Made by a program: the position numbers and the translations under genes
Assembly (NCBI GenBank): GCA_026418035.1
Contig: JAOACC010000066.1
Location: 1-47,641 of the forward strand
Length of the DNA: 47,641 nt
Reading direction: 5' to 3'
Source: a bacterium
GTDB lineage: Bacteria; DUMJ01
Notes under the pieces: model-generated
Told to the model about the DNA's origin: nothing
Database searches by the model: none
The model's input: only the letters and a program-made list of their open reading frames with translations
Shown here: positions 1 through 47,641 of the stretch, one piece after another
How positions within the stretch are numbered: position 1 is the stretch's first letter
How the letters are laid out: each line of letters starts with the position of its first letter

Positions 1-181
1 CCTCATGCCCTATTACTCTAGGATAGGTGCACATTGGAGAAGTTCCTTTATATGCAGAGACATCAGAACCGCATATCCCTACAAATCTTACCCTTATCTT
101 TGCATATCCTTCAGGACATAGAGGCTCTTCGATTTCCCTTATAAAAGCATTCTTCGGTGTCTCTAGATAGACTGCTTTCAT
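1..181 (-). CDS. Zinc-dependent alcohol dehydrogenase (MDR family), N-terminal fragment running off the window edge
   Basis: ATG at 181 with GGAGG at 190-194 on the minus strand. Translation MKAVYLETPKNAFIREIEEPLCPEGYAKIRVRFVGICGSDVSAYKGTSPMCTYPRVIGHE carries the GxCGSD...GHE zinc-ADH signature. Absent from the ORF track because it is truncated. Confidence 0.7.
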   Translation of the reverse strand, partial: MKAVYLETPKNAFIREIEEPLCPEGYAKIRVRFVGICGSDVSAYKGTSPMCTYPRVIGHE

Positions 182-251
182 ATAAATTGCCTCCTTTTGT
201 AGCCTATATTCTCAACAATATCTATATTATACCAGAAAAATTCTAGTTCTA

Positions 252-280
252 TTGACAGGCATGTATGTAGGATGTATAAT
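252..280 (+). promoter_or_regulatory. Sigma-70 type promoter for csp
   Basis: TTGACA (252-257), 17-nt spacer, TATAAT (275-280). This is a perfect consensus about 50 nt upstream of the csp ATG. Confidence 0.6.
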
Positions 281-329
281 GAGTCTTGGACGAAGAGTCC
301 AGTTTTAAAATTTTTAGGAGGTATTTGTA

Positions 330-533
330 ATGGTAACAGGTAAAGTTAAGTGGTTCAACGCCCAGAAAGGGTATGGATTCATTACTCGGGATGATGGTGG
401 AGATGTATTCGTTCACTACTCAGCTATCAAAGGCCAAGGTTATCGAACCCTAGAAGAGGGCCAGAAAGTTGAGTTTGACGTTGTCCAGGGAGAAAAAGGA
501 CCGCAAGCAGCAAATGTAACTGTCTTAAGGTAA
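330..533 (+). CDS. csp: Cold-shock protein, CspA family
   Basis: 67 aa with RNP1 KGYGFI and RNP2 VFVHY motifs. AGGAGG lies 8 nt upstream. GC content is visibly higher than in neighbouring genes. Confidence 0.95.
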
Positions 534-552
534 ATTTAACCTGGAAAAGAAT

Positions 553-587
553 AGGCCCTGGAGAGATTCCAGGGCCTTAATTTTTTA
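553..587 (+). terminator. Rho-independent terminator after csp
   Basis: AGGCCCTGG (553-561) pairs with CCAGGGCCT (569-577) around a 7-nt loop and is followed by TAATTTTTT. Confidence 0.75.
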
Positions 588-601
588 TATATGTAATAAA
601 C

Positions 602-630
602 TTGACTACAAGATTCTAATTTATTAATAT
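602..630 (+). promoter_or_regulatory. Candidate promoter for the nuoE/nuoF-like pair
   Basis: TTGACT (602-607), 17-nt spacer, TAATAT (625-630). Confidence 0.4.
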
Positions 631-666
631 AGACTAAAAGCAAATTTAAAGGTTAGGAGGCGTGGA

Positions 667-1134
667 ATGAATATAGAAGAGGTACTGTCTAAATATGAAC
701 CAAAAAGGGAAAATATCCTCTTGATACTTCATGAAATACAAAATTCAAAGTCCAATCAATTTTTATCAAGAGAAGATATAGAAAGTGTAGCTAAGTATTT
801 AAACCTCCCTCCAAGCAAAGTATATGAAACTGCTACTTTTTATGGACTTTTTAGTACAAAGCCTAGAGGTAAATACATAATAAGGGTATGTGTATCTACG
901 CCCTGTCATGTCGAAGGAGCAGAAAAAATTTTAGAGACTTTAGAGGAGACTTTAGGAATAAAAGTAGGGGAAACAACAGAGGATGGTTTATTCACCCTTG
1001 AAGAGGTTAGTTGTTTAGGGATATGTGGAGTTGCTCCGGCAATGATGATAAATGAGGAGGCTTTTGGAAATCTTACGTCTGAGAGAGCTATCGAAATTAT
1101 AAATTCATTTAAAGAAAAAGAGGAGGAAAGATGA
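667..1134 (+). CDS. nuoE: NuoE/HydC/HoxE-like thioredoxin-fold [2Fe-2S] subunit
   Basis: 155 aa with cluster pattern C-x4-C (CVSTPC) and C-x3-C (CLGIC). A GGAGG RBS is present. Confidence 0.85.
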   Translation: MNIEEVLSKYEPKRENILLILHEIQNSKSNQFLSREDIESVAKYLNLPPSKVYETATFYGLFSTKPRGKYIIRVCVSTPCHVEGAEKILETLEETLGIKVGETTEDGLFTLEEVSCLGICGVAPAMMINEEAFGNLTSERAIEIINSFKEKEEER

Positions 1135-2762
1135 TAGTAAGAAGCCATATCCTTATAGGAATAGATGCTTCTTCGATTCTTGCTGGTGCTAGAGAAGTAA
1201 TGCAAGCGTTAATAAAAGAGATAGAAAGAAGGGGGCTTCAAGAAGAAGTAAAAGTTCTAGAAACAGGTTCTTTGGGAACTAGTAGTGATGGAGTAGTAAT
1301 GGTAATCTATCCTGAAGGGATATATTATAGAAATGTCAAAATAGAAGATGTGCCTGTAATAGTTGAAGAACACTTACTTAAAGGGAGACCAGTAAAAAGA
1401 CTTATGGCTCAAAGCGTGACTCCTGGTGTAGTAGTCAAAGAGCCTACAAAATTTGACGTATCTAAACAGCCCCGTATAGTATTGAAGAATGTAGGGCTAA
1501 TTAATCCTGATTCTATAGAGGAGTATATTGCCGTTGGAGGATATGAAGCTTTAGGTAAAGTCCTTTTAGAAATGCATCCTGAAGATGTAATACAGGAAAT
1601 AAAGAATTCTGGGCTTAGAGGAAGAGGTGGAGCAGGATTCCCGACTGGCCTAAAGTGGGAATTAGCCTTTAGAGCAAAGGGAAGTCCAAAGTATATAATC
1701 TGCAATGCGGACGAAGGGGAACCGGGAACGTTTAAAGATAGGCTTATACTTGAAGGTGACCCCCATAAAACTATTGAAGGTATGATAATAGCTGGATATG
1801 CAGTTGGAGCAAATACGGGTTATATATATGTTAGAGGCGAGTATGAGTTATCTATAGAAAGATTAGAAAGGGCAATATCCCAAGCTAGAGAATATGGGTT
1901 CCTTGGTAATAATATATTTGGGACAGATTTTAGTTTTGATATCTTTATAAAAAAGGGTGCTGGTGCCTATGTATGTGGAGAAGAGACTGCGCTAATAGAA
2001 TCTCTCGAGGGGAAAAGAGGAGAACCAAGATTTAAACCTCCCTATCCTACTGATGCAGGGCTATGGGGAAAACCTACAGTAATAAATAATGTAGAGACTC
2101 TAGCCAATGTGCCTAGCATTATCCAGAATGGAGCAGGTTGGTTTAGGAGCTTTGGGACCGAGAAATCCCCGGGAACAAAAGTCTATACAATACTAGGACA
2201 CATAGTAAATGCTGGACTTATAGAAGTACCTATGGGCGCTACTTTGAGGGAGATAATCTATGGATACGGTGGCGGTATGAGGTTAGGTAAATTTAAGATA
2301 GCTCAGGTAGGAGGAACTGCCGGTGCATTATTGGGAGAAGACGCTTTGGATGTTCCAATGGATTTTGATAATTTAAGGCCTTTAAACGCAACACTGGGTT
2401 CTGGAGCTATACTTATAATGAATGACTCTACCTGTATAGTTGATGTCCTAAAATCTGCTATAGCATTTTTCAGAAGAGAATCTTGCGGAAAATGTGTGCC
2501 TTGCAGAGTAGGTGGAGAAAAAATATATAAGATCATAAGTAATATAAACGGTAGTGAATCTGATGTTGTAGATAGATTAATGGATATAGCTCTCTATATG
2601 CAGCAGACAAGTTTCTGTGCCTTAGGGCAATCTTATATAATGCCAATAGCGTCTGCAATAAAATATTTCAAGGAAGAGATTATAGAACATACTTATGGAT
2701 ATTGCAGAACGGATAAGTGTAGATTTACCAAAGTATCTGAGCTAATTGAGATCGAAGCTTAG
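1131..2762 (+). CDS. nuoF: NuoF/HydB-like NAD(P)H-binding FMN/[4Fe-4S] flavoprotein subunit with a Cys-less N-terminal domain
   Basis: 543 aa. FMN site GRGGAGFPTG, nucleotide site CNADEGEPGTFKDR, N3-cluster motif ESCGKCVPCR...FCALG. ATGA overlap with the upstream gene. Confidence 0.85.
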   Translation: MIVRSHILIGIDASSILAGAREVMQALIKEIERRGLQEEVKVLETGSLGTSSDGVVMVIYPEGIYYRNVKIEDVPVIVEEHLLKGRPVKRLMAQSVTPGVVVKEPTKFDVSKQPRIVLKNVGLINPDSIEEYIAVGGYEALGKVLLEMHPEDVIQEIKNSGLRGRGGAGFPTGLKWELAFRAKGSPKYIICNADEGEPGTFKDRLILEGDPHKTIEGMIIAGYAVGANTGYIYVRGEYELSIERLERAISQAREYGFLGNNIFGTDFSFDIFIKKGAGAYVCGEETALIESLEGKRGEPRFKPPYPTDAGLWGKPTVINNVETLANVPSIIQNGAGWFRSFGTEKSPGTKVYTILGHIVNAGLIEVPMGATLREIIYGYGGGMRLGKFKIAQVGGTAGALLGEDALDVPMDFDNLRPLNATLGSGAILIMNDSTCIVDVLKSAIAFFRRESCGKCVPCRVGGEKIYKIISNINGSESDVVDRLMDIALYMQQTSFCALGQSYIMPIASAIKYFKEEIIEHTYGYCRTDKCRFTKVSELIEIEA

Positions 2763-3766
2763 CAGATTCTAGGAAGAGGGTCACCTGAGAGCATATCTAA
2801 AAGCCGTCTAACTCCTAGTCTAGTAATTAGAACGACTTTACCAGGATGTTCTCTCGTGACCCTTCCTATTATTTTCGCATCCTTTCCATACGGAGAATTT
2901 TTCATTACTCTTAAAAGCAAGTCAGCTTTACTTTCAGGAACTATAGCTATAAGTTTTCCTTCATTTGCTATATAGAGAGGGTCAATACCTAGGAGCTCAC
3001 AGGCGCTCCTCACTGAATCCTTTATAGGGATCTCTGATTCCTCTATCTCTATACCAACATTAGATGCCTGTGCAATCTCATTAAGAGTTGTAGCAAATCC
3101 GCCTCTAGTAGGGTCTCTAAGTACACTAATCTCTGGAACAGCCTCTATCATTTCTTTAACTAACCTGTTAAGAGGAGCGGTATCGCTCTTTACATCTACC
3201 GAAAAACTTAAACTTTTTCTTGCACTTAATATAGCTATACCGTGGTCCCCTACAGTTCCACTTACTATTACTACTTCCCCTGGTTTAGCATTATCTCCTC
3301 TTATATTTATTCCATTGGGGATAACCCCTATACCAGAGGTATTTATAAATACCTTATCTGCTTTTCCCTTTTCGACTACTTTTGTATCTCCAGTTACAAC
3401 CTTTACTCCAGCCTCTTCTATCGCCTCTTTTATAGATAAAACTATTCTTTCTAATTCTTCAAATAATAATCCTTCTTCGATGATAATGCCAAGACTTATA
3501 TATAAAGGTTCAGCACCAACCATTGCCAAGTCATTAACCGTTCCATATATAGCTAGTTTACCTATATCTCCCCCAGGGAAAAATATAGGATTTACAACAT
3601 AACTATCAGTAGTAAAGGCTAAATTTCCACTAAATGTAAATGTTGCCGAATCATTCATCTGGTATAAAATCTCATTGCCAAGATATTTTACAAAAATATC
3701 CTTTATAAGCTGATGAGTAAGCCTTCCTCCGCTACCATATGCAAGTGTTATTCTCTTTTCACTCAT
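2759..3766 (-). CDS. hypE: [NiFe]-hydrogenase maturation protein HypE
   Basis: 335 aa, AIR-synthase/PurM-like sequence ending in the characteristic C-terminal PRIC motif. Confidence 0.9.
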   Translation of the reverse strand: MSEKRITLAYGSGGRLTHQLIKDIFVKYLGNEILYQMNDSATFTFSGNLAFTTDSYVVNPIFFPGGDIGKLAIYGTVNDLAMVGAEPLYISLGIIIEEGLLFEELERIVLSIKEAIEEAGVKVVTGDTKVVEKGKADKVFINTSGIGVIPNGINIRGDNAKPGEVVIVSGTVGDHGIAILSARKSLSFSVDVKSDTAPLNRLVKEMIEAVPEISVLRDPTRGGFATTLNEIAQASNVGIEIEESEIPIKDSVRSACELLGIDPLYIANEGKLIAIVPESKADLLLRVMKNSPYGKDAKIIGRVTREHPGKVVLITRLGVRRLLDMLSGDPLPRIC

Positions 3767-4854
3767 TACTTTGCTCCATATAGATAATAAGCACTACAGG
3801 TTCCCTCTGAAGACACCATACAGGGACCTATTGGATTGGTAGGGTTACAGACCTTATTAAAAAGAGGACATTCTAACGGTGAAGTAACACCTCTTATAAC
3901 TTCACCACATTTACATAACTTATGCCTTACTACATTCTCAATATTAATAGGAAATTGAATACTAGCGTCAAAATTCCTATACTTCTCTCTTATCTTTAAC
4001 CCACTTTTCGGAAGTCTTCCTAAACCTCTCCAGTAAGAATCTGTCACTTCAAATACTTCATACATTAAATTCTGCGCTAGCTTATTCCCTTTAGGTTTTA
4101 CCGCTCTAAGGTAAGTATTTACTACTCTAGGAGTTTTATCCCTAATCATCTCCAATAAAGCCCTTATACCAAGTAGTATATCTATAGTATCAAAACCTGC
4201 TATTGCTATTGGCATTTTATAATTATCTGGAATAAAACTCCACGCCTCTGAACCTATAACAGTGCTGACATGTCCAGGACCAAGTATACCATCTAACTTT
4301 ACTTCTCCAAGCTCTAGAATAGATCTCATAGCTGGAGGTGTAAGCTTATGCATAGAATAGACAAAGAAGTTATCTATTCTCCTTCTTTTTGCCTCAATTA
4401 TAGCACCTGCAACTGTAGGAGCAGTAGTTTCAAACCCTACCCCTAAAAAAATAACACTTTTTCTAGGATTTTGTTCTGCTATTTCTAAAGCGGACATACA
4501 ACTGTAGACTATTCTTATATCTTTACCCTCTGCCTTTATATCTTGAAGACTCTTATAACTTCCTGGAACTTTAACCATATCTCCAAAGGTTACCAGTATA
4601 GTGTTTGGTATCTCTGCTAAGGCTAGTGAGTAATCTATGTCCAGATTATCAGTTACACATACAGGACAACCAGGACCTGAGAGCATAGTAACATTTTCAG
4701 GAAGAAGCTCTCTAATACCAAACCTAAAGATAGAGTGAGTATGAGTCCCACAAAATTCCATAATGGTGATATCTCCAAGAGATAAAGAAATTTCTTCTAT
4801 CTCGGATAAGATTTTTTTAGAGAGTTGAGTATCGTTATAGTCTAGAATTTTCAT
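3766..4854 (-). CDS. hypD: [NiFe]-hydrogenase maturation protein HypD
   Basis: 362 aa with CGTHTH and GPGCPVCV motifs. 1-nt overlap with hypE. Confidence 0.9.
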   Translation of the reverse strand: MKILDYNDTQLSKKILSEIEEISLSLGDITIMEFCGTHTHSIFRFGIRELLPENVTMLSGPGCPVCVTDNLDIDYSLALAEIPNTILVTFGDMVKVPGSYKSLQDIKAEGKDIRIVYSCMSALEIAEQNPRKSVIFLGVGFETTAPTVAGAIIEAKRRRIDNFFVYSMHKLTPPAMRSILELGEVKLDGILGPGHVSTVIGSEAWSFIPDNYKMPIAIAGFDTIDILLGIRALLEMIRDKTPRVVNTYLRAVKPKGNKLAQNLMYEVFEVTDSYWRGLGRLPKSGLKIREKYRNFDASIQFPINIENVVRHKLCKCGEVIRGVTSPLECPLFNKVCNPTNPIGPCMVSSEGTCSAYYLYGAK

Positions 4855-5983
4855 TCTTTTTTATTTCTTCCAAAATCCTATAGCTTTCTCTCACTTTGAA
4901 AGCTAAATAAGATTCTAAAGGAATATTACAAATATTCTGCAAAACACTTTCTAATCCTTCTTCTTTTATCTTTTCCTGCAACTCTAGCGCATCCTTATCT
5001 TCTTTATAGTCAAAGAGAAGTGCACCTGCTATTCCAAAAGCCAGGTTATCGAACGGTAAACCATTCTTCTCGCATTCTAAAGCCGGACCAACCAATCTAT
5101 CCTCAGGTTTTAACTTTCTTATTGGGTCTCTAGCTACTCTATATACGGTATCTCCAAGTTCTCTGTTAGAGAATCTCTTTAGAAGAACTTCTATATAACT
5201 ATCTATGTAAGCTAAATCTAGACCCAACTTAGTTAGAAGCACCTTTACTTCATACAAAGCACCAACAAGAATTTCTCTTATCCAATTATCCTGTATAGCG
5301 TCGGATACATTAGTATACCCTTTAAGATAACCTAAATATCCAAGAACCGCATGGCCCATATTTACTGTATATATCTTTCTCTTCCAAAAAAGTTCAAATC
5401 TATCTACAAATTCTAACCCTTCTATGTTAGGAAGGGAACCAACAAAGGTAGATTTTTCTATAAGAAATTCATTATAATCCTCAACATTTACCAAAAGACT
5501 ACCTCTTTCGGTAGGAGGAATTATACGTCCTATCTCTACATTGGGAAAGCCGATCCATTCAGGTAAAGGAGAAAGGTATTTAGAGATCTCTAACCTTAAC
5601 CTTTCGGTAGAGCGAAAGAAATTTTCACAAGCCATAACATTTACAGGTTCAGCTTTATGTAAAGCTAAGCCTTCTGCTATTATAGGAGCAAGTGAGAGAT
5701 AGATATTTGGGCCAACAGCAGTAGATACTATATTAGCCCTTGATATATACTCCAGAATCTTTTCCCTATCTCTATCTATATGATAGACCTCAAAGTTCTC
5801 AACCTTTTCTTCTCTTATAGACTCACCTATAAGTCTTACGATATAGTATCCCTTTTCTCTTAGTAAAGAAATAAGCTGCTCATCAATATCAGCAAAAACA
5901 ACCTTATAACCAGCTTTAGAAAAAATATGGCCTATATGTCCTCTACCTACATTACCTGCTCCAAATTGAACAATAATATTCAT
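4835..5983 (-). CDS. mtlD: Mannitol-1-phosphate 5-dehydrogenase-like polyol dehydrogenase
   Basis: 382 aa. N-terminal FGAGNVGRGHIG Rossmann motif and collinear by-eye similarity to E. coli MtlD (ACEN..., TVNMGHA...). Substrate is not certain. Confidence 0.65.
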   Translation of the reverse strand: MNIIVQFGAGNVGRGHIGHIFSKAGYKVVFADIDEQLISLLREKGYYIVRLIGESIREEKVENFEVYHIDRDREKILEYISRANIVSTAVGPNIYLSLAPIIAEGLALHKAEPVNVMACENFFRSTERLRLEISKYLSPLPEWIGFPNVEIGRIIPPTERGSLLVNVEDYNEFLIEKSTFVGSLPNIEGLEFVDRFELFWKRKIYTVNMGHAVLGYLGYLKGYTNVSDAIQDNWIREILVGALYEVKVLLTKLGLDLAYIDSYIEVLLKRFSNRELGDTVYRVARDPIRKLKPEDRLVGPALECEKNGLPFDNLAFGIAGALLFDYKEDKDALELQEKIKEEGLESVLQNICNIPLESYLAFKVRESYRILEEIKKNENSRL

Positions 5984-5986
5984 CTA

Positions 5987-7096
5987 TTATCCTTCTAGAT
6001 ACTCCTTAAGCTTCTTTGCTCTACTTGGATGTCTCAGTTTTCTAAGAGCTTTAGCCTCTATCTGCCTTATCCTCTCTCTAGTTACATTGAACATCTTTCC
6101 AACTTCTTCTAATGTGTGGGGTCTTTCCCCCCCTAAACCAAATCTAAGTATTAGTATCTCCCTTTCCCTTGGAGAAAGACCTTCCAATATTTCCTGGATA
6201 TCTTCTGAAAGTAAATGCTGAGAAGCGGTATCAGCAGGGGCTACTGTGGTTGTATCCTCAATTAGGTCTCCCAATCTACTATCTTCCTCTTCTCCAACAG
6301 GAGTTTCCAGGGATATGGGTTCTTGAGCAGTTTTTATTATTTCCTCTATCTTTTCAGGAGGCATATCCATCCTTTCAGCAATCTCTTCTATGGTTGGTTC
6401 CCTTCCCAATTCTTGAAGAAGTTGACGAGAATGTTTAACTAACTTATTAATTGTCTCTATCATATGGACAGGTATACGAATAGTCCTAGCTTGGTCAGCT
6501 ATAGCCCTCGTTATCGCCTGTCTTATCCACCAGGTAGCATATGTACTAAATTTATAACCTTTCCTATAGTCAAACTTTTCTACTGCCCTCATCAAACCAA
6601 GATTTCCTTCCTGAATAAGATCTAGGAAAGAAAGCCCTCTACCTATATATTTTTTGGCTATGCTGACTACAAGTCTTAAATTAGAATTTATAAGTTTTTC
6701 CCTAGCTGATTGATCATTATTTTCCTTAAATTTTTTGGCAAGCTCCACTTCTTCTTCGGGAGTAAGTAGTGGAATCTTGCCTATCTCTCTAAGATAGAGT
6801 CTTACAGCATCATCTAGAGGTATAGCTTCCTCTACCTCCAGCTCCTCCTCTAACTTCTCAGCCTCTATAGGTAATTTCTTTAGTTCTTCATCCTCTTCTA
6901 TTTCTATACCAAGATTTAAGAGAAGTTTATAGAGATAATCTAAGTGGTCAATATCCAGTTCTTCTCCTGGAATAGCCTTTAGTATATCATCGTGGGTAAC
7001 AAATCCTTGATTCCTGCCCTTATCTACAAGATGTTCTATATTAGAATCAAACTCTTCACCTATAAATTCTTCTTTCTCCCTAATCTTCTCATCCAT
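5987..7096 (-). CDS. rpoD: RNA polymerase primary sigma factor
   Basis: 369 aa. Region 2 ([13 protein letters not shown]) and region 4.2 ([20 protein letters not shown]). Lies downstream of dnaG as in the classical operon. Confidence 0.95.
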
Positions 7097-8858
7097 TTAT
7101 AGACATTCTCCTTTCCCCTATACTAAAAATCTCCTTAGTTAAATCTTGAATCTTAGTAGCAAGTTCTTTAGCTTTCTCAACCTCACCACTCTTCTCAGCT
7201 AACTCTAATTCTCTTATTAGCTCCTCTTTCTTCTTTTGCAATATTATACCATTTAATCTATTTATAGTTTCATTTAAGTTATTCTCAGATAATTCTATCT
7301 GTTCAGAGATATTTATCTTAGCTATTATACTTGAAAGATTATCATCTTCTATCTCGAACCCACCTTCCTCAAAATTCCACTGTAATAGACGTTCATATAT
7401 CTCTCTATATTCCTTTATTGTAAAAACATCTGATTGAAAAATCTCCTTTATTATGTTAAGAAATTTAACATCATTAAGTGCAAAAAATAACAATTGCCTT
7501 TCCAATTTCTCCCTCAATGTATCTATATCTTCTCTTCGCATCCAGCTTAATGCAGAGATAGAAGTGACCTCAAACTCTTTCTTCCTTGAGGTATAGAAAA
7601 GGTCAAATTCTCTATATAGTAACTCTGGAGGAATCTTCCCCAGAGTAGCAATCTTATCTAGATATGCCCTCTGAACAGATACTCTAGGTTCACTCCTCAA
7701 AAGAGGGAAAAACTCCTGAAAAAACTGAATCCTTCCCTCTAAAGAGGTAATCTCATATCTATTTATTAACAGGTCTAACATATAATCTAAAAATGGCTTG
7801 GCTCTATTTATAATGTCTAAAAAAACTATAGGACCCTGATTACGTATAAACTCGTCAGGGTCTTTAAAAACGGTCCAGCGTGCTATTCTAACATTACAAC
7901 CAACTTCTCTTAAAATATTAGCACCTCTAACTACAGCTAAATCACCAGCAGTATCTGTATCAAAAGCAATAACTATATCCTTTGCTATTCTTTTTAAGGC
8001 TAAACCTTGTTCTCGAGTAAAAGAAGTTCCCATAGAAGCTACTACATTCTTTATACCAGCCTGATACAGAGATATACAATCCATATATCCTTCAACTATA
8101 ATTACCTGGTCCTTTTTCATTATCTCATCTCTAGTCTGATAAAGACCATAAAGGATATGCCCTTTTTTGAAGATAGGAGTTTCTGGCGTATTTATATACT
8201 TAGGTAGTGAATCATCTAAAACTCTACCACCAAAACCTACTGTATGACCTGTCATATCTATAATAGGAAATATTATACGATCTCTAAATCTATCATAGCA
8301 CTTGCCCGTTTCCTTATCATTTATTATAAGTCCTAACATTTCTTGTACTTCTATACTTATGCCCTTTTTTTCTAAAAATTTCTGAAGTGCATTCCAACTA
8401 GCTATAGCATAACCGAGTTTAAAAGTATCGATAGTCTCTTTTTTTATGCCTCTCTTAGCTAGATATTCTCTAGGACCTTTACCATATTGTGTTTCTACAA
8501 GTATATAGTTAAAATACTTCATAACAAGGTCATTTATCTTATAAAGTTCTCTAATTCCTCCAACACCTTCATCGCTAGTATCATCTAACTCTATTCCAAC
8601 ACGTCTACCAAGTTGAGCAAGCGCCTCTCTATAGGAGAGATGTTCGATCTTCATCAAGAACTTTACTACATCTCCTCCTTCTTTACAGCCAAAGCAATAG
8701 AATAGCTGTTTTTCTGGACTTACTGTAAAAGATGGATTATGATCGTTATGAAACGGACAAAGTCCTATATAATTCTTGCCAGATCTAGTTAGCTTAACAT
8801 AAGAAGAGATAAAATCTACTATATCAACTCTCTCTTTTATCCTTTGAGAGATACTCAT
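7089..8858 (-). CDS. dnaG: DNA primase
   Basis: 589 aa. Zinc ribbon [11 protein letters not shown]...CFGC and TOPRIM motifs VEGYMD and FDTDTAG. Confidence 0.95.
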
Positions 8859-8881
8859 ATTAATATTATATCACGCAAAAG

Positions 8882-9916
8882 TTATCTCTTTGATATAACA
8901 CCAATTCGAGGGGAATTTCGTACAATAATCTCTATTGTATTCCCCTCTTTAGCTATCTCTGACTTTACATATCCCATACCGATTCCAACATCAAACTTAG
9001 GTGAATAACTACCAGAGGTAACTTTACCTACTTTAATTCCTTGATATCTAATTTCATCTCCTTTTCTAGGAATCACTTTATCTTGCATTCTAAACCAGAC
9101 TAATCTTTCTTCAGTTCCACTTATAACAAGTTCTCTAATTCTCTCAGAACCTATAAAATTTCTATTATCCAATTTTATAAATCTCTCAAGTCCTGCGGTT
9201 ATTGGATCTATATCTTCACTTAGTTCATTGCCGTATAAACAATATCCTGCTTCAAGTCTAAGTATATCTCTAGCACCTAAACCACAAGGGATTCCACCCA
9301 AAGATAACGCTTTTCCCCATAAAGAGGAAATCATATCAGACGGGGTAAATATTTCAAATCCATCCTCGCCAGTATATCCTGTTCTAGAAATAATAAAAAC
9401 ATTTAGCTTAAGTATATAAAATCTCTTTAGCCCACTTAACTCAACATCAAACATCTTTTCTACTAAGTCCTTAGCATTTGGACCTTGTATAGCTATAGAG
9501 GATAGACGCTCTGTAACATCTTCTATAGCTTCATCTTCGCTATGTAACTTTAACCAGTTCCAGACTTTATAGCGATTACAGGCATTAGATATAAGCAAAA
9601 ATTCTTTGTTATCCAAATTAATAAGAATAGTATCATCTATTATTCCTCCTCTTTCATTACAAAGAAGAGTATACTGAGCCTTCCCAATGCCAAGTTTTTG
9701 AGGATCATTTGTAAAGAGTGTATCTAAAAATTTTAAAGAATCAACAGTTATCAAAAATCGACCCATATGAGACACATCAAATATACCTACATTACTTCTA
9801 GTAGCCTTAGACTCTTCTATAATACTAGTATAATAAAGCGGCATCTGCCAACCAAAAAAATCTACAAATTTTGCACCCAAAGTTATATGTGACTCGTAAA
9901 GCGGGGTATATTTCAT
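8882..9916 (-). CDS. gcvT: Glycine cleavage system aminomethyltransferase (T protein)
   Basis: 344 aa. N-terminus TPLYESH...GAKFVDFFGWQMPLYY and VGIFDVSHMGRF are typical of GcvT. Confidence 0.85.
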   Translation of the reverse strand: MKYTPLYESHITLGAKFVDFFGWQMPLYYTSIIEESKATRSNVGIFDVSHMGRFLITVDSLKFLDTLFTNDPQKLGIGKAQYTLLCNERGGIIDDTILINLDNKEFLLISNACNRYKVWNWLKLHSEDEAIEDVTERLSSIAIQGPNAKDLVEKMFDVELSGLKRFYILKLNVFIISRTGYTGEDGFEIFTPSDMISSLWGKALSLGGIPCGLGARDILRLEAGYCLYGNELSEDIDPITAGLERFIKLDNRNFIGSERIRELVISGTEERLVWFRMQDKVIPRKGDEIRYQGIKVGKVTSGSYSPKFDVGIGMGYVKSEIAKEGNTIEIIVRNSPRIGVISKR

Positions 9917-9919
9917 TTT

Positions 9920-10858
9920 TTATGCTCCTACTCTCACTGTTTCTATTAGTTGTAATATGAAGAATAGGAATCTTTCACCCATAGAACCTTTCTCCCTTAT
10001 TACACTATACTTGAAACCATCAGAGAGTATTATAATGGTTCCATATCTGTCAGTTCTATAAGTCTTTATATTATTCTCTTTTAAGAGCTCTATAACCTCG
10101 CTATGAGGGTGTCCATAAGAATTATTCTTTCCAACAGATATGATAGCTATTTCTGGTAACACAATATCTAATAATCTCTGATTAGTTCCTGTATTGGAAC
10201 CATGATGAGAAATTTTTATTACCTTACTTCTAAGCTTATCACTATTTACCTTTATAAGAAAAGATTGCTCCTCTACTTCTGCATCCCCCAAAAATAACAT
10301 TCCAAAATCCTTATAAGATAATTTACTAACTACAGAACCATTATTTATGCTTTTAACATCACTAGGTAGAGGGAAAATATACAGTTCTGCTGACTGCAAG
10401 TGAATAGTCTGACCATTAGGTCTCATATATTTAAGTTTCTTTTTTTCAACTAGGTCTAAAAGAGTCTTATAGACCTTTGAGGTATGAGGGATACCAGGGT
10501 CTAGATAATATTCTGGATCGTATCTTTTGATCACTTCAAACATACCACCTATATGATCACTATGAGGATGAGTAGCTATTACTAGGTTTAATTTCTTTAC
10601 TCCAAAAGAGCCAATCTTATCTGCAGAAAGAGCTTTATCTTGGCCAGCATCTATTAAGACATTTCTATCAAAAGCCTTTATGAGTATACTATCTCCTTGC
10701 CCTACATCAAGAACAAAAATTTTTACATCTGCATTAAATAATACGCCTCTACCGAAGAATAAATCTCTAATATTCGGGTCTGATACTCCAATACCTACTA
10801 TAGAGATAAATAAGAGAAGGATGATACCCAAGAAGCCTTTAACCCTTCTCAAAGCCAA
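9920..10858 (-). CDS. Membrane-anchored metallo-beta-lactamase fold hydrolase (ComEC C-terminal-domain-like)
   Basis: 312 aa with an N-terminal hydrophobic helix and the HPHSDHIGG (HxHxDH) motif. Confidence 0.75.
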   Translation of the reverse strand: MALRRVKGFLGIILLLFISIVGIGVSDPNIRDLFFGRGVLFNADVKIFVLDVGQGDSILIKAFDRNVLIDAGQDKALSADKIGSFGVKKLNLVIATHPHSDHIGGMFEVIKRYDPEYYLDPGIPHTSKVYKTLLDLVEKKKLKYMRPNGQTIHLQSAELYIFPLPSDVKSINNGSVVSKLSYKDFGMLFLGDAEVEEQSFLIKVNSDKLRSKVIKISHHGSNTGTNQRLLDIVLPEIAIISVGKNNSYGHPHSEVIELLKENNIKTYRTDRYGTIIILSDGFKYSVIREKGSMGERFLFFILQLIETVRVGA

Positions 10859-11073
10859 ACATCACCCTTTTCTTCTCTTTCTATGAGTCTATCAATCTTA
10901 TTCTTTATTTCTCTTTTAAGTTTTTCTGTCTCTTCTCGATCTATCCTTAGCTCAATAATAACAATATCCCCCTCTTTTGCATACTCTGGAAGAATAGACT
11001 TAGGGATATTAATAGTTACATCATTAACCAATACCGCTATATCTCCTTCAAATCTGTCAATAACAAATCTCAT
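10849..11073 (-). CDS. DUF3006-family small protein
   Basis: The track ORF (to 11154) has an implausible hydrophobic leader that overlaps thyX. The internal ATG at 11073 gives 74 aa starting MRFVIDRFEGDIAVL, which is typical of DUF3006. This family is commonly paired with ComEC-like MBL genes. Confidence 0.6.
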   Translation of the reverse strand: MRFVIDRFEGDIAVLVNDVTINIPKSILPEYAKEGDIVIIELRIDREETEKLKREIKNKIDRLIEREEKGDVWL

Positions 11074-11725
11074 TTTTAAGAGGACAAGGACCTTCTTCTG
11101 GACAAGGACCACTAAAACAAAAAGGACCAGCTTTTTCGAATATAACAGGAGCAACCTCTTTAACCTCTTTAAGCATAAGGTTAGCCATCATTCTTATCTC
11201 CCACTGTGCTCTAAGACAACACCTAAGATTAAAGAAATGTAGCAGTTCCCTAGCGTTCATAGTCACAATAATCTTAGTTGAAATTCCTTGAGGTAAAACA
11301 TATCTAGCATCTTCTTCAGGTATACCCAACTCAATAAGCTTATTATAGGTCGACTTAGCCAAGTCATTTACATTAGACAAAAGTTCCAATGCAGACTTAT
11401 TTTCCATAATAGACGGGGGAATAACAAAGTCTGTCTTGGACATATTTACATATCTCTGACTTTGCTGTGAATAACTAGCTATTCTATGTCTAACTAATTG
11501 GTGAGATGTAACTCTTGAGATGCCTTCTATACCAAAGGTAAAGCTTGCATGTTCAAATGGAGATAAATGACCAGAGTTCCTAAGTCTATTTAATAACTCT
11601 TTAACCTTTTCGTTAGTAAGTTTCTCAGCAAGCTCAGAGATATCTATCTTACTATAACATAGCCTTGCAGAAAGGGCTACTACTCTATCTGGTTCAGGTG
11701 TATAGGATAAAAGTCTTACATTCAT
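11057..11725 (-). CDS. thyX: FAD-dependent thymidylate synthase ThyX
   Basis: 222 aa with the ThyX signature RHRIASYSQQSQRY. Has a C-terminal Cys-rich tail. Confidence 0.9.
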   Translation of the reverse strand: MNVRLLSYTPEPDRVVALSARLCYSKIDISELAEKLTNEKVKELLNRLRNSGHLSPFEHASFTFGIEGISRVTSHQLVRHRIASYSQQSQRYVNMSKTDFVIPPSIMENKSALELLSNVNDLAKSTYNKLIELGIPEEDARYVLPQGISTKIIVTMNARELLHFFNLRCCLRAQWEIRMMANLMLKEVKEVAPVIFEKAGPFCFSGPCPEEGPCPLKNEICY

Positions 11726-11748
11726 ATAGGGTATTATAACATAAAAAA

Positions 11749-11823
11749 TGGTGGGCGGTAGTGGAGTTGAACCACTGACCTCTTCGGTGTCAACGAAGCG
11801 TTCTTCCGCTGAACTAACCGCCC
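11749..11823 (-). tRNA. tRNA-Val (anticodon GAC), CCA encoded
   Basis: The reverse complement GGGCGGTTAGTTCAGCGGAAGAACGCTTCGTTGACACCGAAGAGGTCAGTGGTTCAACTCCACTACCGCCCACCA folds as a cloverleaf. Anticodon loop is TTGACAC. Confidence 0.9.
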
Positions 11824-11828
11824 ACTTA

Positions 11829-11905
11829 TGGAGGGGACGCCCGGATTCGAACCGAGGAATAGCAGATTTGCAATCTGCCGCCTTAATCCGCTTGGCTACG
11901 TCCCC
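11829..11905 (-). tRNA. tRNA-Cys (anticodon GCA), CCA encoded
   Basis: The reverse complement GGGGACGTAGCCAAGCGGATTAAGGCGGCAGATTGCAAATCTGCTATTCCTCGGTTCGAATCCGGGCGTCCCCTCCA has anticodon loop TTGCAAA and discriminator U, as expected for tRNA-Cys. Confidence 0.85.
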
Positions 11906-11973
11906 TCAGCTATAACTATACTAACATAATATTCTACAAAAAGCAATAGCAAAGGTTAGACAAGAGAAACCGT

Positions 11974-12498
11974 CTAGATTTCAATATTTCTGCATGGAAT
12001 ATAAAGGTCTAAAATTACCTCTTCTTCACCTCTCTCTTGGGGCATCACAAAACGCTCATACGTATAAACCTCTATCATGTACCCCTTAGACTCGTCGTAT
12101 TCAAATCCTTTCTCTTTCATTTCAGACACCATTAGTGGTGTTCCTTCCATATATATCTCAGGCTCTTTCCCTTTAATCCATCCGACTGCCATCTTAGATG
12201 CAGGTAAATCACGAAAATCAAAACCTTCTGGCACAGGAGTATCTGGTCTCATAATCATCCCAACTATATAGGAAAATTCATTAGTATTAGGATCATATTC
12301 TCCTTCCCACCCAACATAAGAAAGATCTAAAATATAATCAGACATAGACTCTAATACCTGAAATATTCCGTTTTCAAAACACTTCATCCAAAATTGAGGG
12401 ATTGGATTATACTCTCCACCCACCTTTGTTCTTATCTCCTTACCGATAACTCTAGCAGGGCCAAAATCGATAAAACTAAGATTAGCTAAATTAGCCAT
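11974..12498 (-). CDS. GyrI-like / AraC-effector-binding-domain small-molecule binding protein
   Basis: 174 aa. Family call by eye (FGPARVIG..., ...YIPC... repeat-fold pattern). A candidate promoter TTGACA-17-TACTCT lies at 12538-12566 on the minus strand. Confidence 0.5.
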   Translation of the reverse strand: MANLANLSFIDFGPARVIGKEIRTKVGGEYNPIPQFWMKCFENGIFQVLESMSDYILDLSYVGWEGEYDPNTNEFSYIVGMIMRPDTPVPEGFDFRDLPASKMAVGWIKGKEPEIYMEGTPLMVSEMKEKGFEYDESKGYMIEVYTYERFVMPQERGEEEVILDLYIPCRNIEI

Positions 12499-12577
12499 AG
12501 AAATTGCCTCCCTTAAAATTAAAATAATTACAACTATAGAGTAGCATACAAAAGAAAGTCTGTCAAAAAAGTATAAA

Positions 12578-13603
12578 TTATGGATTAACTATGACCTTTA
12601 TACACTTATCTTTATTCTTATCTGCAAACTCCAACGCCTCCTGGGTTTTTTCTAAAGGAAAACGATGTGTAATAAGAGTCTTTAAATCTACTTTCCCTCT
12701 GGCTAATAAGTCTATAGCCTTCTTATATACATTGGCATATCTAAATATACCTAAAAGGTCTAATTCTTTAGAGCTTATCTCATTTATATTGATGCCAATA
12801 TAATCTTCAGATGCTAGACCTATAAAGACTACTTTCCCTCCTCTTTTAGCAAACTTTGTAGTCTGACTTATAACAGAAGAATTTCCAGAAGCTTCAAAAA
12901 CTACATCTACTCCATCCTTAATATAATCTTCCACCTTTTCTAAACTACTATTTATAACTAAATCTGCTCCAAGTTCCCTAGCCTTTGATAATCTAAAATC
13001 ATTTATATCAACAATAAACACCTGTCCTGCTCCGTAAGCCTTAACTGCTTGAAGAGTTACTAAACCTATTGGTCCTGCACCAAAAATTAACACAGTATCC
13101 TCAGGTCTTATTATAGCTCTTTCTGCAGAATAAATACCCACAGATAGAGGTTCTATTAGGGCGCCTTCATCAAAGGAGACATTATCTGGGAGTCTAAAGG
13201 CAAAGTCTTCAGGATGAGTAATATACTCAGTAAAAGCACCATCAATAGGAGGAGTTGCCATAAAAGCCACATCTGGACAAAGATTATATCTACCAGTTTT
13301 ACAATATATGCATCTTCTGCAGGGGATCCCTGGCTCTAAAGCAATTCTATCACCAACTTTTAAAGTTTTTACCTTAGAACCGATCTCAACCACCTCTCCA
13401 GCACATTCATGACCTAAAACTAACGGTTTTTCCACTACAAAAGATCCTATTCTACCTTCATTGTAATAGTGTATATCAGAACCACAGACTCCTACAGACT
13501 TTATTCTTACTAAAACCTCATCCTCTTTAGGCTTAGGGATTTCTCTCTCTTCTATAGAAATCTTCTTCACTTTTTCTAGAACCGCCGCTTTCATAAGACT
13601 CAC
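12578..13603 (-). CDS. Zinc-dependent sorbitol/L-iditol (or threonine) dehydrogenase-like MDR enzyme
   Basis: 341 aa with GVCGSDIHYY, GHECAGEV, structural-zinc Cys cluster CRRCIYCKTGRYNLC and Rossmann GAGPIGL. Confidence 0.8.
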   Translation of the reverse strand: MSLMKAAVLEKVKKISIEEREIPKPKEDEVLVRIKSVGVCGSDIHYYNEGRIGSFVVEKPLVLGHECAGEVVEIGSKVKTLKVGDRIALEPGIPCRRCIYCKTGRYNLCPDVAFMATPPIDGAFTEYITHPEDFAFRLPDNVSFDEGALIEPLSVGIYSAERAIIRPEDTVLIFGAGPIGLVTLQAVKAYGAGQVFIVDINDFRLSKARELGADLVINSSLEKVEDYIKDGVDVVFEASGNSSVISQTTKFAKRGGKVVFIGLASEDYIGININEISSKELDLLGIFRYANVYKKAIDLLARGKVDLKTLITHRFPLEKTQEALEFADKNKDKCIKVIVNP

Positions 13604-13633
13604 CTCTTTTCAAGTTTTCGTAATAATTTAAAT

Positions 13634-15313
13634 TTAACTCGCCTCTAAGACTAAAACCCAATCCTGATATATTGGAAGTCTCATACCTGAACCCTCTACT
13701 AATTCTGGTAACTGCCATTTCTTATCACTAGAAGGAGTAACTATACCAACTTTAATCTCGTCTCCATCTACAGGATTAAATAGATATGCCCTATAGACTA
13801 CCCCATCCTCTAAATCTTTTATTTTGAAATTGTTATAGAATAGTGGTAGATATATGATACGGACCTCTTTAGGTATCCCTGCACAGTAAGGATAATAATG
13901 ATTCTTCTTATTTTCCTCTGTTATCTCCACCTCTACCCATTCTGGATGTGGCTCAAATTTCCACCATTGATATCTTTCTAATAGTCTCTTTGCTATACCT
14001 AACTGTTTTGAACCTGGAAATCTATACGATTCCTCCCAAGGAGTATTTCCCCAACTCATCCCATGGGGAGATGGACCATAAGGTTCTTCCCTTCTATTAA
14101 TCTGCCAAACCCCATTAGCTCCATAGGTATATCCACAGGCTCCATTTAAAATAGTTGCCCAGAACATAAGCCTTTGAATCTGTTCTCTACACTGCCCTCC
14201 TATTCCTTCATAACATACTTCACCATTAACTACAGGCTTCCTTGGCTCCCCATTGTAAGATTGACTAACTCTAAATACAGTATTACCTATACTACTATCG
14301 CTATGACCTGTCTGAAGCATATCAAAATCTATAACCTCTAAGATTGGAGTAAATTCCCTAGCATATGTCCCAGGATGAATGGTTACAGGTCTATGAAACG
14401 GATCTATCTCTCTTAGATATCTTCCCACATCTATCCATCCTTCTCTCTGAAGATCTCTATCTCTATTCTTATCTTTTGATAAGTAATAAGGCATATCATA
14501 CTCTCCAGCCAAACACCAAATTACTGGATAAGCAGAATACCTTGCCACTAAATATTTCCAATGCTTCTTTATCTTTTCTATACCTAATAAAGGAAGATAA
14601 TATCCCCAACATCCTACAATACAAGGAATAAGACCTGACTTAATAAGCCAACCAATCTTTAGATCAGCCATGTCAAAATAATTAGGATTTATTCTAGAAA
14701 AATCCTTCTCCCAAGGGAAACCTACCTCATTTGCTCCTCTAGGATCAAAAGCAGACATATCAGGATAAATACCCGCTACGATCTGAATAACAGAGAAACC
14801 CTTCTCCACTCTATCTTGAGTTAGAATCTGAAATTCCTCAGGCCACTTTAAGCGCTTACATAATCCCATCCACCAGGTATCACCTAGCCAAAAGAATGGA
14901 GTCCCATCTAAATGTTCTAGATATCTTTTATTTTCACTTACTCTTATAGGTCCGTGCTTGAATAATGGATTATCTCCTTCATAGGGAATAACCTCTAACT
15001 CCCCCTTCTGAGTGTTAAGACTCAGGTTAGAGGAGTCTGAACAGAGGGCCCTGAATTTGTGTATCCCTATCTTAGGGCTTGCAAAACGGACTCTCCAAGT
15101 ATTTTCTCCTGCCCAAAAAGCTGGAATGACCTTCTCTTCACCATTAGGTTCAGTAAAGATTACAGAAACATCCACATCATTAAATGGGTCTTTGTAAAAC
15201 CTTTCAGATTCAAAAGACCACTCAATTATACAATTCTGCATAACGTATCTCACAGGAAACCTCCCCTTAGTATTTTTGCTTATTATACCACAAGCAGATA
15301 TTACACACACCAA
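13634..15313 (-). CDS. DUF5060/DUF4038 glycoside-hydrolase-like protein (GH140-like)
   Basis: 559 aa with FFWLGDTWW, typical of DUF4038. Start is uncertain: TTG at 15313 as in the track, or ATG at 15241 (MQNCIIEW...). Confidence 0.7.
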   Translation of the reverse strand: MVCVISACGIISKNTKGRFPVRYVMQNCIIEWSFESERFYKDPFNDVDVSVIFTEPNGEEKVIPAFWAGENTWRVRFASPKIGIHKFRALCSDSSNLSLNTQKGELEVIPYEGDNPLFKHGPIRVSENKRYLEHLDGTPFFWLGDTWWMGLCKRLKWPEEFQILTQDRVEKGFSVIQIVAGIYPDMSAFDPRGANEVGFPWEKDFSRINPNYFDMADLKIGWLIKSGLIPCIVGCWGYYLPLLGIEKIKKHWKYLVARYSAYPVIWCLAGEYDMPYYLSKDKNRDRDLQREGWIDVGRYLREIDPFHRPVTIHPGTYAREFTPILEVIDFDMLQTGHSDSSIGNTVFRVSQSYNGEPRKPVVNGEVCYEGIGGQCREQIQRLMFWATILNGACGYTYGANGVWQINRREEPYGPSPHGMSWGNTPWEESYRFPGSKQLGIAKRLLERYQWWKFEPHPEWVEVEITEENKKNHYYPYCAGIPKEVRIIYLPLFYNNFKIKDLEDGVVYRAYLFNPVDGDEIKVGIVTPSSDKKWQLPELVEGSGMRLPIYQDWVLVLEAS

Positions 15314-15334
15314 AATTAAGGATGTTTCTAGCTG

Positions 15335-15363
15335 TTGACATTGGTAAAAATATATTTTATAAT
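15335..15363 (+). promoter_or_regulatory. Orphan perfect-consensus sigma-70 promoter pointing away from any plus-strand CDS
   Basis: TTGACA (15335-15340), 17-nt spacer, TATAAT (15358-15363). Confidence 0.45.
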
Positions 15364-15392
15364 CTTCTAGGGTTAAGAATAATTACCTGTTA

Positions 15393-15436
15393 AATGGGTT
15401 CAAAATGGCTCGTGAATGGGTAATAAATGGTTAGGG
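15393..15436. repeat. Four direct AATGG-core repeats at exact 11-nt phasing
   Basis: AATGG starts at 15393, 15404, 15415 and 15426. The units are AATGGGTTCAA, AATGGCTCGTG, AATGGGTAATA and AATGGTTAGGG. Confidence 0.8.
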
Positions 15437-15460
15437 GTGAAACCCGAAAGGGTTCACCCC
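15434..15460. terminator. Strong GC-rich hairpin 4 nt past the NYN-gene stop, possibly a bidirectional terminator
   Basis: GGGGTGAAACCC, GAAA loop, GGGTTCACCCC: an 11-bp stem with one bulged A. Flanks are only moderately T-rich on either strand. Confidence 0.6.
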
Positions 15461-15464
15461 TTCA

Positions 15465-15965
15465 TTATATGTGAGATTTTTCTAGATACTCTCTCAATTC
15501 CGCCAAATCTACATATCTATCGGCTGCGTTCCTTAACTCTATAGCTATATGTCCTAAGGTAGACACTACAACTACTTCCTTACCTATCATCCTAAGATAC
15601 TCTATAACACTCTCGAAATCGCTATCTCCAGAAAAGAGATAGGCTTCATCGTAATGAGTAGAGGTAACTATAAGGTCCAATGTTATTTCCACATCCATAT
15701 TACTCTTTTGTTTTTCCTCATTATCTAAAGATGATATAGTCTTTAATGGTTTTTTCCTTACCGTATAACCTATTAAGGTCAGAGCTTTAAGAAAGTTTTC
15801 TTGATTCTGGTCAGTAGTATCATAACCAGAATAATAAAATGCATTATAAAAGTTTTCATTTCCTTTAAAATAGTTAAGAAGTTTCTCAAAATCTATATTC
15901 CACTTTAATTTTCTCTGTACAAAATAGAGATTATTTCCATCTATAAATAACGCTCTTCTCCCCAT
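15465..15965 (-). CDS. NYN/LabA-like (PIN-fold) domain protein
   Basis: 166 aa. N-terminal ALFIDGNNLY and later FSGDSDF acidic motifs are typical of NYN/LabA ribonuclease-like domains. Confidence 0.7.
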   Translation of the reverse strand: MGRRALFIDGNNLYFVQRKLKWNIDFEKLLNYFKGNENFYNAFYYSGYDTTDQNQENFLKALTLIGYTVRKKPLKTISSLDNEEKQKSNMDVEITLDLIVTSTHYDEAYLFSGDSDFESVIEYLRMIGKEVVVVSTLGHIAIELRNAADRYVDLAELREYLEKSHI

Positions 15966-16028
15966 AAATCTTACCCTATTTCCTCCTAAAATATTTTTCT
16001 AGTTCAATTTTACTCTTCTTATCTACCC

Positions 16029-16057
16029 TTGACAATAGATAGGTAATTAATTAAAAT
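16029..16057 (+). promoter_or_regulatory. Candidate promoter for eno
   Basis: TTGACA (16029-16034), 17-nt spacer, TAAAAT (16052-16057). Confidence 0.5.
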
Positions 16058-16096
16058 TTAACCATCTAAGAATTAAACGAATATTGCGGAGGATAA

Positions 16097-18782
<2,686 letters not shown>

Positions 18783-18786
<4 letters not shown>

Positions 18787-19064
18787 ATAAAGCATGTAAA
18801 ATATTAATTTCAGCATTTATAGTCATTTATCTAATAATCCTATCGAGGTCTGCATTTACTGTCTTGTATCATATAAACGAAAGTAAAATGAGAATTTCAC
18901 AACTAAGAGAACAGTTAAATAAACTTAGAGAGGAAAATAAGAAACTAGAAAAAGAGATCTATAGACTTAAATATGATGACAAATATATAGAAATATTAAT
19001 AAGAGAGGAGTTAGGATGGACAAAACCTGGAGAGATCCTATGTATTCCAACACAAAACCACTAG
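18783..19064 (+). CDS. ftsB: Septum formation initiator (FtsB/DivIC family)
   Basis: 93 aa: one transmembrane helix, a coiled coil (LREENKKLEKEIYRLK) and a C-terminal IREELGWTKPGE motif. The TTG start overlaps the pyk stop. Confidence 0.7.
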
Positions 19065-19402
19065 ATAATCAACAGATAGTTGAAGGAAAGGTAAAAAAAA
19101 TTACCAAATTTGGAGCTTTTTTGACACTTAATGACGGAAGAGAGGCATTTCTACACATCTCAGAGATAGATTCTTCATATGTAAAAGAGGTAACAGATTA
19201 TCTTCATGAAGGAGATAAAGTAAAAGCAGTAGTAATAGGATATAATAAAAGAGGAGACTTGGAAGTTTCTATAAAGAGGCTCAAGTCTTTAGAGGAATTT
19301 GAATTTAAATTATCGCATTTCCTTAAGGAAAGTAATGAAAGATTAGGGGACCTCAAAAAAAATCTAGAAGAAAAATGGAAAGGTAAACAAAAGAAGTGGT
19401 AA
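19016..19402 (+). CDS. S1 RNA-binding domain protein (YabR / general stress protein 13-like)
   Basis: 128 aa with S1 motif GKVKKITKFGAFL. GAGGAG lies 5 nt upstream of the ATG. The divIC-yabR type neighbourhood is present. Confidence 0.75.
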   Translation: MDKTWRDPMYSNTKPLDNQQIVEGKVKKITKFGAFLTLNDGREAFLHISEIDSSYVKEVTDYLHEGDKVKAVVIGYNKRGDLEVSIKRLKSLEEFEFKLSHFLKESNERLGDLKKNLEEKWKGKQKKW

Positions 19403-19411
19403 TTATTTTAA

Positions 19412-20530
19412 CTAGCTAGATATCATAGTCTTTATCTGCAAAAATCTAATAAGGTCTGTTTTACTTATAATACCAACAAGTTTATCCTCATCTATAACTA
19501 ATAGTCTTCCAACTGACCCTTTGTTTATTTTCAAAAAGGCATCAAACGCCGACTCCTCGGGAGTTATAGTAAGGTCAGAAGATACTGGAATCATTATATC
19601 TCTCACTGTATAGTGCTTCCATTCTTCCCGAGGAATTTTTCTTATATCGTTTAAGGTGACTATTCCAAGTATATTATCTCCCCACATAACTGGAAAAGCG
19701 ACATATCTGTAATACAAGAAATAGTTTAAAACAAGGTCTTCTATATTAATATTCGGTGGAACAGATTGTATCTCTTTACTCATAAGGTCCTTCACTCTAG
19801 CATCTGTAAAGGCTTCCCTTATGTCAACCTCTCTCTCACCTGACATAGCACCTTGACTTAGAAACCATCCAATAAAGATAAACCAAAGACCAGTTATAAA
19901 CTGACCAAAGAGAAGAATATAAAAACCCAAAAACATTATCATGGTAGCAAAAGTCATTCCAATACTAGTCGATATCCTAGTAGCTCTTCTATAATTCTTA
20001 AGGCTCATCCAAAGCACAGCCCTTAAAACTCTTCCTCCATCTAGAGGAAAGGCAGGAATTAAATTAAATCCTGCTAAGATTAGATTTACCCTGTAAAGAT
20101 ATAATATAGCACCTCCAATAGGTGATAAAGGATTAAATGGAAACTTAGAAAATAAAAAAAATATTAGTGCTAAAAGGGCGCTAGTAATTGGTCCTATAAT
20201 AGATATAAGTAATTCATCTTTAGCTGACTTAGGTTCTCCTTCTATCTCTGCTATGCCTCCGAACATAAAAAGGGTAATACGCTTTATTTTTAGCCCTAAT
20301 TTTAGAGCAGTATAAGAATGCATAATCTCATGCATAGTAACACAAATAAAGAATATAAGAGAGGCTATAGCTCCGATAATCCAGTTAATATAGGGAGAGG
20401 TATATAAGGTATAGTTAGACAGATAAGTAGTAGCCAGTGTATTAGTTATAAGGCCAAACACTATAATCCAAGTATAATGAACCTCTATAGGGATTCCCAG
20501 GATTCTACCTATCCGTAGACTCCCCACCAT
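19412..20530 (-). CDS. Site-2 protease family (M50) metalloprotease with C-terminal CBS pair
   Basis: 372 aa, multiple transmembrane helices, HEIMHS (HExxH) and NLIPAFPLDGG motifs, and a CBS-like C-terminus. Confidence 0.85.
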   Translation of the reverse strand: MVGSLRIGRILGIPIEVHYTWIIVFGLITNTLATTYLSNYTLYTSPYINWIIGAIASLIFFICVTMHEIMHSYTALKLGLKIKRITLFMFGGIAEIEGEPKSAKDELLISIIGPITSALLALIFFLFSKFPFNPLSPIGGAILYLYRVNLILAGFNLIPAFPLDGGRVLRAVLWMSLKNYRRATRISTSIGMTFATMIMFLGFYILLFGQFITGLWFIFIGWFLSQGAMSGEREVDIREAFTDARVKDLMSKEIQSVPPNINIEDLVLNYFLYYRYVAFPVMWGDNILGIVTLNDIRKIPREEWKHYTVRDIMIPVSSDLTITPEESAFDAFLKINKGSVGRLLVIDEDKLVGIISKTDLIRFLQIKTMISS

Positions 20531-20626
20531 AAAAACAAAATCACCCCTTCCTACTATAGATTAGTCCCAAGCCTATAATACCACTTTAACTATTTAAAGT
20601 CTATAGAAATCAGTAATTGACCCTTC

Positions 20627-21433
20627 TTATATTATTCCTATAGATCTCATATATTCTATGTATCTCGGAAAGGCTATTTCAGGTTCTAGTATCTCTGGAT
20701 GCCACATCTTTTCCCACTCAAAAGATAGATATCCCTGATAATCTATTGCTCTGAGTAAATCTATTATCTCCCTAAGTGGAATATCTCCTTCTCCCGGTAG
20801 AACTAAATGCCAGTCATCATCTATTCTCTTTGCATCCTTTATATGCATATGTCTAAGATAGTCCTTTAGATATTCTAAAGTTTCTTTTGGGCTCTCTCCA
20901 CTTCTATATGGATGCCATACGTCCCAAAGTGCCTTTATATTTTCGATATCTGCCCTCTTTATGATATCAGATACCAACTTCCCTGTCGAGAAATAGTCAT
21001 GTGTCTCTACAACAACATCTACTTTAAAATCCTTTATCTTTTCTCCAACCTTATGCAGAGCCTCAGGTATATAATTCATATACTCGGACTCGATAATCTC
21101 CTTAGGAACATCACCTATAAAGGTTCTTACTATCGGAGCATCTATTTCTTTAGCTAATTCACAGTATCTTATAAGATTTTCTATATTTGCTTCTCTCTCA
21201 TCCTTTATAGGAGAAGCAAACCTAGTGTATGCACTTATACAGCATATTTCTATCCCATTATCCTCAAAAAGTCTTTTTATTTCATTTCTTTCTATAGGAG
21301 AAATCTCAAGAGATATGTGCTGTCTCCCTGAACCTCTTAACTCTACTCCGTTATAGCCATAGCGCCTAGCAGACTCTACTATCTTCTTTATATCCCAATT
21401 AGGACAGCCTAACGTACTAAAAGAAAGCCTCAT
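20627..21433 (-). CDS. Sugar phosphate isomerase/epimerase (xylose isomerase-like TIM barrel)
   Basis: 268 aa. Family call by eye (YGYNGVELR, ETH..., W..H. motifs). Confidence 0.7.
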   Translation of the reverse strand: MRLSFSTLGCPNWDIKKIVESARRYGYNGVELRGSGRQHISLEISPIERNEIKRLFEDNGIEICCISAYTRFASPIKDEREANIENLIRYCELAKEIDAPIVRTFIGDVPKEIIESEYMNYIPEALHKVGEKIKDFKVDVVVETHDYFSTGKLVSDIIKRADIENIKALWDVWHPYRSGESPKETLEYLKDYLRHMHIKDAKRIDDDWHLVLPGEGDIPLREIIDLLRAIDYQGYLSFEWEKMWHPEILEPEIAFPRYIEYMRSIGII

Positions 21434-23214
21434 CTTATCTCATTCCTTTCTCTAAAAGGAGTAAATATCACATAAAACCTGGCTTCTCTACTAAAAATCA
21501 CTATATTTAGGAAATTAAAATCTTTTATTGAGCCATCGTGAAACTCTAAACCTTTTAACTCTCCTACCTCAACTGCTGCATCTACTGGCTCTTTTATCTC
21601 TAAAAAAAGATTTCCATACCTACCTTTTATTATAAAGGTCTTATCTCCTAATCTCTCTAATAAGCCGTTAATCTGTATCCTAGATTCTATCCTACCAGCA
21701 TCTCTTAATAAGACTTCATCTTCTAGGATAAGCCCTCCATCCCTTCTATTTTTTAGAAACTGTAATTTTCTGGTTATCTTCTCTACCTTTTTCTGGGGAT
21801 AGGCTCTAGTCAAATCAAGCACTACAACTTCTTTATCATTGCTTACTTCATAAGATACAACTTTTCCCTCAAAATCTTTACCTATCCCTTCACTCTCACC
21901 ATCTATAAAGATCAAGCTATGTCCTTCTGCATTACAGAAGGGATTTTTATATCTTCCCTCTCTAAAATAGTCTTTTGTATAAATTCCTGCCCCTAAATCA
22001 TGCAAAAACGATTGACCATAGACATGGAATATAAAGTGACCAACATCCAATTGATTATGGGGCTCTCCATTATTACCAGCCTTTACAGCTAAAACTGGAC
22101 CAAGTTTATCCTCCCAACTCTTACGTGTTACAATCCAGTCTATACCATGAAAATGCATAGAAGTATCTTTAGGAGTCTCTAATATTTTCTCTTCTTTTCT
22201 AAGGCATCTAAAATTCTCTAGCTCTCTCATTTCTATCTGTGAGGCTAGCCAATTTAACTCTTTACCAACCTTAGTATATTTACTTAATAGAATTACTAAG
22301 TCTCTATTTAACTTAGCCTCATAAGAACAATCTCCAAAATTAACAAAACCTCCAGGAGGTAAATAACAATGGACTGGAAATAACCCGGTAATCTGAAGCT
22401 TAGGGTGTTCAAAGATATTTATCTTCCCATCTGTAACTCTGTATAGACTGTCAGCAAACCTAGATAGATGGGTTAATCCAAAGTTCCAGTAACCTATACC
22501 CTCTACCCATCCTCCTTCATTATCAAAGTAATCTAAGTATCTATTGAGTCTTTGTATAACATCGAGTAGTATCTTACTAAGGTAAGGTTCCTCTACTCTA
22601 CCTGCTATAGCTGAGGCTCCTACTGCTCCACAACATACCGCGCACCAGTTAGACCAATATGCATTCGCCCACCAATATCTGTCTGGATTTTCGTAGAATG
22701 GAATAAATATCCTTCTTCTTAACTCATACCTTATTCTTTCTTCTATATTCCTATCAAGTTTATCACTCAAAATGTCAAGTATCTCAGCAAGTTGTTCTGC
22801 AGTCATAGAAGCAAATAAGTCTATATAAGGTTCGTTATAATTAAGTTCTTCAGGTAAATGTGCAGGATAACACCAAGTTACTTCATTACATATATCCCAT
22901 ATATAATCTTGAAGTCTAAGTAGAAAATCTTCCCTACCAGTTAGGAAGGTTCCCATAGCTAAAAGATACATATTTGCTCTTTTTAATCTATGAGGCGTCT
23001 CGTAGTGAGTTCTATTACCTGTAATATAAAACTCTCTAAAGTATGAATACTTGGCTTCAGGCATTGGAGCACTAACAAGTTTCTCACATAGGCTAATGAT
23101 CTCATCTTTAGGTATATCTTCCCTGATCTCATCCTCTTTTAGAAGAATAGGTTTATTCAAAGCTTCTATAGAGAAAACTTCATTAATCTCTTCGGGGCTA
23201 GAAACATTATACAT
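21430..23214 (-). CDS. Heparinase II/III-like polysaccharide lyase family protein
   Basis: 594 aa. HNQLDVGHFIFHVYGQSFLHDLGAG resembles the Hepar_II_III domain core. 4-nt overlap with the downstream isomerase. Confidence 0.6.
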   Translation of the reverse strand: MYNVSSPEEINEVFSIEALNKPILLKEDEIREDIPKDEIISLCEKLVSAPMPEAKYSYFREFYITGNRTHYETPHRLKRANMYLLAMGTFLTGREDFLLRLQDYIWDICNEVTWCYPAHLPEELNYNEPYIDLFASMTAEQLAEILDILSDKLDRNIEERIRYELRRRIFIPFYENPDRYWWANAYWSNWCAVCCGAVGASAIAGRVEEPYLSKILLDVIQRLNRYLDYFDNEGGWVEGIGYWNFGLTHLSRFADSLYRVTDGKINIFEHPKLQITGLFPVHCYLPPGGFVNFGDCSYEAKLNRDLVILLSKYTKVGKELNWLASQIEMRELENFRCLRKEEKILETPKDTSMHFHGIDWIVTRKSWEDKLGPVLAVKAGNNGEPHNQLDVGHFIFHVYGQSFLHDLGAGIYTKDYFREGRYKNPFCNAEGHSLIFIDGESEGIGKDFEGKVVSYEVSNDKEVVVLDLTRAYPQKKVEKITRKLQFLKNRRDGGLILEDEVLLRDAGRIESRIQINGLLERLGDKTFIIKGRYGNLFLEIKEPVDAAVEVGELKGLEFHDGSIKDFNFLNIVIFSREARFYVIFTPFRERNEIR

Positions 23215-23258
23215 AATCCTTCACCTCCAAAATGATATAGAATTTTCACTTAGTTCTC

Positions 23259-23286
23259 TTGACAAAGGGAAGTTTCTTTGTATAAT
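23259..23286 (+). promoter_or_regulatory. Promoter for tRNA-Leu
   Basis: TTGACA (23259-23264), 16-nt spacer, TATAAT (23281-23286). The tRNA starts 16 nt downstream. Confidence 0.65.
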
Positions 23287-23301
23287 AAATATCAGAAAGT
23301 T

Positions 23302-23390
23302 GCCGGAATGGCGGAATAGGTAGACGCTGCGGACTTAAAATCCGCTGAGCTTTTTAGCTCATGCCGGTTCGACCCCGGCTTCCGGCACCA
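23302..23390 (+). tRNA. tRNA-Leu (anticodon TAA), long variable arm, CCA encoded
   Basis: GCCGGAATGGCGGAATAGGTAGACGCTGCGGACTTAAAATCCGCTGAGCTTTTTAGCTCATGCCGGTTCGACCCCGGCTTCCGGCACCA. Anticodon loop is CTTAAAA. Confidence 0.9.
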
Positions 23391-24375
23391 AGTTATTATA
23401 AACCAGTCTAAGTCTGGGGTTATTTGTAATTCCTGGAATTCTTCCTCTCTTAGCTATCGGTCTGCCCTTTACTACTTTTAGGTCCAAAGTCATATCTATA
23501 GGAGAAGCTCCAGAGATATAGCTACCAACTCCAAATACATCTGCTCCAGCTTCAGAAAGAGCCCTTATTCTGGCAGGATTCAAACCACCAGAGACAAATA
23601 TCTTTACATAATCAAAACCCTCTTGATTAAGTCTAGATCTTACCTCTCTAACTAGCTCTGGAGTTACTCCTCCTCTTTCTCCAGGAGTATCAAGTCTTAT
23701 TCCATATAAAGACCTCCTAAATTCTCTTGCCACCCTTATAGCTTCTTCTGCCTCATCTTTAAATGTATCAACTAAAACAACCAAAGGAATATCTGGATGA
23801 GCCTTATGAAAGGCTCTAGCTGCTTCAACTGTATCACCAATAATTAATATCAATGCATGAGGCATAGTTCCAGATGGGATTATACCCACTAACTCTGCTC
23901 CAAGTATAGAACTTACCCCGTCAACTCCTCCTATTATGGCTGACCTATCCATTACAGAGGCTACTGCTGGATGTACATGTCTGGCACCAAAGGATAACAC
24001 TGGTTTCCCATTACTAGCCTCTTTACACTCTCTAGCTGCTGTCACCCACCCAGTCGAAGATGCCAAAATACCAAGTATAGCAGTTTCATATATACCAAAT
24101 TCTCCATAAGGGCCTTCAATACGCATTATAGTCTCTTTTTCTTCTATATACTCCCCCTCTTCGAGAGAATAAATTCTAACCCTTTTACCCTCTAAAAGAT
24201 TTAATACCTCTTTAACTCCACCTAGATATCCACTCTTCCTCGGAAAGATTTCTCCAACGACAGGAGTGTTAAGCGCACCTATAGAACTTAAAACCTTATA
24301 AGTTCTTTCAAAATATATATCTGCAGTCTTTCCACTTATAATCTCTTCCTCAGAAGCAGAAAATAACTTTTTCAT
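23359..24375 (-). CDS. Nicotinate phosphoribosyltransferase-family (type II PRTase) protein
   Basis: 338 aa. Family call by eye (TADIYF..., GTMPHALI, RLDTPGERGG). The last ~10 codons are antisense to tRNA-Leu. Confidence 0.7.
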   Translation of the reverse strand: MKKLFSASEEEIISGKTADIYFERTYKVLSSIGALNTPVVGEIFPRKSGYLGGVKEVLNLLEGKRVRIYSLEEGEYIEEKETIMRIEGPYGEFGIYETAILGILASSTGWVTAARECKEASNGKPVLSFGARHVHPAVASVMDRSAIIGGVDGVSSILGAELVGIIPSGTMPHALILIIGDTVEAARAFHKAHPDIPLVVLVDTFKDEAEEAIRVAREFRRSLYGIRLDTPGERGGVTPELVREVRSRLNQEGFDYVKIFVSGGLNPARIRALSEAGADVFGVGSYISGASPIDMTLDLKVVKGRPIAKRGRIPGITNNPRLRLVYNNLVPEAGVEPA

Positions 24376-24911
24376 CTATGATACCCCTCCAAAGCCTTGG
24401 ATATTAAACTCATACCTCTCTTTACTCCTTCTTGTATAGCCCTACTAGATATAGTAGCACCAGTAATAAATTTTACAGTATTTATATTATCACTCGATTT
24501 ATTTATATACTGTTCCAAATAATTATCTTTTGTAGCTTTCTCTCCTAGCCCTGGAGTTTCATTATGAGATAGTACCCTTACACCTGTTATTCTCTTATAC
24601 TTATCTAACCCTATAATTAAATCTATATTTCCACCATATCCCCTTACAGTAACCTTTGCAGTCCCCCCAATCACATCCCCGTTGCTTAACCCTAAATATA
24701 CCGTATAACCATCAACAGCAACCTCTTTGAACTCTATGGCTTGAGGCAATACCTCTTTTTGTAAAGAAATCTGAGCTCTTATCTGCTGTTCTTTTATAAT
24801 TGGAGTAGTAAGCTGATAAAAATACCCCAGAGTACCAGCAGAAAATGCGCATATAAAAGCTAATAAAAACGCTCTTTTAATATGTTCTTTCATCATCCTC
24901 TCCTCTACCAT
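24372..24911 (-). CDS. Membrane-anchored FMN-binding domain protein (RnfG/NqrC-like)
   Basis: 179 aa with an N-terminal transmembrane helix, SHNETPGLG, and the flavinylation-type motif TGATISS. Confidence 0.75.
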   Translation of the reverse strand: MVEERMMKEHIKRAFLLAFICAFSAGTLGYFYQLTTPIIKEQQIRAQISLQKEVLPQAIEFKEVAVDGYTVYLGLSNGDVIGGTAKVTVRGYGGNIDLIIGLDKYKRITGVRVLSHNETPGLGEKATKDNYLEQYINKSSDNINTVKFITGATISSRAIQEGVKRGMSLISKALEGYHR

Positions 24912-25630
24912 CCATAATAATATGGTCTATATCGTCTTCTAAATCTAATACCTACTATAAAACCAGTTACAAATCCGCCTATATGTGCCCACCAGGCAAC
25001 TCCACCAGTATTCATGTATGTTCTTATTGCCAGGCTAGCAATACCATTCAAGGTCTGAGAAATAAACCAGAAACCCAAGAAAAGAAAAGCCGGAATAGCA
25101 GCTACATGAAGGAAAAAACCAAATGGTAATAAGGTCATAATCCTAGATTCAGGGAATATTATAAAATAAGCTCCTAATACACCTGAAATTGCTCCACTAG
25201 CTCCTATCGTAGGAATAGAAGAAGACAAATTTGTTAAGATATGGGCAAAACTCGAGGTAATACCGCAGAAAAGATAAAAAAATAGATATGTAAAGTGTCC
25301 CATTCTGTCCTCTACATTATCTCCAAATATCCAAAGATATAACATATTACTGAGTATATGATACCATCCACCATGCAGAAATATAGCTGTAAAGAAAGGA
25401 ATAACAATATTCCTTATAGATACAGAACCCAAATTAGCAATATCATGAATAAACCTCGCCGGAATTATACCGTATTGAATTATAAATCTTTCTAGTTCTT
25501 CTCCAAGAGAAAGCTCATAGAAAAAGGCTATAAAGTTAGCTATTATAAGTAACACGTTAACTATAGGAAATCTCCTTGAAGGAATGCTATCCCTCAGTGG
25601 AATCATCTTCAATACCACCTCCCTCTTCAA
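24905..25630 (-). CDS. Rhomboid-family intramembrane serine protease
   Basis: 241 aa with HILSN (HxxxN), the catalytic-Ser motif GASGAISG and a distal AHIGG histidine. The start may be the internal MIPLRD at 25606. Confidence 0.85.
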   Translation of the reverse strand: MKREVVLKMIPLRDSIPSRRFPIVNVLLIIANFIAFFYELSLGEELERFIIQYGIIPARFIHDIANLGSVSIRNIVIPFFTAIFLHGGWYHILSNMLYLWIFGDNVEDRMGHFTYLFFYLFCGITSSFAHILTNLSSSIPTIGASGAISGVLGAYFIIFPESRIMTLLPFGFFLHVAAIPAFLFLGFWFISQTLNGIASLAIRTYMNTGGVAWWAHIGGFVTGFIVGIRFRRRYRPYYYGW

Positions 25631-25844
25631 ATTCTCTCCTTGCTAACAACTCTATCGCCTCTTCTAAAGAACCTTTAGAAATCCAAATCTCTACTGGCCC
25701 ACCCACACCCATAATGGGACCATCACCATAAGGGACAGTAGAAGATTTTAAAAAAACATATATTCCGTTACTCTCCAAATAACTTTTTATTATTTCGGCT
25801 TTAGTCTTATTAGAAACCCTCTTCAGTACTATCAACTCTTCCAT
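25587..25844 (-). CDS. DUF2007-like small protein (putative signal-transducing fold)
   Basis: 85 aa. The pattern LKRVSNKTKAEIIKSYLESNGIYVFLK resembles DUF2007. Overlaps both neighbouring genes. Confidence 0.5.
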   Translation of the reverse strand: MEELIVLKRVSNKTKAEIIKSYLESNGIYVFLKSSTVPYGDGPIMGVGGPVEIWISKGSLEEAIELLARREFEEGGGIEDDSTEG

Positions 25845-26247
25845 CTAATATTTCTAAAATCTTCTCCATAGCTAGATTTATCAATTTATTCAGCGAGGAA
25901 GTGGTTTCTTCAACCAATAAAAATCTGGGGTGAGAAACAGGGATCAGTACTTTTATAGCCTTACTTGTAGCTACAGCCTCTGCTATTCCGGTAGTAATTT
26001 CACCCATCATACTGTTAGGTATAACTATTCCCCAAGGTCCTATAATAATATCTGCATCTAAAGAAGAAACCTTTATAGCATTTTCTCCCGTAGCACCTCT
26101 ATTAGCACCTGCCCTAAGCATACTACCAGTAGCAAATGAATTAGTCCCTACTGCTATTATCTCTATATCTGGTATGCCCTTTAATCTAGTTATAATCTCA
26201 GAACCTAATCCTCCACCTAAACCGTCTATTACAAGTATCCGCTTCAT
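25810..26247 (-). CDS. DUF3842-family protein
   Basis: 145 aa. N-terminus MKRILVIDGLGGGLGSEI is typical of DUF3842. Confidence 0.6.
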   Translation of the reverse strand: MKRILVIDGLGGGLGSEIITRLKGIPDIEIIAVGTNSFATGSMLRAGANRGATGENAIKVSSLDADIIIGPWGIVIPNSMMGEITTGIAEAVATSKAIKVLIPVSHPRFLLVEETTSSLNKLINLAMEKILEILDGRVDSTEEGF

Positions 26248-26249
26248 AT

Positions 26250-26867
26250 CTATAAGGAAATATTTGCTCCTACTTGGAATATGATTCCTTCATGGTAAGT
26301 CGCTGTAATATTTAAAAATGATAATAGATTTATATTGAGGGCTATACCAGCCTTCTCAGATTTATAAAAGCCTAACAAATCTATACTATCAGTAAGCTTG
26401 AATTCCAAAGCTCCAAATATACCCTCGTAGATTCCACTCCCTACACCTATATGACCTTTCAAATTACCCAGCGCCTTAGAAAGCGCAACATAGAAAGATG
26501 TCCCCCCTATAGCATTATTAACATCAAAAAGCCCACCTATAGATATACTAGGTAAGAGAGGCTTTTCCTCTATGACATTCCATTTTGCATGGAATATAGG
26601 TATAAAATCTGAAGATGAAGAAAGAGAAAATCCAGTAGCCCCTATCTCTATGCCAACACCAAGGCCTAACGTTATTGGAATTCTTGTCAAGGTATCACTT
26701 CCATAAAAGCCAACGTTAGGACCTATCGCGACACCAAAATTCAACACATATGCCGTTGGTATCTCTGATATACCGGTTGGTCCCCAATTAGACAAAGTAC
26801 TAGCATTTGCAAAACCATAGAAAGACATCAAAAATACAATCGTAACTAAAAATACCTTTATCCTCAT
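26250..26867 (-). CDS. Secreted Gly/Ser-rich beta-strand protein, possibly an outer-membrane beta-barrel (YjbH-like N-terminal motif)
   Basis: Start reassigned to the ATG at 26867, which has GGAGG 7 nt upstream and an ATGA overlap with the maturase stop. Signal peptide MRIKVFLVTIVFLMSFYGFANA, then alternating hydrophobic pattern. Confidence 0.55.
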   Translation of the reverse strand: MRIKVFLVTIVFLMSFYGFANASTLSNWGPTGISEIPTAYVLNFGVAIGPNVGFYGSDTLTRIPITLGLGVGIEIGATGFSLSSSSDFIPIFHAKWNVIEEKPLLPSISIGGLFDVNNAIGGTSFYVALSKALGNLKGHIGVGSGIYEGIFGALEFKLTDSIDLLGFYKSEKAGIALNINLLSFLNITATYHEGIIFQVGANISL

Positions 26868-28162
26868 ACCTTTACCTCCATTCTTTTTGCCCTTAGCCAT
26901 AGGGCATATTCTATCCTTAATTTTTGTATCTCACAGCCAATCTCATATGGCTCTGTAATATTCCTATTCATATTGAAATTATTAGCTAGACATCCTCCTC
27001 CACAGAGATACCTAGTCCAGCAATCCTTACATAAAGGTTTACTGTCTATATTATTTAAGATTTTAAATCTATCTTTTAATTCTTTATTAAGGTTTTTCTC
27101 ATAAATATTGCCCATCATAAATTGTCTATATCCAACAAACTGATGGCAGGGATATATTTCTCCAGTGGGGGTTACCGCCATATACTCTATTCCGGCACCA
27201 CAACCTCGAGTCAGTCTTGGCAAACAAGCTCCCTCTTCTAAAGGTAATTCAAAGTGAAAGAATTTTACATCGCTTTTTAAACATTCCTCAGCTATCTTTT
27301 TATATTCTTCTCTCAAGATAGGGATATGCTCTCTCTTTATTGAGAGATTCTCGTCAGTTGTCACTACAGGTTCAAGGGATATGTATCTAAAACCTAAATC
27401 GATTAAATCTTTAAATGTCTCAGAGAAGGTTATTGTCTTTGCAGTATACGTACCTCTTATATAATATCCACCATACTCTCTCCTCCTAGCTAATTCTATA
27501 GCATTAGGAAGTATGTATTTAAAAGAGTCATTACCATTAATTAAATGTCTATGAATATTATGGACCTTATCTCCTCCATCAAGGCTCAAAACTACACTTA
27601 TTTCCAGTTCATCTAGGAGGTTTAAAACCTTCTCTGTTAGTAAAATACCATTAGTGGTAAGTGTTATTCTCAGATTCTTATTATATTCAACTGCTCTCTT
27701 TTTTCCATATATACTTACATCTCTAACAGCATCTAAATTTAATAAAGGTTCTCCACCAAAGAAGTCTATCTCTATGTTTTTTGTATCTTTAGAAGCTTCA
27801 ATTAAAAAATCTATCGCCCTATATGCCGTTTCCAAATCCATCATAGATCTACTAGAGCTGAGGTTATGACTTACAAAGCAATAATCACAAACCATATTAC
27901 AAGAATGGGAAACATTTAGGCAGAGAGACTTTAAAGTTAAATCATCATAAACTTGAATATTAAAAGAGTCATATGGAGTTAATACTTCTTCTATCTCTTC
28001 ATAAACATCTTCAGGGATGCAAGGGTCTTTACTCCCCTTAAGAAGGGATTCAACAGCCTTAGCCCCCTCTTCATCTAGCTGATAGAGGGAACCAAGACTG
28101 TTAAACAAAAAATATTCACCCTCGACAGAGAAAATATGCCAATCTCTCTTTACCAAGTCCAT
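26864..28162 (-). CDS. Radical SAM/SPASM peptide maturase, SCIFF-maturase type (thioether-forming)
   Basis: 432 aa. CxxxCxxC motif (CNMVCDYC) and a C-terminal SPASM Cys cluster (CKDCWTRYLCGGGC). Lies immediately downstream of, and overlaps, a SCIFF-like peptide gene. Confidence 0.85.
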   Translation of the reverse strand: MDLVKRDWHIFSVEGEYFLFNSLGSLYQLDEEGAKAVESLLKGSKDPCIPEDVYEEIEEVLTPYDSFNIQVYDDLTLKSLCLNVSHSCNMVCDYCFVSHNLSSSRSMMDLETAYRAIDFLIEASKDTKNIEIDFFGGEPLLNLDAVRDVSIYGKKRAVEYNKNLRITLTTNGILLTEKVLNLLDELEISVVLSLDGGDKVHNIHRHLINGNDSFKYILPNAIELARRREYGGYYIRGTYTAKTITFSETFKDLIDLGFRYISLEPVVTTDENLSIKREHIPILREEYKKIAEECLKSDVKFFHFELPLEEGACLPRLTRGCGAGIEYMAVTPTGEIYPCHQFVGYRQFMMGNIYEKNLNKELKDRFKILNNIDSKPLCKDCWTRYLCGGGCLANNFNMNRNITEPYEIGCEIQKLRIEYALWLRAKRMEVKV

Positions 28163-28317
28163 TTCCCCAATGGCTTCTTTACCTCGCAGACTAAATTCCC
28201 AACCGTCATACTAGTCTTACAGGCAGACCTACAAGGGGTCTGACATTCCTGACAATTCTTCTTTGCCTCTTTTTTATCTATAGAAGATTCTACTATTGCC
28301 TTAATATGTCTTCCCAT
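28150..28317 (-). CDS. SCIFF-type ranthipeptide precursor, 55 aa, not in the ORF track
   Basis: MGRHIKAIVESSIDKKEAKKNCQECQTPCRSACKTSMTVGNLVCEVKKPLGKWTW. GGAGG (28325-28329) lies 7 nt upstream of the ATG at 28317. The stop at 28150-28152 lies inside the first codons of the maturase. The core matches the SCIFF consensus CxECQTSCQSACKTSCTVxN. Confidence 0.8.
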   Translation of the reverse strand: MGRHIKAIVESSIDKKEAKKNCQECQTPCRSACKTSMTVGNLVCEVKKPLGKWTW

Positions 28318-28350
28318 ACTGTTACCTCCATTATCCCTATAATTTTTCTT

Positions 28351-28359
28351 ATTATATCA
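28351..28359 (-). promoter_or_regulatory. Extended -10 element upstream of the SCIFF gene
   Basis: Minus strand reads TGATATAAT (TGnTATAAT) about 34 nt upstream of the ATG. The -35 element is weak. Confidence 0.4.
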
Positions 28360-28435
28360 TAAAAAGTCCACCTAATGATTAAAAATCTCTTCACTTTTCT
28401 AGAATTTTATAGTAATATATGTTTGGAGGTTCTAT

Positions 28436-28885
28436 ATGCAAGTTACCACATTTACAGGAGAGGGTGCTACTTATAGATTCTATCAGGGTTTTGATGCTAT
28501 TACTGGAGTTTATGCACACGAAGCATTAAATATCAGAGTATTCAAGAGATATGCATTAAACGCTAATAAAGAAATTGTAAACAGCGAAATAAAAATCAAG
28601 CTCGCCATAGATCCAAAGACAAAAAGGTTAATTGTCGTTGGAGGCGAATCTAGGGCAGAGTTTAAAAATAAAAATTACACAAAGATTACAGAACTATTAT
28701 CTGATGATACCGAAGAGATAAAGAAAGAAATTAGAAAATTACTAGAAGAAGAAAGGCTATTAAAAACTGTAGAAAAGTATGATAATCCCTTTATAGGCGA
28801 AAGATTAGAAGAGATAAGGAGGAAAATAAATATCCTAAAGATAGAAGCCTTAACGAAGGGTGTTATGGTAGATCTTTTTGCCTAG
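28436..28885 (+). CDS. Hypothetical protein with no recognisable family
   Basis: 149 aa. GGAGG 7 nt upstream and candidate promoter TTCACT-17-TAATAT at 28390-28418. The C-terminal half is charged and coiled-coil-like. Confidence 0.55.
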   Translation: MQVTTFTGEGATYRFYQGFDAITGVYAHEALNIRVFKRYALNANKEIVNSEIKIKLAIDPKTKRLIVVGGESRAEFKNKNYTKITELLSDDTEEIKKEIRKLLEEERLLKTVEKYDNPFIGERLEEIRRKINILKIEALTKGVMVDLFA

Positions 28886-31415
28886 CTGTTACAAGTTTAT
28901 TCCATTCTTCTTCAGAAATAGGCCTATCAAAACTTCTTAATTGACTTACCTTAAACCCGTGTTTTTTTGCTAATTCTCTAAAGTAGTTAATTCCTTCTAT
29001 TGTAAGGTCACTTCCTAGACTCATATCTGTATAATTTTTCTCTAACGCTAACATCATCGTCTCTGCCATACAGGCATAGGCTAATCCTCTCTCAAATCCA
29101 AAGTACCAACCCAAAGAGGGTTTACCAGGTATCTCTACGACTCCGCCATCGATTACTAAAACATCTGGCCTTAGCTCCTTTATTAAGGGGCTCACATTTG
29201 GCGGCCTAGATATATCGCATATAATAGCTCCAAATTTAATATAACTAGGTTCTATTAACTCTCTAGGACTATTAGTAGCGGTAACAATTATATCAGAAGA
29301 AGATACAGCTGATAAAAGATTTGTAGTAATTGTTATATAACCTTCTTTTTCAAGTAGACTTAATATTTTCTCCCAACTATCCGTATCATCGTAAGAAGGT
29401 AGAATAAGAGTTGATAGATACTCACCGATAGTTTTATTACTTGGTCTCCATCCAGATTCTAGACGTCTAGCGATATTTAGACACAGATCTATCCCAACCT
29501 TTCTCAACCTTCTAACACTAGACTTAGGATGAGAAGGATTTCCAACTAAGATTATTTTATGAATATCTTCGGATAAAAGTATCGCTAAAGCCCGCCCTAT
29601 AGACCCAGTTGCCCCTACAACACTAACAGTACTCTGACTTAGATCAATTTCTAATTTCGCCGAAGCTAGTTTTAAGGCATCTATGCTAGCAACTACAGTA
29701 TAGCTATTACCCGTAGTTAGAGGAACATACTTACCTTTAAGCAACGTCCCACCCCTAGTAATAACAGATGTATAAGCACCTAATCCAAGGATTTTTGCTC
29801 CTCTATCGACGGCAAGAGAAACGGCGGATTCAATTACCTTAATCACTTTATCCTGAGGAGTCTCTATCATCTGTCTTGCAGTATATGGAATATTAATAAA
29901 CTCACCATAAGCTGTAGCTCCATAGTCCGAATTTATTCTAACTTTCCCTATAACAAAAGGTTTTATTAAGTCTTTTCCGATCTCAGAGAAGACAGCTATC
30001 TTATCTCTAGGAAGCATTATAAGAGTTGGATCAAATTCAGAATAATTAGCGAGATCAATAGGGTGAACCAAAAAAGCAAATCGACCATCTTCTAAAGAAG
30101 GAGAAACATCTTCCCTAGGTTCTTTCTCGATAACATCTATGTTATAGAGAGAGAAATCTCCTTTACTTATATTAAGAATCGGACGTATAATTTCTGGGGT
30201 ATTCATTTCATCTAAAATATTAAAAACATCCTCAAGGGATTCAACAACTTTTTGGCATTCATCCCAGGTAGTTATAAAGGAAGGTTCTAACCTTATAACT
30301 TTATTATTCTTTAACGTGGGGGCTAATCTTATTTTCTTCTCGTTTAATAGATAACTAACAACTATTGGGACTAGATTCTCCTGCTCTGAGAGAACACTCA
30401 ATATGCTTTGAGGATAGTTTTTTCTATCCATATCTAACTCTATACCTAATAGATATCCTTTACCTCTAATATCTTTTATAAGAGTGGGGAATTTATCTTT
30501 TAGCCTTAATAACTCTCCAATTAATCTCTCCCCATTTTCTCTTATTCTCTTTATCAAACTCCTATCATCCCTAATTAAAATCTCTAAAACTTTATCAGCT
30601 ATTAAACATGCTATATTATTTCCTGCAAAAGTAGAGAAATTATTCAAGTCAAAGCCTTCCGGATAAAACTCTTCCCTAATTAGGCAGACTCCTATAGGAT
30701 ATATTCCTCCACCTAGTACTTTGCCAATAAGTAATATGTCTGGAATAAAGTCTTTTCCTTCACACAAGAAGAGAGACCCAGTTCTACCTAAGCCAGTTTG
30801 GATTTCGTCTAGGATAAACAAAATATTGTGTTTATGGCATAGCAATCTAACTTTAGACAGATAATCATCTGGGGGCAAAATTATACCACCTTCACCTTGA
30901 ATAGGCTCTACCATCAAGTCACCATAATGCTTAGCATTTTCTTCTAACTCTTCCTCCAGGGCTGTTATATCCCCATAAGGTATATATGTAAATCTTTCAT
31001 TCTGTATACCATGATAGCCACCCTTAGCGACTATCATTCTTTCCTTACCAGTCAATAGGGAAACTATCTTTGTAGCTATTTCAACTGCTTCTGTGCCAGA
31101 ATTGGCAAATACTACATACTTGAATCCTTCAGGAGCTAACTCAATTAGTCTTTCTGATACCTTCTCTTGATACTTAGATACAGAAGCTTGAACAATAGTA
31201 GGGATAGATTCCTTCTTTATCCTTTCCAAAACATCCCATATTTCAGGATAATTAAACCCAAATGGCAAAGCTCCAAAAGAGGATATAAAATCCAAATATT
31301 GGATACCACTTTCATCATAAAGATAGTTTCCTTCGCCTTTTACAAATACCTTGTCCAACCTTATAACTTCAAGCATCTTATTTAAATAAGGGTTAATATA
31401 CTTAGAGTTACTCAA
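28863..31415 (-). CDS. Fusion protein: class-III PLP aminotransferase (N-terminal) and acyl-ACP-reductase-like NAD(P)H thioester reductase (C-terminal)
   Basis: 850 aa with a TTG start. N-terminal domain has SGTEAVE, DEIQTGLGRTG and PLP-Lys GKVLGGG (K232). From about residue 445 it is collinear with cyanobacterial AAR: FAFLVHP, LGLGAYTSV, TTGNSYTV, VVGATGSIGRAL and catalytic-Cys context AYACMAETMMLALE (C782). Confidence 0.75.
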   Translation of the reverse strand: MSNSKYINPYLNKMLEVIRLDKVFVKGEGNYLYDESGIQYLDFISSFGALPFGFNYPEIWDVLERIKKESIPTIVQASVSKYQEKVSERLIELAPEGFKYVVFANSGTEAVEIATKIVSLLTGKERMIVAKGGYHGIQNERFTYIPYGDITALEEELEENAKHYGDLMVEPIQGEGGIILPPDDYLSKVRLLCHKHNILFILDEIQTGLGRTGSLFLCEGKDFIPDILLIGKVLGGGIYPIGVCLIREEFYPEGFDLNNFSTFAGNNIACLIADKVLEILIRDDRSLIKRIRENGERLIGELLRLKDKFPTLIKDIRGKGYLLGIELDMDRKNYPQSILSVLSEQENLVPIVVSYLLNEKKIRLAPTLKNNKVIRLEPSFITTWDECQKVVESLEDVFNILDEMNTPEIIRPILNISKGDFSLYNIDVIEKEPREDVSPSLEDGRFAFLVHPIDLANYSEFDPTLIMLPRDKIAVFSEIGKDLIKPFVIGKVRINSDYGATAYGEFINIPYTARQMIETPQDKVIKVIESAVSLAVDRGAKILGLGAYTSVITRGGTLLKGKYVPLTTGNSYTVVASIDALKLASAKLEIDLSQSTVSVVGATGSIGRALAILLSEDIHKIILVGNPSHPKSSVRRLRKVGIDLCLNIARRLESGWRPSNKTIGEYLSTLILPSYDDTDSWEKILSLLEKEGYITITTNLLSAVSSSDIIVTATNSPRELIEPSYIKFGAIICDISRPPNVSPLIKELRPDVLVIDGGVVEIPGKPSLGWYFGFERGLAYACMAETMMLALEKNYTDMSLGSDLTIEGINYFRELAKKHGFKVSQLRSFDRPISEEEWNKLVTARQKDLP

Positions 31416-31487
31416 CTATAGCCTTCCTCCTATAAAACTTATTCTCATTTATTCTATCAAAAATAAAATCCCAATACAAACCCTGAT

Positions 31488-32399
31488 GTGTTATGGTATA
31501 ATGAATTACAAATGAAAGTCAGTGTGGTTATTCCTACTAGAAATAGAGCAAAGATAGTTTCTAAGTGTATAGAACATATCTTAAATCAGGACTATCATCA
31601 GTATGAGGTAATAGTAATAGATGATGGAAGTGAAGATAACACCTTAGAAAGCCTAAAAGGGTTTTCAAGTTATAAAAACCTTAAGTTTATCCCATTATCT
31701 GAAAGAAAAGGTCCAGCTTTCTGCAGAAATCTCGGGGTAAAGGAGAGCCAAGGAGAGCTGATAATCTTTATAGACAGCGATATATTTGTTCTTCCTAATT
31801 TTATAAACAGTCATGTAAAGGTTCATAAAAGTCACCCCGAAGGGGTTGTAGCAGTTGGACCAGTTATAGCCATATCTGAAATAGACAAAAAATTAGTTAG
31901 TAAGGGTTCTATATTAGATTTCTCTAACGCCTATTTTGCATCAGGTAATGCCTCTATACCTAGAGAAATATTCATGAAAATTGGTGGATTTGACGAGATA
32001 TTCAATGTCTATGGCTGGGAAGATATAGATTTTGGATTGAAACTTAAGAAATTTGGGATAAATTCTATTAAAGTTCCAGATGCGATAGGATACCACTATC
32101 AGCCATTACCAAATGAGAATAACCTAAAGGCTCTTATAGAAAAAGAAAAAGAAAGGGCTAAAAGTGCAGTTTACCTTTATAAAAAATATCCAACCTTTGA
32201 AGTTAGACTTATGATTCAGAATACCTTATTTCATAGAATCTTAAATCAGCTACTTACTGGTCTCGGATATATAGATGAAAAGAGATTAGTTAAAATCTTG
32301 AATTCTAATAAAAGCTTCAATTACAAAAGATTTTTTCTAACTGTCTTCCTTACCAAAATATATTTAAAAGCTTTAAAGGAGGAGATAAAAAATCTGTAA
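31488..32399 (+). CDS. Family-2 glycosyltransferase
   Basis: VVIPTRNR, IDDGSED and FIDSD (DxD) motifs. The more likely start is the ATG at 31512 (MKVSVVIPTRN) rather than the GTG at 31488. Confidence 0.8.
   Translation: MLWYNELQMKVSVVIPTRNRAKIVSKCIEHILNQDYHQYEVIVIDDGSEDNTLESLKGFSSYKNLKFIPLSERKGPAFCRNLGVKESQGELIIFIDSDIFVLPNFINSHVKVHKSHPEGVVAVGPVIAISEIDKKLVSKGSILDFSNAYFASGNASIPREIFMKIGGFDEIFNVYGWEDIDFGLKLKKFGINSIKVPDAIGYHYQPLPNENNLKALIEKEKERAKSAVYLYKKYPTFEVRLMIQNTLFHRILNQLLTGLGYIDEKRLVKILNSNKSFNYKRFFLTVFLTKIYLKALKEEIKNL
31494..31502 (+). promoter_or_regulatory. Extended -10 element (TGGTATAAT) immediately upstream of the GT2 ATG
   Basis: TG at 31494-31495 and TATAAT at 31497-31502, leaving only 9 nt before the ATG at 31512. 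Confidence 0.35.
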
Positions 32400-32441
32400 G
32401 CAGGGTAAGAACTTACCCCGCTAATATAAGGAGGTAAAGTT

Positions 32442-32927
32442 ATGAATAGAACTTACTCTCTAGAAGAAATAATAGAAATTGCAGTAAAAATTGAAGAGGA
32501 TGGAGTGATATTTTACGAAACTCTAGCTAATAGGACTAAAGTCAAGGGGACCGCAGAAACGTATAGGTATCTGGCAGGGGAAGAAAAAGAACATATAGCG
32601 ATATTCAGGTCTATATATAAAGATATAACTGGAAGAAAGTTTGAAAAGGCTTTCACTGAAGAGGAAGCTAACTTATATATACATTCTCTAGTGGAAAATA
32701 GAATATTTAAAAACAAAGAAGAAATGGCAAAATTTGTGGAAAATATAAACGATGAGTTTTCAGTAATAGAATTAGCCATTCAAATAGAAAAAGATACCAT
32801 TCTTTACTATTACGAAATCTTAGAAGGATTAGAAGATAAAGAAAGAAATCTGGTAAAAGAAATCATAAATCAAGAGAAAGTTCATATATACAGATTAACA
32901 AATCTCAAAAATATACTAAGGGGCTAG
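32442..32927 (+). CDS. Rubrerythrin/ferritin-like diiron four-helix-bundle protein without a rubredoxin domain
   Basis: 161 aa. Two E...ExxH half-sites (EEKEHIAIF and QEKVHIYRL). AGGAGG RBS. Confidence 0.7.
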   Translation: MNRTYSLEEIIEIAVKIEEDGVIFYETLANRTKVKGTAETYRYLAGEEKEHIAIFRSIYKDITGRKFEKAFTEEEANLYIHSLVENRIFKNKEEMAKFVENINDEFSVIELAIQIEKDTILYYYEILEGLEDKERNLVKEIINQEKVHIYRLTNLKNILRG

Positions 32928-32940
32928 AATTAGCCCCTTA
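32917..32940. terminator. Bidirectional terminator hairpin between convergent genes
   Basis: TAAGGGGCTA, GAAT loop, TAGCCCCTTA: a 10-bp stem that overlaps the rubrerythrin-like stop codon, 7 nt from the tal stop. Confidence 0.6.
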
Positions 32941-32946
32941 GTATTT

Positions 32947-33600
32947 CTATAATTCAGGATTTGGAACCTTCTTCCAGTCTTCAAGGAATCTCTTAAGCCC
33001 TATATCGGTAAGCGGATGATGGAAAAGCTGTTCTAAAACTTTAAATGGAGCAGTAACTATATGTGCCCCTAACCTTGCTGCCTGTAATATATGGATTGGA
33101 TGCCTTACACTAGCCACAATTATCTCTGTTGTATATCCATAGTTATTAAATATGGTAAGTATATCTTCTACTACCTGCATTCCCTCATTAGATATGTCAT
33201 CCCATCTACCAATAAAAGGACTTACATAGTTAGCTCCAGCCTTTGCTGCTATAAGAGCCTGAGTTGGAGAAAATGTAAGAGTAACATTTGTTTTTATCCC
33301 TCTACTAGAAAGCTCTTTAACAGCCATAATACCCTCAGTTGTCATAGGTATCTTTATTACTACATTTGGGGCTAAACTTGCCAATTTTATTGCCTCTTTA
33401 ACCATACCTTCTGCATCGGTGCTTATCACTTCCAGATTTACAGGACCATCAACTATATTTAATATCTCCATTACGACTTCTTTAAAAGGTCTATTTTCCC
33501 TAGATATGATAGTGGGATTAGTAGTTACCCCATCCAATAAACCCCACCTTTTTATCTGCTTTATTTCTTCTATATTAGCAGTATCAGCGAAAAACTTCAT
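32947..33600 (-). CDS. tal: Transaldolase / fructose-6-phosphate aldolase (short TalC/Fsa type)
   Basis: 217 aa with [20 protein letters not shown] and Schiff-base Lys context VVIKIPMT. Confidence 0.9.
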
Positions 33601-33604
33601 ATTA

Positions 33605-34303
33605 TCAACCTCCTAGATATGCCTTTTTAACTGCTTCATTATTAAGCAATTCTCTCCCTGTTCCTTCCATAACTACCCGTCCTGTCTCAATAACATATGC
33701 TCTGTGTGCAATCTGAAGAGCCATATAAGCATTCTGCTCAACTAGAAGTATAGTGACTCCCTGTTTATTTATCTCTTGTATAGTCTCAAATATATTAAGA
33801 ACTAATAAGGGAGCTAATCCTAAAGAGGGCTCATCTAACAACATAACTTGAGGCTTACCCATAAGAGCTCTTGCTATAGCTAGCATCTGTTGCTCTCCAC
33901 CGCTTAAAGTTCCTGCTTTTTGTTTTTGTCTTTCTTTCAATCTTGGAAAGAGGGAGAAGACCCATTCTAGATCTCTTGATATATCATCTTTTCTCAGATA
34001 AGCTCCCATAAGTAGATTCTCCATAACAGTAAGGTTACCAAAAACTCTTCTTCCTTCAGGAACTTGAAGAATACCTAAACTAGCTATCTCGTGAGGAGCC
34101 ATCTTAGTCAAATCATAATCATTAAAAGTAATCTTACCTTTTCTAGGTCTTATAAGTCCAGATATGGTTTTTAAAGTAGTAGTCTTACCAGCACCGTTAG
34201 CCCCTATAAGTGTGACAATTTCTCCATCATTTACATTTAGAGATACTTCCTTTAAAGCCCTTATAACTCCATAATATACATCAATCCCATCTACCTTTAA
34301 CAT
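33605..34303 (-). CDS. livF: LivF-type branched-chain amino-acid ABC transporter ATP-binding protein (orphan)
   Basis: 232 aa. Walker [10 protein letters not shown], signature LSGGEQQML, Walker B MLLDEPS. LivF-typical N-terminus (YYG...[19 protein letters not shown]). Confidence 0.85.
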
Positions 34304-35610
34304 TACCTAGTCACTCCTGTAAATTGAAATCTATCAATCTTTAATGCTGGGACTAAAGTAGGAAAAATGAAATGTTCGCCAGCTCTAAAAATGTCTTTTC
34401 CTATAAGCTCTACAGAGTTTAATGCTTCCAGAATACTCTGTGTAAACCTCATATTCTTTACTGGAGTCATTACTTCTCCATCTTCTATCAAAAATGTCCC
34501 ATCTCTAGTCATTCCAGTAATTATAGTTTTAATAGGATCCACAATGTTAGTATAATGAAATCTTGTAATTAGTATTCCTCTCTTAGTAGAAGTTATCATC
34601 TCTTCCAAAGAACTATCTCCTGGTAAAAGTGTAAGATTAAAAGGAAGAGGACCATCTGTATTGGGTTGGGGCAGGGAATTTCCTGTAGATTCTCTTCCTG
34701 CTTTTTTAGCATATTTAAAATCGTAAACTAAATTTTTGGCTACACCCTTATCTATAAGTGCTACATCTTTCCTGGGAAGACCTTCAAAGTCAAAGAGGAA
34801 ACTTATAGTCTTAGGATGAGAAGGATAATCCCATATACTAATTAGATCAGAAGTAATCTTCTCCCCAAGTTTCCCTACTAGAAAACTTCTCTTCTCTTCA
34901 AACTGCTTTGCACCAAAGCCCATTAGACCTAAAAAAGATATAAGGGTACCTACTGCTTGAGGTTCTAAGATTACCGTATAATATCCAGGCGACAATTCAA
35001 TAGGATTACGTCCTTTTCTAGCCTTATAACTAGCAATATTAGCAAGAGAAACAAAATCTATATCCTCTAAATCCTTCTCCATAGTATAAACATAACCACT
35101 CGAATCATTATCCTGAACTACAGATTCTAAAGAGACCATAGATAGATTATCCTCTAAGCTTATACCGTTCGAATTAACTATAACCATAGTGATATTATTT
35201 ACCTCTAAAGCTCCAGAAGCGTTTAAGTTACCGGTAGCATCAATAAAATCTTTAACTTTCTGTGCTAAAACTTCCGGACTAATTTCTTTATATTCTTTCT
35301 TCTTAGTCTCTACAGTAATAGGACTTGGAAGGCCAAAATACTCTGGATCAGGAGGTGCTATTTTAGCCATTGCTATAGCTCTTTCTATAGCAGAATCTAA
35401 AACATCCTTAGAAAATTGATTAACTGTCACCTTACCAGTTTTACTATCAATTACAACTCTTATAGATAATTCCGTCTCTTCTACCGAAACATTTTGATGT
35501 ATATAAGAATTGGCAAATCTAGTAAGTATACGTTTATTAGATATAAAAAGACATTCTACATCCATTCCTCTAGTCTTGTCTATTATATATTCTAACGAAT
35601 CTTTATACAT
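34303..35610 (-). CDS. pmbA: PmbA/TldE (peptidase U62 family, non-catalytic partner)
   Basis: 435 aa, U62-family sequence lacking HExxxH, immediately downstream of tldD. Confidence 0.8.
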   Translation of the reverse strand: MYKDSLEYIIDKTRGMDVECLFISNKRILTRFANSYIHQNVSVEETELSIRVVIDSKTGKVTVNQFSKDVLDSAIERAIAMAKIAPPDPEYFGLPSPITVETKKKEYKEISPEVLAQKVKDFIDATGNLNASGALEVNNITMVIVNSNGISLEDNLSMVSLESVVQDNDSSGYVYTMEKDLEDIDFVSLANIASYKARKGRNPIELSPGYYTVILEPQAVGTLISFLGLMGFGAKQFEEKRSFLVGKLGEKITSDLISIWDYPSHPKTISFLFDFEGLPRKDVALIDKGVAKNLVYDFKYAKKAGRESTGNSLPQPNTDGPLPFNLTLLPGDSSLEEMITSTKRGILITRFHYTNIVDPIKTIITGMTRDGTFLIEDGEVMTPVKNMRFTQSILEALNSVELIGKDIFRAGEHFIFPTLVPALKIDRFQFTGVTR

Positions 35611-37050
35611 CTACTTCACCCCCACCCTTACATTTCTAAATCTAGCTGGACTTGTCCCATGACCTACATGAGCTAACTGTCCTGGCTGTCCTTTACCACA
35701 GTTTGGGACACCCCATATCTTCCATTCACTAGAACCACAAACTGCATCTAGAGAGCTCCAAAATTCTGGAGTAATACCTGTATAGTTTGGATTTTTTAAA
35801 ATCCTAGTCAACTTTCCATCCTTAATCTCCCAAGCTATCTCTAAACCAAATTGGAAATTAAGTCTTTTATCGTCTATAGACCAACTTTTATTGGTGCACA
35901 TAAAGATACCTTCATCTGTATCTTTTATAAGATCTTCTAAAGTTCCAGTCCCTGGCTCAAGATTAATATTGGTCATTCTAATAAGAGGTATATTTTTCCA
36001 GCCATCTGCCCTACAAGTCCCATTAGAAGTTTCACCTAAAATGCAAGCTGTCTCTCTATTAGTTAAGAAGTTAAGCAAAATACCTTCTCTAACTATATCA
36101 ACCCTCTGAGCAGGTATGCCTTCATCATCGTATCCGAAAGAACCTAGACCATTAGGTAAGGTAGCATCTGCAGTAATATTCATAATCTTAGATCCATATT
36201 TGAGCCTGCCCCTATCATTTACAGATATAAAACTAGTTCCAGCATAACTCGCTTCCATACCTAATATCCTATCAAGCTCAATGGGATGGCCAATAGATTC
36301 ATGAACCTGTAAAGCAACTTGAGATCCATCGAGTATAAGTGTCGTCACAGTAGATGGACATTCTGAGGCATCTAATAAGGCACTTGCTTCTTCTGCTATT
36401 CTCTGAGCATTATCTAGAAGATTTATCTCTTCTATCAACTCATAACCTCTAGTCTCATATTGCCCACCAAAAGAATTAGGATAACTTCTCCTCTGGACAT
36501 CTCCCTCTCTTATACCATAAGCACATATTCCACTGCCACTTTCAATTATATGCTGAAAAATCTCTGTACCTTCACTGTTCACAAAAAATTTCTCAGTTTC
36601 CCAGAAATCCATACTTCCTTCTGCTATCTTTACATCTTTAACCTTAGTCATAATCTTTGTAGCTTCAATAAGTAGACTTACCTTTTTATCTAAGGGAACT
36701 TCAAAAGGATTTATCTTAACTAAATTCTTCCAATTAGCTATTATCCTTTTTGCTGGAGAGAGTTCTACATTTCTCCTTTTAGTTAAACTACTAGCACGAG
36801 CTATATCAACAGCTTTTTTTGCTGTCTCTATAATATTATTTTTATCTAGAATTGACGTGCCAGCAAACCCCCAAGAACCATTAGCTATAACCCTTATACC
36901 TATCCCCTCTTCTACTCTATCTATCAATTCCTCTACTAATTCATTCTTTACATTTATCCCTTGCCGTCTACTCTTTATAACCCTTACCTCACAAAAAGTA
37001 GCCCCATATTCTAGGGCTGTATTTAAAGCTAAATAAGCCATATCTCTCAT
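35611..37050 (-). CDS. tldD: TldD metalloprotease (peptidase U62)
   Basis: 479 aa with the HExxxH site HESIGH in QVHESIGHPIELD and a typical C-terminus GHGTSPARFRNVRVGV. Confidence 0.85.
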   Translation of the reverse strand: MRDMAYLALNTALEYGATFCEVRVIKSRRQGINVKNELVEELIDRVEEGIGIRVIANGSWGFAGTSILDKNNIIETAKKAVDIARASSLTKRRNVELSPAKRIIANWKNLVKINPFEVPLDKKVSLLIEATKIMTKVKDVKIAEGSMDFWETEKFFVNSEGTEIFQHIIESGSGICAYGIREGDVQRRSYPNSFGGQYETRGYELIEEINLLDNAQRIAEEASALLDASECPSTVTTLILDGSQVALQVHESIGHPIELDRILGMEASYAGTSFISVNDRGRLKYGSKIMNITADATLPNGLGSFGYDDEGIPAQRVDIVREGILLNFLTNRETACILGETSNGTCRADGWKNIPLIRMTNINLEPGTGTLEDLIKDTDEGIFMCTNKSWSIDDKRLNFQFGLEIAWEIKDGKLTRILKNPNYTGITPEFWSSLDAVCGSSEWKIWGVPNCGKGQPGQLAHVGHGTSPARFRNVRVGVK

Positions 37051-37068
37051 AGATTCAACTCCTCAAAA

Positions 37069-37851
37069 TCATAAAGTCTTACTAAACCAATCTATTACAT
37101 TATCAATAACCATCTTTTCCCAAATAACAGAATTAAATGTATGGTCAGCATCTTCTATGATAAATAATCTAGTCTCTGCAGGTCTTTCCTTTAATGCGTT
37201 ATAGTAGTTATAAGCAGCATCTACAGGAACTATATCATCCTTAGAACCATGAATAATAAAGACTGGACCCCTAAAATTTTTAATCTTATCAACTGGACAA
37301 ATATTAGGCAATTCTTCTATAAAATTTATAGATAATTGCCAACCCGCATAATCCACAAAACCATCAGCTCTTATTCTTTCTTCCGGATACTGGGTCTTTA
37401 TCCTTTCAGCTAGAGGAGACAGATTCGCTACAGCAGAAAGAAGGACTGTAGATTTTATATCACCCCTATCTCCAGCCACATAACTAGCAATAGCACCCCC
37501 CATACTTAAGCCTAAAATTCCTATCCTAGAAGAATCTACATAACTCTGCTGTTTCAAAAAGTCAACAGCTGTAAAAGCATCCTCAACCTCCCCTGAAAAA
37601 GTCATCTCTATAAATTCCCCTTCACTATCTCCAGACCCATAGAAATCAAACCTTAAGACATTAATCCCAGAAGATGCTAATCTTCTACCTATTTTAACAA
37701 AAAGACGATGTGGTTCTATCTTGTTACCAGTAAAACCATGAAAGAGGACAACACCAGGATTTTTTACTTTACAATCGGCTATATGAAATATTCCTACTAA
37801 TCTACGCCCTTCTCTTCCAAAAACAACAGGGATTTCCATAGTTAACATCAT
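37069..37851 (-). CDS. Alpha/beta-fold hydrolase
   Basis: 260 aa. Nucleophile elbow GLSMGG, HG oxyanion motif (LFHGFTG) and a late DADH catalytic His context. Confidence 0.75.
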   Translation of the reverse strand: MMLTMEIPVVFGREGRRLVGIFHIADCKVKNPGVVLFHGFTGNKIEPHRLFVKIGRRLASSGINVLRFDFYGSGDSEGEFIEMTFSGEVEDAFTAVDFLKQQSYVDSSRIGILGLSMGGAIASYVAGDRGDIKSTVLLSAVANLSPLAERIKTQYPEERIRADGFVDYAGWQLSINFIEELPNICPVDKIKNFRGPVFIIHGSKDDIVPVDAAYNYYNALKERPAETRLFIIEDADHTFNSVIWEKMVIDNVIDWFSKTL

Positions 37852-37911
37852 CTCCCCTTCTATTAATTTACTAATAGAATATCATAATGAGATAAAAAAA
37901 TGCAAATAGTA

Positions 37912-37948
37912 AAGGCTAGCATCTTCAAACTAAGAAGATGCTAGCCTT
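37912..37948 (-). terminator. Terminator hairpin after hcp
   Basis: Perfect 15-bp stem AAGGCTAGCATCTTC / GAAGATGCTAGCCTT with a 7-nt loop. A T7 run lies 11 nt downstream on the minus strand. Confidence 0.7.
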
Positions 37949-37966
37949 AGATCAAAAAATAAACTT

Positions 37967-39289
37967 TTATCCCTTAAGTATGTTCTTTATATCTTCTTTC
38001 GGTTCAGAGATAATTCTCAGATCATATTGAGACTGTAATACTTTAAGTATCTCCTCATTGACCCATGCAGGTAATATAGGTCCAACATAGATACCTTTAA
38101 TACCCAAAGCAAGTAAACTCCAAAGTATAGCTACCGCCTTCTGCTCCATCCAAGTCAAAACAAGAGTTAAAGGCAACTCATTAACCCCAACACCAAATAG
38201 ATTAGCTAAGGCTTCGGCTAATTCTATAGCCACTATAGAATCGTTACACTGTCCTAAGTCTATCAATCTAGGAACACCATCTATATCTCCAAGTTCTAAA
38301 TCATTTATTCTAAACTTTCCACAGGCAAGTGTAAAAACAATAGTTTCATTTGGAAGTCTTTCAACAAATTCTCTATAGTATTGACTCTTTCTAATTGGAA
38401 CATCACATCCACCCACTAAGAAGAAATGTTTTATTTTTCCTGAATCCACTAGAGACTTAATCTCCTCTGCTAGAGAAAGGATTACAGATTTTGAATATCC
38501 CGTAGTTAGATACTGTCCCTCAGGTTCATCTTCTAGGTCTGGTAAAGCTTTTGCCTTCTCTATTACAGGAGTAAAATCATAACCATCTATATGCCTAACT
38601 CCTGGTAGGCCAGTTGTCCCTGTTGTAAATATCCTATCTTTATAACTCTCTTGAGGAATTAAAACACAATTTGAGGTTCCAAGAATAGCTACCGGATACT
38701 TAGCAAATAATTGCCTCTGATCATGCCATGCCTTACCTAAATTACCTACTAAATGTGAATACTTCTTTAAACCTGGATATCCATGTGCTGGTAAGAGCTC
38801 AGAATGAGTATAGACATTTATTCCAGTTCCCTCTGTTTGTTTTAGAAGCTCCTCTAAAGCCTTAAGTCCGTGACCAGTAACAATTATTCCCTTCCCTTTT
38901 GTAGTCCATGTTCTTACCTTAGTAGGGATAGGTTCTCCGTATCTTTCTATATGAGCATTCTTTAAAAGTTTCATCGTCTTTATATTCATCATACCAGCCT
39001 TGAGTGCTAAAGCAACAAATTTCTCTGGGTCAAAGTTGACATTAGTAAGTGTAGAATAAAAAGCCTCAGTCAAAAAAGCGTCAATCTCCGGATCAGTATA
39101 GCCTAACTCTTTAGCATGATACAAATAAGCAGTTATTCCCTTTATAGCAAAGAGAAGATTATCCTGCAATCTATTTACTGTGGGAACTTTGCCACAGACG
39201 CCCTTGACTGTGCAACCTGCCCCATTTACCGTCCAAGAACATTGGTAACAGAACATATCTAATTTTTCTACGCTAGACACTTTTATCAA
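37967..39289 (-). CDS. hcp: Hybrid-cluster protein (hydroxylamine/NO reductase), short class-III type
   Basis: N-terminal MFCYQC...[10 protein letters not shown] Cys motif. Start is ambiguous: TTG at 39289 is only 1 nt from the SD, GTG at 39280 has 10-nt spacing from AAGGAGG, and ATG at 39256 is also possible. Confidence 0.85.
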
Positions 39290-39324
39290 TCCTCCTTAAC
39301 TCTTTTACCTTTAATTTGATTATA

Positions 39325-41079
39325 TCACTTATGAAACATCTCTCTTATCTCTTGCCATGACTTACCACTTCTAGCTGCCTCTGCTATCAATGGCGCATTT
39401 ATTGCTTTTCCACCATATATGCCAAATTTAAAACTTTCGCAAAACTCTTGATTTACCGCTCCCCCACCACAAGCAAACGGGATATTTATTCCTTCTTCCT
39501 CTAGCCTCTTTGCTATTCTAGGAAAAGCAGACATAGTAGTAGTCATAAGGGCGCTTCCCGTAAGTAGACAAGGCTTATACTTCTTAACCGCCTCTACAAC
39601 TCTTTCTATAGGAACATCTACCCCAAGGTCTATAACTTCATAACCATGGGCTACCAATAATGCTTTAACTATATCTTTTCCTATTGTATGAATATCCCCT
39701 TCTGCAACATGCATAACAATCTTTCCTTTTTTCTCTATAGGTTTTCCCATATATTCTTCACACATCTTTATTCCTATCTGCATAGCATCCGCTGAAAGAA
39801 TAACCTGGGGAAGAAAATACTCTCCTTTATTCCAAAGTTCACTAACAACATTAATACCCTCTACCAATCCCTTATTTATAATCTCTATAGGATCATAAGT
39901 CTCTAAAGCCTTTTTTATTGCGTCTATGACCTTTTGAGTGTTTCCATTTATTACCGCTTCTCTCACTTCCTCTAAAACATCTTTAACAAGTCTTTCCTTA
40001 ACCTTCTCCTCTCCCTTGGATAAATCATATCTAACAAAGATCTGAAAATTACTTTTTCTTTTGTTAGGAATAGTATAAGATGGCTTGGACAAAGAAATCA
40101 TCTGTAATGCCTTAATATTTTCTATAGATGTCTCCAGAGCAAGACTACAACCTGGAGCTAAGAGATCTATACCACTTTCTAAAGCCTTATTTCCTGCCTT
40201 TACTATCTCATTGGCTGTACCTTGCAGTAATAGCCTTACCGGATCAAGATTACCAATTAGAGAGACCTTATCCTTTACTTGGGTTGCAGTAGAAAGGTCT
40301 AATTTGTGGTCTATACTTAGTGCATCCGCTCCACTGTCCGCCATATATTGAATTATAGGAGTTACGTTACCACATATATGTAAAACAGTAACAGCAGATT
40401 TTAATTCTTCGAAAAGCCTCTTATGATATGGTAGAATTAAATCTTTATATATCTTAGGGCTTATCATCTCTGTGCTTGCACTCATATCTTCTACGCATAT
40501 AATATCCGCTCCAGCATTAATTAGCGCCTTGCCATAGATTATTCCTAACTCTAGTGTTATATCAAGAAATCTCTTTAAAGATTGTGTTTCAGAAATAGAG
40601 GCAACTAAAATTTCATTTAATCCCAAAAGATATCCAGCCAAACTAAAAGGTCCTACAATGCCGGCTATAACAGGATATTCTTTCCCAATTTCTCTTGATA
40701 GCTTTTCTACTGCGGATATCACTATAGGAATTCTTCCTTTAGACAGAATATCACTTGGTAATGTAGGTAGAGAGTCTATCTTAAATGGATGGGTTTCCAC
40801 AGTGGGAAGACTATCATATGAGAATCTTATCTTACATCCAAGTGCTTCTGCTTCCACAGTCTGACAAAAGGGGACTCTTACATTATCAAAACCAAGCATT
40901 TCTATAGCAGAAAAAGCAAGTTTGGCCATTTTTTCTGGGCTGGTATGTGCATCTAAAAGACTAATATTAAGCTCTTTCAACTGTTCTTTTGTAATAGTCT
41001 GATTTACACATACTATAGGAACCCTGTCTAGTCTCTTAGAACCTAAAATTGCTGATAAAACCCTCTTCTTGGGAGTCAT
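39325..41079 (-). CDS. Fusion of an MtaA/URO-D-family methyltransferase domain and a corrinoid-binding (MtaC-like) domain, CmuA-like architecture
   Basis: 584 aa. N-terminal half has zinc motifs VLHICGN (HxC) and LAPGCSL. C-terminal half has a B12-binding cap plus a Rossmann domain with DIHTIG (DxHxxG), SALMTTT and CGGGAV. Confidence 0.8.
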   Translation of the reverse strand: MTPKKRVLSAILGSKRLDRVPIVCVNQTITKEQLKELNISLLDAHTSPEKMAKLAFSAIEMLGFDNVRVPFCQTVEAEALGCKIRFSYDSLPTVETHPFKIDSLPTLPSDILSKGRIPIVISAVEKLSREIGKEYPVIAGIVGPFSLAGYLLGLNEILVASISETQSLKRFLDITLELGIIYGKALINAGADIICVEDMSASTEMISPKIYKDLILPYHKRLFEELKSAVTVLHICGNVTPIIQYMADSGADALSIDHKLDLSTATQVKDKVSLIGNLDPVRLLLQGTANEIVKAGNKALESGIDLLAPGCSLALETSIENIKALQMISLSKPSYTIPNKRKSNFQIFVRYDLSKGEEKVKERLVKDVLEEVREAVINGNTQKVIDAIKKALETYDPIEIINKGLVEGINVVSELWNKGEYFLPQVILSADAMQIGIKMCEEYMGKPIEKKGKIVMHVAEGDIHTIGKDIVKALLVAHGYEVIDLGVDVPIERVVEAVKKYKPCLLTGSALMTTTMSAFPRIAKRLEEEGINIPFACGGGAVNQEFCESFKFGIYGGKAINAPLIAEAARSGKSWQEIREMFHK

Positions 41080-42470
41080 TATCTTCCCTCCAAACCATAA
41101 GAGTCTAGACGAAAATTAGAAATTAAGTTCTTATATTTTTTTATACAATCTATAAGAAAATTTTCTTCTGATTCAGGCAAATTGTCTATAACCTTTCCAC
41201 ATTCAGAGAAAACTTCCTTCTCCTTTTGAGATATCAACAAGATATTCTCTTTTATAGATTTTTCTAACTCCTCATAAGCCCTTCTAAGAGCAAAAAGAGC
41301 TCTCTCATAATAATTATTACCCTTTACAAGGCTTGAACCTATATTATAGGCAATCCGAGGAGAAATTACATAAGCTTGAGGGTCTCGAAGTTCATCTGAC
41401 TCAATAAATATATCTCTTAAGATTTTCTCATATCCTAGCTTTAAAGCTGAATTCATTTGCGATACATCATACCCCAAAATCTCAGTAAAAACTGCAGGGG
41501 TAGTTCCTCCAAACATTTCTCCATATTGAACAGCCTCATTACTCCATAAATCACATACAGCAGCAGAGATATTTCCCATAAGGTCTGAGTGTGCACAAGC
41601 ACAACTCTTTCCTTCCATAGAGATAGGGCATCCTGTAATTGCTTTTATAATAGGACCTTCATAGCCACAGTCTTTATCAGGACCTTTTGCTCCAACATCA
41701 AATGCCACTAAAGACCTAGCAGAACCTATTGCCCTTATTAGGGCAGAAAATATGTGAGATAATTCATTACTGGTAAACCCTCCAGCTAAAAACATGGCAG
41801 AATTCGAATGGGCGCAATCTGTATCCCCCCCAGGTATGATATTATATTCCTTAGCTATCATTACTATATCCTTCCAAAGATATTCCATATCAAGAGAACC
41901 TAAAATACCTATAGCAAATAGGCATCCAATTAAATCTTGTCTTGTTACTGCATAGTTAAAAACTTCTTTCCCCCCTGTAGATTCGATAGAGAGAATATCT
42001 GCCCCTGATTCTGCAGATAACCTAAAACTTTCTATCATCTTATCATATTCTCTTGAACCTCTGTAACCATTCTCTGGCTTTCTGATATCTGCTACAGTGA
42101 CTCGAAGAGCGCTTTTAAGACCAAATTTATCATAGTACTCTTTTAACAACCACTTAGTCATATGAGTTATCTCTTTTCCCCAAGTTGGATTATCGGTAAG
42201 CTGAAATACATGCTCAAGCTCCAATACAATCGAAGGAAGTCCTATCTGAATACATCGATCTAAAATATCCTTTGTCATCCTTTCATATTCATGATAGATC
42301 GTATCGAAACTTCTCTCTGTTCCCGGACGAGGATGATATTTAATTTCAGGATGCACCATTCCTCCCCCTATTTCTAAATCAAACCCACATTTTACTGGAT
42401 ATATAGCTTTACCAAAAGTCATCTCCTCCCAAGAGGAGTAAGCCATACTTTTATACATTTTCTTATCCAC
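41079..42470 (-). CDS. mtaB: Methanol:corrinoid methyltransferase MtaB homologue
   Basis: 463 aa, collinear by eye with Methanosarcina MtaB (SMAY...EMTFG, YPVK.G.DLEIG). Contexts of the zinc ligands are conserved: SIESTGGKEVF, DTDCAHSN, GPDKDCGYEG. GTG start. Confidence 0.8.
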   Translation of the reverse strand: MDKKMYKSMAYSSWEEMTFGKAIYPVKCGFDLEIGGGMVHPEIKYHPRPGTERSFDTIYHEYERMTKDILDRCIQIGLPSIVLELEHVFQLTDNPTWGKEITHMTKWLLKEYYDKFGLKSALRVTVADIRKPENGYRGSREYDKMIESFRLSAESGADILSIESTGGKEVFNYAVTRQDLIGCLFAIGILGSLDMEYLWKDIVMIAKEYNIIPGGDTDCAHSNSAMFLAGGFTSNELSHIFSALIRAIGSARSLVAFDVGAKGPDKDCGYEGPIIKAITGCPISMEGKSCACAHSDLMGNISAAVCDLWSNEAVQYGEMFGGTTPAVFTEILGYDVSQMNSALKLGYEKILRDIFIESDELRDPQAYVISPRIAYNIGSSLVKGNNYYERALFALRRAYEELEKSIKENILLISQKEKEVFSECGKVIDNLPESEENFLIDCIKKYKNLISNFRLDSYGLEGR

Positions 42471-42924
42471 CTGCCCTCTTAGATATTTTATTTATCCCTT
42501 CTAATAAAACCTCCCAAGCAAGTAATACACATTTAATCCGAACAGGAAGTCTTCTTATACCTTCAAAAGCTAAAAGGTCACCCAAATCTTCGGTAAAATC
42601 TTCCTTTCCTTCCATTATTCTTTTAAATCTAATAATTAAACTCCTTATATCCTCAATAGATTTACCCTTAACTAACTCTGTCATAATTGATGCAGAGGCT
42701 TGGCTTATAGCACAACCTACCCCGGTAAATTTTATGTCTTCAAGCTTATCATCCTCTACCAGAAACTGGATGTAAATAGCATCACCACAGATAGGATTTT
42801 CACCATCAACTTTACATAAAGGATTTATTCCCTCAGAAGAATGAGCGTAAGGAATCTCTCCATAATTTCTTGGATTTTGATAGTGTTCCAAAATAACTTC
42901 TTTATATATTTCCTCAAGTTCCAT
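42463..42924 (-). CDS. sufU: SUF-type Fe-S scaffold/sulfur acceptor SufU (NifU N-terminal-like)
   Basis: 153 aa with conserved Cys contexts NPICGD, GVGCAIS and IKCVLL. Confidence 0.85.
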   Translation of the reverse strand: MELEEIYKEVILEHYQNPRNYGEIPYAHSSEGINPLCKVDGENPICGDAIYIQFLVEDDKLEDIKFTGVGCAISQASASIMTELVKGKSIEDIRSLIIRFKRIMEGKEDFTEDLGDLLAFEGIRRLPVRIKCVLLAWEVLLEGINKISKRAGG

Positions 42925-44146
42925 AACTAAAAATCTTCTCCACTTTTTCTAAACTTTTTATTAGACAATCTATCTCCTCTTTAGTGTTATAAACATATAG
43001 AGAAACTCTACAAGAAGCTGAGATTCCTAGTGCATCATGTAAAGGTTGAGCACAATGGTGCCCTGCTCTTATAGCTATACCATTTTGATCTAGAATAGTT
43101 GCTACATCATGAGGATGAACTTTTTTGTAATTAAATGAGATGATGCTACTTCTTAAATTTATATCCTTAGGACCATATATTGTAATTCCATCTAAACTAG
43201 ATAGCATTTCCAAAGCATATGCAGTTAATATCTTTTCATGTTTAAATACTTCATCCATCCCTAAATTATTTAAATAATCTATAGCCTCACCAAAACCTAT
43301 AACCCCAGCTATGTTAGGAGTTCCTCCTTCAAATCTATATGGGATATCTGCCCATATGGAATCAAATATCGAAACTCTTTTTATCATCTCTCCTCCACCT
43401 AATAGAGGCTCCATTTCTTCTAATATTTCCCTCTTACTATATAAAATCCCTATACCGGTAGGCCCAAGCATCTTATGTGCAGAAAAAGCTAAAAAATCTA
43501 CATCCAAGTTCTTCACATTAGTTGGGATGGAAGGAATCCCTTGTGCTCCATCAATTAAAACCTTAGCTCTAATATTATGGGCTATTTTTACTATTTCACC
43601 TATAGGGTTTATAGTACCAAGAACATTACTTACATAGGTTATACTGATAAGTTTTGTATCTTCTGAGATAGAAGAATAAAAAGAATCCATGTCTAATGTG
43701 CCATCATCCCTTAAGGGAATAAATTTCAACTTAATTCCTCTTTCTCTTGCCAATATCTGCCAAGGGACTATATTACTGTGATGTTCCATAATCGTAAGTA
43801 TTACTTCATCACCATCTCTAAGAAATTTTCTTCCCCATCCATATGCTACTAAATTTATAGCCTCAGTAGTTCCTTTGGTAAATACTATACAGGAAGACTC
43901 TTCTGCTCCAATAAAATCAGCCACTTTTTTTCTTATTCTTTCATACTCTTGTGTGGCTATAGCCCCTAATGTATAAACTCCTCTATGCACATTAGCATTG
44001 TAATGTTTATAGTAATCAGATGTAGCATTTATAACAGAGAGAGGTTTCTGAGTAGTCGCTGCATTATCAAGATATACTAGTTTTTTCCCATTTATTTTCT
44101 CTTTAAGTATTGGGAAATCATTTCTAATTTTATATACATCATACAT
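42914..44146 (-). CDS. sufS: Cysteine desulfurase SufS
   Basis: 410 aa, class-V aminotransferase. PLP-Lys context FSAHKMLGPTG and catalytic Cys RAGHHCAQP. Confidence 0.9.
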   Translation of the reverse strand: MYDVYKIRNDFPILKEKINGKKLVYLDNAATTQKPLSVINATSDYYKHYNANVHRGVYTLGAIATQEYERIRKKVADFIGAEESSCIVFTKGTTEAINLVAYGWGRKFLRDGDEVILTIMEHHSNIVPWQILARERGIKLKFIPLRDDGTLDMDSFYSSISEDTKLISITYVSNVLGTINPIGEIVKIAHNIRAKVLIDGAQGIPSIPTNVKNLDVDFLAFSAHKMLGPTGIGILYSKREILEEMEPLLGGGEMIKRVSIFDSIWADIPYRFEGGTPNIAGVIGFGEAIDYLNNLGMDEVFKHEKILTAYALEMLSSLDGITIYGPKDINLRSSIISFNYKKVHPHDVATILDQNGIAIRAGHHCAQPLHDALGISASCRVSLYVYNTKEEIDCLIKSLEKVEKIFSYGT

Positions 44147-44152
44147 ATTTAA

Positions 44153-44935
44153 TTACTCTCCCTGAAAAATATTCATTAACTTCTCTGTAATGAAATCCCT
44201 TAAAAAAGGAGCTTCAATAAGGGATTCATCTAACAAATCTTGTAAAAAGGCTACTGATAATATTTTAATAGCTGTCCTTTCTTCTATTCCTCTACTCTCA
44301 ATATAGAAAAGATCTTCATCATTAATTCCTCTTACTACTGAACCATGTGAACATTTCTCTATATTATCATTTTCTATCTCGAGGATAGGAACACTTTCCA
44401 CAGTTGGACCATCCCCTATAACAAGGGTTCTATTTACTTGGGAGGCAGATACTTTTTCTGCTATTTTCCCAATGTTTATAGCTCCTTTAAAAGATAGTTT
44501 AGCTTCGTTTTTCAATATCCCTTTAACAACTAGATTACTTTTACTAAAAGGGGCCAGATGTCTTAGAAATACATTTAAGTTAAAATTCTCCTCCCCTAGT
44601 AGTACATATACAGTCTTAATATCAACATCAGTCTTTTTTTCAAGGAGCTCAACCTTTATATTCACTGAAAAGCTTTGTCCTAAGTTTAAAAGAAAGACTT
44701 TACAGAAGCTATTCTCTCCCAGATAAATAGAAACATCAAAATCTCCTTCAATTTCTGAATCTATTATCCAAATTAATTTTAAAGAAGCATTTTTATCTAC
44801 GTATATGTCTAAGGGCATAAATCTTTTCTCTAGATTTGATTCATAAAAATATGTTACCTCATGACCTTCATCTATAACTAAAATATGACTATTAGTGTTA
44901 AATCTAAGAAAAACCTCATTCCTTGGTAAAATCAT
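44153..44935 (-). CDS. sufD: SufD (short form)
   Basis: 260 aa. C-terminal UPF0051 motif [23 protein letters not shown]. Confidence 0.75.
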
Positions 44936-46308
44936 CCTATATCTCCCCTTAACTGCAATCTTATAAGTCTGTTAAGCTCTACTGCATATTCAAAAGGTAA
45001 TTCCTTAGAGATTGGTTCTATAAAGCCTCTAACAATAAGAGCACTTGCCTCATCTTTGGGTAGTCCCCTACTTTCCAAATAAAACAGTTGTTCATCGTCT
45101 ATCTTACTTACAGAAGCCTCATGAGATAAAGAGGTATTACTATTTTCTATTTTTATTATTGGATAGGTGTCTGATCTAGATTGATTATCGAGTAAAAGAG
45201 TATCACATCTCAAACTAACATTAGATTTAGTAGCGCAGGGGTCTACATATACTAATCCCCTGTAACTATTTCTTCCTCCATCCTTGCTTATAGATTTACT
45301 AGTGATTCGGCTAAAGGTATATGGAGCTAAATGTAAAACCTTTGCCCCAACATCTTGAAACTGCCCTTTGCCTGCATATGCTATACTAAGTAATTCTGCC
45401 TTAGAACCTTTACCACGCATATAAACAGAGGGATACTTCATAGTAACTTTACTTCCTAGATTACCATCTATCCATTCAACGATAGCTTCATCATAAGCAA
45501 CTGCTCTTTTGGTAACAAGATTATAGACATTATAGGACCAATTTTGAATAGTTGTATACCTTACCCTAGCTCCTTTCTTTACAACAACCTCTACGACAGC
45601 GCTATGAAGAGAATATGTAGAATATATGGGAGCAGTACAACCCTCTATATAATGTACATAGCTTCCAGGTTCTGCTATAATAAGAGTCCTCTCAAACTGT
45701 CCCATGTTCTGCGAATTTATCCTAAAATATGCCTGGAGAGGAATCTCTACAGAAACACCTTCTGGTATATAAATAAAGCTTCCTCCGCTCCAAACTGCGC
45801 TGTTGAGAGCAGAAAACTTATTATCAGAAGGAGAAACTACAGTGCCGATATATTCTCTAACAAGTTCCGGATACTCTTTCACAGCGGTATCTGTATCTAC
45901 AAATATTACTCCCTTCTTTTTCCAACTTTCCTTCAGCTTATGATAAACCATCTCTGATTCATACTGAGCAGATAAACCCGCTAACAATCTTCTTTCAGCT
46001 TCCGGGATGCCTAATCTTTCAAAAGTATTCCTTATATACTCTGGGACATCCTCCCAAGAAGAACTCTTTCTATCTGACGGTTTTACATAATAAACTATAT
46101 CATCAAAGTTTAGATCAGATAGGTCTGGTCCCCAGCTAGGAAGATTCTTTTTAAGAAAAATTTCATACGCATTTAGACGAAATTTACGCATCCATTCTGG
46201 TTCCATTTTTAACCAGGATATCTCCTCAACTATTTCTTTAGAGAGTCCCTTAGTTAATCTAAACACATAATTTTCTGGATCTTTGAATCCATACTTATAT
46301 CTCGTCAT
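44932..46308 (-). CDS. sufB: SufB
   Basis: 458 aa with canonical SufB sequence ([34 protein letters not shown]). Confidence 0.93.
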
Positions 46309-47059
46309 GCTCTCTCCTCTTCTCTAATGTCTCATATCCTTCTCTTTCTATTAAATCTATGAGCTCATATCCACCAGAGGCAAGTATCTTACCATCAAAC
46401 ATTACAAATATATTGTCAGGTTTTACGTAGTCTAAAAATCTTTGATAGTGGGTGATTATAAGAATGGTCTTATCTTCGTTAAAAAAGTTATTAATTGTAT
46501 TAGAAACTATCTTCATAGCATCTATATCTAATCCTGAATCTATCTCATCTAGTATTACTAACTCAGGATTAACAATTACCATTTGTAAGACTTCACTTTT
46601 TTTCTTTTCACCACCGCTAAGACCTTCATTCAAATAACGGCTAATAAATTTTTCGTTAAGATCAAGGACTTCTAATTTAGATTTAAGGAATTTACTAAAT
46701 TCCATAGGAGATTTCCTATCATCAACTCTTGTATTAAAAATTAATCTCAAAAAGTTAAAAAGAGTAATTCCAGAAATCTCTATTGGATATTGAAAAGCCA
46801 AAAATATCCCTCTTTGCGCTCTTTCTGAAGGTGTAAGATTAGTTATATTCTCCCCATTAAAGATTATTTCTCCCCTAGAGACTTTAAACCTTGGATGTCC
46901 CATAATAGTATATGCTAAGGAACTCTTTCCTGCACCATTGGGTCCCATAAGTGCATAAATCCTTCCTCTCTTCAATTGAAGATTTACCCCTTTCAAAATT
47001 TCTTTTTGCTCTACCTCTGTATGTAAATTCTTTAACTCAAGAATTACTCCTCTACCCAT
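46295..47059 (-). CDS. sufC: SufC ATPase
   Basis: 254 aa. Walker [10 protein letters not shown], signature LSGGEKKK, Walker [11 protein letters not shown]. Confidence 0.93.
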
Positions 47060-47102
47060 TTATAACCTCTGTATTTCGATATAATTAATTAATTTACTAA
47101 AG

Positions 47103-47131
47103 ATTATATACCATGTTAAAATTAAAAGCAA
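47103..47131 (-). promoter_or_regulatory. Candidate promoter of the suf-mta-hcp unit
   Basis: Minus strand reads TTGCTT (47131-47126), 17-nt spacer, TATAAT (47108-47103). The leader contains the palindrome AATTAATTAATT. Confidence 0.45.
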
Positions 47132-47248
47132 GAGGAAATCAAACTTGAAAATAAGGGAATTACTTACAGAGGGTCAGGATAAAGAAATAGTTTATATGAT
47201 AAAATAGAGTATATAAAAAATAATTGAAGGGATGGAGATTTAAAAAAT

Positions 47249-47641
47249 ATGTTAGAAAACTGGAAAAGAATACTGGTTTTTTCTGCCCATCCTGATGATG
47301 AGATACTTGGTGCTGGGGGGACCATAGCAAAGCTTTCTAAACTTGGGAAAGATGTGTTTGTGGTCACTTTTGCGATAGGGGAAACAAGCTACAGTTCTAT
47401 TGAGATGAAGGAAAAGATGAGGGAGTTAAGGTTAAAGGAAGCTGAAGAATGTAATAAGGTTTTAGGAATAAAAGAGAGAATAATATTATATAAACCCAAT
47501 CAAGGTATAACAAACGATAGAGAAACATACCAAGAATGCGTAAAGATTATAAGGAAATATAAGCCCGACGTCATTTTTACTCATTATAAGGAGGACAAGC
47601 ATAGCGACCATAGGATGGTTTGGGAGATTACAGATGAAGCC
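47249..47641 (+). CDS. PIG-L/LmbE-family N-acetylglucosaminyl deacetylase, truncated by the window end
   Basis: MLENWKRILVFSAHPDDEILGAGG... carries the AHPDDE motif and a later HSDH motif. GGAG lies 11 nt upstream. The frame is open to the last base. Absent from the ORF track because it has no stop. Confidence 0.8.
   Translation, partial: MLENWKRILVFSAHPDDEILGAGGTIAKLSKLGKDVFVVTFAIGETSYSSIEMKEKMRELRLKEAEECNKVLGIKERIILYKPNQGITNDRETYQECVKIIRKYKPDVIFTHYKEDKHSDHRMVWEITDEA

Follow-up and report, generated by a model that had tools for sequence, protein, structure and literature searches.

[quoted passage not shown] Both genes lie on the reverse strand of a 47,641-nucleotide bacterial contig (JAOACC010000066.1), the whole of which is referred to as the window. 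SCIFFs are among the most widespread RiPP families, and PMC8326336 lists three matters as open, namely what the mature peptide looks like, what five of the six Cys are for, and the biology.

Identity of the precursor and its relatives

The features of the precursor gene, in window coordinates, are as follows.

28351..28359, (-), extended -10 promoter element TGATATAAT, from sequence and cross-locus conservation
28325..28329, (-), Shine-Dalgarno sequence GGAGG, 7 nt upstream of the peptide ATG (28317-28315), invariant in 6/6 aligned loci
28255..28317, (-), leader MGRHIKAIVESSIDKKEAKKN, residues 1-21; the HMM alignment begins at residue 3
28186..28254, (-), core CQECQTPCRSACKTSMTVGNLVC, residues 22-44, with five Cys (22, 25, 29, 33, 44)
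28153..28185, (-), tail EVKKPLGKWTW, residues 45-55, conserved in about 30 variants

The precursor ORF, read from the sequence, extends from 28317 to 28150 on the (-) strand (55 codons, 55 aa), and its translation matches all 55 residues of the minus-strand ORF quoted in the first-pass annotation. That annotation had identified the peptide as a SCIFF precursor and had named a profile search as the check. The peptide matched TIGR03973 with 58 bits (cut-off 50, E = 6.6e-16; residues 3-45 on profile positions 1-43 of 43) and PF13165 with 59.4 bits (cut-off 27, E = 3e-16). Both curated cut-offs were thus exceeded, and the absence of a match, which the first-pass annotation had given as a refutation, was not seen. 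A search of the peptide against the PDB gave no match. The description of the peptide as unannotated must be corrected, since NCBI nr holds the exact peptide from this contig, and it was absent only from the ORF track used earlier; its nr cluster mates carry the name 'six-cysteine (ranthi)peptide SCIFF'. P0315, a 614-aa member of a SCIFF cluster, is an unrelated kinase and was discarded as a clustering artefact. The earlier statement that the SCIFF role is unknown is partly outdated, as work on clostridial SCIFFs has reported a regulatory, quorum-sensing-type role (Chen 2020, cited by PMC8326336 and PMC8102284).

The SCIFF peptide-maturase pairing was present in all relatives examined, among which three groups are distinguished here. 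Group A comprises about 30 peptide variants from Dictyoglomota-like MAGs, whose cores have five Cys, with Met or Leu as the fifth-position residue, and whose tail is E-V-K-K-P-L-G-K-W-T-W. Its sister, group B (Caldisericum exile L020, L015 and L017), has Val at the fifth position and a tail ending in KRWIW, while group C (Caldisericia) combines six Cys with an EWMF tail. The two unusual features of the peptide define a conserved subfamily across Dictyoglomota-like and Caldisericota lineages. A scan of species-representative genomes with the maturase returned no close relative, the best matches being Tissierella and a Bacillota MAG (42-43%). Enolase matched a 'Dictyoglomota bacterium' at 88% and then Bacillota at about 72%, a single marker which weakly suggests a Dictyoglomota-affiliated host.

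With regard to the expression signals, the GGAGG proposed 7 nt from the start was found at 28329-28325 and the extended -10 proposed upstream of it, TGATATAAT, at 28359-28351. In the locus alignment, TTATG[A/T]TATAATA was unchanged across six group A loci with divergent flanks. A consensus promoter scanner did not call the SCIFF promoter, because a good -35 is absent. Given the TIGR03973 and PF13165 E-values, and with promoter, Shine-Dalgarno sequence, ORF and gene overlap all kept in relatives, the peptide ORF is far beyond chance. The leader was the most variable peptide segment among relatives (pN/pS 0.275).

The maturase and its overlap with the precursor gene

The features downstream of the precursor are listed below.

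26864..28162, (-), ScfB/CteB-type radical SAM/SPASM maturase of 432 aa, from TIGR03974, the CteB match and AF2/Foldseek
28150..28162, (-), 13-nt overlap ATGGACTTGGTAA, from the maturase start codon to the peptide stop codon, from sequence
23359..26867, (-), six co-oriented, tightly packed genes (a secreted protein of about 205 aa, DUF3842, DUF2007, rhomboid, FMN_bind and a QRPTase-like protein)

The best PDB sequence match of the maturase was CteB (5WGG, E = 2e-103). Its AF2 model (pLDDT 89) was aligned by Foldseek with 5wgg_A at TM 0.89/0.88, RMSD 2.8 Å, 452 columns and 38% identity; the next structure, anSME, reached 0.66. The CX3CX2C cysteines (C88, C92, C95) and those of the SPASM domain (C313, C321, C339, C378, C381, C387, C391, C410) were invariant in a 55-sequence alignment and aligned with those of CteB, and in the sequence the cluster-ligand set is complete for two auxiliary clusters. 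The CteB-type assignment made earlier is therefore upheld by sequence match and fold, with a TIGR03974 score of 413.1 bits that lies 12 below the cut-off of 425 (residues 71-425 on profile 90-450). This low score is explained by a shortened N-terminal domain. In the model, the RRE-like domain has strands at 8-13, 16-21 and 26-29 and only two helices (31-42 and 51-60), and in the alignment it is about 13 + 9 residues (about 22) short of canonical enzymes, with one RRE helix missing; leader recognition could therefore differ. The TIGR03974 scores were 409-413 throughout group A, 376 in Caldisericia group C, 502 in group B and 701 in Tissierella. Having missed the cut-off by about 12 bits, these maturases are under-annotated as generic SPASM proteins, and the NCBI name here is only 'SPASM domain-containing protein'. 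Assignment to the orphan maturases of NF040492 ('not_ScfB') was rejected, as that model gave 402 bits against 855 and a SCIFF partner is present.

The peptide stop TAA (28152-28150) sits within maturase codons 4-5, in keeping with its earlier placement within the first five codons. Position 28162 is the most upstream start possible in the maturase frame, so the upstream maturase start that had been considered a danger to this gene model is not seen. The sequence ATGGAC[T/C]TGGTAA was fixed in group A, its single variable base being silent in both frames. The six-Cys loci of Caldisericia share the same 13-nt overlap, while group B (4-5-nt gap between the two genes) and canonical loci are without overlap. 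The start codon arises within the tail, where an A-ending codon precedes TGG, and what is W-T-W-stop in the peptide frame becomes M-D-L-V-K in that of the maturase. The purine-rich G-K codons of the tail are located where the maturase Shine-Dalgarno sequence would be. No ATG is formed at the C. exile tail, because AGG precedes Trp. As for the translational coupling claimed from the position of the stop, the conserved overlap supports it and is its sole basis; RNA folding was rejected as support, since the region around the overlap gave an MFE z of -1.17 and its consensus fold was a 6-pair hairpin with negligible covariation.

The gene for the secreted protein joins the maturase stop by an ATGA overlap, and the six downstream genes, which are kept in group A loci, are probably co-transcribed. 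They were rejected as parts of the conserved SCIFF unit because they are absent in group B, Caldisericia and Tissierella loci, and are regarded as lineage-specific passengers. A search for inverted repeats where the inverted operon block begins and ends showed pairing of the two RBS sequences only, and no mechanism was found.

The five-cysteine core and the aromatic tail

Met37 (28207-28209) occupies the place of the canonical Cys36. The first-pass annotation had counted five Cys and assigned the loss to the fifth canonical position, and the comparison agrees with it: among the matches listed (150 of at least 406 SCIFF hits), that position was Cys in 146 of the 149 other SCIFF representatives and was lost in only three. 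Both the Met variant and the WTW tail, whose rarity it had proposed to check, were rare among these 149 representatives listed. As the fifth Cys is Met37, the six-Cys hallmark is not present and the peptide is filed as a five-Cys family variant instead of as a canonical member. In Clostridium massiliamazoniense and Sarcina, this position is taken by Ala and the tail is short. The C-K-T-S-x-T segment was also said to be retained, and indeed Cys33, Thr35 and Thr38 align with Cys32, Thr34 and Thr37 of CteA (numbering checked on the Tissierella SCIFF), so that the donor Cys is retained together with the two Thr that could act as acceptor.

Across seven different DNA versions of group A, pN/pS of the core was 0.025 at pS 0.78; this and the following codon statistics come from few, phylogenetically non-independent sequences and from short segments (7-11 codons in the tail). 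The fifth Cys is swapped for a hydrophobic residue (Met, Leu or Val), and would therefore be dispensable for core chemistry or function in these lineages. According to two reviews (PMC8326336, PMC8172795), the only SCIFF thioether demonstrated starts from Cys32, the fourth Cys, and joins it to Thr37 in vitro and to the C-gamma of Thr34 in vivo. The substitutions seen here argue that the residue numbered Cys36 in CteA is not essential, which agrees with the single Cys32-Thr link found biochemically. The near-invariance of all six Cys elsewhere suggests that the other Cys have some function in vivo.

A core with five Cys rather than six, a tail arising by read-through, a maturase under the TIGR03974 cut-off with a generic NCBI name, and an N-terminal domain about 22 residues short could also be read as the signs of a decaying, non-functional SCIFF remnant left after horizontal acquisition from Clostridia. 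Against this, the core is under strong constraint (pN/pS 0.025) with synonymous sites saturated; promoter, Shine-Dalgarno sequence and overlap are invariant; all Fe-S ligands are invariant and the modelled fold is confidently CteB-like; and the architecture is kept across some 30 peptide variants and two lineages of phylum rank. The remnant reading is already refuted by the selection data, and we consider it barely conceivable. The Cys-to-Met change and the tail, kept in about 30 peptide variants, are not errors.

The Trp-rich tail noted in the first-pass annotation is real and is kept across those variants, and its length past the last Cys is 11 residues (EVKKPLGKWTW), not the 10 given there. 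The median for the 149 representatives among the matches listed was 6, with a lower quartile of 4, and a total of 55 aa exceeds the approximately 45-50 aa that go with a short C-terminus. The C-terminal aromatic-x-aromatic motif was confined to groups A, B and C and was absent elsewhere among the 149 representatives listed.

Since the final four codons of the peptide run into the maturase start in groups A and C, the tail might be a by-product of gene compaction, kept only as start and ribosome-binding region of the maturase. The purine-rich G-K codons at the expected Shine-Dalgarno site fit this explanation, and so does group C, in whose tail invariance is restricted to the overlapped EWMF and the two leading residues, with variation in between. 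Group B decides against it: there is no overlap there, nor an ATG in C. exile, and its tail still shows pS 0.85 and pN 0.024 (13 synonymous and 2 non-synonymous differences). Because this non-overlapping tail is as constrained as the core, we conclude that the tail is selected as peptide and not as an overlap by-product. In group A, the non-overlapped tail codons (seven DNA versions) gave pN/pS 0.18 and vary silently (CCA/CCT/CCC/CCG, TTG/TTA/CTA, GGG/GGA, AAG/AAA) with the amino acids fixed, which places the constraint at the protein level and not at the nucleotide level. Compaction is thus largely refuted for groups A and B, and as a general explanation of the tail it is very unlikely. This basic tail, selected as peptide, most likely remains in the mature product or contributes to its recognition, its targeting or its contact with a receptor. 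The two features also evolved independently of each other, since group C has six Cys with the EWMF tail and C. massiliamazoniense and Sarcina have Ala with a short tail.

A different reading takes the W-x-W (W-x-F) end as a second modification site (a Trp ether, a C-C cyclophane or a Lys/Arg-Trp link), which would make the product a hybrid ranthipeptide; the modification would be installed by the one rSAM/SPASM enzyme of the locus or by an unlinked one. Three related groups share the invariant aromatic-x-aromatic end, which follows Lys, Arg or Glu, is unique with respect to the 149 representatives listed and is under strong peptide-level selection; moreover, cross-linking of Trp by rSAM/SPASM enzymes is known for W-x-W and K/R-W contexts. 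Trp ethers and C-C cyclophanes occur in darobactin and triceptides, and Lys/Arg-Trp links in streptide and WprB products. However, groups A, B and C have no second modifying enzyme in common; the maturase, orthologous to the thioether-forming CteB, carries no extra domain; and the resemblance is one of motif. We regard a second modification site as unlikely. Membership in the darobactin/triceptide type was rejected: only the W-x-W motif is present, no second enzyme is conserved, and the DynA and YhhB models match only the generic rSAM core of the maturase with 92 bits (cut-offs 445-450).

A broader proposal, speculative and to our mind doubtful, is that of a functionally distinct SCIFF-W class in non-sporulating, non-Bacillota thermophiles (Dictyoglomota-like, Caldisericota), whose tail would carry a second rSAM cross-link, a Trp-derived ether or C-C bond, made by the ScfB orthologue or would serve as a bioactive or receptor-binding end, and would have replaced the fifth Cys structurally. 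If true, ScfB-type enzymes would be more versatile than a single thioether implies, and SCIFF function would be untied from clostridial sporulation and agr.

Proposed function and comparison with known systems

Taking all this together, the locus is likely a functional two-gene ranthipeptide system, consisting of a SCIFF precursor and a ScfB/CteB-type maturase, in an uncultured Dictyoglomota-affiliated anaerobe and belonging to a conserved, tailed five-Cys subfamily. The dedicated extended -10 promoter and the strong Shine-Dalgarno sequence would drive the 55-aa precursor, and ribosomes ending the peptide would probably re-initiate on the maturase gene, as that gene begins within the last 13 nt of the peptide ORF. 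Homology with CteA/CteB and Tte1186a/Tte1186 suggests that the leader docks onto the reduced RRE-like domain at the enzyme's N-terminus in the form of a beta-strand. The fourth Cys, Cys33, would engage the open iron of auxiliary cluster I, a 5'-deoxyadenosyl radical would take H from the side chain of Thr35 or Thr38, and one Cys-S-C(gamma)-Thr thioether would be the predicted product. By analogy, CteA/CteB-like Cys33-to-Thr thioether formation is the most likely chemistry. Which Thr accepts in CteA (Thr34 or Thr37) is a matter of dispute (PMC8326336, PMC8172795).

The pair is a real, expressed-looking SCIFF peptide with its predicted cross-linking radical enzyme, of a conserved and undescribed sub-type. 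The subfamily amounts to a natural experiment in which the fifth Cys was lost and the fourth Cys and both Thr remained under extreme constraint. The occurrence of SCIFFs outside Bacillota, in Caldisericota and in the Dictyoglomota-like lineage, speaks against a purely clostridial role. Experimental access is feasible, because the cultured Caldisericum exile carries the same architecture.

Among known systems, CteA/CteB (thermocellin, Clostridium (Acetivibrio) thermocellum; PDB 5WGG/5WHY) shares the homologous core C-x2-C-x3-C-x3-C-K-T-S-x-T-V-x-N-x2-C, and the two enzymes (38% identity, TM 0.89) agree in the CX3CX2C motif, in the SPASM cysteines and in having an N-terminal peptide-binding domain. 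It differs in that the fifth Cys is Cys36 where Met stands here; canonical peptides of this type have 2-7 residues after the last Cys and not 11 ending in W-T-W; about 50-90 nt separate the two genes in the canonical loci examined, against a 13-nt overlap here; the RRE-like domain is about 22 residues shorter here (three strands, two helices); and its host is Clostridium, unlike the host here.

Tte1186a/Tte1186 of Caldanaerobacter subterraneus belongs to the same SCIFF/ScfB family. For Tte1186a one thioether, between Cys32 and Thr37, has been demonstrated in vitro (PMC8326336), and the peptide here has the equivalent residues as Cys33 and Thr38. As described in the literature, Tte1186a carries all six Cys and lacks an aromatic tail, and the differences in maturase, tail and overlap are those given for CteA/CteB.

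PapA/PapB (freyrasin, Paenibacillus polymyxa) and QhpD resemble the predicted maturase as rSAM/SPASM enzymes forming non-alpha thioethers. The maturase scored far under the cut-offs of both families (PapB model 259 bits against 340, QhpD model 196 against 453), and PapA has six C-x3-D motifs, none of which is found in the peptide here.

A further counterpart is the SCIFF locus of Caldisericum exile AZM16c01 (AP012051.1, L020 2822-4398, with the peptide at 2822-2995), which shares the five-Cys core, a hydrophobic (Val) fifth position, CQTPC and the two-gene unit, with the tail EIKKPVKRWIW as the counterpart of EVKKPLGKWTW. It differs in belonging to another phylum, in the lack of overlap (TAG, 5-nt gap, ATG), in a leader that contains KKPFWNI, and in a maturase of 465 aa with a full-length N-terminal domain that passes the SCIFF-maturase naming threshold. 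This C. exile locus is annotated yet, to our knowledge, undescribed.

SCIFF precursor and maturase genes

The precursor and its signals were read from the sequence as follows:
28359-28351, minus strand, TGATATAAT
28329-28325, minus strand, GGAGG, 7 nt 5' of the peptide ATG
28317-28150, minus strand, SCIFF precursor ORF encoding MGRHIKAIVESSIDKKEAKKNCQECQTPCRSACKTSMTVGNLVCEVKKPLGKWTW
28152-28150, minus strand, TAA stop of the peptide, inside codons 4-5 of the maturase ORF
28162-26864, minus strand, maturase ORF of 432 aa

The small ORF, its 55 residues, the GGAGG spacing, TGATATAAT and the position of the stop within the maturase gene agreed with the first-pass annotation. In six group A loci (group A being the set that includes the window), TTATG[A/T]TATAATA and GGAGG were invariant 5' of the peptide within divergent flanking sequence, and both were kept although the upstream neighbour gene varies. 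The proposed identity of the peptide was borne out by a profile search (TIGR03973, 58 bits against a cut-off of 50, E = 6.6e-16), and PF13165 matched with 59.4 bits against a cut-off of 27. The precursor had been described as unannotated, which did not hold: the exact 55-aa sequence is already present in NCBI nr, and its 90% cluster mates bear names such as 'six-cysteine peptide SCIFF [bacterium]' (MBC7321443.1) and 'six-cysteine ranthipeptide SCIFF [Dictyoglomota bacterium]' (e.g. HHV82010.1). The 90% cluster of the 55-aa representative P0005 also lists P0315, a 614-aa Ser/Thr-kinase-like protein, evidently a clustering artefact of the protein collection.

The maturase frame offers no start upstream of the ATG at 28162. 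The maturase start therefore cannot sit further upstream, which excludes that the small ORF is the untranslated leader of a longer maturase. The assignment of this enzyme to the SCIFF maturases stood as to family, TIGR03974 being the best, but its 413.1 bits, from an alignment covering only residues 71-425, lie 12 below the cut-off of 425. The closest solved relative is CteB, the maturase of the Clostridium thermocellum peptide CteA (5WGG/5WHY, E = 2e-103). A confident AlphaFold model built from a 55-sequence alignment (pLDDT 89, pTM 0.88) superposed on CteB over the full length (TM 0.89, RMSD 2.8 A, 38% identity), while the next-closest family, anSME, reached a TM of just 0.66; CX3CX2C and eight Cys of the SPASM region were invariant in the alignment. 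The shortfall in score is due to a reduced N-terminal domain, with three strands and two helices in the model and about 13 + 9 residues fewer than canonical enzymes in the alignment. On TIGR03974 all group A enzymes score 409-413 bits, the sister clade 502, the Caldisericia (group C) maturases 376 and the canonical Tissierella enzyme 701. The cut-off misses the group A and group C maturases, each of which adjoins a SCIFF peptide, and for this reason those of group A are named just 'SPASM domain-containing protein' in NCBI.

The two genes overlap by an unvarying 13 nt throughout group A, and by 13 nt again in group C; because of this conservation, translational coupling may reasonably be inferred from the architecture. 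Gaps of ~50-90 nt separate the genes in the canonical loci examined. RNA folding added no support for coupling (z = -1.17, negligible covariation).

Five-cysteine core and tryptophan tail

Word-indexed search and cluster look-ups gave about 30 distinct close peptide variants. The related peptides were sorted into three groups.

Table. Groups of related SCIFF peptides (members; core; fifth Cys position; tail; peptide-maturase junction)
Group A: window and Dictyoglomota-like MAGs; C-QECQTPCRSAC[KR]TS[ML]TV[GS]NL[VI]C; Met/Leu; E[VI][KR][KRH][PS][LVI]G[KR]WTW; 13-nt overlap
Group B: P0007 cluster, loci L015 and L017, Caldisericum exile; CR[EA]CQTPCKSACKTSVT[VI]GNQVC; Val; EIKKP[IV]KRWIW; 4-5-nt gap, no overlap
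Group C: Caldisericia MAGs; CRECQTPCKSACKTSCTVGNQHC; Cys, six Cys retained; ending ...EWMF; 13-nt overlap

When 1.84 billion representatives were scanned exhaustively with HMMER, 406 SCIFF-like proteins emerged; the best 150 were listed, and 149 of them parsed and tabulated. Cys occupied the fifth position in 146/149, which agrees with the earlier view that Met is unusual there; the three exceptions were P0007 (Val, group B), P0040 (Ala, short tail, clustering with Clostridium massiliamazoniense and Sarcina) and P0053 (Leu, short tail). The median tail of these 149 was 6 residues, and a C-terminal aromatic-x-aromatic motif was limited, among the best 150 of 406, to groups A, B and C and one apparent read-through ORF. 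Representative P0070 has a canonical six-Cys core, then ...EKRWMW and ~20 further residues; it may be a further W-x-W-tailed lineage with a lost stop, or else reflect an error in sequencing or assembly.

Cys loss at the fifth position and tail gain are separable: the tail occurs alongside all six Cys in group C, and the fifth Cys is missing from Clostridium/Sarcina peptides (five Cys) that have no such tail. A cultured carrier exists: the complete genome of C. exile AZM16c01 (AP012051.1) encodes MNTVKHVKIVAKKPFWNIDKAHDCRACQTPCKSACKTSVTVGNQVCEIKKPVKRWIW, and its 465-aa maturase starts 5 nt past the peptide TAG stop.

Table. Codon analysis of group A (n = 7 distinct DNA versions); counts from few, related sequences and short segments, here and for group B, show direction and not precise rates
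Leader, codons 2-11: pN/pS 0.275, pS 0.585
Core, 23 codons: pN/pS 0.025, pS 0.78
Non-overlapped tail (EVKKPLG): pN/pS 0.18, pS 0.47
Overlapped KWTW: pN/pS 0, zero non-synonymous changes, pS 0.36

Synonymous changes in the non-overlapped tail fell at codons for Lys, Pro, Leu and Gly. Within the overlapped KWTW just one base varies (ACT/ACC), and it alters neither the peptide nor the maturase frame. One explanation considered was that the tail is a mere by-product of the 'xxA TGG' that makes the maturase ATG (W-T-W-stop = M-D-L-V-K). Group B refutes this explanation. Its peptide and maturase do not overlap, the leftover in-frame ATG is dead (MDLVI*) in L015 and L017, and in C. exile the codon before that Trp is AGG, so that the ATG is absent. 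The 11-codon group B tail nevertheless shows 13 synonymous and 2 non-synonymous differences (pS 0.85, pN 0.024), a constraint that matches the core (pN 0.025). Because it is constrained like the core despite the absent overlap, the tail is under purifying selection as peptide. Both the five-Cys core (Met, Leu or Val at the fifth position) and the Trp tail are genuine features and mark out a subfamily.

Operon, neighbourhood and lineage

In group A the SCIFF pair heads a tight eight-gene string, which continues as follows:
26250-26867, minus strand, gene 3, secreted protein of ~205 aa, its start overlapping the maturase stop as ATGA
Genes 4-8, in order: DUF3842, DUF2007, rhomboid protease, FMN_bind protein, QRPTase-like protein

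The ~205-aa protein has a Sec-type signal peptide (MRIKVFLVTIVFLMSFYGFANA) and a faint YjbH-like match, and is conserved in group A loci alone. None of the six downstream genes was found beside the SCIFF pair in group B, Caldisericia or Tissierella loci; hence the conserved functional unit is the peptide with its maturase. The Tissierella pigra locus (L008, 2724-7369) reads yajC-DUF3792-SCIFF-scfB-secDF, a protein-export neighbourhood quite unlike the window context. In the group B locus L017 (2436-8582), nadB-nadA-nadC, a NiaR-like regulator and a metallo-beta-lactamase-fold gene precede the pair, and the last gene of the window operon is QRPTase-like (23359-24375); this recurrent nearness to NAD-biosynthesis-type genes may be coincidence.

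A 5.1-kb block (~23272-28400) holding tRNA-Leu(UAA) and the eight-gene operon is inverted in the window with respect to the close relatives L001, L007 and L014. Its flanks (an M50-peptidase gene, a 149-aa gene and an 850-aa gene) are unturned, and its borders showed no convincing inverted repeats. In the region 23259-23390, the plus-strand tRNA-Leu(UAA) and the convergent QRPTase-like ORF (3' end at 23359) overlap by ~32 nt, and a perfect TTGACA-16-TATAAT promoter match (23259-23286) precedes the tRNA.

The closest named enolase is from a 'Dictyoglomota bacterium' (88% identity), followed by Bacillota at ~72%, and the peptide cluster mates also carry the Dictyoglomota label; a Dictyoglomota-like lineage is thus suggested for the window by enolase as single marker. 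At 39325-42470 (minus strand) lies a methanol methyltransferase set, in which MtaB (463 aa, 626 bits, under its cut-off of 720) adjoins a 584-aa fusion of an MtaA-like methyltransferase (1-325) and an MtaC-like corrinoid protein (346-584), and which suggests methylotrophic capacity in this lineage. At 28863-31415 (minus strand) an 850-aa protein joins a class-III aminotransferase to an NAD(P)-binding (shikimate-DH-like) domain at its C-terminus; among families it matches the prodigiosin PigE model best (449 vs 850 bits, far under the cut-off).

Cross-link chemistry and comparison with known SCIFF systems

In CteA and in Tte1186a of Caldanaerobacter subterraneus the sole demonstrated cross-link joins the fourth Cys (Cys32) to Thr37 in vitro, with Thr34 C-gamma as alternative acceptor in E. 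coli co-expression; the CteA leader docks on the RRE as a beta-strand, and the open iron of auxiliary cluster I is ligated by a substrate Cys (reviews PMC8326336, PMC8172795). With the numbering fixed on the Tissierella peptide (Cys21/24/28/32/36/43, Thr34/37), the window equivalents are Cys22/25/29/33, Met37, Cys44 and Thr35/38. The Cys-to-Thr thioether segment is retained, as had been claimed, with the donor Cys and both candidate acceptor Thr present and the Cys36 equivalent alone lost. Given these residues, the maturase would most likely form a single CteB-like Cys33-S-C(gamma)-Thr thioether. That two lineages have Met, Leu or Val in place of Cys36, and some clostridia Ala, points to the Cys36 thiol being dispensable in those carriers. 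For the tail, a role in interaction or targeting of the mature peptide is favoured; a second cross-link there, which would recall W-x-W systems at motif level alone, seems a less favoured reading.

The statement that the role of SCIFF peptides is unknown is partly outdated: as Chen (2020) is related in PMC8102284, disruption of clostridial SCIFFs raised agr and lowered sporulation genes, and a regulatory role was reported. The observation of the first-pass annotation was otherwise confirmed and its interpretation essentially supported. The five-Cys tailed pair is automatically annotated; no description of it was found in the literature searched, nor any paper mentioning SCIFF together with Caldisericum or Dictyoglomus. 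Its value lies mainly in the strongly selected Trp tail and in the natural test it provides of the importance of individual SCIFF cysteines. The pair belongs to the known SCIFF/ScfB system as a variant with five Cys and a tail, and two deep lineages have conserved it.

What the first reader, a model, noticed from the sequence alone, without database searches (positions are those of the whole stretch)
28863..31415. 850-aa fusion of a class-III aminotransferase with an acyl-ACP-reductase-like domain: predicted single-polypeptide thioester to aldehyde to primary amine synthase
Seen directly:
- Residues ~1-400 carry the class-III PLP aminotransferase motifs SGTEAVE, DEIQTGLGRTG and the Lys in LLIGKVLGGG.
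- Residues ~445-850 are collinear with cyanobacterial acyl-ACP reductase (AAR, the aldehyde-forming enzyme of alkane biosynthesis). Shared features are FAFLVHP at the domain start, GLGAYTSV, TTGNSYTV, the nucleotide loop VVGATGSIGRAL and the catalytic-Cys context AYACMAETMMLALE (AAR: FACFAEAMLLEFE).
- There is a ~50-residue insertion after the Rossmann loop.

Inference:
- An aldehyde-releasing thioester reductase covalently linked to an omega-type transaminase would channel a reactive aldehyde into a primary amine.
- This is the logic of reductase-plus-transaminase steps in alkaloid and polyketide pathways, here possibly acting on fatty acyl-ACP or acyl-CoA to give long-chain amines or amino-lipid precursors.
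- A GT2 glycosyltransferase is transcribed divergently next door, so the two could act on the same lipid.
- I do not know of a characterised member with this architecture.
Basis: partly seen in the sequence, partly recalled or inferred. Interest (0 to 1): 0.75.

Follow-up and report, generated by a model that had tools for sequence, protein, structure and literature searches.

The report
Known-type thioester-to-amine fusion enzyme
This gene encodes a real two-domain enzyme that very probably turns an activated acid (a thioester) into an aldehyde and then a primary amine, but enzymes of exactly this design (TamH, PigE and a 45%-identical Thermaerobacter protein) are already published, so it is a new member of a known kind whose natural substrate is still unknown.

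Summary
An 850-aa ORF on the minus strand (28863..31415, TTG start) joins an intact class-III PLP transaminase (TA, residues 1-405) to an acyl-ACP-reductase-like thioester reductase (TR, residues 444-850). Every quoted motif is present, the catalytic Cys782 aligns, and there is a ~50-residue helical insert.

The fusion is not an assembly artefact: more than 100 full-length homologues come from independent assemblies.

The proposed chemistry (thioester to aldehyde to primary amine) is well supported by homology. The claim that no characterised member exists is wrong:
- PtTamH has the same domain order and makes C12 amine from C12-ACP (2022).
- PigE has the permuted order (2021).
- Four "TAm-AAR fusions" were described in 2024. 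One, from Thermaerobacter subterraneus, is 45% identical to this protein over its full length.

Relatives fused to FAAL-ACP, KS-ACP or aryl-CoA-ligase-like domains show the TA-TR pair is a widespread reductive-amination cassette.

The GT2 neighbour is conserved only among close relatives, and no carrier protein, ligase or gene cluster lies in the 47-kb window. Substrate and physiological role remain unknown.

One unexplained feature: this subclade lacks 19 residues after the YHG motif of the TA domain.

Verdict: new member of a known kind; modest interest.

The parts
28863..31415 (-). Whole gene: 850-aa TA-TR bifunctional enzyme (TTG start at 31415, TAA stop at 28863-28865)
   Evidence: ORF and translation. 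An identical 850-aa protein, P0001, is in NCBI as 'aminotransferase class III-fold PLP-dependent enzyme [bacterium]'.
31425..31430 (-). Ribosome-binding site GGAGGA, 9 nt upstream of the TTG start
   Evidence: Sequence read directly.
30201..31415 (-). Class-III PLP transaminase domain (residues 1-405)
   Evidence: Pfam Aminotran_3, 2.6e-71. Best PDB match is the PigE TA domain (1.1e-55), then putrescine aminotransferase YgjG. Foldseek of the AF2 model gives PigE, YgjG and CrmG. PLP-site residues are invariant in 19 homologues: D203, Q206, K232, T262, R375.
30720..30722 (-). Codon of Lys232, the PLP Schiff-base lysine (LLIGKVLGGG)
31005..31010 (-). Site of a subclade-specific 19-residue deletion just after Y134-H135-G136. 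All other family members, PigE and YgjG carry 'KTLGALSATGxxxYQxPFGAPxxGF' here.
   Evidence: Alignment A1 columns. Gaps in the PigE alignment. The Pfam match is split into two stretches.
30087..30200 (-). Inter-domain linker (residues 406-443): variable sequence, low model confidence
   Evidence: pLDDT 56-74 for residues 420-440. No consensus across these alignment columns.
28866..30086 (-). AAR-like thioester reductase domain (residues 444-850)
   Evidence: NCBIfam: PigE model 1.8e-48, TIGR04058 1.2e-24. PDB sequence search: PigE N-terminal domain 8.6e-29, AAR 6.7e-17. Domain-only AF2 model has pLDDT 88.6 and pTM 0.88. Foldseek top hits are AAR 6JZY/6JZU, E=7e-22, TM 0.75.
29595..29615 (-). 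Nucleotide-binding loop G601-A-T-G-S-I-G607
   Evidence: Aligned to AAR 'gatgdig'. Invariant in the family. Coordinates.
29340..29540 (-). ~65-residue helical insert after Rossmann strand beta-2 (residues 626-692). Absent from AAR and PigE; present in TamH and in many relatives.
   Evidence: Length comparison. Collinear with TamH. Helices 630-653, 663-668 and 678-691 at high pLDDT. The one-stretch versus two-stretch pattern among hits fits its presence or absence.
29070..29072 (-). Codon of Cys782, the predicted acyl-accepting catalytic cysteine (AYACMAET)
   Evidence: Aligned with the AAR Cys ('facfaea'; C294 per PMC9594044) and the PigE 'gcmaet' Cys. Invariant in homologues. Corresponds to Cys815 of TsFusion.
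31488..32399 (+). Divergent GT2 glycosyltransferase: a neighbour, probably not a functional partner
   Evidence: Pfam Glycos_transf_2, 7.2e-31. Adjacency is kept only in L001 and L002, not in L089 or more distant loci.

Best explanation
The gene encodes a TamH/PigE-type bifunctional enzyme, called a 'TAm-AAR fusion' in the literature.

Inferred mechanism, by homology:
1. The C-terminal AAR-like domain takes an acyl group from a phosphopantetheine thioester (acyl-ACP or acyl-CoA) onto Cys782.
2. It reduces the acyl-enzyme with NAD(P)H bound at G601-G607, releasing an aldehyde.
3. The N-terminal class-III transaminase, with PLP on Lys232 and probably dimeric, transfers an amino group from an amino-acid donor (L-Glu or L-Ala type) to that aldehyde. 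The product is a primary amine.

Shown here: domain identities, intact catalytic residues, fold, family distribution and fusion partners of relatives.

Inferred only: the activities themselves, the direction of flux, the cofactor and the substrate. The substrate is delivered in trans, because no carrier protein or ligase is encoded nearby.
For: Domain identities and fold:
- Pfam and NCBIfam assign both domains.
- PDB sequence searches put PigE first for BOTH domains, and AAR next for the TR half, with the catalytic Cys and the GxGxxG loop aligned.
- AF2 models are confident: full length pLDDT 87.3, pTM 0.82; TR alone pLDDT 88.6, pTM 0.88.
- Foldseek gives AAR as the top hit for the TR model (E=7e-22). 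The next family is the carmabin TAD, and then nothing better than 1e-7.

Relation to characterised enzymes:
- Collinear BLASTP match to PtTamH: 27% identity over 683 aa, E=4e-63, including the insert. PtTamH converts C12-ACP to dodecanal and then dodecylamine with NADH and L-Glu (PMC9594044).
- PigE reduces a thioester and transaminates the aldehyde (PMC8341465).

Conservation: all catalytic residues are invariant across 19 homologues down to 45% identity.

Fusion partners of relatives (42-47% identity in the TR domain for the first two classes, 34% for the third):
- FAAL-like ligase-ACP-TA-TR.
- TA-TR-ligase.
- KS-ACP-TA-TR.
These place the cassette directly downstream of carrier-bound or CoA thioesters.
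Against: - Reductase activity has never been measured for this clade. Prout et al. did not determine it.
- PtTamH did not accept acyl-CoA and needed its own ACP partner. No ACP, ligase or biosynthetic cluster lies in this 47-kb window or beside any examined relative of the 44-85% identity clade.
- The protein scores below the curated cut-offs of both equivalog models: PigE 449 bits against 850, AAR 87 bits against 450.
- This subclade lacks 19 residues of the TA domain next to the PLP-stacking YHG motif. The effect on activity is unknown.
Confidence: 0.75

Rival explanations
1. Same enzyme, opposite physiological direction. It would be a catabolic amine-to-acyl-CoA route in an anaerobe. The TA domain deaminates a primary amine (putrescine-like or alkylamine) to an aldehyde. 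The Cys/NAD(P)+ domain then oxidises the aldehyde to an acyl-CoA thioester, as CoA-acylating aldehyde dehydrogenases do, which would allow ATP gain.
For: After PigE, the TA domain's best matches are putrescine, ornithine and GABA aminotransferases, which are catabolic enzymes. The gene sits among housekeeping and energy-metabolism genes, not in a biosynthetic cluster. Some relatives sit next to an aldehyde dehydrogenase (L003), a flavin amine oxidase plus Glu dehydrogenase plus MFS transporter (L012), or acyl-CoA dehydrogenases (L088). Many relatives have a dedicated small HTH regulator upstream, which is typical of inducible genes.
Against: All characterised relatives (AAR, PigE, TamH) run in the reductive direction. 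Multidomain relatives place an acid-activating ligase and ACP upstream of TA-TR, which only makes sense for acid to amine. The neighbourhood hints are each seen in one locus only.
Confidence: 0.1
2. Only the transaminase is catalytically relevant. The AAR-like domain would do something other than aldehyde release: binding or regulation, or a redox-neutral transformation like that proposed for the carmabin terminal amidation domain (TAD).
For: TAD structures (9E56, 9E4U) are the second-best fold family for the TR model, E about 7e-17. TAD binds NAD next to an invariant Cys, yet its chemistry is unresolved. The reductase activity of the closest clade was not determined.
Against: Sequence searches find PigE and AAR but not TAD, which is absent from the PDB phmmer hits at E<=1. 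Identity to TAD is only 16-18%, against 20-22% to AAR in the fold alignments and stronger HMM scores to PigE. A fused transaminase is the obvious consumer of an aldehyde. The Cys and the nucleotide loop are invariant.
Confidence: 0.07
3. A GluTR/GSAM-like pair. The Cys-reductase domain would reduce an aminoacyl-tRNA (or another non-pantetheine ester), and the class-III domain would convert the amino-aldehyde, for example in an alternative 5-aminolevulinate-type or diamine route.
For: Weak matches of the Rossmann part to glutamyl-tRNA reductase: TIGR01035 at 2.8e-4 and PDB 3OJ0 at 2.9e-3. The PigE authors noted the GluTR-GSAM analogy. The deleted TA segment corresponds, from my recollection of GSAM structures, to the gating-loop position.
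Against: The GluTR matches cover only about 55 residues of the nucleotide-binding fold. No HemL/GSAM model appears among the best 25 NCBIfam hits for the TA domain. Relatives are fused to ACPs and ligases, not to tRNA-related domains.
Confidence: 0.03
4. The fusion is an assembly or frameshift artefact joining two separate genes.
For: None found. Read-level data are not available here.
Against: The ORF is continuous. The top 120 homologues are nearly all 815-900 aa with 97-100% coverage, from NCBI, JGI, ENA and Logan assemblies and from isolate genomes (Symbiobacterium thermophilum, Thermaerobacter, Sporotomaculum, Stigmatella). Of the 150 best representative clusters for the TR domain, 80 carry TA-TR in this order. 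The AF2 pTM of 0.82 is consistent with a packed two-domain protein.
Confidence: 0.01

Closest known systems
PtTamH (Pseudoalteromonas tunicata, tambjamine YP1 pathway; PMC9594044)
   Same: Same domain order (class-III TA at the N-terminus, AAR-like TR at the C-terminus). Collinear at 27% identity over 683 aa, E=4e-63. Shares the catalytic Cys, the GxGxxG loop, the PLP Lys and the long insert after the Rossmann loop.
   Different: TamH is 941 aa and lies in a pigment gene cluster next to its ANL-ACP partner TamA. It is NADH-specific, prefers C12, and carries an extra ~90-residue segment in the TA domain. The window protein is 850 aa, stands alone among housekeeping genes with no partner in 47 kb, and lacks 19 residues after the YHG motif.
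TsFusion / TmFusion / TfFusion and PP_2782 (KecF homologue): 'natural TAm-AAR fusions' (Prout, Hailes and Ward 2024, PMC10829540)
   Same: TsFusion is from Thermaerobacter subterraneus and corresponds to hit P0099 (Cys815). It belongs to the same family as the window protein: 45% identity, 99% coverage, same architecture and same insert. The published structural comparison gave the same PigE and AAR assignments as found here.
   Different: Only transaminase activity was shown for these enzymes. Reductase activity was not determined. They come from thermophilic Bacillota and have a conserved 176-187-aa HTH gene upstream (L086), which the window lacks. They also retain the 19-residue TA segment. 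PP_2782/KecF sits in a PKS-like alkaloid cluster.
PigE (Serratia, prodigiosin MAP branch; PDB 4PPM; PMC8341465)
   Same: It is the best solved-structure match for both halves: TA domain 1.1e-55, TR domain 1.9e-13 plus 2.4e-11. It is a bifunctional thioester reductase and transaminase.
   Different: The domain order is permuted (TR at the N-terminus, TA at the C-terminus). It lacks the ~50-residue insert. The window protein scores 449 bits on the PigE NCBIfam model, against a cut-off of 850. PigE lies in the pig gene cluster.
Cyanobacterial acyl-ACP reductase AAR (PDB 6JZQ/6JZU/6JZY; TIGR04058)
   Same: Same fold for the C-terminal domain (Foldseek E=7e-22, TM 0.75). The Cys, GxGxxG, GxGxxTS and TTGN motifs align.
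   Different: AAR is a stand-alone 340-aa protein that hands its aldehyde to the oxygenase ADO, not to a transaminase. It has no insert. The window protein scores 87 bits on TIGR04058, against a cut-off of 450.
Carmabin terminal amidation domain TAD (PDB 9E4S-9E56; bioRxiv 10.1101/2024.10.28.620694)
   Same: An AAR-like two-domain fold with NAD next to an invariant Cys. It is the second-best fold family for the TR model.
   Different: Only 16-18% identity, and not detected by sequence search. TAD sits at the C-terminus of NRPS modules and has no fused transaminase. Its proposed product is an amide, and its chemistry is unresolved.
Separate-enzyme versions of the same logic: TabE + TabA (Streptomyces BE-18591; bioRxiv 10.1101/2025.08.11.669332), and the coelimycin TR-aminotransferase pair as cited in PMC9594044
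   Same: Thioester to aldehyde to amine.
   Different: The reductases are unrelated (ALDH-type TabE; the coelimycin reductase is, from my recollection, an SDR-type TR). The two activities are on separate polypeptides.

Membership tests
TamH/PigE-type AAR-like thioester reductase + class-III transaminase bifunctional enzymes ('TAm-AAR fusions') | Class-III (fold-type I) PLP transaminase domain with the Schiff-base Lys and PLP-site residues | tested here: met
   Aminotran_3, 2.6e-71. K232, D203, Q206, T262 and R375 are invariant. PigE and YgjG are the top structural matches.
TamH/PigE-type AAR-like thioester reductase + class-III transaminase bifunctional enzymes ('TAm-AAR fusions') | AAR-fold domain with a nucleotide loop and an aligned catalytic cysteine | tested here: met
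   Cys782 and G601-G607 are invariant.
TamH/PigE-type AAR-like thioester reductase + class-III transaminase bifunctional enzymes ('TAm-AAR fusions') | Both domains on one polypeptide, conserved as a fusion (TamH order: TA at the N-terminus, TR at the C-terminus) | tested here: met
   Continuous ORF. About 120 full-length homologues. 80 of 150 representative clusters carry TA-TR. Collinear with TamH.
TamH/PigE-type AAR-like thioester reductase + class-III transaminase bifunctional enzymes ('TAm-AAR fusions') | NAD(P)H-dependent reduction of a carrier-bound thioester, followed by transamination of the aldehyde | not testable with these tools
   Needs enzyme assays. Shown for PtTamH and, in lysate, for PigE. 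For the 45%-identical TsFusion only the TA half was shown.
TamH/PigE-type AAR-like thioester reductase + class-III transaminase bifunctional enzymes ('TAm-AAR fusions') | Dedicated acyl-activating/carrier partner or biosynthetic gene cluster next to the gene (as in the tam, pig and kec clusters) | tested here: not met
   No ACP, AMP-binding, PKS or NRPS gene was found among the ORFs scanned with Pfam, which cover most of the 47.6-kb window. None was found within 7-8 kb on each side (about 3.5 kb upstream in L089) of nine relatives. This is a context feature, not a requirement for the enzyme type.
NCBIfam NF053554 'prodigiosin MAP biosynthesis aminotransferase PigE' (equivalog) | Score at or above the curated cut-off (850 bits), with TR-N/TA-C order | tested here: not met
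   449 bits. The match is split into three stretches, with the query TA domain hitting model positions 384-734 and the TR domain hitting the model's N-terminal part. The order is therefore permuted.
TIGR04058 long-chain acyl-ACP reductase (cyanobacterial AAR, equivalog) | Score at or above the cut-off (449.7 bits); a stand-alone ~340-aa protein partnered with aldehyde-deformylating oxygenase | tested here: not met
   87.3 bits. The domain is fused to a transaminase and carries a ~50-residue insert. No ferritin-like ADO gene was seen among the annotated neighbours.
Carmabin-type terminal amidation domain (TAD) | C-terminal domain of an NRPS module; recognisable sequence similarity to CarI TAD | tested here: not met
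   Fold similarity only (E about 7e-17, 16-18% identity). Absent from the sequence hits. No NRPS context.
Glutamyl-tRNA reductase / GSA aminomutase pair | HemA-type catalytic domain and a HemL-type class-III domain | tested here: not met
   Only about 55 residues of the Rossmann fold match hemA (2.8e-4). HemL is not among the best 25 NCBIfam hits.

The most novel reading that the evidence does not exclude
In this uncultivated, deep-branching anaerobe the TA-TR enzyme may not be a pigment or alkaloid tailoring enzyme. It could be a solitary, primary-metabolism-type gene that takes acyl groups directly from the housekeeping ACP or CoA pool. It would make free primary amines for an undescribed amine-bearing lipid or metabolite, or run in reverse to feed amines into acyl-CoA metabolism. 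The subclade-specific loss of the 19-residue loop next to the PLP site might then be an adaptation that opens the transaminase site to a different or bulkier substrate.
Probability: 0.2. Interest if true: 0.55.

Novelty: new member of a known kind. Interest (0 to 1): 0.28.

Why it matters
The enzyme type is useful. It converts an activated acid to an amine in one polypeptide, which is why TamH and the thermophilic fusions are being studied as biocatalysts. This survey shows the TA-TR pair is a large modular cassette: 2,884 representative clusters for the TR domain, often fused to FAAL-ACP, KS-ACP or aryl-CoA-ligase-like domains.

For this particular gene the value is incremental. It extends the family to an unclassified anaerobic lineage and to a compact variant with a deletion next to the PLP site. 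The open question is what the hundreds of stand-alone copies in anaerobic Bacillota and related lineages make, and from which thioester. That question is not made directly testable by this window alone.

Tried and rejected
- GT2 as a functional partner: rejected. Adjacency is kept only in relatives of 67% identity or more, and lost at 60% identity and beyond (and others).
- A biosynthetic cluster, ACP or ligase nearby: none among the ORFs scanned, which cover most of the 47.6-kb window. The region is core chromosome: primase, rpoD, enolase, pyruvate kinase, SUF, methanol methyltransferases and SCIFF.
- A riboswitch or other RNA clue: Rfam found only three tRNAs. The 72-bp upstream gap leaves no room for a leader. 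The promoter/terminator scan gave counts no different from shuffled sequence.
- A conserved partner across the family: the only recurrent neighbour is a 174-187-aa HTH protein upstream in 5 Bacillota loci. It is absent from the window and its close relatives.
- The genome-contig scan was swamped by generic class-III transaminases, because the EPIQGEGG pattern is too common. It gave only five loci with matches spanning both domains, plus stand-alone TR homologues.
- The listing of cluster members returned no names or taxa for the multidomain relatives.
- Foldseek with the full-length model returned only transaminase hits. A TR-only model was needed.
- Organism identification through RpoD: 80-97% identity only to unnamed MAGs, and 66% or less to a mix of Armatimonadota, Synergistota, Atribacterota and Bacillota. 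The phylum is unresolved.
- Cofactor preference (NADH or NADPH) could not be read from the sequence. The beta-2 end is 'LVGN', with no diagnostic acidic residue.
- An inter-domain tunnel could not be examined, because model coordinates are not exposed.

Full report
**1. Observation**

The ORF is real but lies on the minus strand: 31415 down to 28863, 850 codons plus TAA, with a TTG start. The plus-strand translation is full of stops. A GGAGGA ribosome-binding site sits 9 nt upstream of the TTG. Residues N8 and P9, which lie upstream of the first ATG (codon 14), are invariant in homologues and align to PigE. The TTG start is therefore correct. An identical 850-aa protein is deposited in NCBI from a MAG labelled only 'bacterium'.

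Domain assignments:
- The N-terminal half is Pfam Aminotran_3, E=2.6e-71.
- Pfam gives the C-terminal half only weak Rossmann hits.
- NCBIfam matches the C-terminal half to the PigE model (1.8e-48) and to the cyanobacterial acyl-ACP reductase model TIGR04058 (1.2e-24).
[quoted passage not shown] GLGAYTSV, TTGNSYTV, GATGSIG and the Cys of YACMAET align to their AAR and PigE counterparts.

The '~50-residue insertion' is real. The query has 76 residues where PigE has 29, and 87 where AAR has 35.

**2. Not an artefact**

The 120 best homologues are nearly all 815-900 aa and cover 97-100% of the query. They come from independent NCBI, JGI, ENA and Logan assemblies and from isolate genomes: Symbiobacterium thermophilum, Thermaerobacter subterraneus, Sporotomaculum syntrophicum, Stigmatella and Caldisalinibacter.

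Catalytic residues are invariant in a 19-sequence alignment that reaches down to 45% identity:
- TA domain: D203, Q206, K232, T262, R375.
- TR domain: G601-G607, C782, E785, T786.

**3. Structure**

The full-length AF2 model has pLDDT 87.3 and pTM 0.82. Only the linker (about residues 420-440) and one N-terminal loop are of low confidence. The insert (626-692) forms three confident helices.

Foldseek with the full model returns transaminases only: the PigE TA domain, YgjG and CrmG. A model of the TR domain alone (pLDDT 88.6, pTM 0.88) gives AAR structures as top hits (6JZY, 6JZU; E=7e-22, TM about 0.75). The carmabin 'terminal amidation domain' (TAD) follows at about 7e-17. Nothing else is better than 1e-7.

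**4. What is already known**

- PigE. Its N-terminal AAR-like domain is credited with reducing a thioester, and its C-terminal domain transaminates the product (PMC8341465). PigE is the best solved-structure match for both halves of the window protein, but with the opposite domain order.
- PtTamH. It has the same TA-N/TR-C order. Together with the ANL-ACP protein TamA it converts dodecanoate, via C12-ACP and dodecanal, to dodecylamine, using NADH and L-Glu. It does not accept C12-CoA (PMC9594044). Using the TamH sequence printed in that paper's supplement (machine-read, so with minor errors), BLASTP gives a collinear match of 27% identity over 683 residues, E=4e-63. The match runs through the insert.
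- Prout, Hailes and Ward 2024 (PMC10829540). They describe 'natural TAm-AAR fusions': PP_2782 of P. putida (a KecF homologue in an alkaloid cluster) and three thermophilic homologues. They mapped the AAR Cys to C815 in ThesuDRAFT_00745 of Thermaerobacter subterraneus. My hit P0099 is the 886-aa T. subterraneus protein with that Cys at position 815. It is 45% identical to the window protein at 99% coverage. [quoted passage not shown] The reductase activity 'was not determined'.

The architecture, the proposed chemistry and even this clade are therefore in the literature.

**5. Family survey**

The TR domain alone finds 2,884 representative clusters (50% identity level) at E<=1e-3, and 641 at E<=1e-30. 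The best 150 break down as follows:

| Architecture | Count |
|---|---|
| TA-TR, no large extension | 55 |
| N-terminal extension + TA-TR | 15 |
| TA-TR + C-terminal extension | 10 |
| TR only (some are certainly fragments) | 63 |
| N-terminal extension + TR only | 6 |
| TR at the N-terminus + C-terminal extension | 1 |

In total, 80 of 150 carry TA-TR in this order.

Pfam scans of twelve long representatives showed:
- AMP-binding(+DIP2-like)-PP-binding-TA-TR, that is FAAL-ACP-TA-TR: four full-length proteins and one fragment.
- TA-TR-AMP-binding(+C): three full-length proteins and one fragment.
- KS-...-TA-TR: two proteins, with a PP-binding (ACP) match detected in one (P0239).
- A-(AONS-like)-A-T-TA-TR: one protein.

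The ligase domain of one TA-TR-ligase protein best matches anthranilate-CoA and benzoate-CoA ligases (2.9e-85). The cassette is therefore not restricted to fatty acyl substrates.

These domain fusions are the strongest computational support for the thioester-to-amine direction. They also make it hard to infer the substrate of a stand-alone member.

**6. Context**

The window is ordinary core chromosome. It carries primase, rpoD, ThyX, enolase, pyruvate kinase, NadC-like, rhomboid, the SCIFF peptide with its radical-SAM maturase, transaldolase, two TldD/PmbA paralogues, prismane, MtaB with an MtaA-MtaC fusion, and SUF genes.

The TA-TR gene looks monocistronic. It is flanked by the divergent GT2 (72-bp gap) and by a convergent, conserved 149-aa ORF of unknown function that overlaps its 3' end by 23 nt.

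The GT2 adjacency persists in the 84%- and 67%-identical relatives (L001, L002). It is gone at 60% identity (L089) and in all relatives at 44-52% identity that were examined. I therefore give it no functional weight.

No ACP, ligase, PKS or NRPS gene lies near any of these loci.

The only recurrent neighbour is a 174-187-aa protein with an N-terminal HTH. It lies about 100 nt upstream on the same strand in five Bacillota loci, or about 970 nt upstream with a 307-aa gene between in Symbiobacterium. The five copies are 52-77% identical to each other. It is absent from the window.

Other neighbourhoods are idiosyncratic:
- aldehyde dehydrogenase (L003);
- P450 and FemAB-like (L005);
- flavin amine oxidase, DUF3419, Glu dehydrogenase and MFS transporter (L012);
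- UndP-translocase-like and DapB (L007).

**7. A feature specific to this subclade**

The window protein and its relatives at 60-84% identity (P0002, P0008, P0011, P0016) lack 19 residues immediately after the PLP-stacking Y134-H135-G136. Every other family member, PigE and YgjG have 'KTLGALSATGxxxYQxPFGAPxxGF' at this position. This is why the Pfam match is split into two stretches.

From my recollection of class-III structures (not tested here), this position corresponds to the loop that gates the active site in GSAM. The residue after HG (K or R) is a substrate-recognition residue in ornithine and GABA aminotransferases.

All PLP-site residues are retained and the clade is well conserved, so I expect an active but more open transaminase site. 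This remains unexplained.

**8. Mechanism and rivals**

Best explanation (0.75): a TamH/PigE-type enzyme. An acyl group moves from a pantetheine thioester to Cys782. NAD(P)H reduces it to an aldehyde. The PLP/PMP-dependent TA domain then aminates the aldehyde to a primary amine.
- Shown here: domains, residues, fold, family and fusion partners.
- Inferred: the activities, the direction, the cofactor and the substrate (delivered in trans).

Rivals:
- Reverse, catabolic operation, amine to acyl-CoA (0.10).
- A non-reductive or non-catalytic role for the AAR-like domain, TAD-like (0.07).
- GluTR/GSAM-like use of aminoacyl-tRNA (0.03).
- Assembly artefact (0.01 or less).

**9. Organism**

RpoD is 80-97% identical only to proteins of unnamed MAGs. 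It is 66% or less identical to named Armatimonadota, Synergistota, Atribacterota and Bacillota. The host is therefore an unclassified anaerobe. The gene content (SCIFF, methanol methyltransferases, rubrerythrin, prismane, HypD/E) fits a strict anaerobe. One close relative comes from a biogas fermenter.

**10. Verdict**

- This is a new member of a known kind: a TAm-AAR / TamH-type fusion.
- Interest is modest (about 0.3).
- The residual open points are the natural substrate and role of the stand-alone clade, and the 19-residue deletion.

Noticed in passing
window 30978-31028 (-), residues 130-146: The window protein and its relatives at 60-84% identity lack a 19-residue segment right after the YHG motif of the transaminase domain. 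All other family members, PigE and YgjG have it. The functional consequence is unknown.
   Followed up: partly
L043:7923-13922 (+), Nocardia sp. NPDC049737: A 1999-aa ORF fuses TA-TR to a PPDK_N (ATP-grasp-like) domain, a PEP-utilizers mobile domain and a thymidylate-kinase-like region. This hints at acid activation by phosphorylation rather than by an ANL ligase or ACP. Pfam calls only.
   Followed up: partly
P0125, P0126, P0131 (about 1400 aa); P0124, P0130, P0133, P0138 (about 1550 aa); P0239, P0242; P0146: Metagenomic relatives carry TA-TR fused to an anthranilate/benzoate-CoA-ligase-like domain, to FAAL-ACP, to KS-ACP, or to A-T-AONS-A-T. They look like single-polypeptide acid-to-amine machines. 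I did not find them described in the papers searched.
   Followed up: partly
L003:7368-7898, L004:6508-7032, L086:6339-6902, L088:6372-6902, L090:6368-6898: A conserved 174-187-aa protein lies about 100 nt upstream of the TA-TR gene on the same strand in four of five Bacillota loci. In Symbiobacterium (L004) it is about 970 nt upstream, with a 307-aa gene between. It has an N-terminal HTH and a C-terminal part with no Pfam match. It is a likely dedicated regulator and is absent from the window.
   Followed up: partly
window 28436-28885 (+): A 149-aa ORF with no Pfam match is convergent with the TA-TR gene and overlaps its 3' end by 23 nt. It is conserved at 73% identity, in the same position, in L001.
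   Followed up: partly
window 28150-28317 (-) and 26864-28162 (-): A SCIFF-type peptide (six Cys within about 45 residues; 55-aa ORF) sits directly upstream of its radical-SAM/SPASM maturase. The same pair occurs in L001 and L002.
   Followed up: no
window 39325-42470 (-): MtaB (methanol-cobalamin methyltransferase B) lies next to a 584-aa fusion of a URO-D-like (MtaA-type) methyltransferase with two B12-binding domains (MtaC-type). A prismane/hybrid-cluster protein follows. This suggests methanol-derived methyl metabolism in this unclassified bacterium.
   Followed up: no
window 5987-7096 (-), RpoD: The primary sigma factor is 66% or less identical to any named taxon, with a mix of Armatimonadota, Synergistota, Atribacterota and Bacillota as nearest. 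It is 80-97% identical only to unnamed MAG proteins. The host lineage is unclassified.
   Followed up: partly
L011, L014, L019-L026 (Desulfallas, Armatimonadota, Chloroflexota): These loci carry homologues of the TR domain (32-37% identity; query residues about 440-846 only). No transaminase part was matched. Their partners were not examined.
   Followed up: no
window 23302-23387 (+) versus ORF 23359-24375 (-): A tRNA on the plus strand overlaps the 3' end of the NadC-like (QRPTase) ORF on the minus strand by about 29 nt. Two further tRNAs lie at 11752-11905 (-).
   Followed up: no

Follow-up and report, generated by a model that had tools for sequence, protein, structure and literature searches.

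Why should an operon devoted to Fe-S cluster assembly continue, almost without interruption, into a methanol methyltransferase system and a hybrid-cluster protein? The question is raised by one end of the window (the complete stretch of DNA analyzed here, 47,641 nucleotides). The initial annotation did not recognize this arrangement and offered three explanations, namely co-regulation with hcp under nitrosative or oxidative stress, a non-canonical role of the MtaB-like enzyme, or simple compaction. The arrangement is indeed unusual: in the literature searched, no paper ties an MtaB-type methyltransferase to suf.

All genes are on the minus strand and follow the order initially described, sufC-B-D-S-U, mtaB, a gene encoding an MtaA~MtaC fusion and a short hcp, although they amount to eight ORFs (or nine, counting each fused domain as one) and not ten. 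The suf part includes sufC (Fe-S assembly ATPase, 254 aa, 46295..47059; TIGR01978, 316 bits against a cutoff of 212.8), sufB (458 aa, 44932..46308; TIGR01980, 713 bits against 346), a short sufD (260 aa, 44153..44935; PF01458, E = 3.4e-41) that scores under the TIGR01981 cutoff (161 against 222), sufS (class II cysteine desulfurase, 410 aa, 42914..44146; TIGR01979, 603 bits against 475) and sufU (zinc-dependent sulfur-transfer protein, 153 aa, 42463..42924; TIGR01994, 145 bits against 92.5). The junctions within suf (overlaps of 14 nt for sufC/sufB, 4 nt, ATGA, for sufB/sufD and 11 nt for sufS/sufU, and a 6-nt gap for sufD/sufS) and the TAATG shared by mtaB and the fusion gene are as first reported, whereas the two remaining ones had to be corrected. 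Instead of an 8-nt overlap, sufU and mtaB are separated by a gap of 4 nt and are still closely packed. We have placed the mtaB start at ATG 42458 and not at GTG 42470, where the ORF list begins, because MtaB begins with MYKSMAY in five lineages, with a Shine-Dalgarno sequence 7-9 nt upstream. The spacer between the fusion gene and hcp is 44 nt long rather than 35, counted from the corrected hcp start GTG 39280, which aligns with the ATG of two relatives (L176 and L011) and is preceded by AAGGAGG at 10 nt. By this reading of the junctions, from sufC to the fusion gene no overlap exceeds 14 nt and no gap 6 nt, and the Shine-Dalgarno sequence of each downstream gene sits within the 3' end of the preceding one. 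GC3 is uniform (0.20-0.27 in all eight genes) and there is therefore no compositional sign of a recent insertion.

A probable sigma-70 promoter can be read 5' of sufC (47103..47131, minus strand), with a -35 box TTGCTT (47131-47126), a 17-nt spacer and a -10 box TATAAT (47108-47103), and the block CCTCTTG(c/t)..TTT-N-TATAATCTTTAGTAA is conserved also 5' of sufC in L011 and L003. Just 3' of the -10 box is the 13-mer TTAGTAAATTAAT (47088..47100, minus strand), a candidate operator or start-site element that has two exact copies in the window, the second one (37862-37874) right after the next promoter's -10-like box, and variants in L011, L003 and L176. At the other end, the 15-bp perfect hairpin originally noticed after hcp (37912..37948, minus strand) was found as described, with a 7-nt loop and a T-rich tail; RNAfold gives -32 kcal/mol for the 113 nt downstream, and equivalent hairpins follow hcp in L176, L011, L003 and L004. 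No earlier terminator had been seen and our scan agrees, with four terminator-like sites against 5.4 expected and none of the others convincing. The sole internal one (42438-42423), within the coding sequence of mtaB, has a 6-bp stem and a poor T tail and is not kept in relatives. The suf genes, mtaB and the fusion gene are probably a single transcription unit, and we infer from this layout that suf and the Mta module are co-transcribed.

The link with hcp appears looser than first claimed, because this gene probably has its own -10 box, the extended TGATATAAT (TGnTATAAT; 39319..39327, minus strand), which overlaps the stop codon of the fusion gene. Along the six lineages compared (the window, L176, L011, L003, L004 and L012) the spacer sequences are divergent apart from an exact TATAAT, and this, together with the TGnTATAAT motif, makes an internal, secondary hcp promoter likely, in addition to read-through. 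The gene itself (37967..39280, minus strand) encodes a short-form hybrid-cluster protein of 437 aa (TIGR01703, 629 bits against a cutoff of 361) that matches profile positions 122-522 and carries the N-terminal Cys motif CX2CX8CX5C. On the other side of the operon, divergent from sufC, there is a PIG-L/LmbE-family deacetylase (47252..47641, plus strand), truncated by the window end and most similar to BshB1, of the low-molecular-weight-thiol biosynthesis type (TIGR04001, 93 bits over the 130 aa present). It recurs in L176 (95% identity) and L011 (91%), but its membership in the system is uncertain. Genes are densely packed in the window, where many of those on one strand overlap.

The methyltransferase module consists of two proteins. 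MtaB (methanol:corrinoid methyltransferase or MT1, 459 aa, 41079..42458, minus strand; PF12176, E = 1.8e-192) matches 2I2X chain A (E = 8e-143) and keeps the zinc ligands E164, C220 and C269. The fusion protein (584 aa, 39325..41079, minus strand; Pfam and NCBIfam matches) joins an MtaA-like MT2 of URO-D fold (2-325), through a linker of about 40 aa, to an MtaC-like corrinoid domain (368-545, with B12-binding_2 at 368-440 and B12-binding at 452-545), and matches both 4AY7 (E = 8e-68) and 2I2X chain B (E = 3e-64). H234-x-C236, C311 and D462-x-H464-xxG are invariant among seven homologues. By sequence comparison no catalytic ligand is missing: the zinc triad of MtaB, the histidine that binds the corrinoid and the His-Cys-Cys zinc site of MtaA are intact. 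The fusion reaches the TIGR01463 mtaA_cmuA cutoff, and the NCBIfam equivalog cutoffs for methanogens are missed by MtaB (626 against 720) and by the MtaA domain (312 against 400). Within the UroD superfamily a His-Cys-Cys site is typical of S/Se-methyltransferases, while O-demethylases have the cysteines replaced (Kountz and Balskus, PMC10418091), and MtaA takes diverse short thiols in vitro (PMC13618148). Judged by its zinc site, the MT2 domain is of the thiol-methylating type; methanol is the predicted donor of the module and a thiol its predicted class of acceptor.

A synteny comparison, one of the checks suggested with the initial annotation, indicated that the junction is not unique to this strain. 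The complete order sufCBDSU-mtaB-fusion-hcp is found in four other lineages, at nucleotide identities to the window of about 81-82% (L176 and L011) and 72-74% (L003 and L004/L093). A further one (L012) keeps mtaB-fusion-hcp on a contig that begins within mtaB, bringing to six the lineages with hcp directly 3' of the module. In L004 the flanks differ and the eight-gene arrangement is intact despite this rearrangement. The five suf-linked lineages form one clade, of family level, so that a compact operon may simply have been inherited within it.

The pair of MtaB and the fusion is rare (about nine clusters at 50% identity) and its neighborhoods are of two types, containing either corrinoid activases, or sulfur-trafficking and cysteine genes plus Rrf2 regulators without an activase. 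To the second type belong L001 (nifS-nadA-nifU divergent from mtaB), L017 (cysE-mnmA-nadA immediately 5' of the module, on the same strand), L091 (cysK, HcyBio, NIL-Fer4, Rrf2, ThiF, ThiS and Thi4 nearby), the Hadarchaeum loci L020 and L023 (ThiI-DUF6775-Thi4-PP-loop nearby) and L173 (an Rrf2 regulator divergent from mtaB), all of them lacking RACo, Met_synt_B12 and an extra corrinoid protein. Other fused-module loci carry such genes and lack the sulfur ones. On the trees of MtaB and of the fusion, the sulfur-linked loci span three clades or more, each of which has its own set of sulfur genes, although a single island, acquired by horizontal transfer, may be common to L091 and Hadarchaeum. The 76 unfused mtaB loci scanned (1.25 Mb) contained no gene of the sulfur panel (picked after viewing the loci, with few independent events, about four to six), relaxed thresholds included; a separate corrinoid protein was present in 74 of these control loci and RACo in 52.

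The presence of fused copies beside sulfur-handling genes hints at a role in sulfur or methionine metabolism and not in growth on methanol. Because of the His-Cys-Cys site, and of sulfur, cysteine and Rrf2 neighbors replacing activases in at least three clades, the non-canonical role is the one of the three initial explanations that has gained most support. Our preferred reading, to which we give a probability of roughly 0.45, is that the Mta module of this unit moves methyl groups between methanol and a sulfur nucleophile and is tied to sulfur metabolism rather than being part of an energy-yielding methanol-catabolic island. The promoter 5' of sufC would drive the unit, with transcription reading into hcp and stopping at the terminator behind it. 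MtaB would activate methanol at its zinc site and methylate the Co(I) corrinoid on the C-terminal domain of the fusion, from which the MtaA-like N-terminal domain would hand the methyl group to the sulfur nucleophile via the His-Cys-Cys zinc. The module would be wired in this way to sulfur mobilization and to the control of Fe-S and cysteine status, and its likeliest output would be a methyl-sulfur compound feeding methionine, either by direct methylation of homocysteine or through methanethiol made from sulfide. If this holds, a B12-dependent methanol methyltransferase serves sulfur or methionine metabolism.

A possible, if rather unlikely, alternative is that the module landed behind sufU in the ancestor of the clade and gains from co-transcription with suf nothing but steady expression. 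Methanol use would then be ordinary, the methyl group passing to tetrahydrofolate or another carrier via an unlinked MT2, or else MtaB and the URO-D domain would both load the corrinoid, as in CmuA, where the same domain order works as a substrate-side methyltransferase. In Desulfotomaculia-type bacteria, a URO-D-type MtaA beside mtaB has reportedly been proposed, without biochemistry, to methylate tetrahydrofolate. The restriction of the suf link to one clade fits this view, as do the many same-strand overlapping genes of this dense window and the many fused modules that, like catabolic systems, adjoin RACo, Met_synt_B12 or extra corrinoid proteins. Moreover, active-site and pocket residues (e.g., the invariant Q73) are common to the module and to the fused modules with activases, and therefore the whole family may have one, perhaps catabolic, acceptor. 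What such hitch-hiking leaves unexplained are the sulfur and cysteine genes adjoining in several clades and absent from the controls, the thiol type of the zinc site and the survival of the arrangement in L004. The lack of RamA/RACo activases, pterin methyltransferases and Wood-Ljungdahl genes, already pointed out by the initial annotation, extends to a Pfam scan of the 43 larger ORFs of the window (a few ORFs of 101-289 aa being left out) and cuts both ways, speaking against ordinary methanol use and also, for want of an activase to keep Co(I), against the sulfur reading.

A stress regulon, in which nitrosative or oxidative stress would induce suf together with the Mta module and hcp, seems improbable to us. 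Suf would rebuild Fe-S clusters and Hcp remove NO or hydroxylamine, and the corrinoid module would need protection or replace a stress-sensitive methyl transfer such as that of methionine synthesis. The support is circumstantial: hcp follows the module in six lineages, in L091 it is 7 kb away beside a flavodiiron-like protein and a rubredoxin, in L014 the module has an NnrS/ScdA_N/DUF1858 gene as its divergent neighbor, and genes of the Rrf2 family (which includes NsrR and IscR) are near the module in L004, L091 and L173. Against it, hcp probably has its own promoter; besides, these Rrf2 proteins match CymR or IscR better than NsrR (all scores being below cutoffs) and most fused modules are free of NO-related neighbors. 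We find it very improbable that the system runs in reverse for sulfur scavenging, with the MtaA-like domain moving to the corrinoid the methyl group of a methylated sulfur compound, be it methanethiol, dimethyl sulfide or a methylthio metabolite, MtaB discharging this methyl group to water as methanol, and the freed sulfide or thiol going to Suf, CysK, HcyBio or Thi4. Mts-type enzymes do work in both directions, and the neighboring genes in several lineages consume sulfide or persulfide. By analogy, UroD-type proteins that demethylate Se/S compounds to supply the element, as proposed for mlp and selenium from dimethylselenide (PMC10418091), offer a precedent. Against it, methanol and a thiol form a methyl thioether exergonically (about -27 kJ/mol with coenzyme M; for H2S, our own estimate from formation energies is about -40 kJ/mol), so that the reverse would need methanol kept at about micromolar levels or lower. 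We know of no MtaB that works backwards.

The sulfur reading can be set against several known systems. Gram-positive and Thermotoga-type sufCBDSU operons have the same five genes, SufU accepting the sulfur from SufS, but here SufD is short (260 aa) and the operon runs straight into genes outside Fe-S assembly. CmuA (chloromethane, Methylobacterium) and MtsD/F/H (methyl sulfides, Methanosarcina acetivorans) presumably share the order of the fusion, with a URO-D/MtaA-like N terminus and a corrinoid C terminus. These proteins act without MtaB, whereas the window-type fusion gene always adjoins mtaB; the two-domain relatives found were distant ones only (26-34% identical). The methanol operons of acetogens and sulfate reducers (Moorella, Sporomusa, Eubacterium, Desulfofundulus) have mtaB-mtaC-mtaA plus RamA and feed tetrahydrofolate and the Wood-Ljungdahl pathway. 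As here, they combine MtaB (55% identical to that of Desulfofundulus kuznetsovii) with a corrinoid carrier in a bacterium, but their separate corrinoid protein and reductive activase have no counterpart among the window ORFs scanned.

Type 1 mlp clusters encode MtaA-like His-Cys-Cys UroD proteins in non-methanogens, in a methyl-S/methyl-Se context and without a tetrahydrofolate methyltransferase (PMC10418091). Such clusters combine two or three Mlp proteins, all separate, with a Ram activase and a free corrinoid protein but no MtaB, while the window has a single, fused URO-D domain, plus MtaB and no Ram. The core methionine synthases MesA-D (Price et al., PMC7857596) and core-MetE (PMC7005905) methylate homocysteine from a methyl-corrinoid protein instead of methyl-folate, using a zinc thiol-activation site. 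A functional parallel with the module is suggested here by analogy and as a hypothesis only; these enzymes have the MetE fold, as opposed to the URO-D/MtaA fold of MT2, and a methanol-derived methyl group is not described for them. With the Methanosarcina methanol:coenzyme M system MtaABC (2I2X, 4AY7) there are clear differences, since here MtaA is joined to the N terminus of MtaC, the host is an uncultured bacterium with no sign in the window of coenzyme M or Mcr, the genes are part of a suf operon and no RamA is close by, and in the pocket the window family invariably has Gln where MtaA has L75. Nevertheless, identity to the Methanosarcina counterparts is about one half for MtaB and the MtaC domain and about 38% for the MtaA domain, and all three functions and all ligands are in common. 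Judged by these ligands and domains, the module is a complete, compact variant of the MtaABC system.

The region between 37912 and 47131 contains eight ORFs, all on the reverse strand (sufC, sufB, sufD, sufS, sufU, mtaB, a gene joining an MtaA-like and an MtaC-like domain, and hcp), and not the ten genes counted in the initial annotation. Most of the tight junctions described there could be reproduced, i.e. the 14-nt overlap of sufC and sufB, the ATGA of sufB and sufD, the 6-nt gap between sufD and sufS, the 11-nt overlap of sufS and sufU and the TAATG shared by mtaB and the fusion gene, but the other two have to be revised. The 8-nt overlap proposed for sufU and mtaB relied on GTG 42470. In all five related loci, mtaB begins with ATG-TAT-AAA/AGG-AGT/AGC-ATG-GC (MYKSMAY), with a Shine-Dalgarno sequence of the GGTGGA or GGAGG type 7-9 nt upstream, so that the mtaB of the window starts at ATG 42458, 4 nt past the sufU stop codon. 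For hcp the start is GTG 39280: it corresponds to the ATG in two related loci (L176 and L011) when these are aligned, and lies 10 nt past AAGGAGG, leaving a spacer of 44 nt (not 35 nt) behind the fusion gene. The Shine-Dalgarno sequences of the Mta genes packed behind sufU sit inside the upstream genes.

Upstream of sufC there is a -35 box TTGCTT (47131-47126) separated by 17 nt from a -10 box TATAAT (47108-47103), and the block CCTCTTG...TATAATCTTTAGTAA 5' of the gene is kept in the lineages L011 and L003. At the other end, the 15-bp hairpin at 37912-37948, already recognized as a terminator, has a strong equivalent 3' of hcp in L176, L011, L003 and L004. The earlier statement that no terminator precedes it also held: the single other terminator-like match on this strand (42438-42423) falls within the conserved codons 8-16 of mtaB, has a weak stem and a poor T tail, and its hairpin is lost in L011 and L003, so we consider it a chance match. 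A single operon would have one promoter, no internal terminator and one final terminator, and the sequence features fit this picture, but a conserved -10 box precedes hcp. In the window this is TGATATAAT (39327-39319), an extended -10 box overlapping the fusion stop codon, and an exact TATAAT is found in the fusion-hcp spacer of the window, L176, L011, L003, L004 and L012, spacers that are otherwise divergent and differ in length. A promoter scan was uninformative alone (37 promoter-like sites against 40 expected), and solely sites conserved across lineages were used. Given the conserved box, we expect transcription from sufC to read through into hcp, and hcp to have a secondary promoter in addition. 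As far as sequence can tell, the tight unit is sufCBDSU-mtaB-fusion; hcp does follow the fusion gene in the same run, but its attachment is looser than initially assumed (its own TATAAT and the 44-nt spacer). Rfam at gathering thresholds found no riboswitch (cobalamin, SAM or other) in the window, the matches being three tRNAs only. An exact 13-mer, TTAGTAAATTAAT, occurs twice in the 47.6 kb, at 47088-47100 and 37862-37874, both on the reverse strand. A -10-like box precedes each copy by 2-3 nt, that of the sufC promoter in one case and that of the promoter of the alpha/beta-hydrolase gene following the hcp terminator in the other. Variants are present at both sites in relatives, and the count equals the chance expectation once two mismatches are tolerated. 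The 13-mer may be an operator common to both promoters or a start-site element.

The suf-mta junction is not a peculiarity of one strain, which would have spoken against its significance: the order sufC-B-D-S-U-mtaB-fusion-hcp was recovered in four other lineages, namely L176-179 (MtaB 89% identical, nucleotide identity over 9.2 kb about 82%), L011 (JACIXS01, MAG-58; 89% and 81%), L003 (85% and 74%) and the species represented by L004 and L093 (82% and 72%). In L012, where the contig begins inside mtaB, mtaB-fusion-hcp is kept. A metagenome scan provided no new suf-linked lineage, its sole addition being a second copy of the L004 species. NuoF-like, hypE, hypD and mannitol-dehydrogenase family genes located just 3' of hcp in L004 and L012 are 35 kb distant in the window, indicating that the flanks were rearranged while the cluster stayed intact. 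In the window and in L177, hcp and tldD are separated by the alpha/beta-hydrolase gene (37069-37851, reverse strand; dienelactone hydrolase/S9 type), which is absent there in L011 and L003, where tldD is directly 3' of hcp. A recent horizontal insertion of the mta genes was considered and rejected, as GC and GC3 (0.20-0.27) are even over the eight genes and their neighbors, with no compositional signal.

The identities of the eight gene products are secure. SufC (316 against a cutoff of 213), SufB (713 against 346), SufS (603 against 475) and SufU (145 against 92.5) all pass their NCBIfam equivalog or subfamily models; SufD, a short 260-aa form with the SUFBD core domain alone, falls below TIGR01981 (161 against 222). 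Hcp (437 aa) passes TIGR01703 (629 against 361) and has the N-terminal CX2CX8CX5C motif; it is about 85 residues shorter than the long forms, from which we infer a class III-like short form. The host belongs to a lineage that is uncultured and branches deeply, its RpoD being 80-97% identical to the closest sequences and then 65% to those of Armatimonadota, Atribacteria, Synergistota and Firmicutes. The 43 larger ORFs scanned with Pfam (a few of 101-289 aa were left out) are housekeeping and sugar-metabolism genes. As the initial annotation had noticed, RamA or RACo (the corrinoid reductive activases), pterin methyltransferases and Wood-Ljungdahl genes are absent from this set, as are cobamide genes and all the companions of a catabolic operon (a separate corrinoid protein, RamA/RACo and a tetrahydrofolate-side methyltransferase).

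Several other genes of the window deserve a mention. Divergent from sufC, at 47252-47641 (forward strand), is a PIG-L/LmbE deacetylase closest to BshB1 (bacillithiol synthesis); its counterparts at the same place in L176 and L011 are 95% and 91% identical. The gene hints that the lineage has a low-molecular-weight thiol, which would be a possible methyl acceptor. An 850-aa ORF (28863-31415, reverse strand), also present in L003, is an unusual fusion of a class III aminotransferase with a C-terminal NAD(P)-binding domain weakly resembling shikimate or methylene-THF dehydrogenases. A possible cluster for peptide maturation is the tight trio at 25810-28162 (reverse strand), which encodes a 432-aa radical SAM/SPASM protein, one of 216 aa without Pfam match and a DUF3842 protein. 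Finally, a 594-aa ORF without Pfam match (21430-23214, reverse strand) overlaps the start of a xylose-isomerase-like TIM-barrel gene (20627-21433). This AP_endonuc_2 pair (20627-23214) was discarded as a partner shared with a similar pair of locus L005: the large proteins (579 aa in L005) are unrelated (E = 0.25) and the TIM-barrel proteins just 21% identical.

Both Mta proteins appear catalytically competent. MtaB, the MT1 component, matches PF12176 over its full length (residues 4-459 over 460 profile positions, E = 1.8e-192) and aligns end to end with the Methanosarcina barkeri MtaB (2I2X chain A; residues 3-459, E = 8e-143). The motifs SIES, DTDC and KDCGYE align to the positions of E164, C220 and C269 (M. 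barkeri numbering), reported as the zinc ligands in the 2I2X paper, and all three are kept. Its score of 626.4 bits is below the cutoff of the NCBIfam methanogen equivalog NF040651 (720), i.e. it is a family member, not at equivalog level. The fusion protein (584 aa) has a URO-D/MtaA domain (residues 2-325; MT2) and a two-part B12-binding domain (368-545). The former passes TIGR01463 (304.7 against 235.4) and NF004889 (339.9 against 244), falls below the methanogen MtaA equivalog NF040654 (311.8 against 400 bits), and resembles the Methanosarcina mazei MtaA (4AY7, E = 8e-68) with the HICG...APGC motif kept; the His-x-Cys...Cys zinc site (H234, C236, C311) is invariant in seven homologues 47-73% identical to the window protein. 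The corrinoid domain passes the MtaC-type model TIGR02370 (220.1 against 215.3) and aligns with MtaC (2I2X chain B, E = 3e-64), EGDIHTIGK matching EGDVHDIGK, with the lower-ligand histidine of DxHxxG kept and invariant in the same homologues. With the ligands and the His-Cys-Cys site conserved, two genes probably encode all three MtaABC activities, MT2 being fused to the corrinoid carrier. Within the UroD superfamily, the His-Cys-Cys site characterizes S- or Se-methyltransferases, O-demethylases having the cysteines replaced (PMC10418091), and the MtaA of Methanosarcina takes many short thiols as methyl acceptors in vitro (PMC13618148). In the pocket of the fusion homologues, the equivalent of Q29 of MtaA varies, and an invariant Gln stands in the place of L75. 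This suggests an altered pocket, and the prediction of the acceptor from these two positions was given up, as they do not identify a substrate. Together with the scores under the methanogen cutoffs, the change of L75 indicates that the acceptor need not be coenzyme M.

Fused proteins of this kind are rare: a set of 1.84 billion cluster representatives has only about nine co-linear full-length relatives at 36% identity or more, equivalent to some nine 50%-identity clusters. The fusion gene almost always directly adjoins mtaB in the genome and metagenome collections, in hosts that include bacteria (among them Ignavibacteriota and Bacillota), Hadarchaeum and other archaea. In a Halanaerobiales MAG (L026:1847-3861), the MtaA-like and corrinoid parts are separate adjacent ORFs of 384 and 282 aa, either a split form or a short-contig frameshift. 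Two types of neighborhood can be distinguished. The first (L005/19, L007, L009, L015, L014, L022, L024/25 and L094) is activase-linked, with an extra corrinoid protein plus RACo, or a free Met_synt_B12 (the MetH-activation domain). In L007:13316-14726, L009:6589-7942 and L015:11787-13197, the free Met_synt_B12 and an extra corrinoid protein lie 3' of the fusion gene, followed by an NfnAB-like pair, with no RamA/RACo. For a methanol methyltransferase, reactivation by these means would be unusual. Divergent from the module in L014 (5720-7534, reverse strand), beside a ferredoxin, is a 604-aa protein with ScdA_N, NnrS and DUF1858, domain types of NO stress and iron-center repair.

The second type, to which the suf clade belongs, is sulfur-linked and without activase. 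In L001, nifS-nadA-nifU is divergent from mtaB; in L017, cysE (above its equivalog cutoff), mnmA and nadA are immediately upstream on the same strand; L091 has cysK (above cutoff), HcyBio, a NIL-ferredoxin, Rrf2 and ThiF upstream, and PP-loop, ThiF, ThiS, Thi4, DUF6775 and ATP_bind_3 genes downstream; in the Hadarchaeum loci L020 and L023, ThiI-DUF6775-Thi4-PP-loop is divergent from mtaB; and in L173-175 an Rrf2 regulator alone is divergent from it. The Rrf2 proteins have their best scores to CymR or IscR, under the cutoffs. Also in L017, a SAM hydroxide adenosyltransferase (4491-5279, forward strand; SAM to methionine and adenosine), a further methionine-related neighbor, is encoded a few genes 5' of cysE. 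L001, which lacks suf linkage, has two more stand-alone URO-D/MtaA-family genes near the module (13182-14153 and 18314-19411), one of them directly 3' of the fusion gene. A few kb from the module in L020 (1604-4845, reverse strand) are a MEDS-PAS sensor, MEDS being the methanogen/methylotroph DcmR sensory domain, and a PAS-GAF-DUF835 protein; both could be regulators. In the bacterial MAG-56 (L091:14230-20872) and in Hadarchaeum (L020:5363-8511 and L023), mtaB-fusion is flanked by the same set of a PP-loop ATPase, Thi4, DUF6775/DUF7001 (a probable metallopeptidase) and ThiI/ATP_bind_3. The shared set and the 68% identity of Thi4 across two domains of life suggest that these loci may share one larger island transferred between domains.

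As controls we took 76 loci with an unfused mtaB, each of at least 8 kb, which the same scans had retrieved. A separate corrinoid protein is present in 74 and RACo in 52 of them, and sulfur-panel genes in none (0/76, 1.25 Mb; relaxed thresholds gave only ferredoxin-domain matches), a figure to be read knowing that the panel was drawn up after viewing the fused loci and that independent events are few. Neighbor-joining trees, built for MtaB and for the fusion protein, place the sulfur-linked loci in at least three clades, with a different sulfur-gene set in each.

What could such a module be doing? We propose that MtaB would place a methanol-derived methyl group on the Co(I) corrinoid of the fusion protein, that the corrinoid domain, on its linker of about 40 residues, would swing to the MtaA-like domain, and that the latter would methylate a zinc-activated sulfur nucleophile. 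Methyl transfer from methanol to a thiol is exergonic (about -27 kJ/mol with coenzyme M and about -40 kJ/mol with H2S, the latter an estimate from formation energies), making the forward direction the default. The reverse operation, in which sulfur would be scavenged from methylated sulfur compounds, agrees with the sulfur genes nearby and runs against this direction, and we regard it as very improbable. As for the acceptor, a universal one is more plausible than coenzyme M because the module is present in many non-methanogens, genes of cysteine, homocysteine and persulfide trafficking adjoin it and some relatives carry the MetH activation domain. The methyl group could go to homocysteine, with methionine as the immediate product, or to sulfide, with methanethiol formed as a precursor of methionine.

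We give this sulfur-linked reading, which draws on comparative evidence throughout, a probability of about 0.45. The alternative that a catabolic module has simply hitch-hiked into these operons is doubtful, if a serious contender: all suf-linked lineages form one clade, so inheritance alone could explain the conservation of the junction, and on the other side stand the recurrence of sulfur genes in separate clades and the lack of catabolic companions among the 43 larger ORFs of the window. A nitrosative or oxidative stress regulon, as the initial annotation had contemplated, would account for hcp, the gene most loosely attached to the run, and seems improbable. Within the sulfur-linked reading, a more specific and rather unlikely proposal is that several uncultured anaerobic lineages, bacterial as well as archaeal, use the module to form the methyl-sulfur bond of methionine by a methanol-driven, folate- and SAM-independent route. 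Homocysteine would be methylated directly, or sulfide converted to methanethiol for O-acetylhomoserine sulfhydrylase, under common control with sulfur mobilization (Suf or NifS, CysK/CysE, HcyBio, and Rrf2/CymR-like regulators). Corrinoid-protein-dependent, folate-independent methionine synthases do exist, with a MetE fold (PMC7857596, PMC7005905).

The locus combines, in a non-methanogen and inside an Fe-S assembly operon, an apparently complete system with its catalytic ligands intact, a thiol-type acceptor domain and no activase nearby, while relatives in other phyla adjoin cysteine, homocysteine, thiamine-sulfur and tRNA-thiolation genes. Sediments and hot springs commonly contain methanol, pectin being one of its sources. 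In the interpretation of genomes, metagenome-assembled ones included, a methanol:corrinoid methyltransferase serves as a marker of either methylotrophic methanogenesis or the catabolism of methanol by acetogens and sulfate reducers, and to our knowledge MtaB-type systems are known so far only from these two contexts. Were the link functional, methanol would be seen to have a use in anabolism or sulfur metabolism (and an MtaB-type system an anabolic role, if the methionine route is true), mtaB matches in genomes would have to be read differently, and the compact two-protein system for methanol-driven S-methylation would be of interest for biocatalysis. With hitch-hiking only, the locus would still be a clean example of the rare fused MtaA~MtaC architecture.

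In the literature we found no description of the obligate pairing of an MtaA~MtaC-type fusion with MtaB, of an MtaB-fusion module inside a suf operon, or of a recurrent tie to sulfur-trafficking genes to the exclusion of activases, and no mention of Hadarchaeota together with MtaB. The Methanoglobus paper does not describe the fusion, and Mta proteins and methanol go unmentioned in the paper on folate-independent methionine synthases (PMC7857596). In concept, type 1 mlp clusters come closest, with MtaA-like proteins that are tied to methyl-S/Se metabolism; the locus lacks their defining features, having a single URO-D domain, which is fused, and no Ram among the 43 larger ORFs of the window. 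Every protein family at the locus is already known, and fused MT-corrinoid architectures have precedents in CmuA and MtsD/F/H. With respect to MtaABC, all three activities are apparently present, with MT2 joined here to the corrinoid carrier in one protein.

Follow-up and report, generated by a model that had tools for sequence, protein, structure and literature searches.

Corrinoid-dependent methanol methyltransferases have drawn interest as the enzymes through which methanogenesis and acetogenesis are entered. In Methanosarcina, the corrinoid protein MtaC is a separate protein encoded beside mtaB, in the order mtaC-mtaB, and mtaA is located elsewhere. The same three families are found in bacterial operons: Bacillota carry mtaB-mtaC with mtaA nearby, and in Desulfobacterota mtaA and mtaC are adjacent but unfused. 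In Desulfofundulus kuznetsovii, an operon with URO-D-type MtaA genes (Desku_0050-60) is induced by methanol and cobalt and has been drawn as feeding methyl-THF (PMC5770442); it also contains an MtrH-like gene (PMC10907483). A methyltransferase and a corrinoid domain within one polypeptide are known from CmuA of Methylorubrum extorquens CM4 (plasmid pCMU01), which has an N-terminal URO-D-family domain and a C-terminal corrinoid domain. CmuA combines the MTI enzyme and the corrinoid protein, whereas MTII is separate: the URO-D domain loads the corrinoid and the pterin-type CmuB unloads it to THF (PMC13222342). The Methanosarcina acetivorans proteins MtsD, MtsF (CmtA) and MtsH are also fused corrinoid/methyl-transfer proteins, which handle methyl-sulfur compounds or CoM (PMC7374477; PMC10762971). 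Finally, the Type 1 mlp clusters of Kountz and Balskus code for bacterial homologues of soluble CoM methyltransferases with a His-Cys-Cys site, a corrinoid protein and a RACo/Ram activase, and have no THF methylase; methyl-sulfur or methyl-selenium compounds are their proposed substrates (PMC10418091). Our full-text literature search revealed no description of an MtaA-MtaC fusion.

Here, we describe such a fusion on a 47,641-nucleotide stretch of DNA (the window), which belongs to the metagenome-assembled genome of an uncultured bacterium (168 contigs, 97.5% complete, 2.5% estimated contamination). The features of the locus are as follows:

42463..42924 (-): sufU (NifU_N scaffold; Pfam NifU_N 92 bits), last gene of a sufCBD-sufS-sufU cluster, directly upstream of mtaB
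41079..42470 (-): mtaB, methanol:corrinoid methyltransferase homologue, 463 aa from GTG 42470 (Pfam/NCBIfam profiles, 2I2X_A alignment)
39325..41079 (-): mtaA-mtaC fusion gene, 584 aa, single unbroken frame with profile matches
40084..41079 (-): N-terminal MtaA-like URO-D (TIM-barrel) domain, aa 1-332, with His234-x-Cys236 ... Cys311
39985..40083 (-): inter-domain linker, aa 333-365, predicted to be disordered (AlphaFold2)
39325..39984 (-): C-terminal MtaC-like corrinoid domain (helical cap and Rossmann fold), aa 366-584, with D462-x-H464-x-x-G467, SALMTTT and GGG
37967..39289 (-): hcp (hybrid-cluster protein; TIGR01703 629 bits), 36 nt downstream of the fusion, final gene ahead of the terminator
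37912..37948 (-): terminator-like hairpin right after hcp, 15-bp stem and T-rich tail (consensus scan only)

Profile matches and alignments confirmed the product of the first methyltransferase gene as a full-length MtaB homologue with intact Glu/Cys/Cys positions, in agreement with an earlier sequence-only reading of this DNA. It matches the Pfam MtaB family (PF12176) with 640.7 bits (cut-off 25), residues 4-459 covering profile positions 2-460 of 460, and can be aligned over its whole length with M. barkeri MtaB (PDB 2I2X_A; E 8e-143). The SIES, DTDC and DKDC motifs align with chain residues E164, C220 and C269 of 2I2X_A (own count), which we take to be the Glu/Cys/Cys zinc ligands reportedly described by Hagemeier et al. 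in 2006. The equivalent residues E163, C219 and C268 are invariant in 191/191 MtaB-family sequences. The host genome encodes no MtaB-family protein other than this one, which is about 46-49% identical to Methanosarcina MtaB and 55% identical to a D. kuznetsovii protein. Its score against NCBIfam MtaB_Meth (NF040651; 626.4 bits) is below the methanogen equivalog cut-off of 720, and in the MtaB tree it is placed within a bacterial clade distinct from methanogen MtaB. MtaB proteins partnered with a fusion mostly group together in this tree (13 rows, SH-aLRT support 89). As start codon, the ATG at position 42458 is as good as, or better than, the GTG at 42470.

The second gene was confirmed to code for one 584-aa chain, in which a disordered linker connects an MtaA-like URO-D domain to an MtaC-like corrinoid domain that is complete. 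The order first read from the sequence, methyltransferase N-terminal and corrinoid domain C-terminal, is also seen in the Pfam matches (URO-D 2-325, B12-binding_2 368-440, B12-binding 452-545), and the frame is kept in relatives with 33-80% identity. The N-terminal half is 37-38% identical to Methanosarcina MtaA (E 7.7e-68 against M. mazei MtaA, 4AY7) and exceeds the cut-offs of PRK06252 (339.9 bits, cut-off 244) and of the MtaA/CmuA subfamily TIGR01463 (304.7, cut-off 235.4). The C-terminal half is 44-50% identical to Methanosarcina MtaC (50% and E 3.4e-64 against M. barkeri MtaC, 2I2X_B), scores 220.1 bits against TIGR02370 (cut-off 215.3) and spans positions 7-252 of 253 of the MtaC profiles. 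As for MtaB, the methanogen equivalog cut-offs are missed by both halves: MtaA_Meth (NF040654) gives 311.8 bits (cut-off 400), and NF040655 and NF040669 give 268 and 272 bits (cut-offs 420 and 450).

The motifs to which the sequence-only reading had pointed in both domains proved to be truly aligned and conserved. VLHICGN and LAPGCSL fall on their counterparts in 4AY7, EGDIHTIGK, SALMTTT and ACGGGAV align with 2I2X_B, and none of 24 fused relatives differs at H234, C236, C311, D462, H464 or G467. Of 91 aligned URO-D sequences, 73 keep the pattern R116/H234/C236/C311, whereas the 20-odd other URO-D paralogues of the genome have Asp, Thr or Asn where the fusion has His-Cys-Cys. An AlphaFold2 model of the fusion (pLDDT 87.4) superimposes on 4AY7 with a TM score of 0.93 and an rmsd of 1.6 A (Foldseek) and on 2I2X_B with a TM score of 0.72; the 33 linker residues 333-365 form its sole segment with a pLDDT <50.

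All three catalytic modules of the Methanosarcina system are thus present here, collinear and complete, with the MtaB Glu/Cys/Cys, MtaC DxHxxG and MtaA His-x-Cys...Cys residues kept, but they occur in a bacterium, MtaC follows MtaA within a single chain and the gene order is mtaB followed by the mtaA-mtaC fusion. The bacterial operons share the three families and an MtaA of the same bacterial clade and differ in that their genes are unfused. In the tree, the N-terminal domain of the fusion falls inside the bacterial MtaA clade, which adjoins the methanogen MtaA and MtbA clades, and not within the latter; the nearest relatives of the pair are bacterial and not methanogen. The earlier description of the fusion as CmuA-like holds for the architecture, as it is collinear with CmuA over 96% of the query and both keep the His-Cys-Cys residues, but not for sequence and tree affinity. 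Homology to CmuA was rejected on the basis of 22.9-24% identity and a tree position in which CmuA sits on a long branch far outside the MtaA/MtbA/fusion clades. Another difference is that MtaB is the proposed loader here and that no CmuB-like gene is linked. MtsD, MtsF and MtsH, which were compared by description only, likewise unite an MtaA-like methyltransferase with a corrinoid domain in a single polypeptide but work without an MtaB partner. In the Type 1 mlp clusters, the Mlp genes are separate, two or three in number and about 30% identical to MtaA/MtbA, the corrinoid protein is separate as well and MtaB is lacking, whereas the fusion belongs to the bacterial MtaA clade and has MtaB as its partner.

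The two genes are translationally coupled, as the ATG of the fusion overlaps the mtaB stop codon (TAATG), with a GGAGG Shine-Dalgarno-like sequence a few nucleotides upstream. The TAA stop of sufU lies 4 nt ahead of ATG 42458, and an mtaB that starts with GTG 42470 overlaps this stop codon. mtaB was found immediately upstream of the fusion in 12/12 fused loci examined (the window, G004, G006, L022, L024, L026, L028, L029, L132, L133, L134 and L135), one of which, L133, is a bare two-gene unit without another methyl-related gene nearby; the compact two-protein relay suggested previously is supported by this arrangement. hcp adjoins the fusion in G004 and G006 as well, but not in the more distant fused loci, and a RACo gene adjoins the module in L029, L132, L134 and L135. 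No pterin-binding, MtrH or other MTII gene is located near any of the fused loci examined. Close to mtaB and the fusion, no cobalamin riboswitch or other Rfam element was found, and a promoter scan performed no better than on shuffled sequence. Apparent fusions in the Desulfobacterota loci L030-L041 turned out to be adjacent but separate mtaA and mtaC genes.

One might argue that the two genes are no longer active or are decaying, or that they stem from a co-occurring methanogen through an error of assembly or binning, as only 2/6 species of the genus carry the module and the genome has an estimated contamination of 2.5%. However, the frames are intact with every catalytic residue kept, the G+C content of the mtaB-fusion region is that of the flanking DNA, and the closest relatives are not those of a methanogen. 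In addition, suf on one side and hcp/tldD on the other enclose the pair within a contig of 47.6 kb, and the order suf...-mtaB-fusion-hcp is repeated in G004 at 82-89% identity. We therefore regard this explanation as largely refuted and exceedingly improbable.

Which pathway could receive the methyl group? Gene absences in a genome of 168 contigs are not proof; with this in mind, the search for a CoM route, which covered MCR alpha and ComA, found neither in the 97.5%-complete genome, and we rejected methanogenesis/CoM as methyl sink; CoM is thus an unlikely acceptor. CdhC/acetyl-CoA synthase was not found in the host genome either, so that acetogenesis was rejected as a sink too, and neither was an MtrH-type methylcorrinoid:pterin methyltransferase, so that unloading as in the D. 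kuznetsovii operon was also discarded. The genome does encode a RACo-type corrinoid activase (contig C95), MTHFR (a YitJ-type fusion), FolD and FTHFS. Since neither methanogenesis nor a Wood-Ljungdahl carbonyl branch was found, the module probably serves methyl salvage or sulfur-linked methylation and not energy metabolism. Pectin as an endogenous source of methanol was dismissed, as none of the seven genomes of the family (7/7) has a pectinesterase.

We propose, with about even chances of being right, that mtaB and the mtaA-mtaC fusion together constitute a self-contained module for corrinoid-dependent methyl transfer from methanol, in which the MtaA domain unloads to a thiol-type acceptor. 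To this end, the RACo-type activase would reduce the corrinoid carried by the MtaC domain at the C-terminus, yielding Co(I), and the zinc-dependent MtaB would move the methyl group of methanol onto it, resulting in methyl-Co(III). In the next step, the corrinoid domain would swing on the flexible tether of about 33 residues to the MtaA-like domain of the same chain, where the His-Cys-Cys zinc site may activate a soft nucleophile to which the methyl group would be passed; this nucleophile is most likely a small thiol (or sulfide/selenide). From the MtaA affinity and the His-Cys-Cys site of the URO-D domain, we infer that its task is the unloading and not the loading of the corrinoid, and methanol as donor and the thiol nature of the acceptor are inferred likewise. 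The S/Se-methyltransferases of the UroD superfamily are distinguished by His-Cys-Cys and its O-methyltransferases by carboxylates (PMC10418091). The position of the N-terminal domain in the bacterial MtaA clade, the retained triad and the lack of a pterin-type gene by the fused loci are consistent with a thiol. On the other hand, a candidate acceptor thiol was not found, and the triad is no proof of a thiol acceptor, as CmuA keeps His-Cys-Cys and yet loads from chloromethane.

Alternatively, the MtaA-like domain might be a methylcobamide:THF methyltransferase, and methyl-THF would be oxidised to formate with ATP yield or used in C1 biosynthesis. The MTHFR, FolD and FTHFS enzymes of the host could process methyl-THF, this is the product assumed for the related methanol- and cobalt-induced D. 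kuznetsovii operon with its URO-D-type MtaA (PMC5770442), and standalone relatives of the N-terminal domain are encoded by mtaB/mtaC in Bacillota and Desulfobacterota that possess acetyl-CoA synthase. However, the MtrH-like gene of the D. kuznetsovii operon could carry out that step (PMC10907483), and an MtrH-like gene was present in 4/5 and acetyl-CoA synthase in 5/5 of the unfused comparator genomes, whereas the fusion-bearing genomes tested had neither (5/5). Furthermore, the characterised methylcorrinoid:THF methyltransferases (MTII enzymes), the acetogen 'MtaA' included, are grouped as relatives of AcsE/MetH (PMC13222342) and are therefore pterin-binding and not URO-D proteins; the literature gave no URO-D-family enzyme shown to methylate THF, and the zinc site is of the thiol type (PMC10418091). 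THF thus seems an unlikely acceptor.

It could also be speculated that the URO-D domain acts, as in CmuA, as a second loader (MT1), which takes methyl groups from a methyl-thioether, a methyl-selenide or a halomethane onto its own corrinoid, while MtaB loads the same corrinoid from methanol and unloading by another protein occurs in trans. CmuA, with the same domain order, is an MTI with a separate MTII (PMC13222342), and the fused Mts proteins of M. acetivorans use methyl sulfides (PMC7374477; PMC10762971). A candidate for unloading is the folate or homocysteine module of the truncated MetH on contig C145, which comprises residues 1-592 only (Hcy and Fol modules), harbours the only pterin-binding domain in the genome and has no cobalamin domain, so that a corrinoid partner is needed in trans; MetE was not found in the host genome or the rest of its family. 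But the split MetH can be served by a standalone corrinoid protein of 212 aa, which is retained in congeners without the module, the N-terminal domain is much nearer to MtaA than to CmuA, and an MTII gene is linked to none of the fused loci examined. Methyl transfer from methyl-Co(III) to a thiol is thermodynamically highly favourable, as is textbook knowledge for MtaA. This makes a second loader quite unlikely.

An unlikely variant of the thiol reading is a folate-independent, methanol-driven S-methylase of sulfur assimilation, in which the MtaA-like domain would methylate homocysteine, or sulfide/persulfide to methanethiol for methionine synthesis. Hints in this direction are the lack of MetE in the family, the MetH protein cut to its Hcy and Fol modules, sulfur-relay genes by the module and orphan MtaB-like genes by suf. 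If true, heterotrophs without MetE or a complete MetH would obtain the methyl group of methionine directly from methanol.

The locus provides a complete MtaB/MtaC/MtaA set in two proteins, in small-genome bacteria in which neither methanogenesis nor acetogenesis was found, and isolates the question of which substrate is methylated by the URO-D-type 'MtaA' in bacteria. Two proteins and one activase are about the simplest version in which this could be addressed by reconstitution. If the acceptor is a thiol, this would define a hitherto unrecognised fate of methanol under anoxic conditions and correct the routine label 'methylcobamide:CoM methyltransferase' in non-methanogens. In its design, the tethered carrier is also a natural instance of corrinoid shuttling as known for MetH and CmuA.

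That all fused forms arose only once was rejected by an AU test (p 2e-5), for a group that was defined with the tree already in view; one fused protein, P0036 (34% identity), groups with methanogen sequences, remote from the clade of the window. Sulfur-relay or cysteine-desulfurase genes recur by the module, namely sufS-sufU in the window and G004, nifS-nadA-nifU in L022 and mnmA-nadA in L028, and a NIR_SIR sulfite-reductase-like gene lies beside it in L026. Lastly, three congeners carry divergent orphan MtaB-like genes beside the suf operon.

The methyltransferase genes belong to a run on the reverse strand in which neighbouring genes overlap or are separated by very short gaps, and which ends in a strong hairpin:
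37912-47059, (-), sufC-sufB-sufD-sufS-sufU, mtaB, fusion gene, hcp
41079-42470, (-), mtaB, 463-aa ORF adjoining the fusion ORF
39325-41079, (-), mtaA-mtaC fusion, 584-aa ORF
fusion residues 2-325, 368-440 and 452-545, Pfam domains URO-D, B12-binding_2 and B12-binding, respectively

The MtaB ORF scores 640.7 bits against the Pfam MtaB model, covers profile positions 2-460 of 460 and is therefore full-length. It aligns end to end with Methanosarcina barkeri MtaB (2I2X_A, E 8e-143). Counted on this alignment, chain residues 164, 220 and 269, reportedly the zinc ligands (Hagemeier et al., 2006), are matched by the Glu in SIES and the Cys residues in DTDC and DKDC. All three positions are invariant in the 191 aligned family sequences (methanogens, bacteria and one divergent paralogue), so that the sequence-only reading of an MtaB homologue with intact Glu/Cys/Cys contexts holds.

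For the N-terminal half of the fusion protein, MtaA-type NCBIfam models rank top (PRK06252, 339.9; TIGR01463, 304.7; both exceeding the cut-off), and for the C-terminal half MtaC models do so, with 268-272 bits over nearly the whole MtaC profile. The motifs VLHICGN and LAPGCSL align to identical motifs in M. mazei MtaA (4AY7), and EGDIHTIGK, SALMTTT and ACGGGAV align to M. barkeri MtaC (2I2X_B); together with the Pfam domains, this bears out the earlier proposal that a URO-D/MtaA-family domain and a B12 domain share one chain. An AlphaFold2 model (pLDDT 87.4, pTM 0.83) contains two confident domains linked by a single disordered stretch, residues 333-365. The modelled N-domain superimposes on 4AY7 with a TM score of 0.93 and an rmsd of 1.6 Å, and the modelled C-domain on 2I2X_B with a TM score of 0.72 at 50% identity. 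Residues H234, C236, C311, D462, H464 and G467 are invariant in 24 of the fused relatives.

In the sequence TAATG, the stop codon of mtaB (TAA) and the start codon of the fusion gene (ATG) overlap, and a GGAGG is located a few bases upstream. We propose that MtaB would move the methyl group of methanol onto the Co(I) corrinoid carried by the tethered MtaC domain, that this domain, once methylated, would dock on the MtaA-like barrel in the same chain, and that this barrel would hand the methyl group to an activated nucleophile. A compact, self-contained two-protein relay, as had been suggested from the sequence, is supported by the domain identities, the translational coupling and the existence of bare two-gene versions of the locus. 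In every fused locus examined (the window, G004 and G006 from the same family, L022, L024, L026, L028, L029, L132, L133, L134 and L135), mtaB lies directly upstream on the same strand, with two small genes in between in L024; L133 has nothing methyl-related nearby besides mtaB and the fusion gene. A RACo-type activase adjoins the module in L029, L132, L134 and L135, further URO-D genes and genes for small corrinoid proteins often lie close by, and a pterin-type methyltransferase was not found as a neighbour of these loci.

A word-indexed protein search returned about 35 full-length relatives of the fusion protein (33-80% identity), all with the three domains, whose few named sources are bacterial MAGs ('bacterium', 'Armatimonadota bacterium'). 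When 1.84 billion cluster representatives were searched exhaustively, collinear full-length relatives with E <1e-90 made up only about nine clusters, and weaker fusions were present in both domain orders. MtaB and the fusion protein are a conserved module and not a one-off. None of the component families is new, and such fusion proteins already carry the NCBI label 'MtaA/CmuA family methyltransferase'; our literature search found no published description of an MtaA-MtaC fusion paired with MtaB. The module offers a minimal system for learning what bacterial MtaA-type enzymes methylate.

Two of these loci have further neighbours of interest. In L024 (9805-11164), part of a 1.6-Mb contig from another uncultured bacterium, two genes follow the fusion gene, one for a stand-alone MetH activation domain (Met_synt_B12, 247 aa) and one for a corrinoid protein of 209 aa; one of its two small intervening genes has a weak DUF4258 match and the other is without a family match. 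In L134 (10108-11481), from another metagenome, the fused locus lies about 2 kb from a gene for the monomethylamine methyltransferase MtmB; in this bacterium, genes for the use of several methyl donors may thus be grouped in one neighbourhood.

A tree was built from 91 URO-D domains. In it, a single clade of 56 rows (SH-aLRT 92) unites the fused N-domains with standalone bacterial MtaA-like proteins, the latter from Bacillota, Desulfobacterota, Chloroflexota and one Asgard MAG, and this clade adjoins the methanogen MtaA and MtbA clades. CmuA of plasmid pCMU01 sits on a long branch far from these clades and shares only 23-24% identity with the fusion protein; the description 'CmuA-like' is therefore apt for the domain order but not for relatedness, and the likeness is one of convergent architecture. 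The fused forms do not stay together but make up at least six subclades, with standalone forms between them. A single clade of all fused forms, a group defined after the tree had been seen, was rejected (AU p 2e-5), indicating that fusion or fission occurred more than once. In Desulfobacterota, mtaA and mtaC are adjacent in that order but remain separate genes, a plausible precursor of the fusion. MtaBs with fusion partners fall mostly into one group (13 rows, support 89), separate from the unfused bacterial (support 99) and methanogen (support 95) clades. Among cultured organisms, Desulfofundulus kuznetsovii has the closest MtaB, with 55% identity.

The host is represented by a 2.13-Mb MAG (97.5% complete), of which the window forms contig C107 and whose full-length RpoB is at most 62-64% identical to that of any named organism, all thermophilic or anaerobic Bacillota. 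Its lineage comprises one family with seven species in the genome collection, everything else sharing only the domain. Within the genus, the fusion occurs only in the host and G004 (82% identity), and in the sister genus in G006 (66%). The host genome has one MtaB gene, one RACo-type activase (contig C95) and one standalone corrinoid protein (212 aa, between two URO-D genes); MCR, CdhC/acetyl-CoA synthase, MtrH and ComA were not found in it. Acetyl-CoA synthase and MtrH were absent from all five fusion-bearing genomes searched (the host, G004, G006 and those holding L028 and L029), whereas unfused-mtaA comparators had acetyl-CoA synthase in 5/5 and MtrH in 4/5; with five genomes per side, and three of the fused ones close relatives from one family, this contrast is a lead and not a statistic. 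No MetE was found in any of the family's seven genomes, and the sole pterin-binding domain of the host belongs to a 571-aa protein matching MetH residues 1-592:
C145 4024-5739 (L002 502-2217), (+), truncated MetH with Hcy and Fol modules and without cobalamin or activation domain
The host seems to have a split MetH that depends on a corrinoid protein in trans for methionine synthesis.

Among UroD-superfamily enzymes, S-/Se-methyltransferases are marked by a zinc site of the His-Cys-Cys type and O-demethylases by carboxylates (PMC10418091). For this reason among others we favour a thiol-type acceptor, and regard the complete proposal, a self-contained methanol relay passing the methyl group to such an acceptor, as about evenly balanced between right and wrong. 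CoM is unlikely to be the acceptor in this host. Transfer to THF, for which the C1-THF enzymes encoded in the host genome speak (FTHFS, FolD and a YitJ-type Hcy-methyltransferase/MTHFR fusion), is assumed in the D. kuznetsovii literature (PMC5770442), but the operon of that organism also carries an MtrH-like gene (PMC10907483), and we consider THF a less likely acceptor here. CmuA itself retains His-Cys-Cys, and in a CmuA-like alternative the URO-D domain would be a second loader and the truncated MetH would unload the corrinoid in trans, a reading that we hold to be unlikely. A thiol-type acceptor remains our preferred reading.

Of the two possible mtaB starts, the GTG at 42470 overlaps the sufU stop and the ATG at 42458 comes 4 nt after it, so that mtaB directly continues sufCBD-sufS-sufU with no gap. 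The hcp gene starts 36 nt after the fusion gene and is followed by a hairpin with a 15-bp stem and a T-rich tail; no Rfam elements were found near mtaB or the fusion gene. G004 has the same suf-mtaB-fusion-hcp order, whereas in G006 the order is mtaB-fusion-hcp, mtaB lies next to a fragment of sufC, and about 97 residues at the start of its MtaB were unmatched. In three congeners without the fusion, orphan divergent MtaB-like genes (38-44% identity) adjoin the suf operon in two different arrangements:
L130 7272-8654 (G003, contig C25), full-length, retains Glu/Cys/Cys
L126 5549-6922 (G001)
L128 3-887 (G005)
The module likewise has sulfur-relay or cysteine-desulfurase genes at its side in L022 (nifS-nadA-nifU) and L028 (mnmA-nadA). 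The association of MtaB genes with genes for sulfur mobilisation is thus a recurrent one.

The host genome has 22 URO-D matches (for example C32 3580-5715, and on C31, C18, C40 and C88), a large paralogue expansion for 2.1 Mb with only two corrinoid carriers and one activase. In the five more distant paralogues that were aligned, at least one His-Cys-Cys ligand is replaced by Asp, Thr, Asn, Gly or His, a pattern matching that reported for the ligand site of O-demethylases. Another MtaA-like protein keeps both Cys residues and has Phe at the zinc-His site:
C153 641-2002 (L010), (+), MtaA/CmuA-like methyltransferase (192 bits on TIGR01463) with a C-terminal thioredoxin-like domain
This domain matches the 'HUIPC motif thioredoxin-like (seleno)protein' model, and similar open frames of 456-471 aa are present in four congeners.
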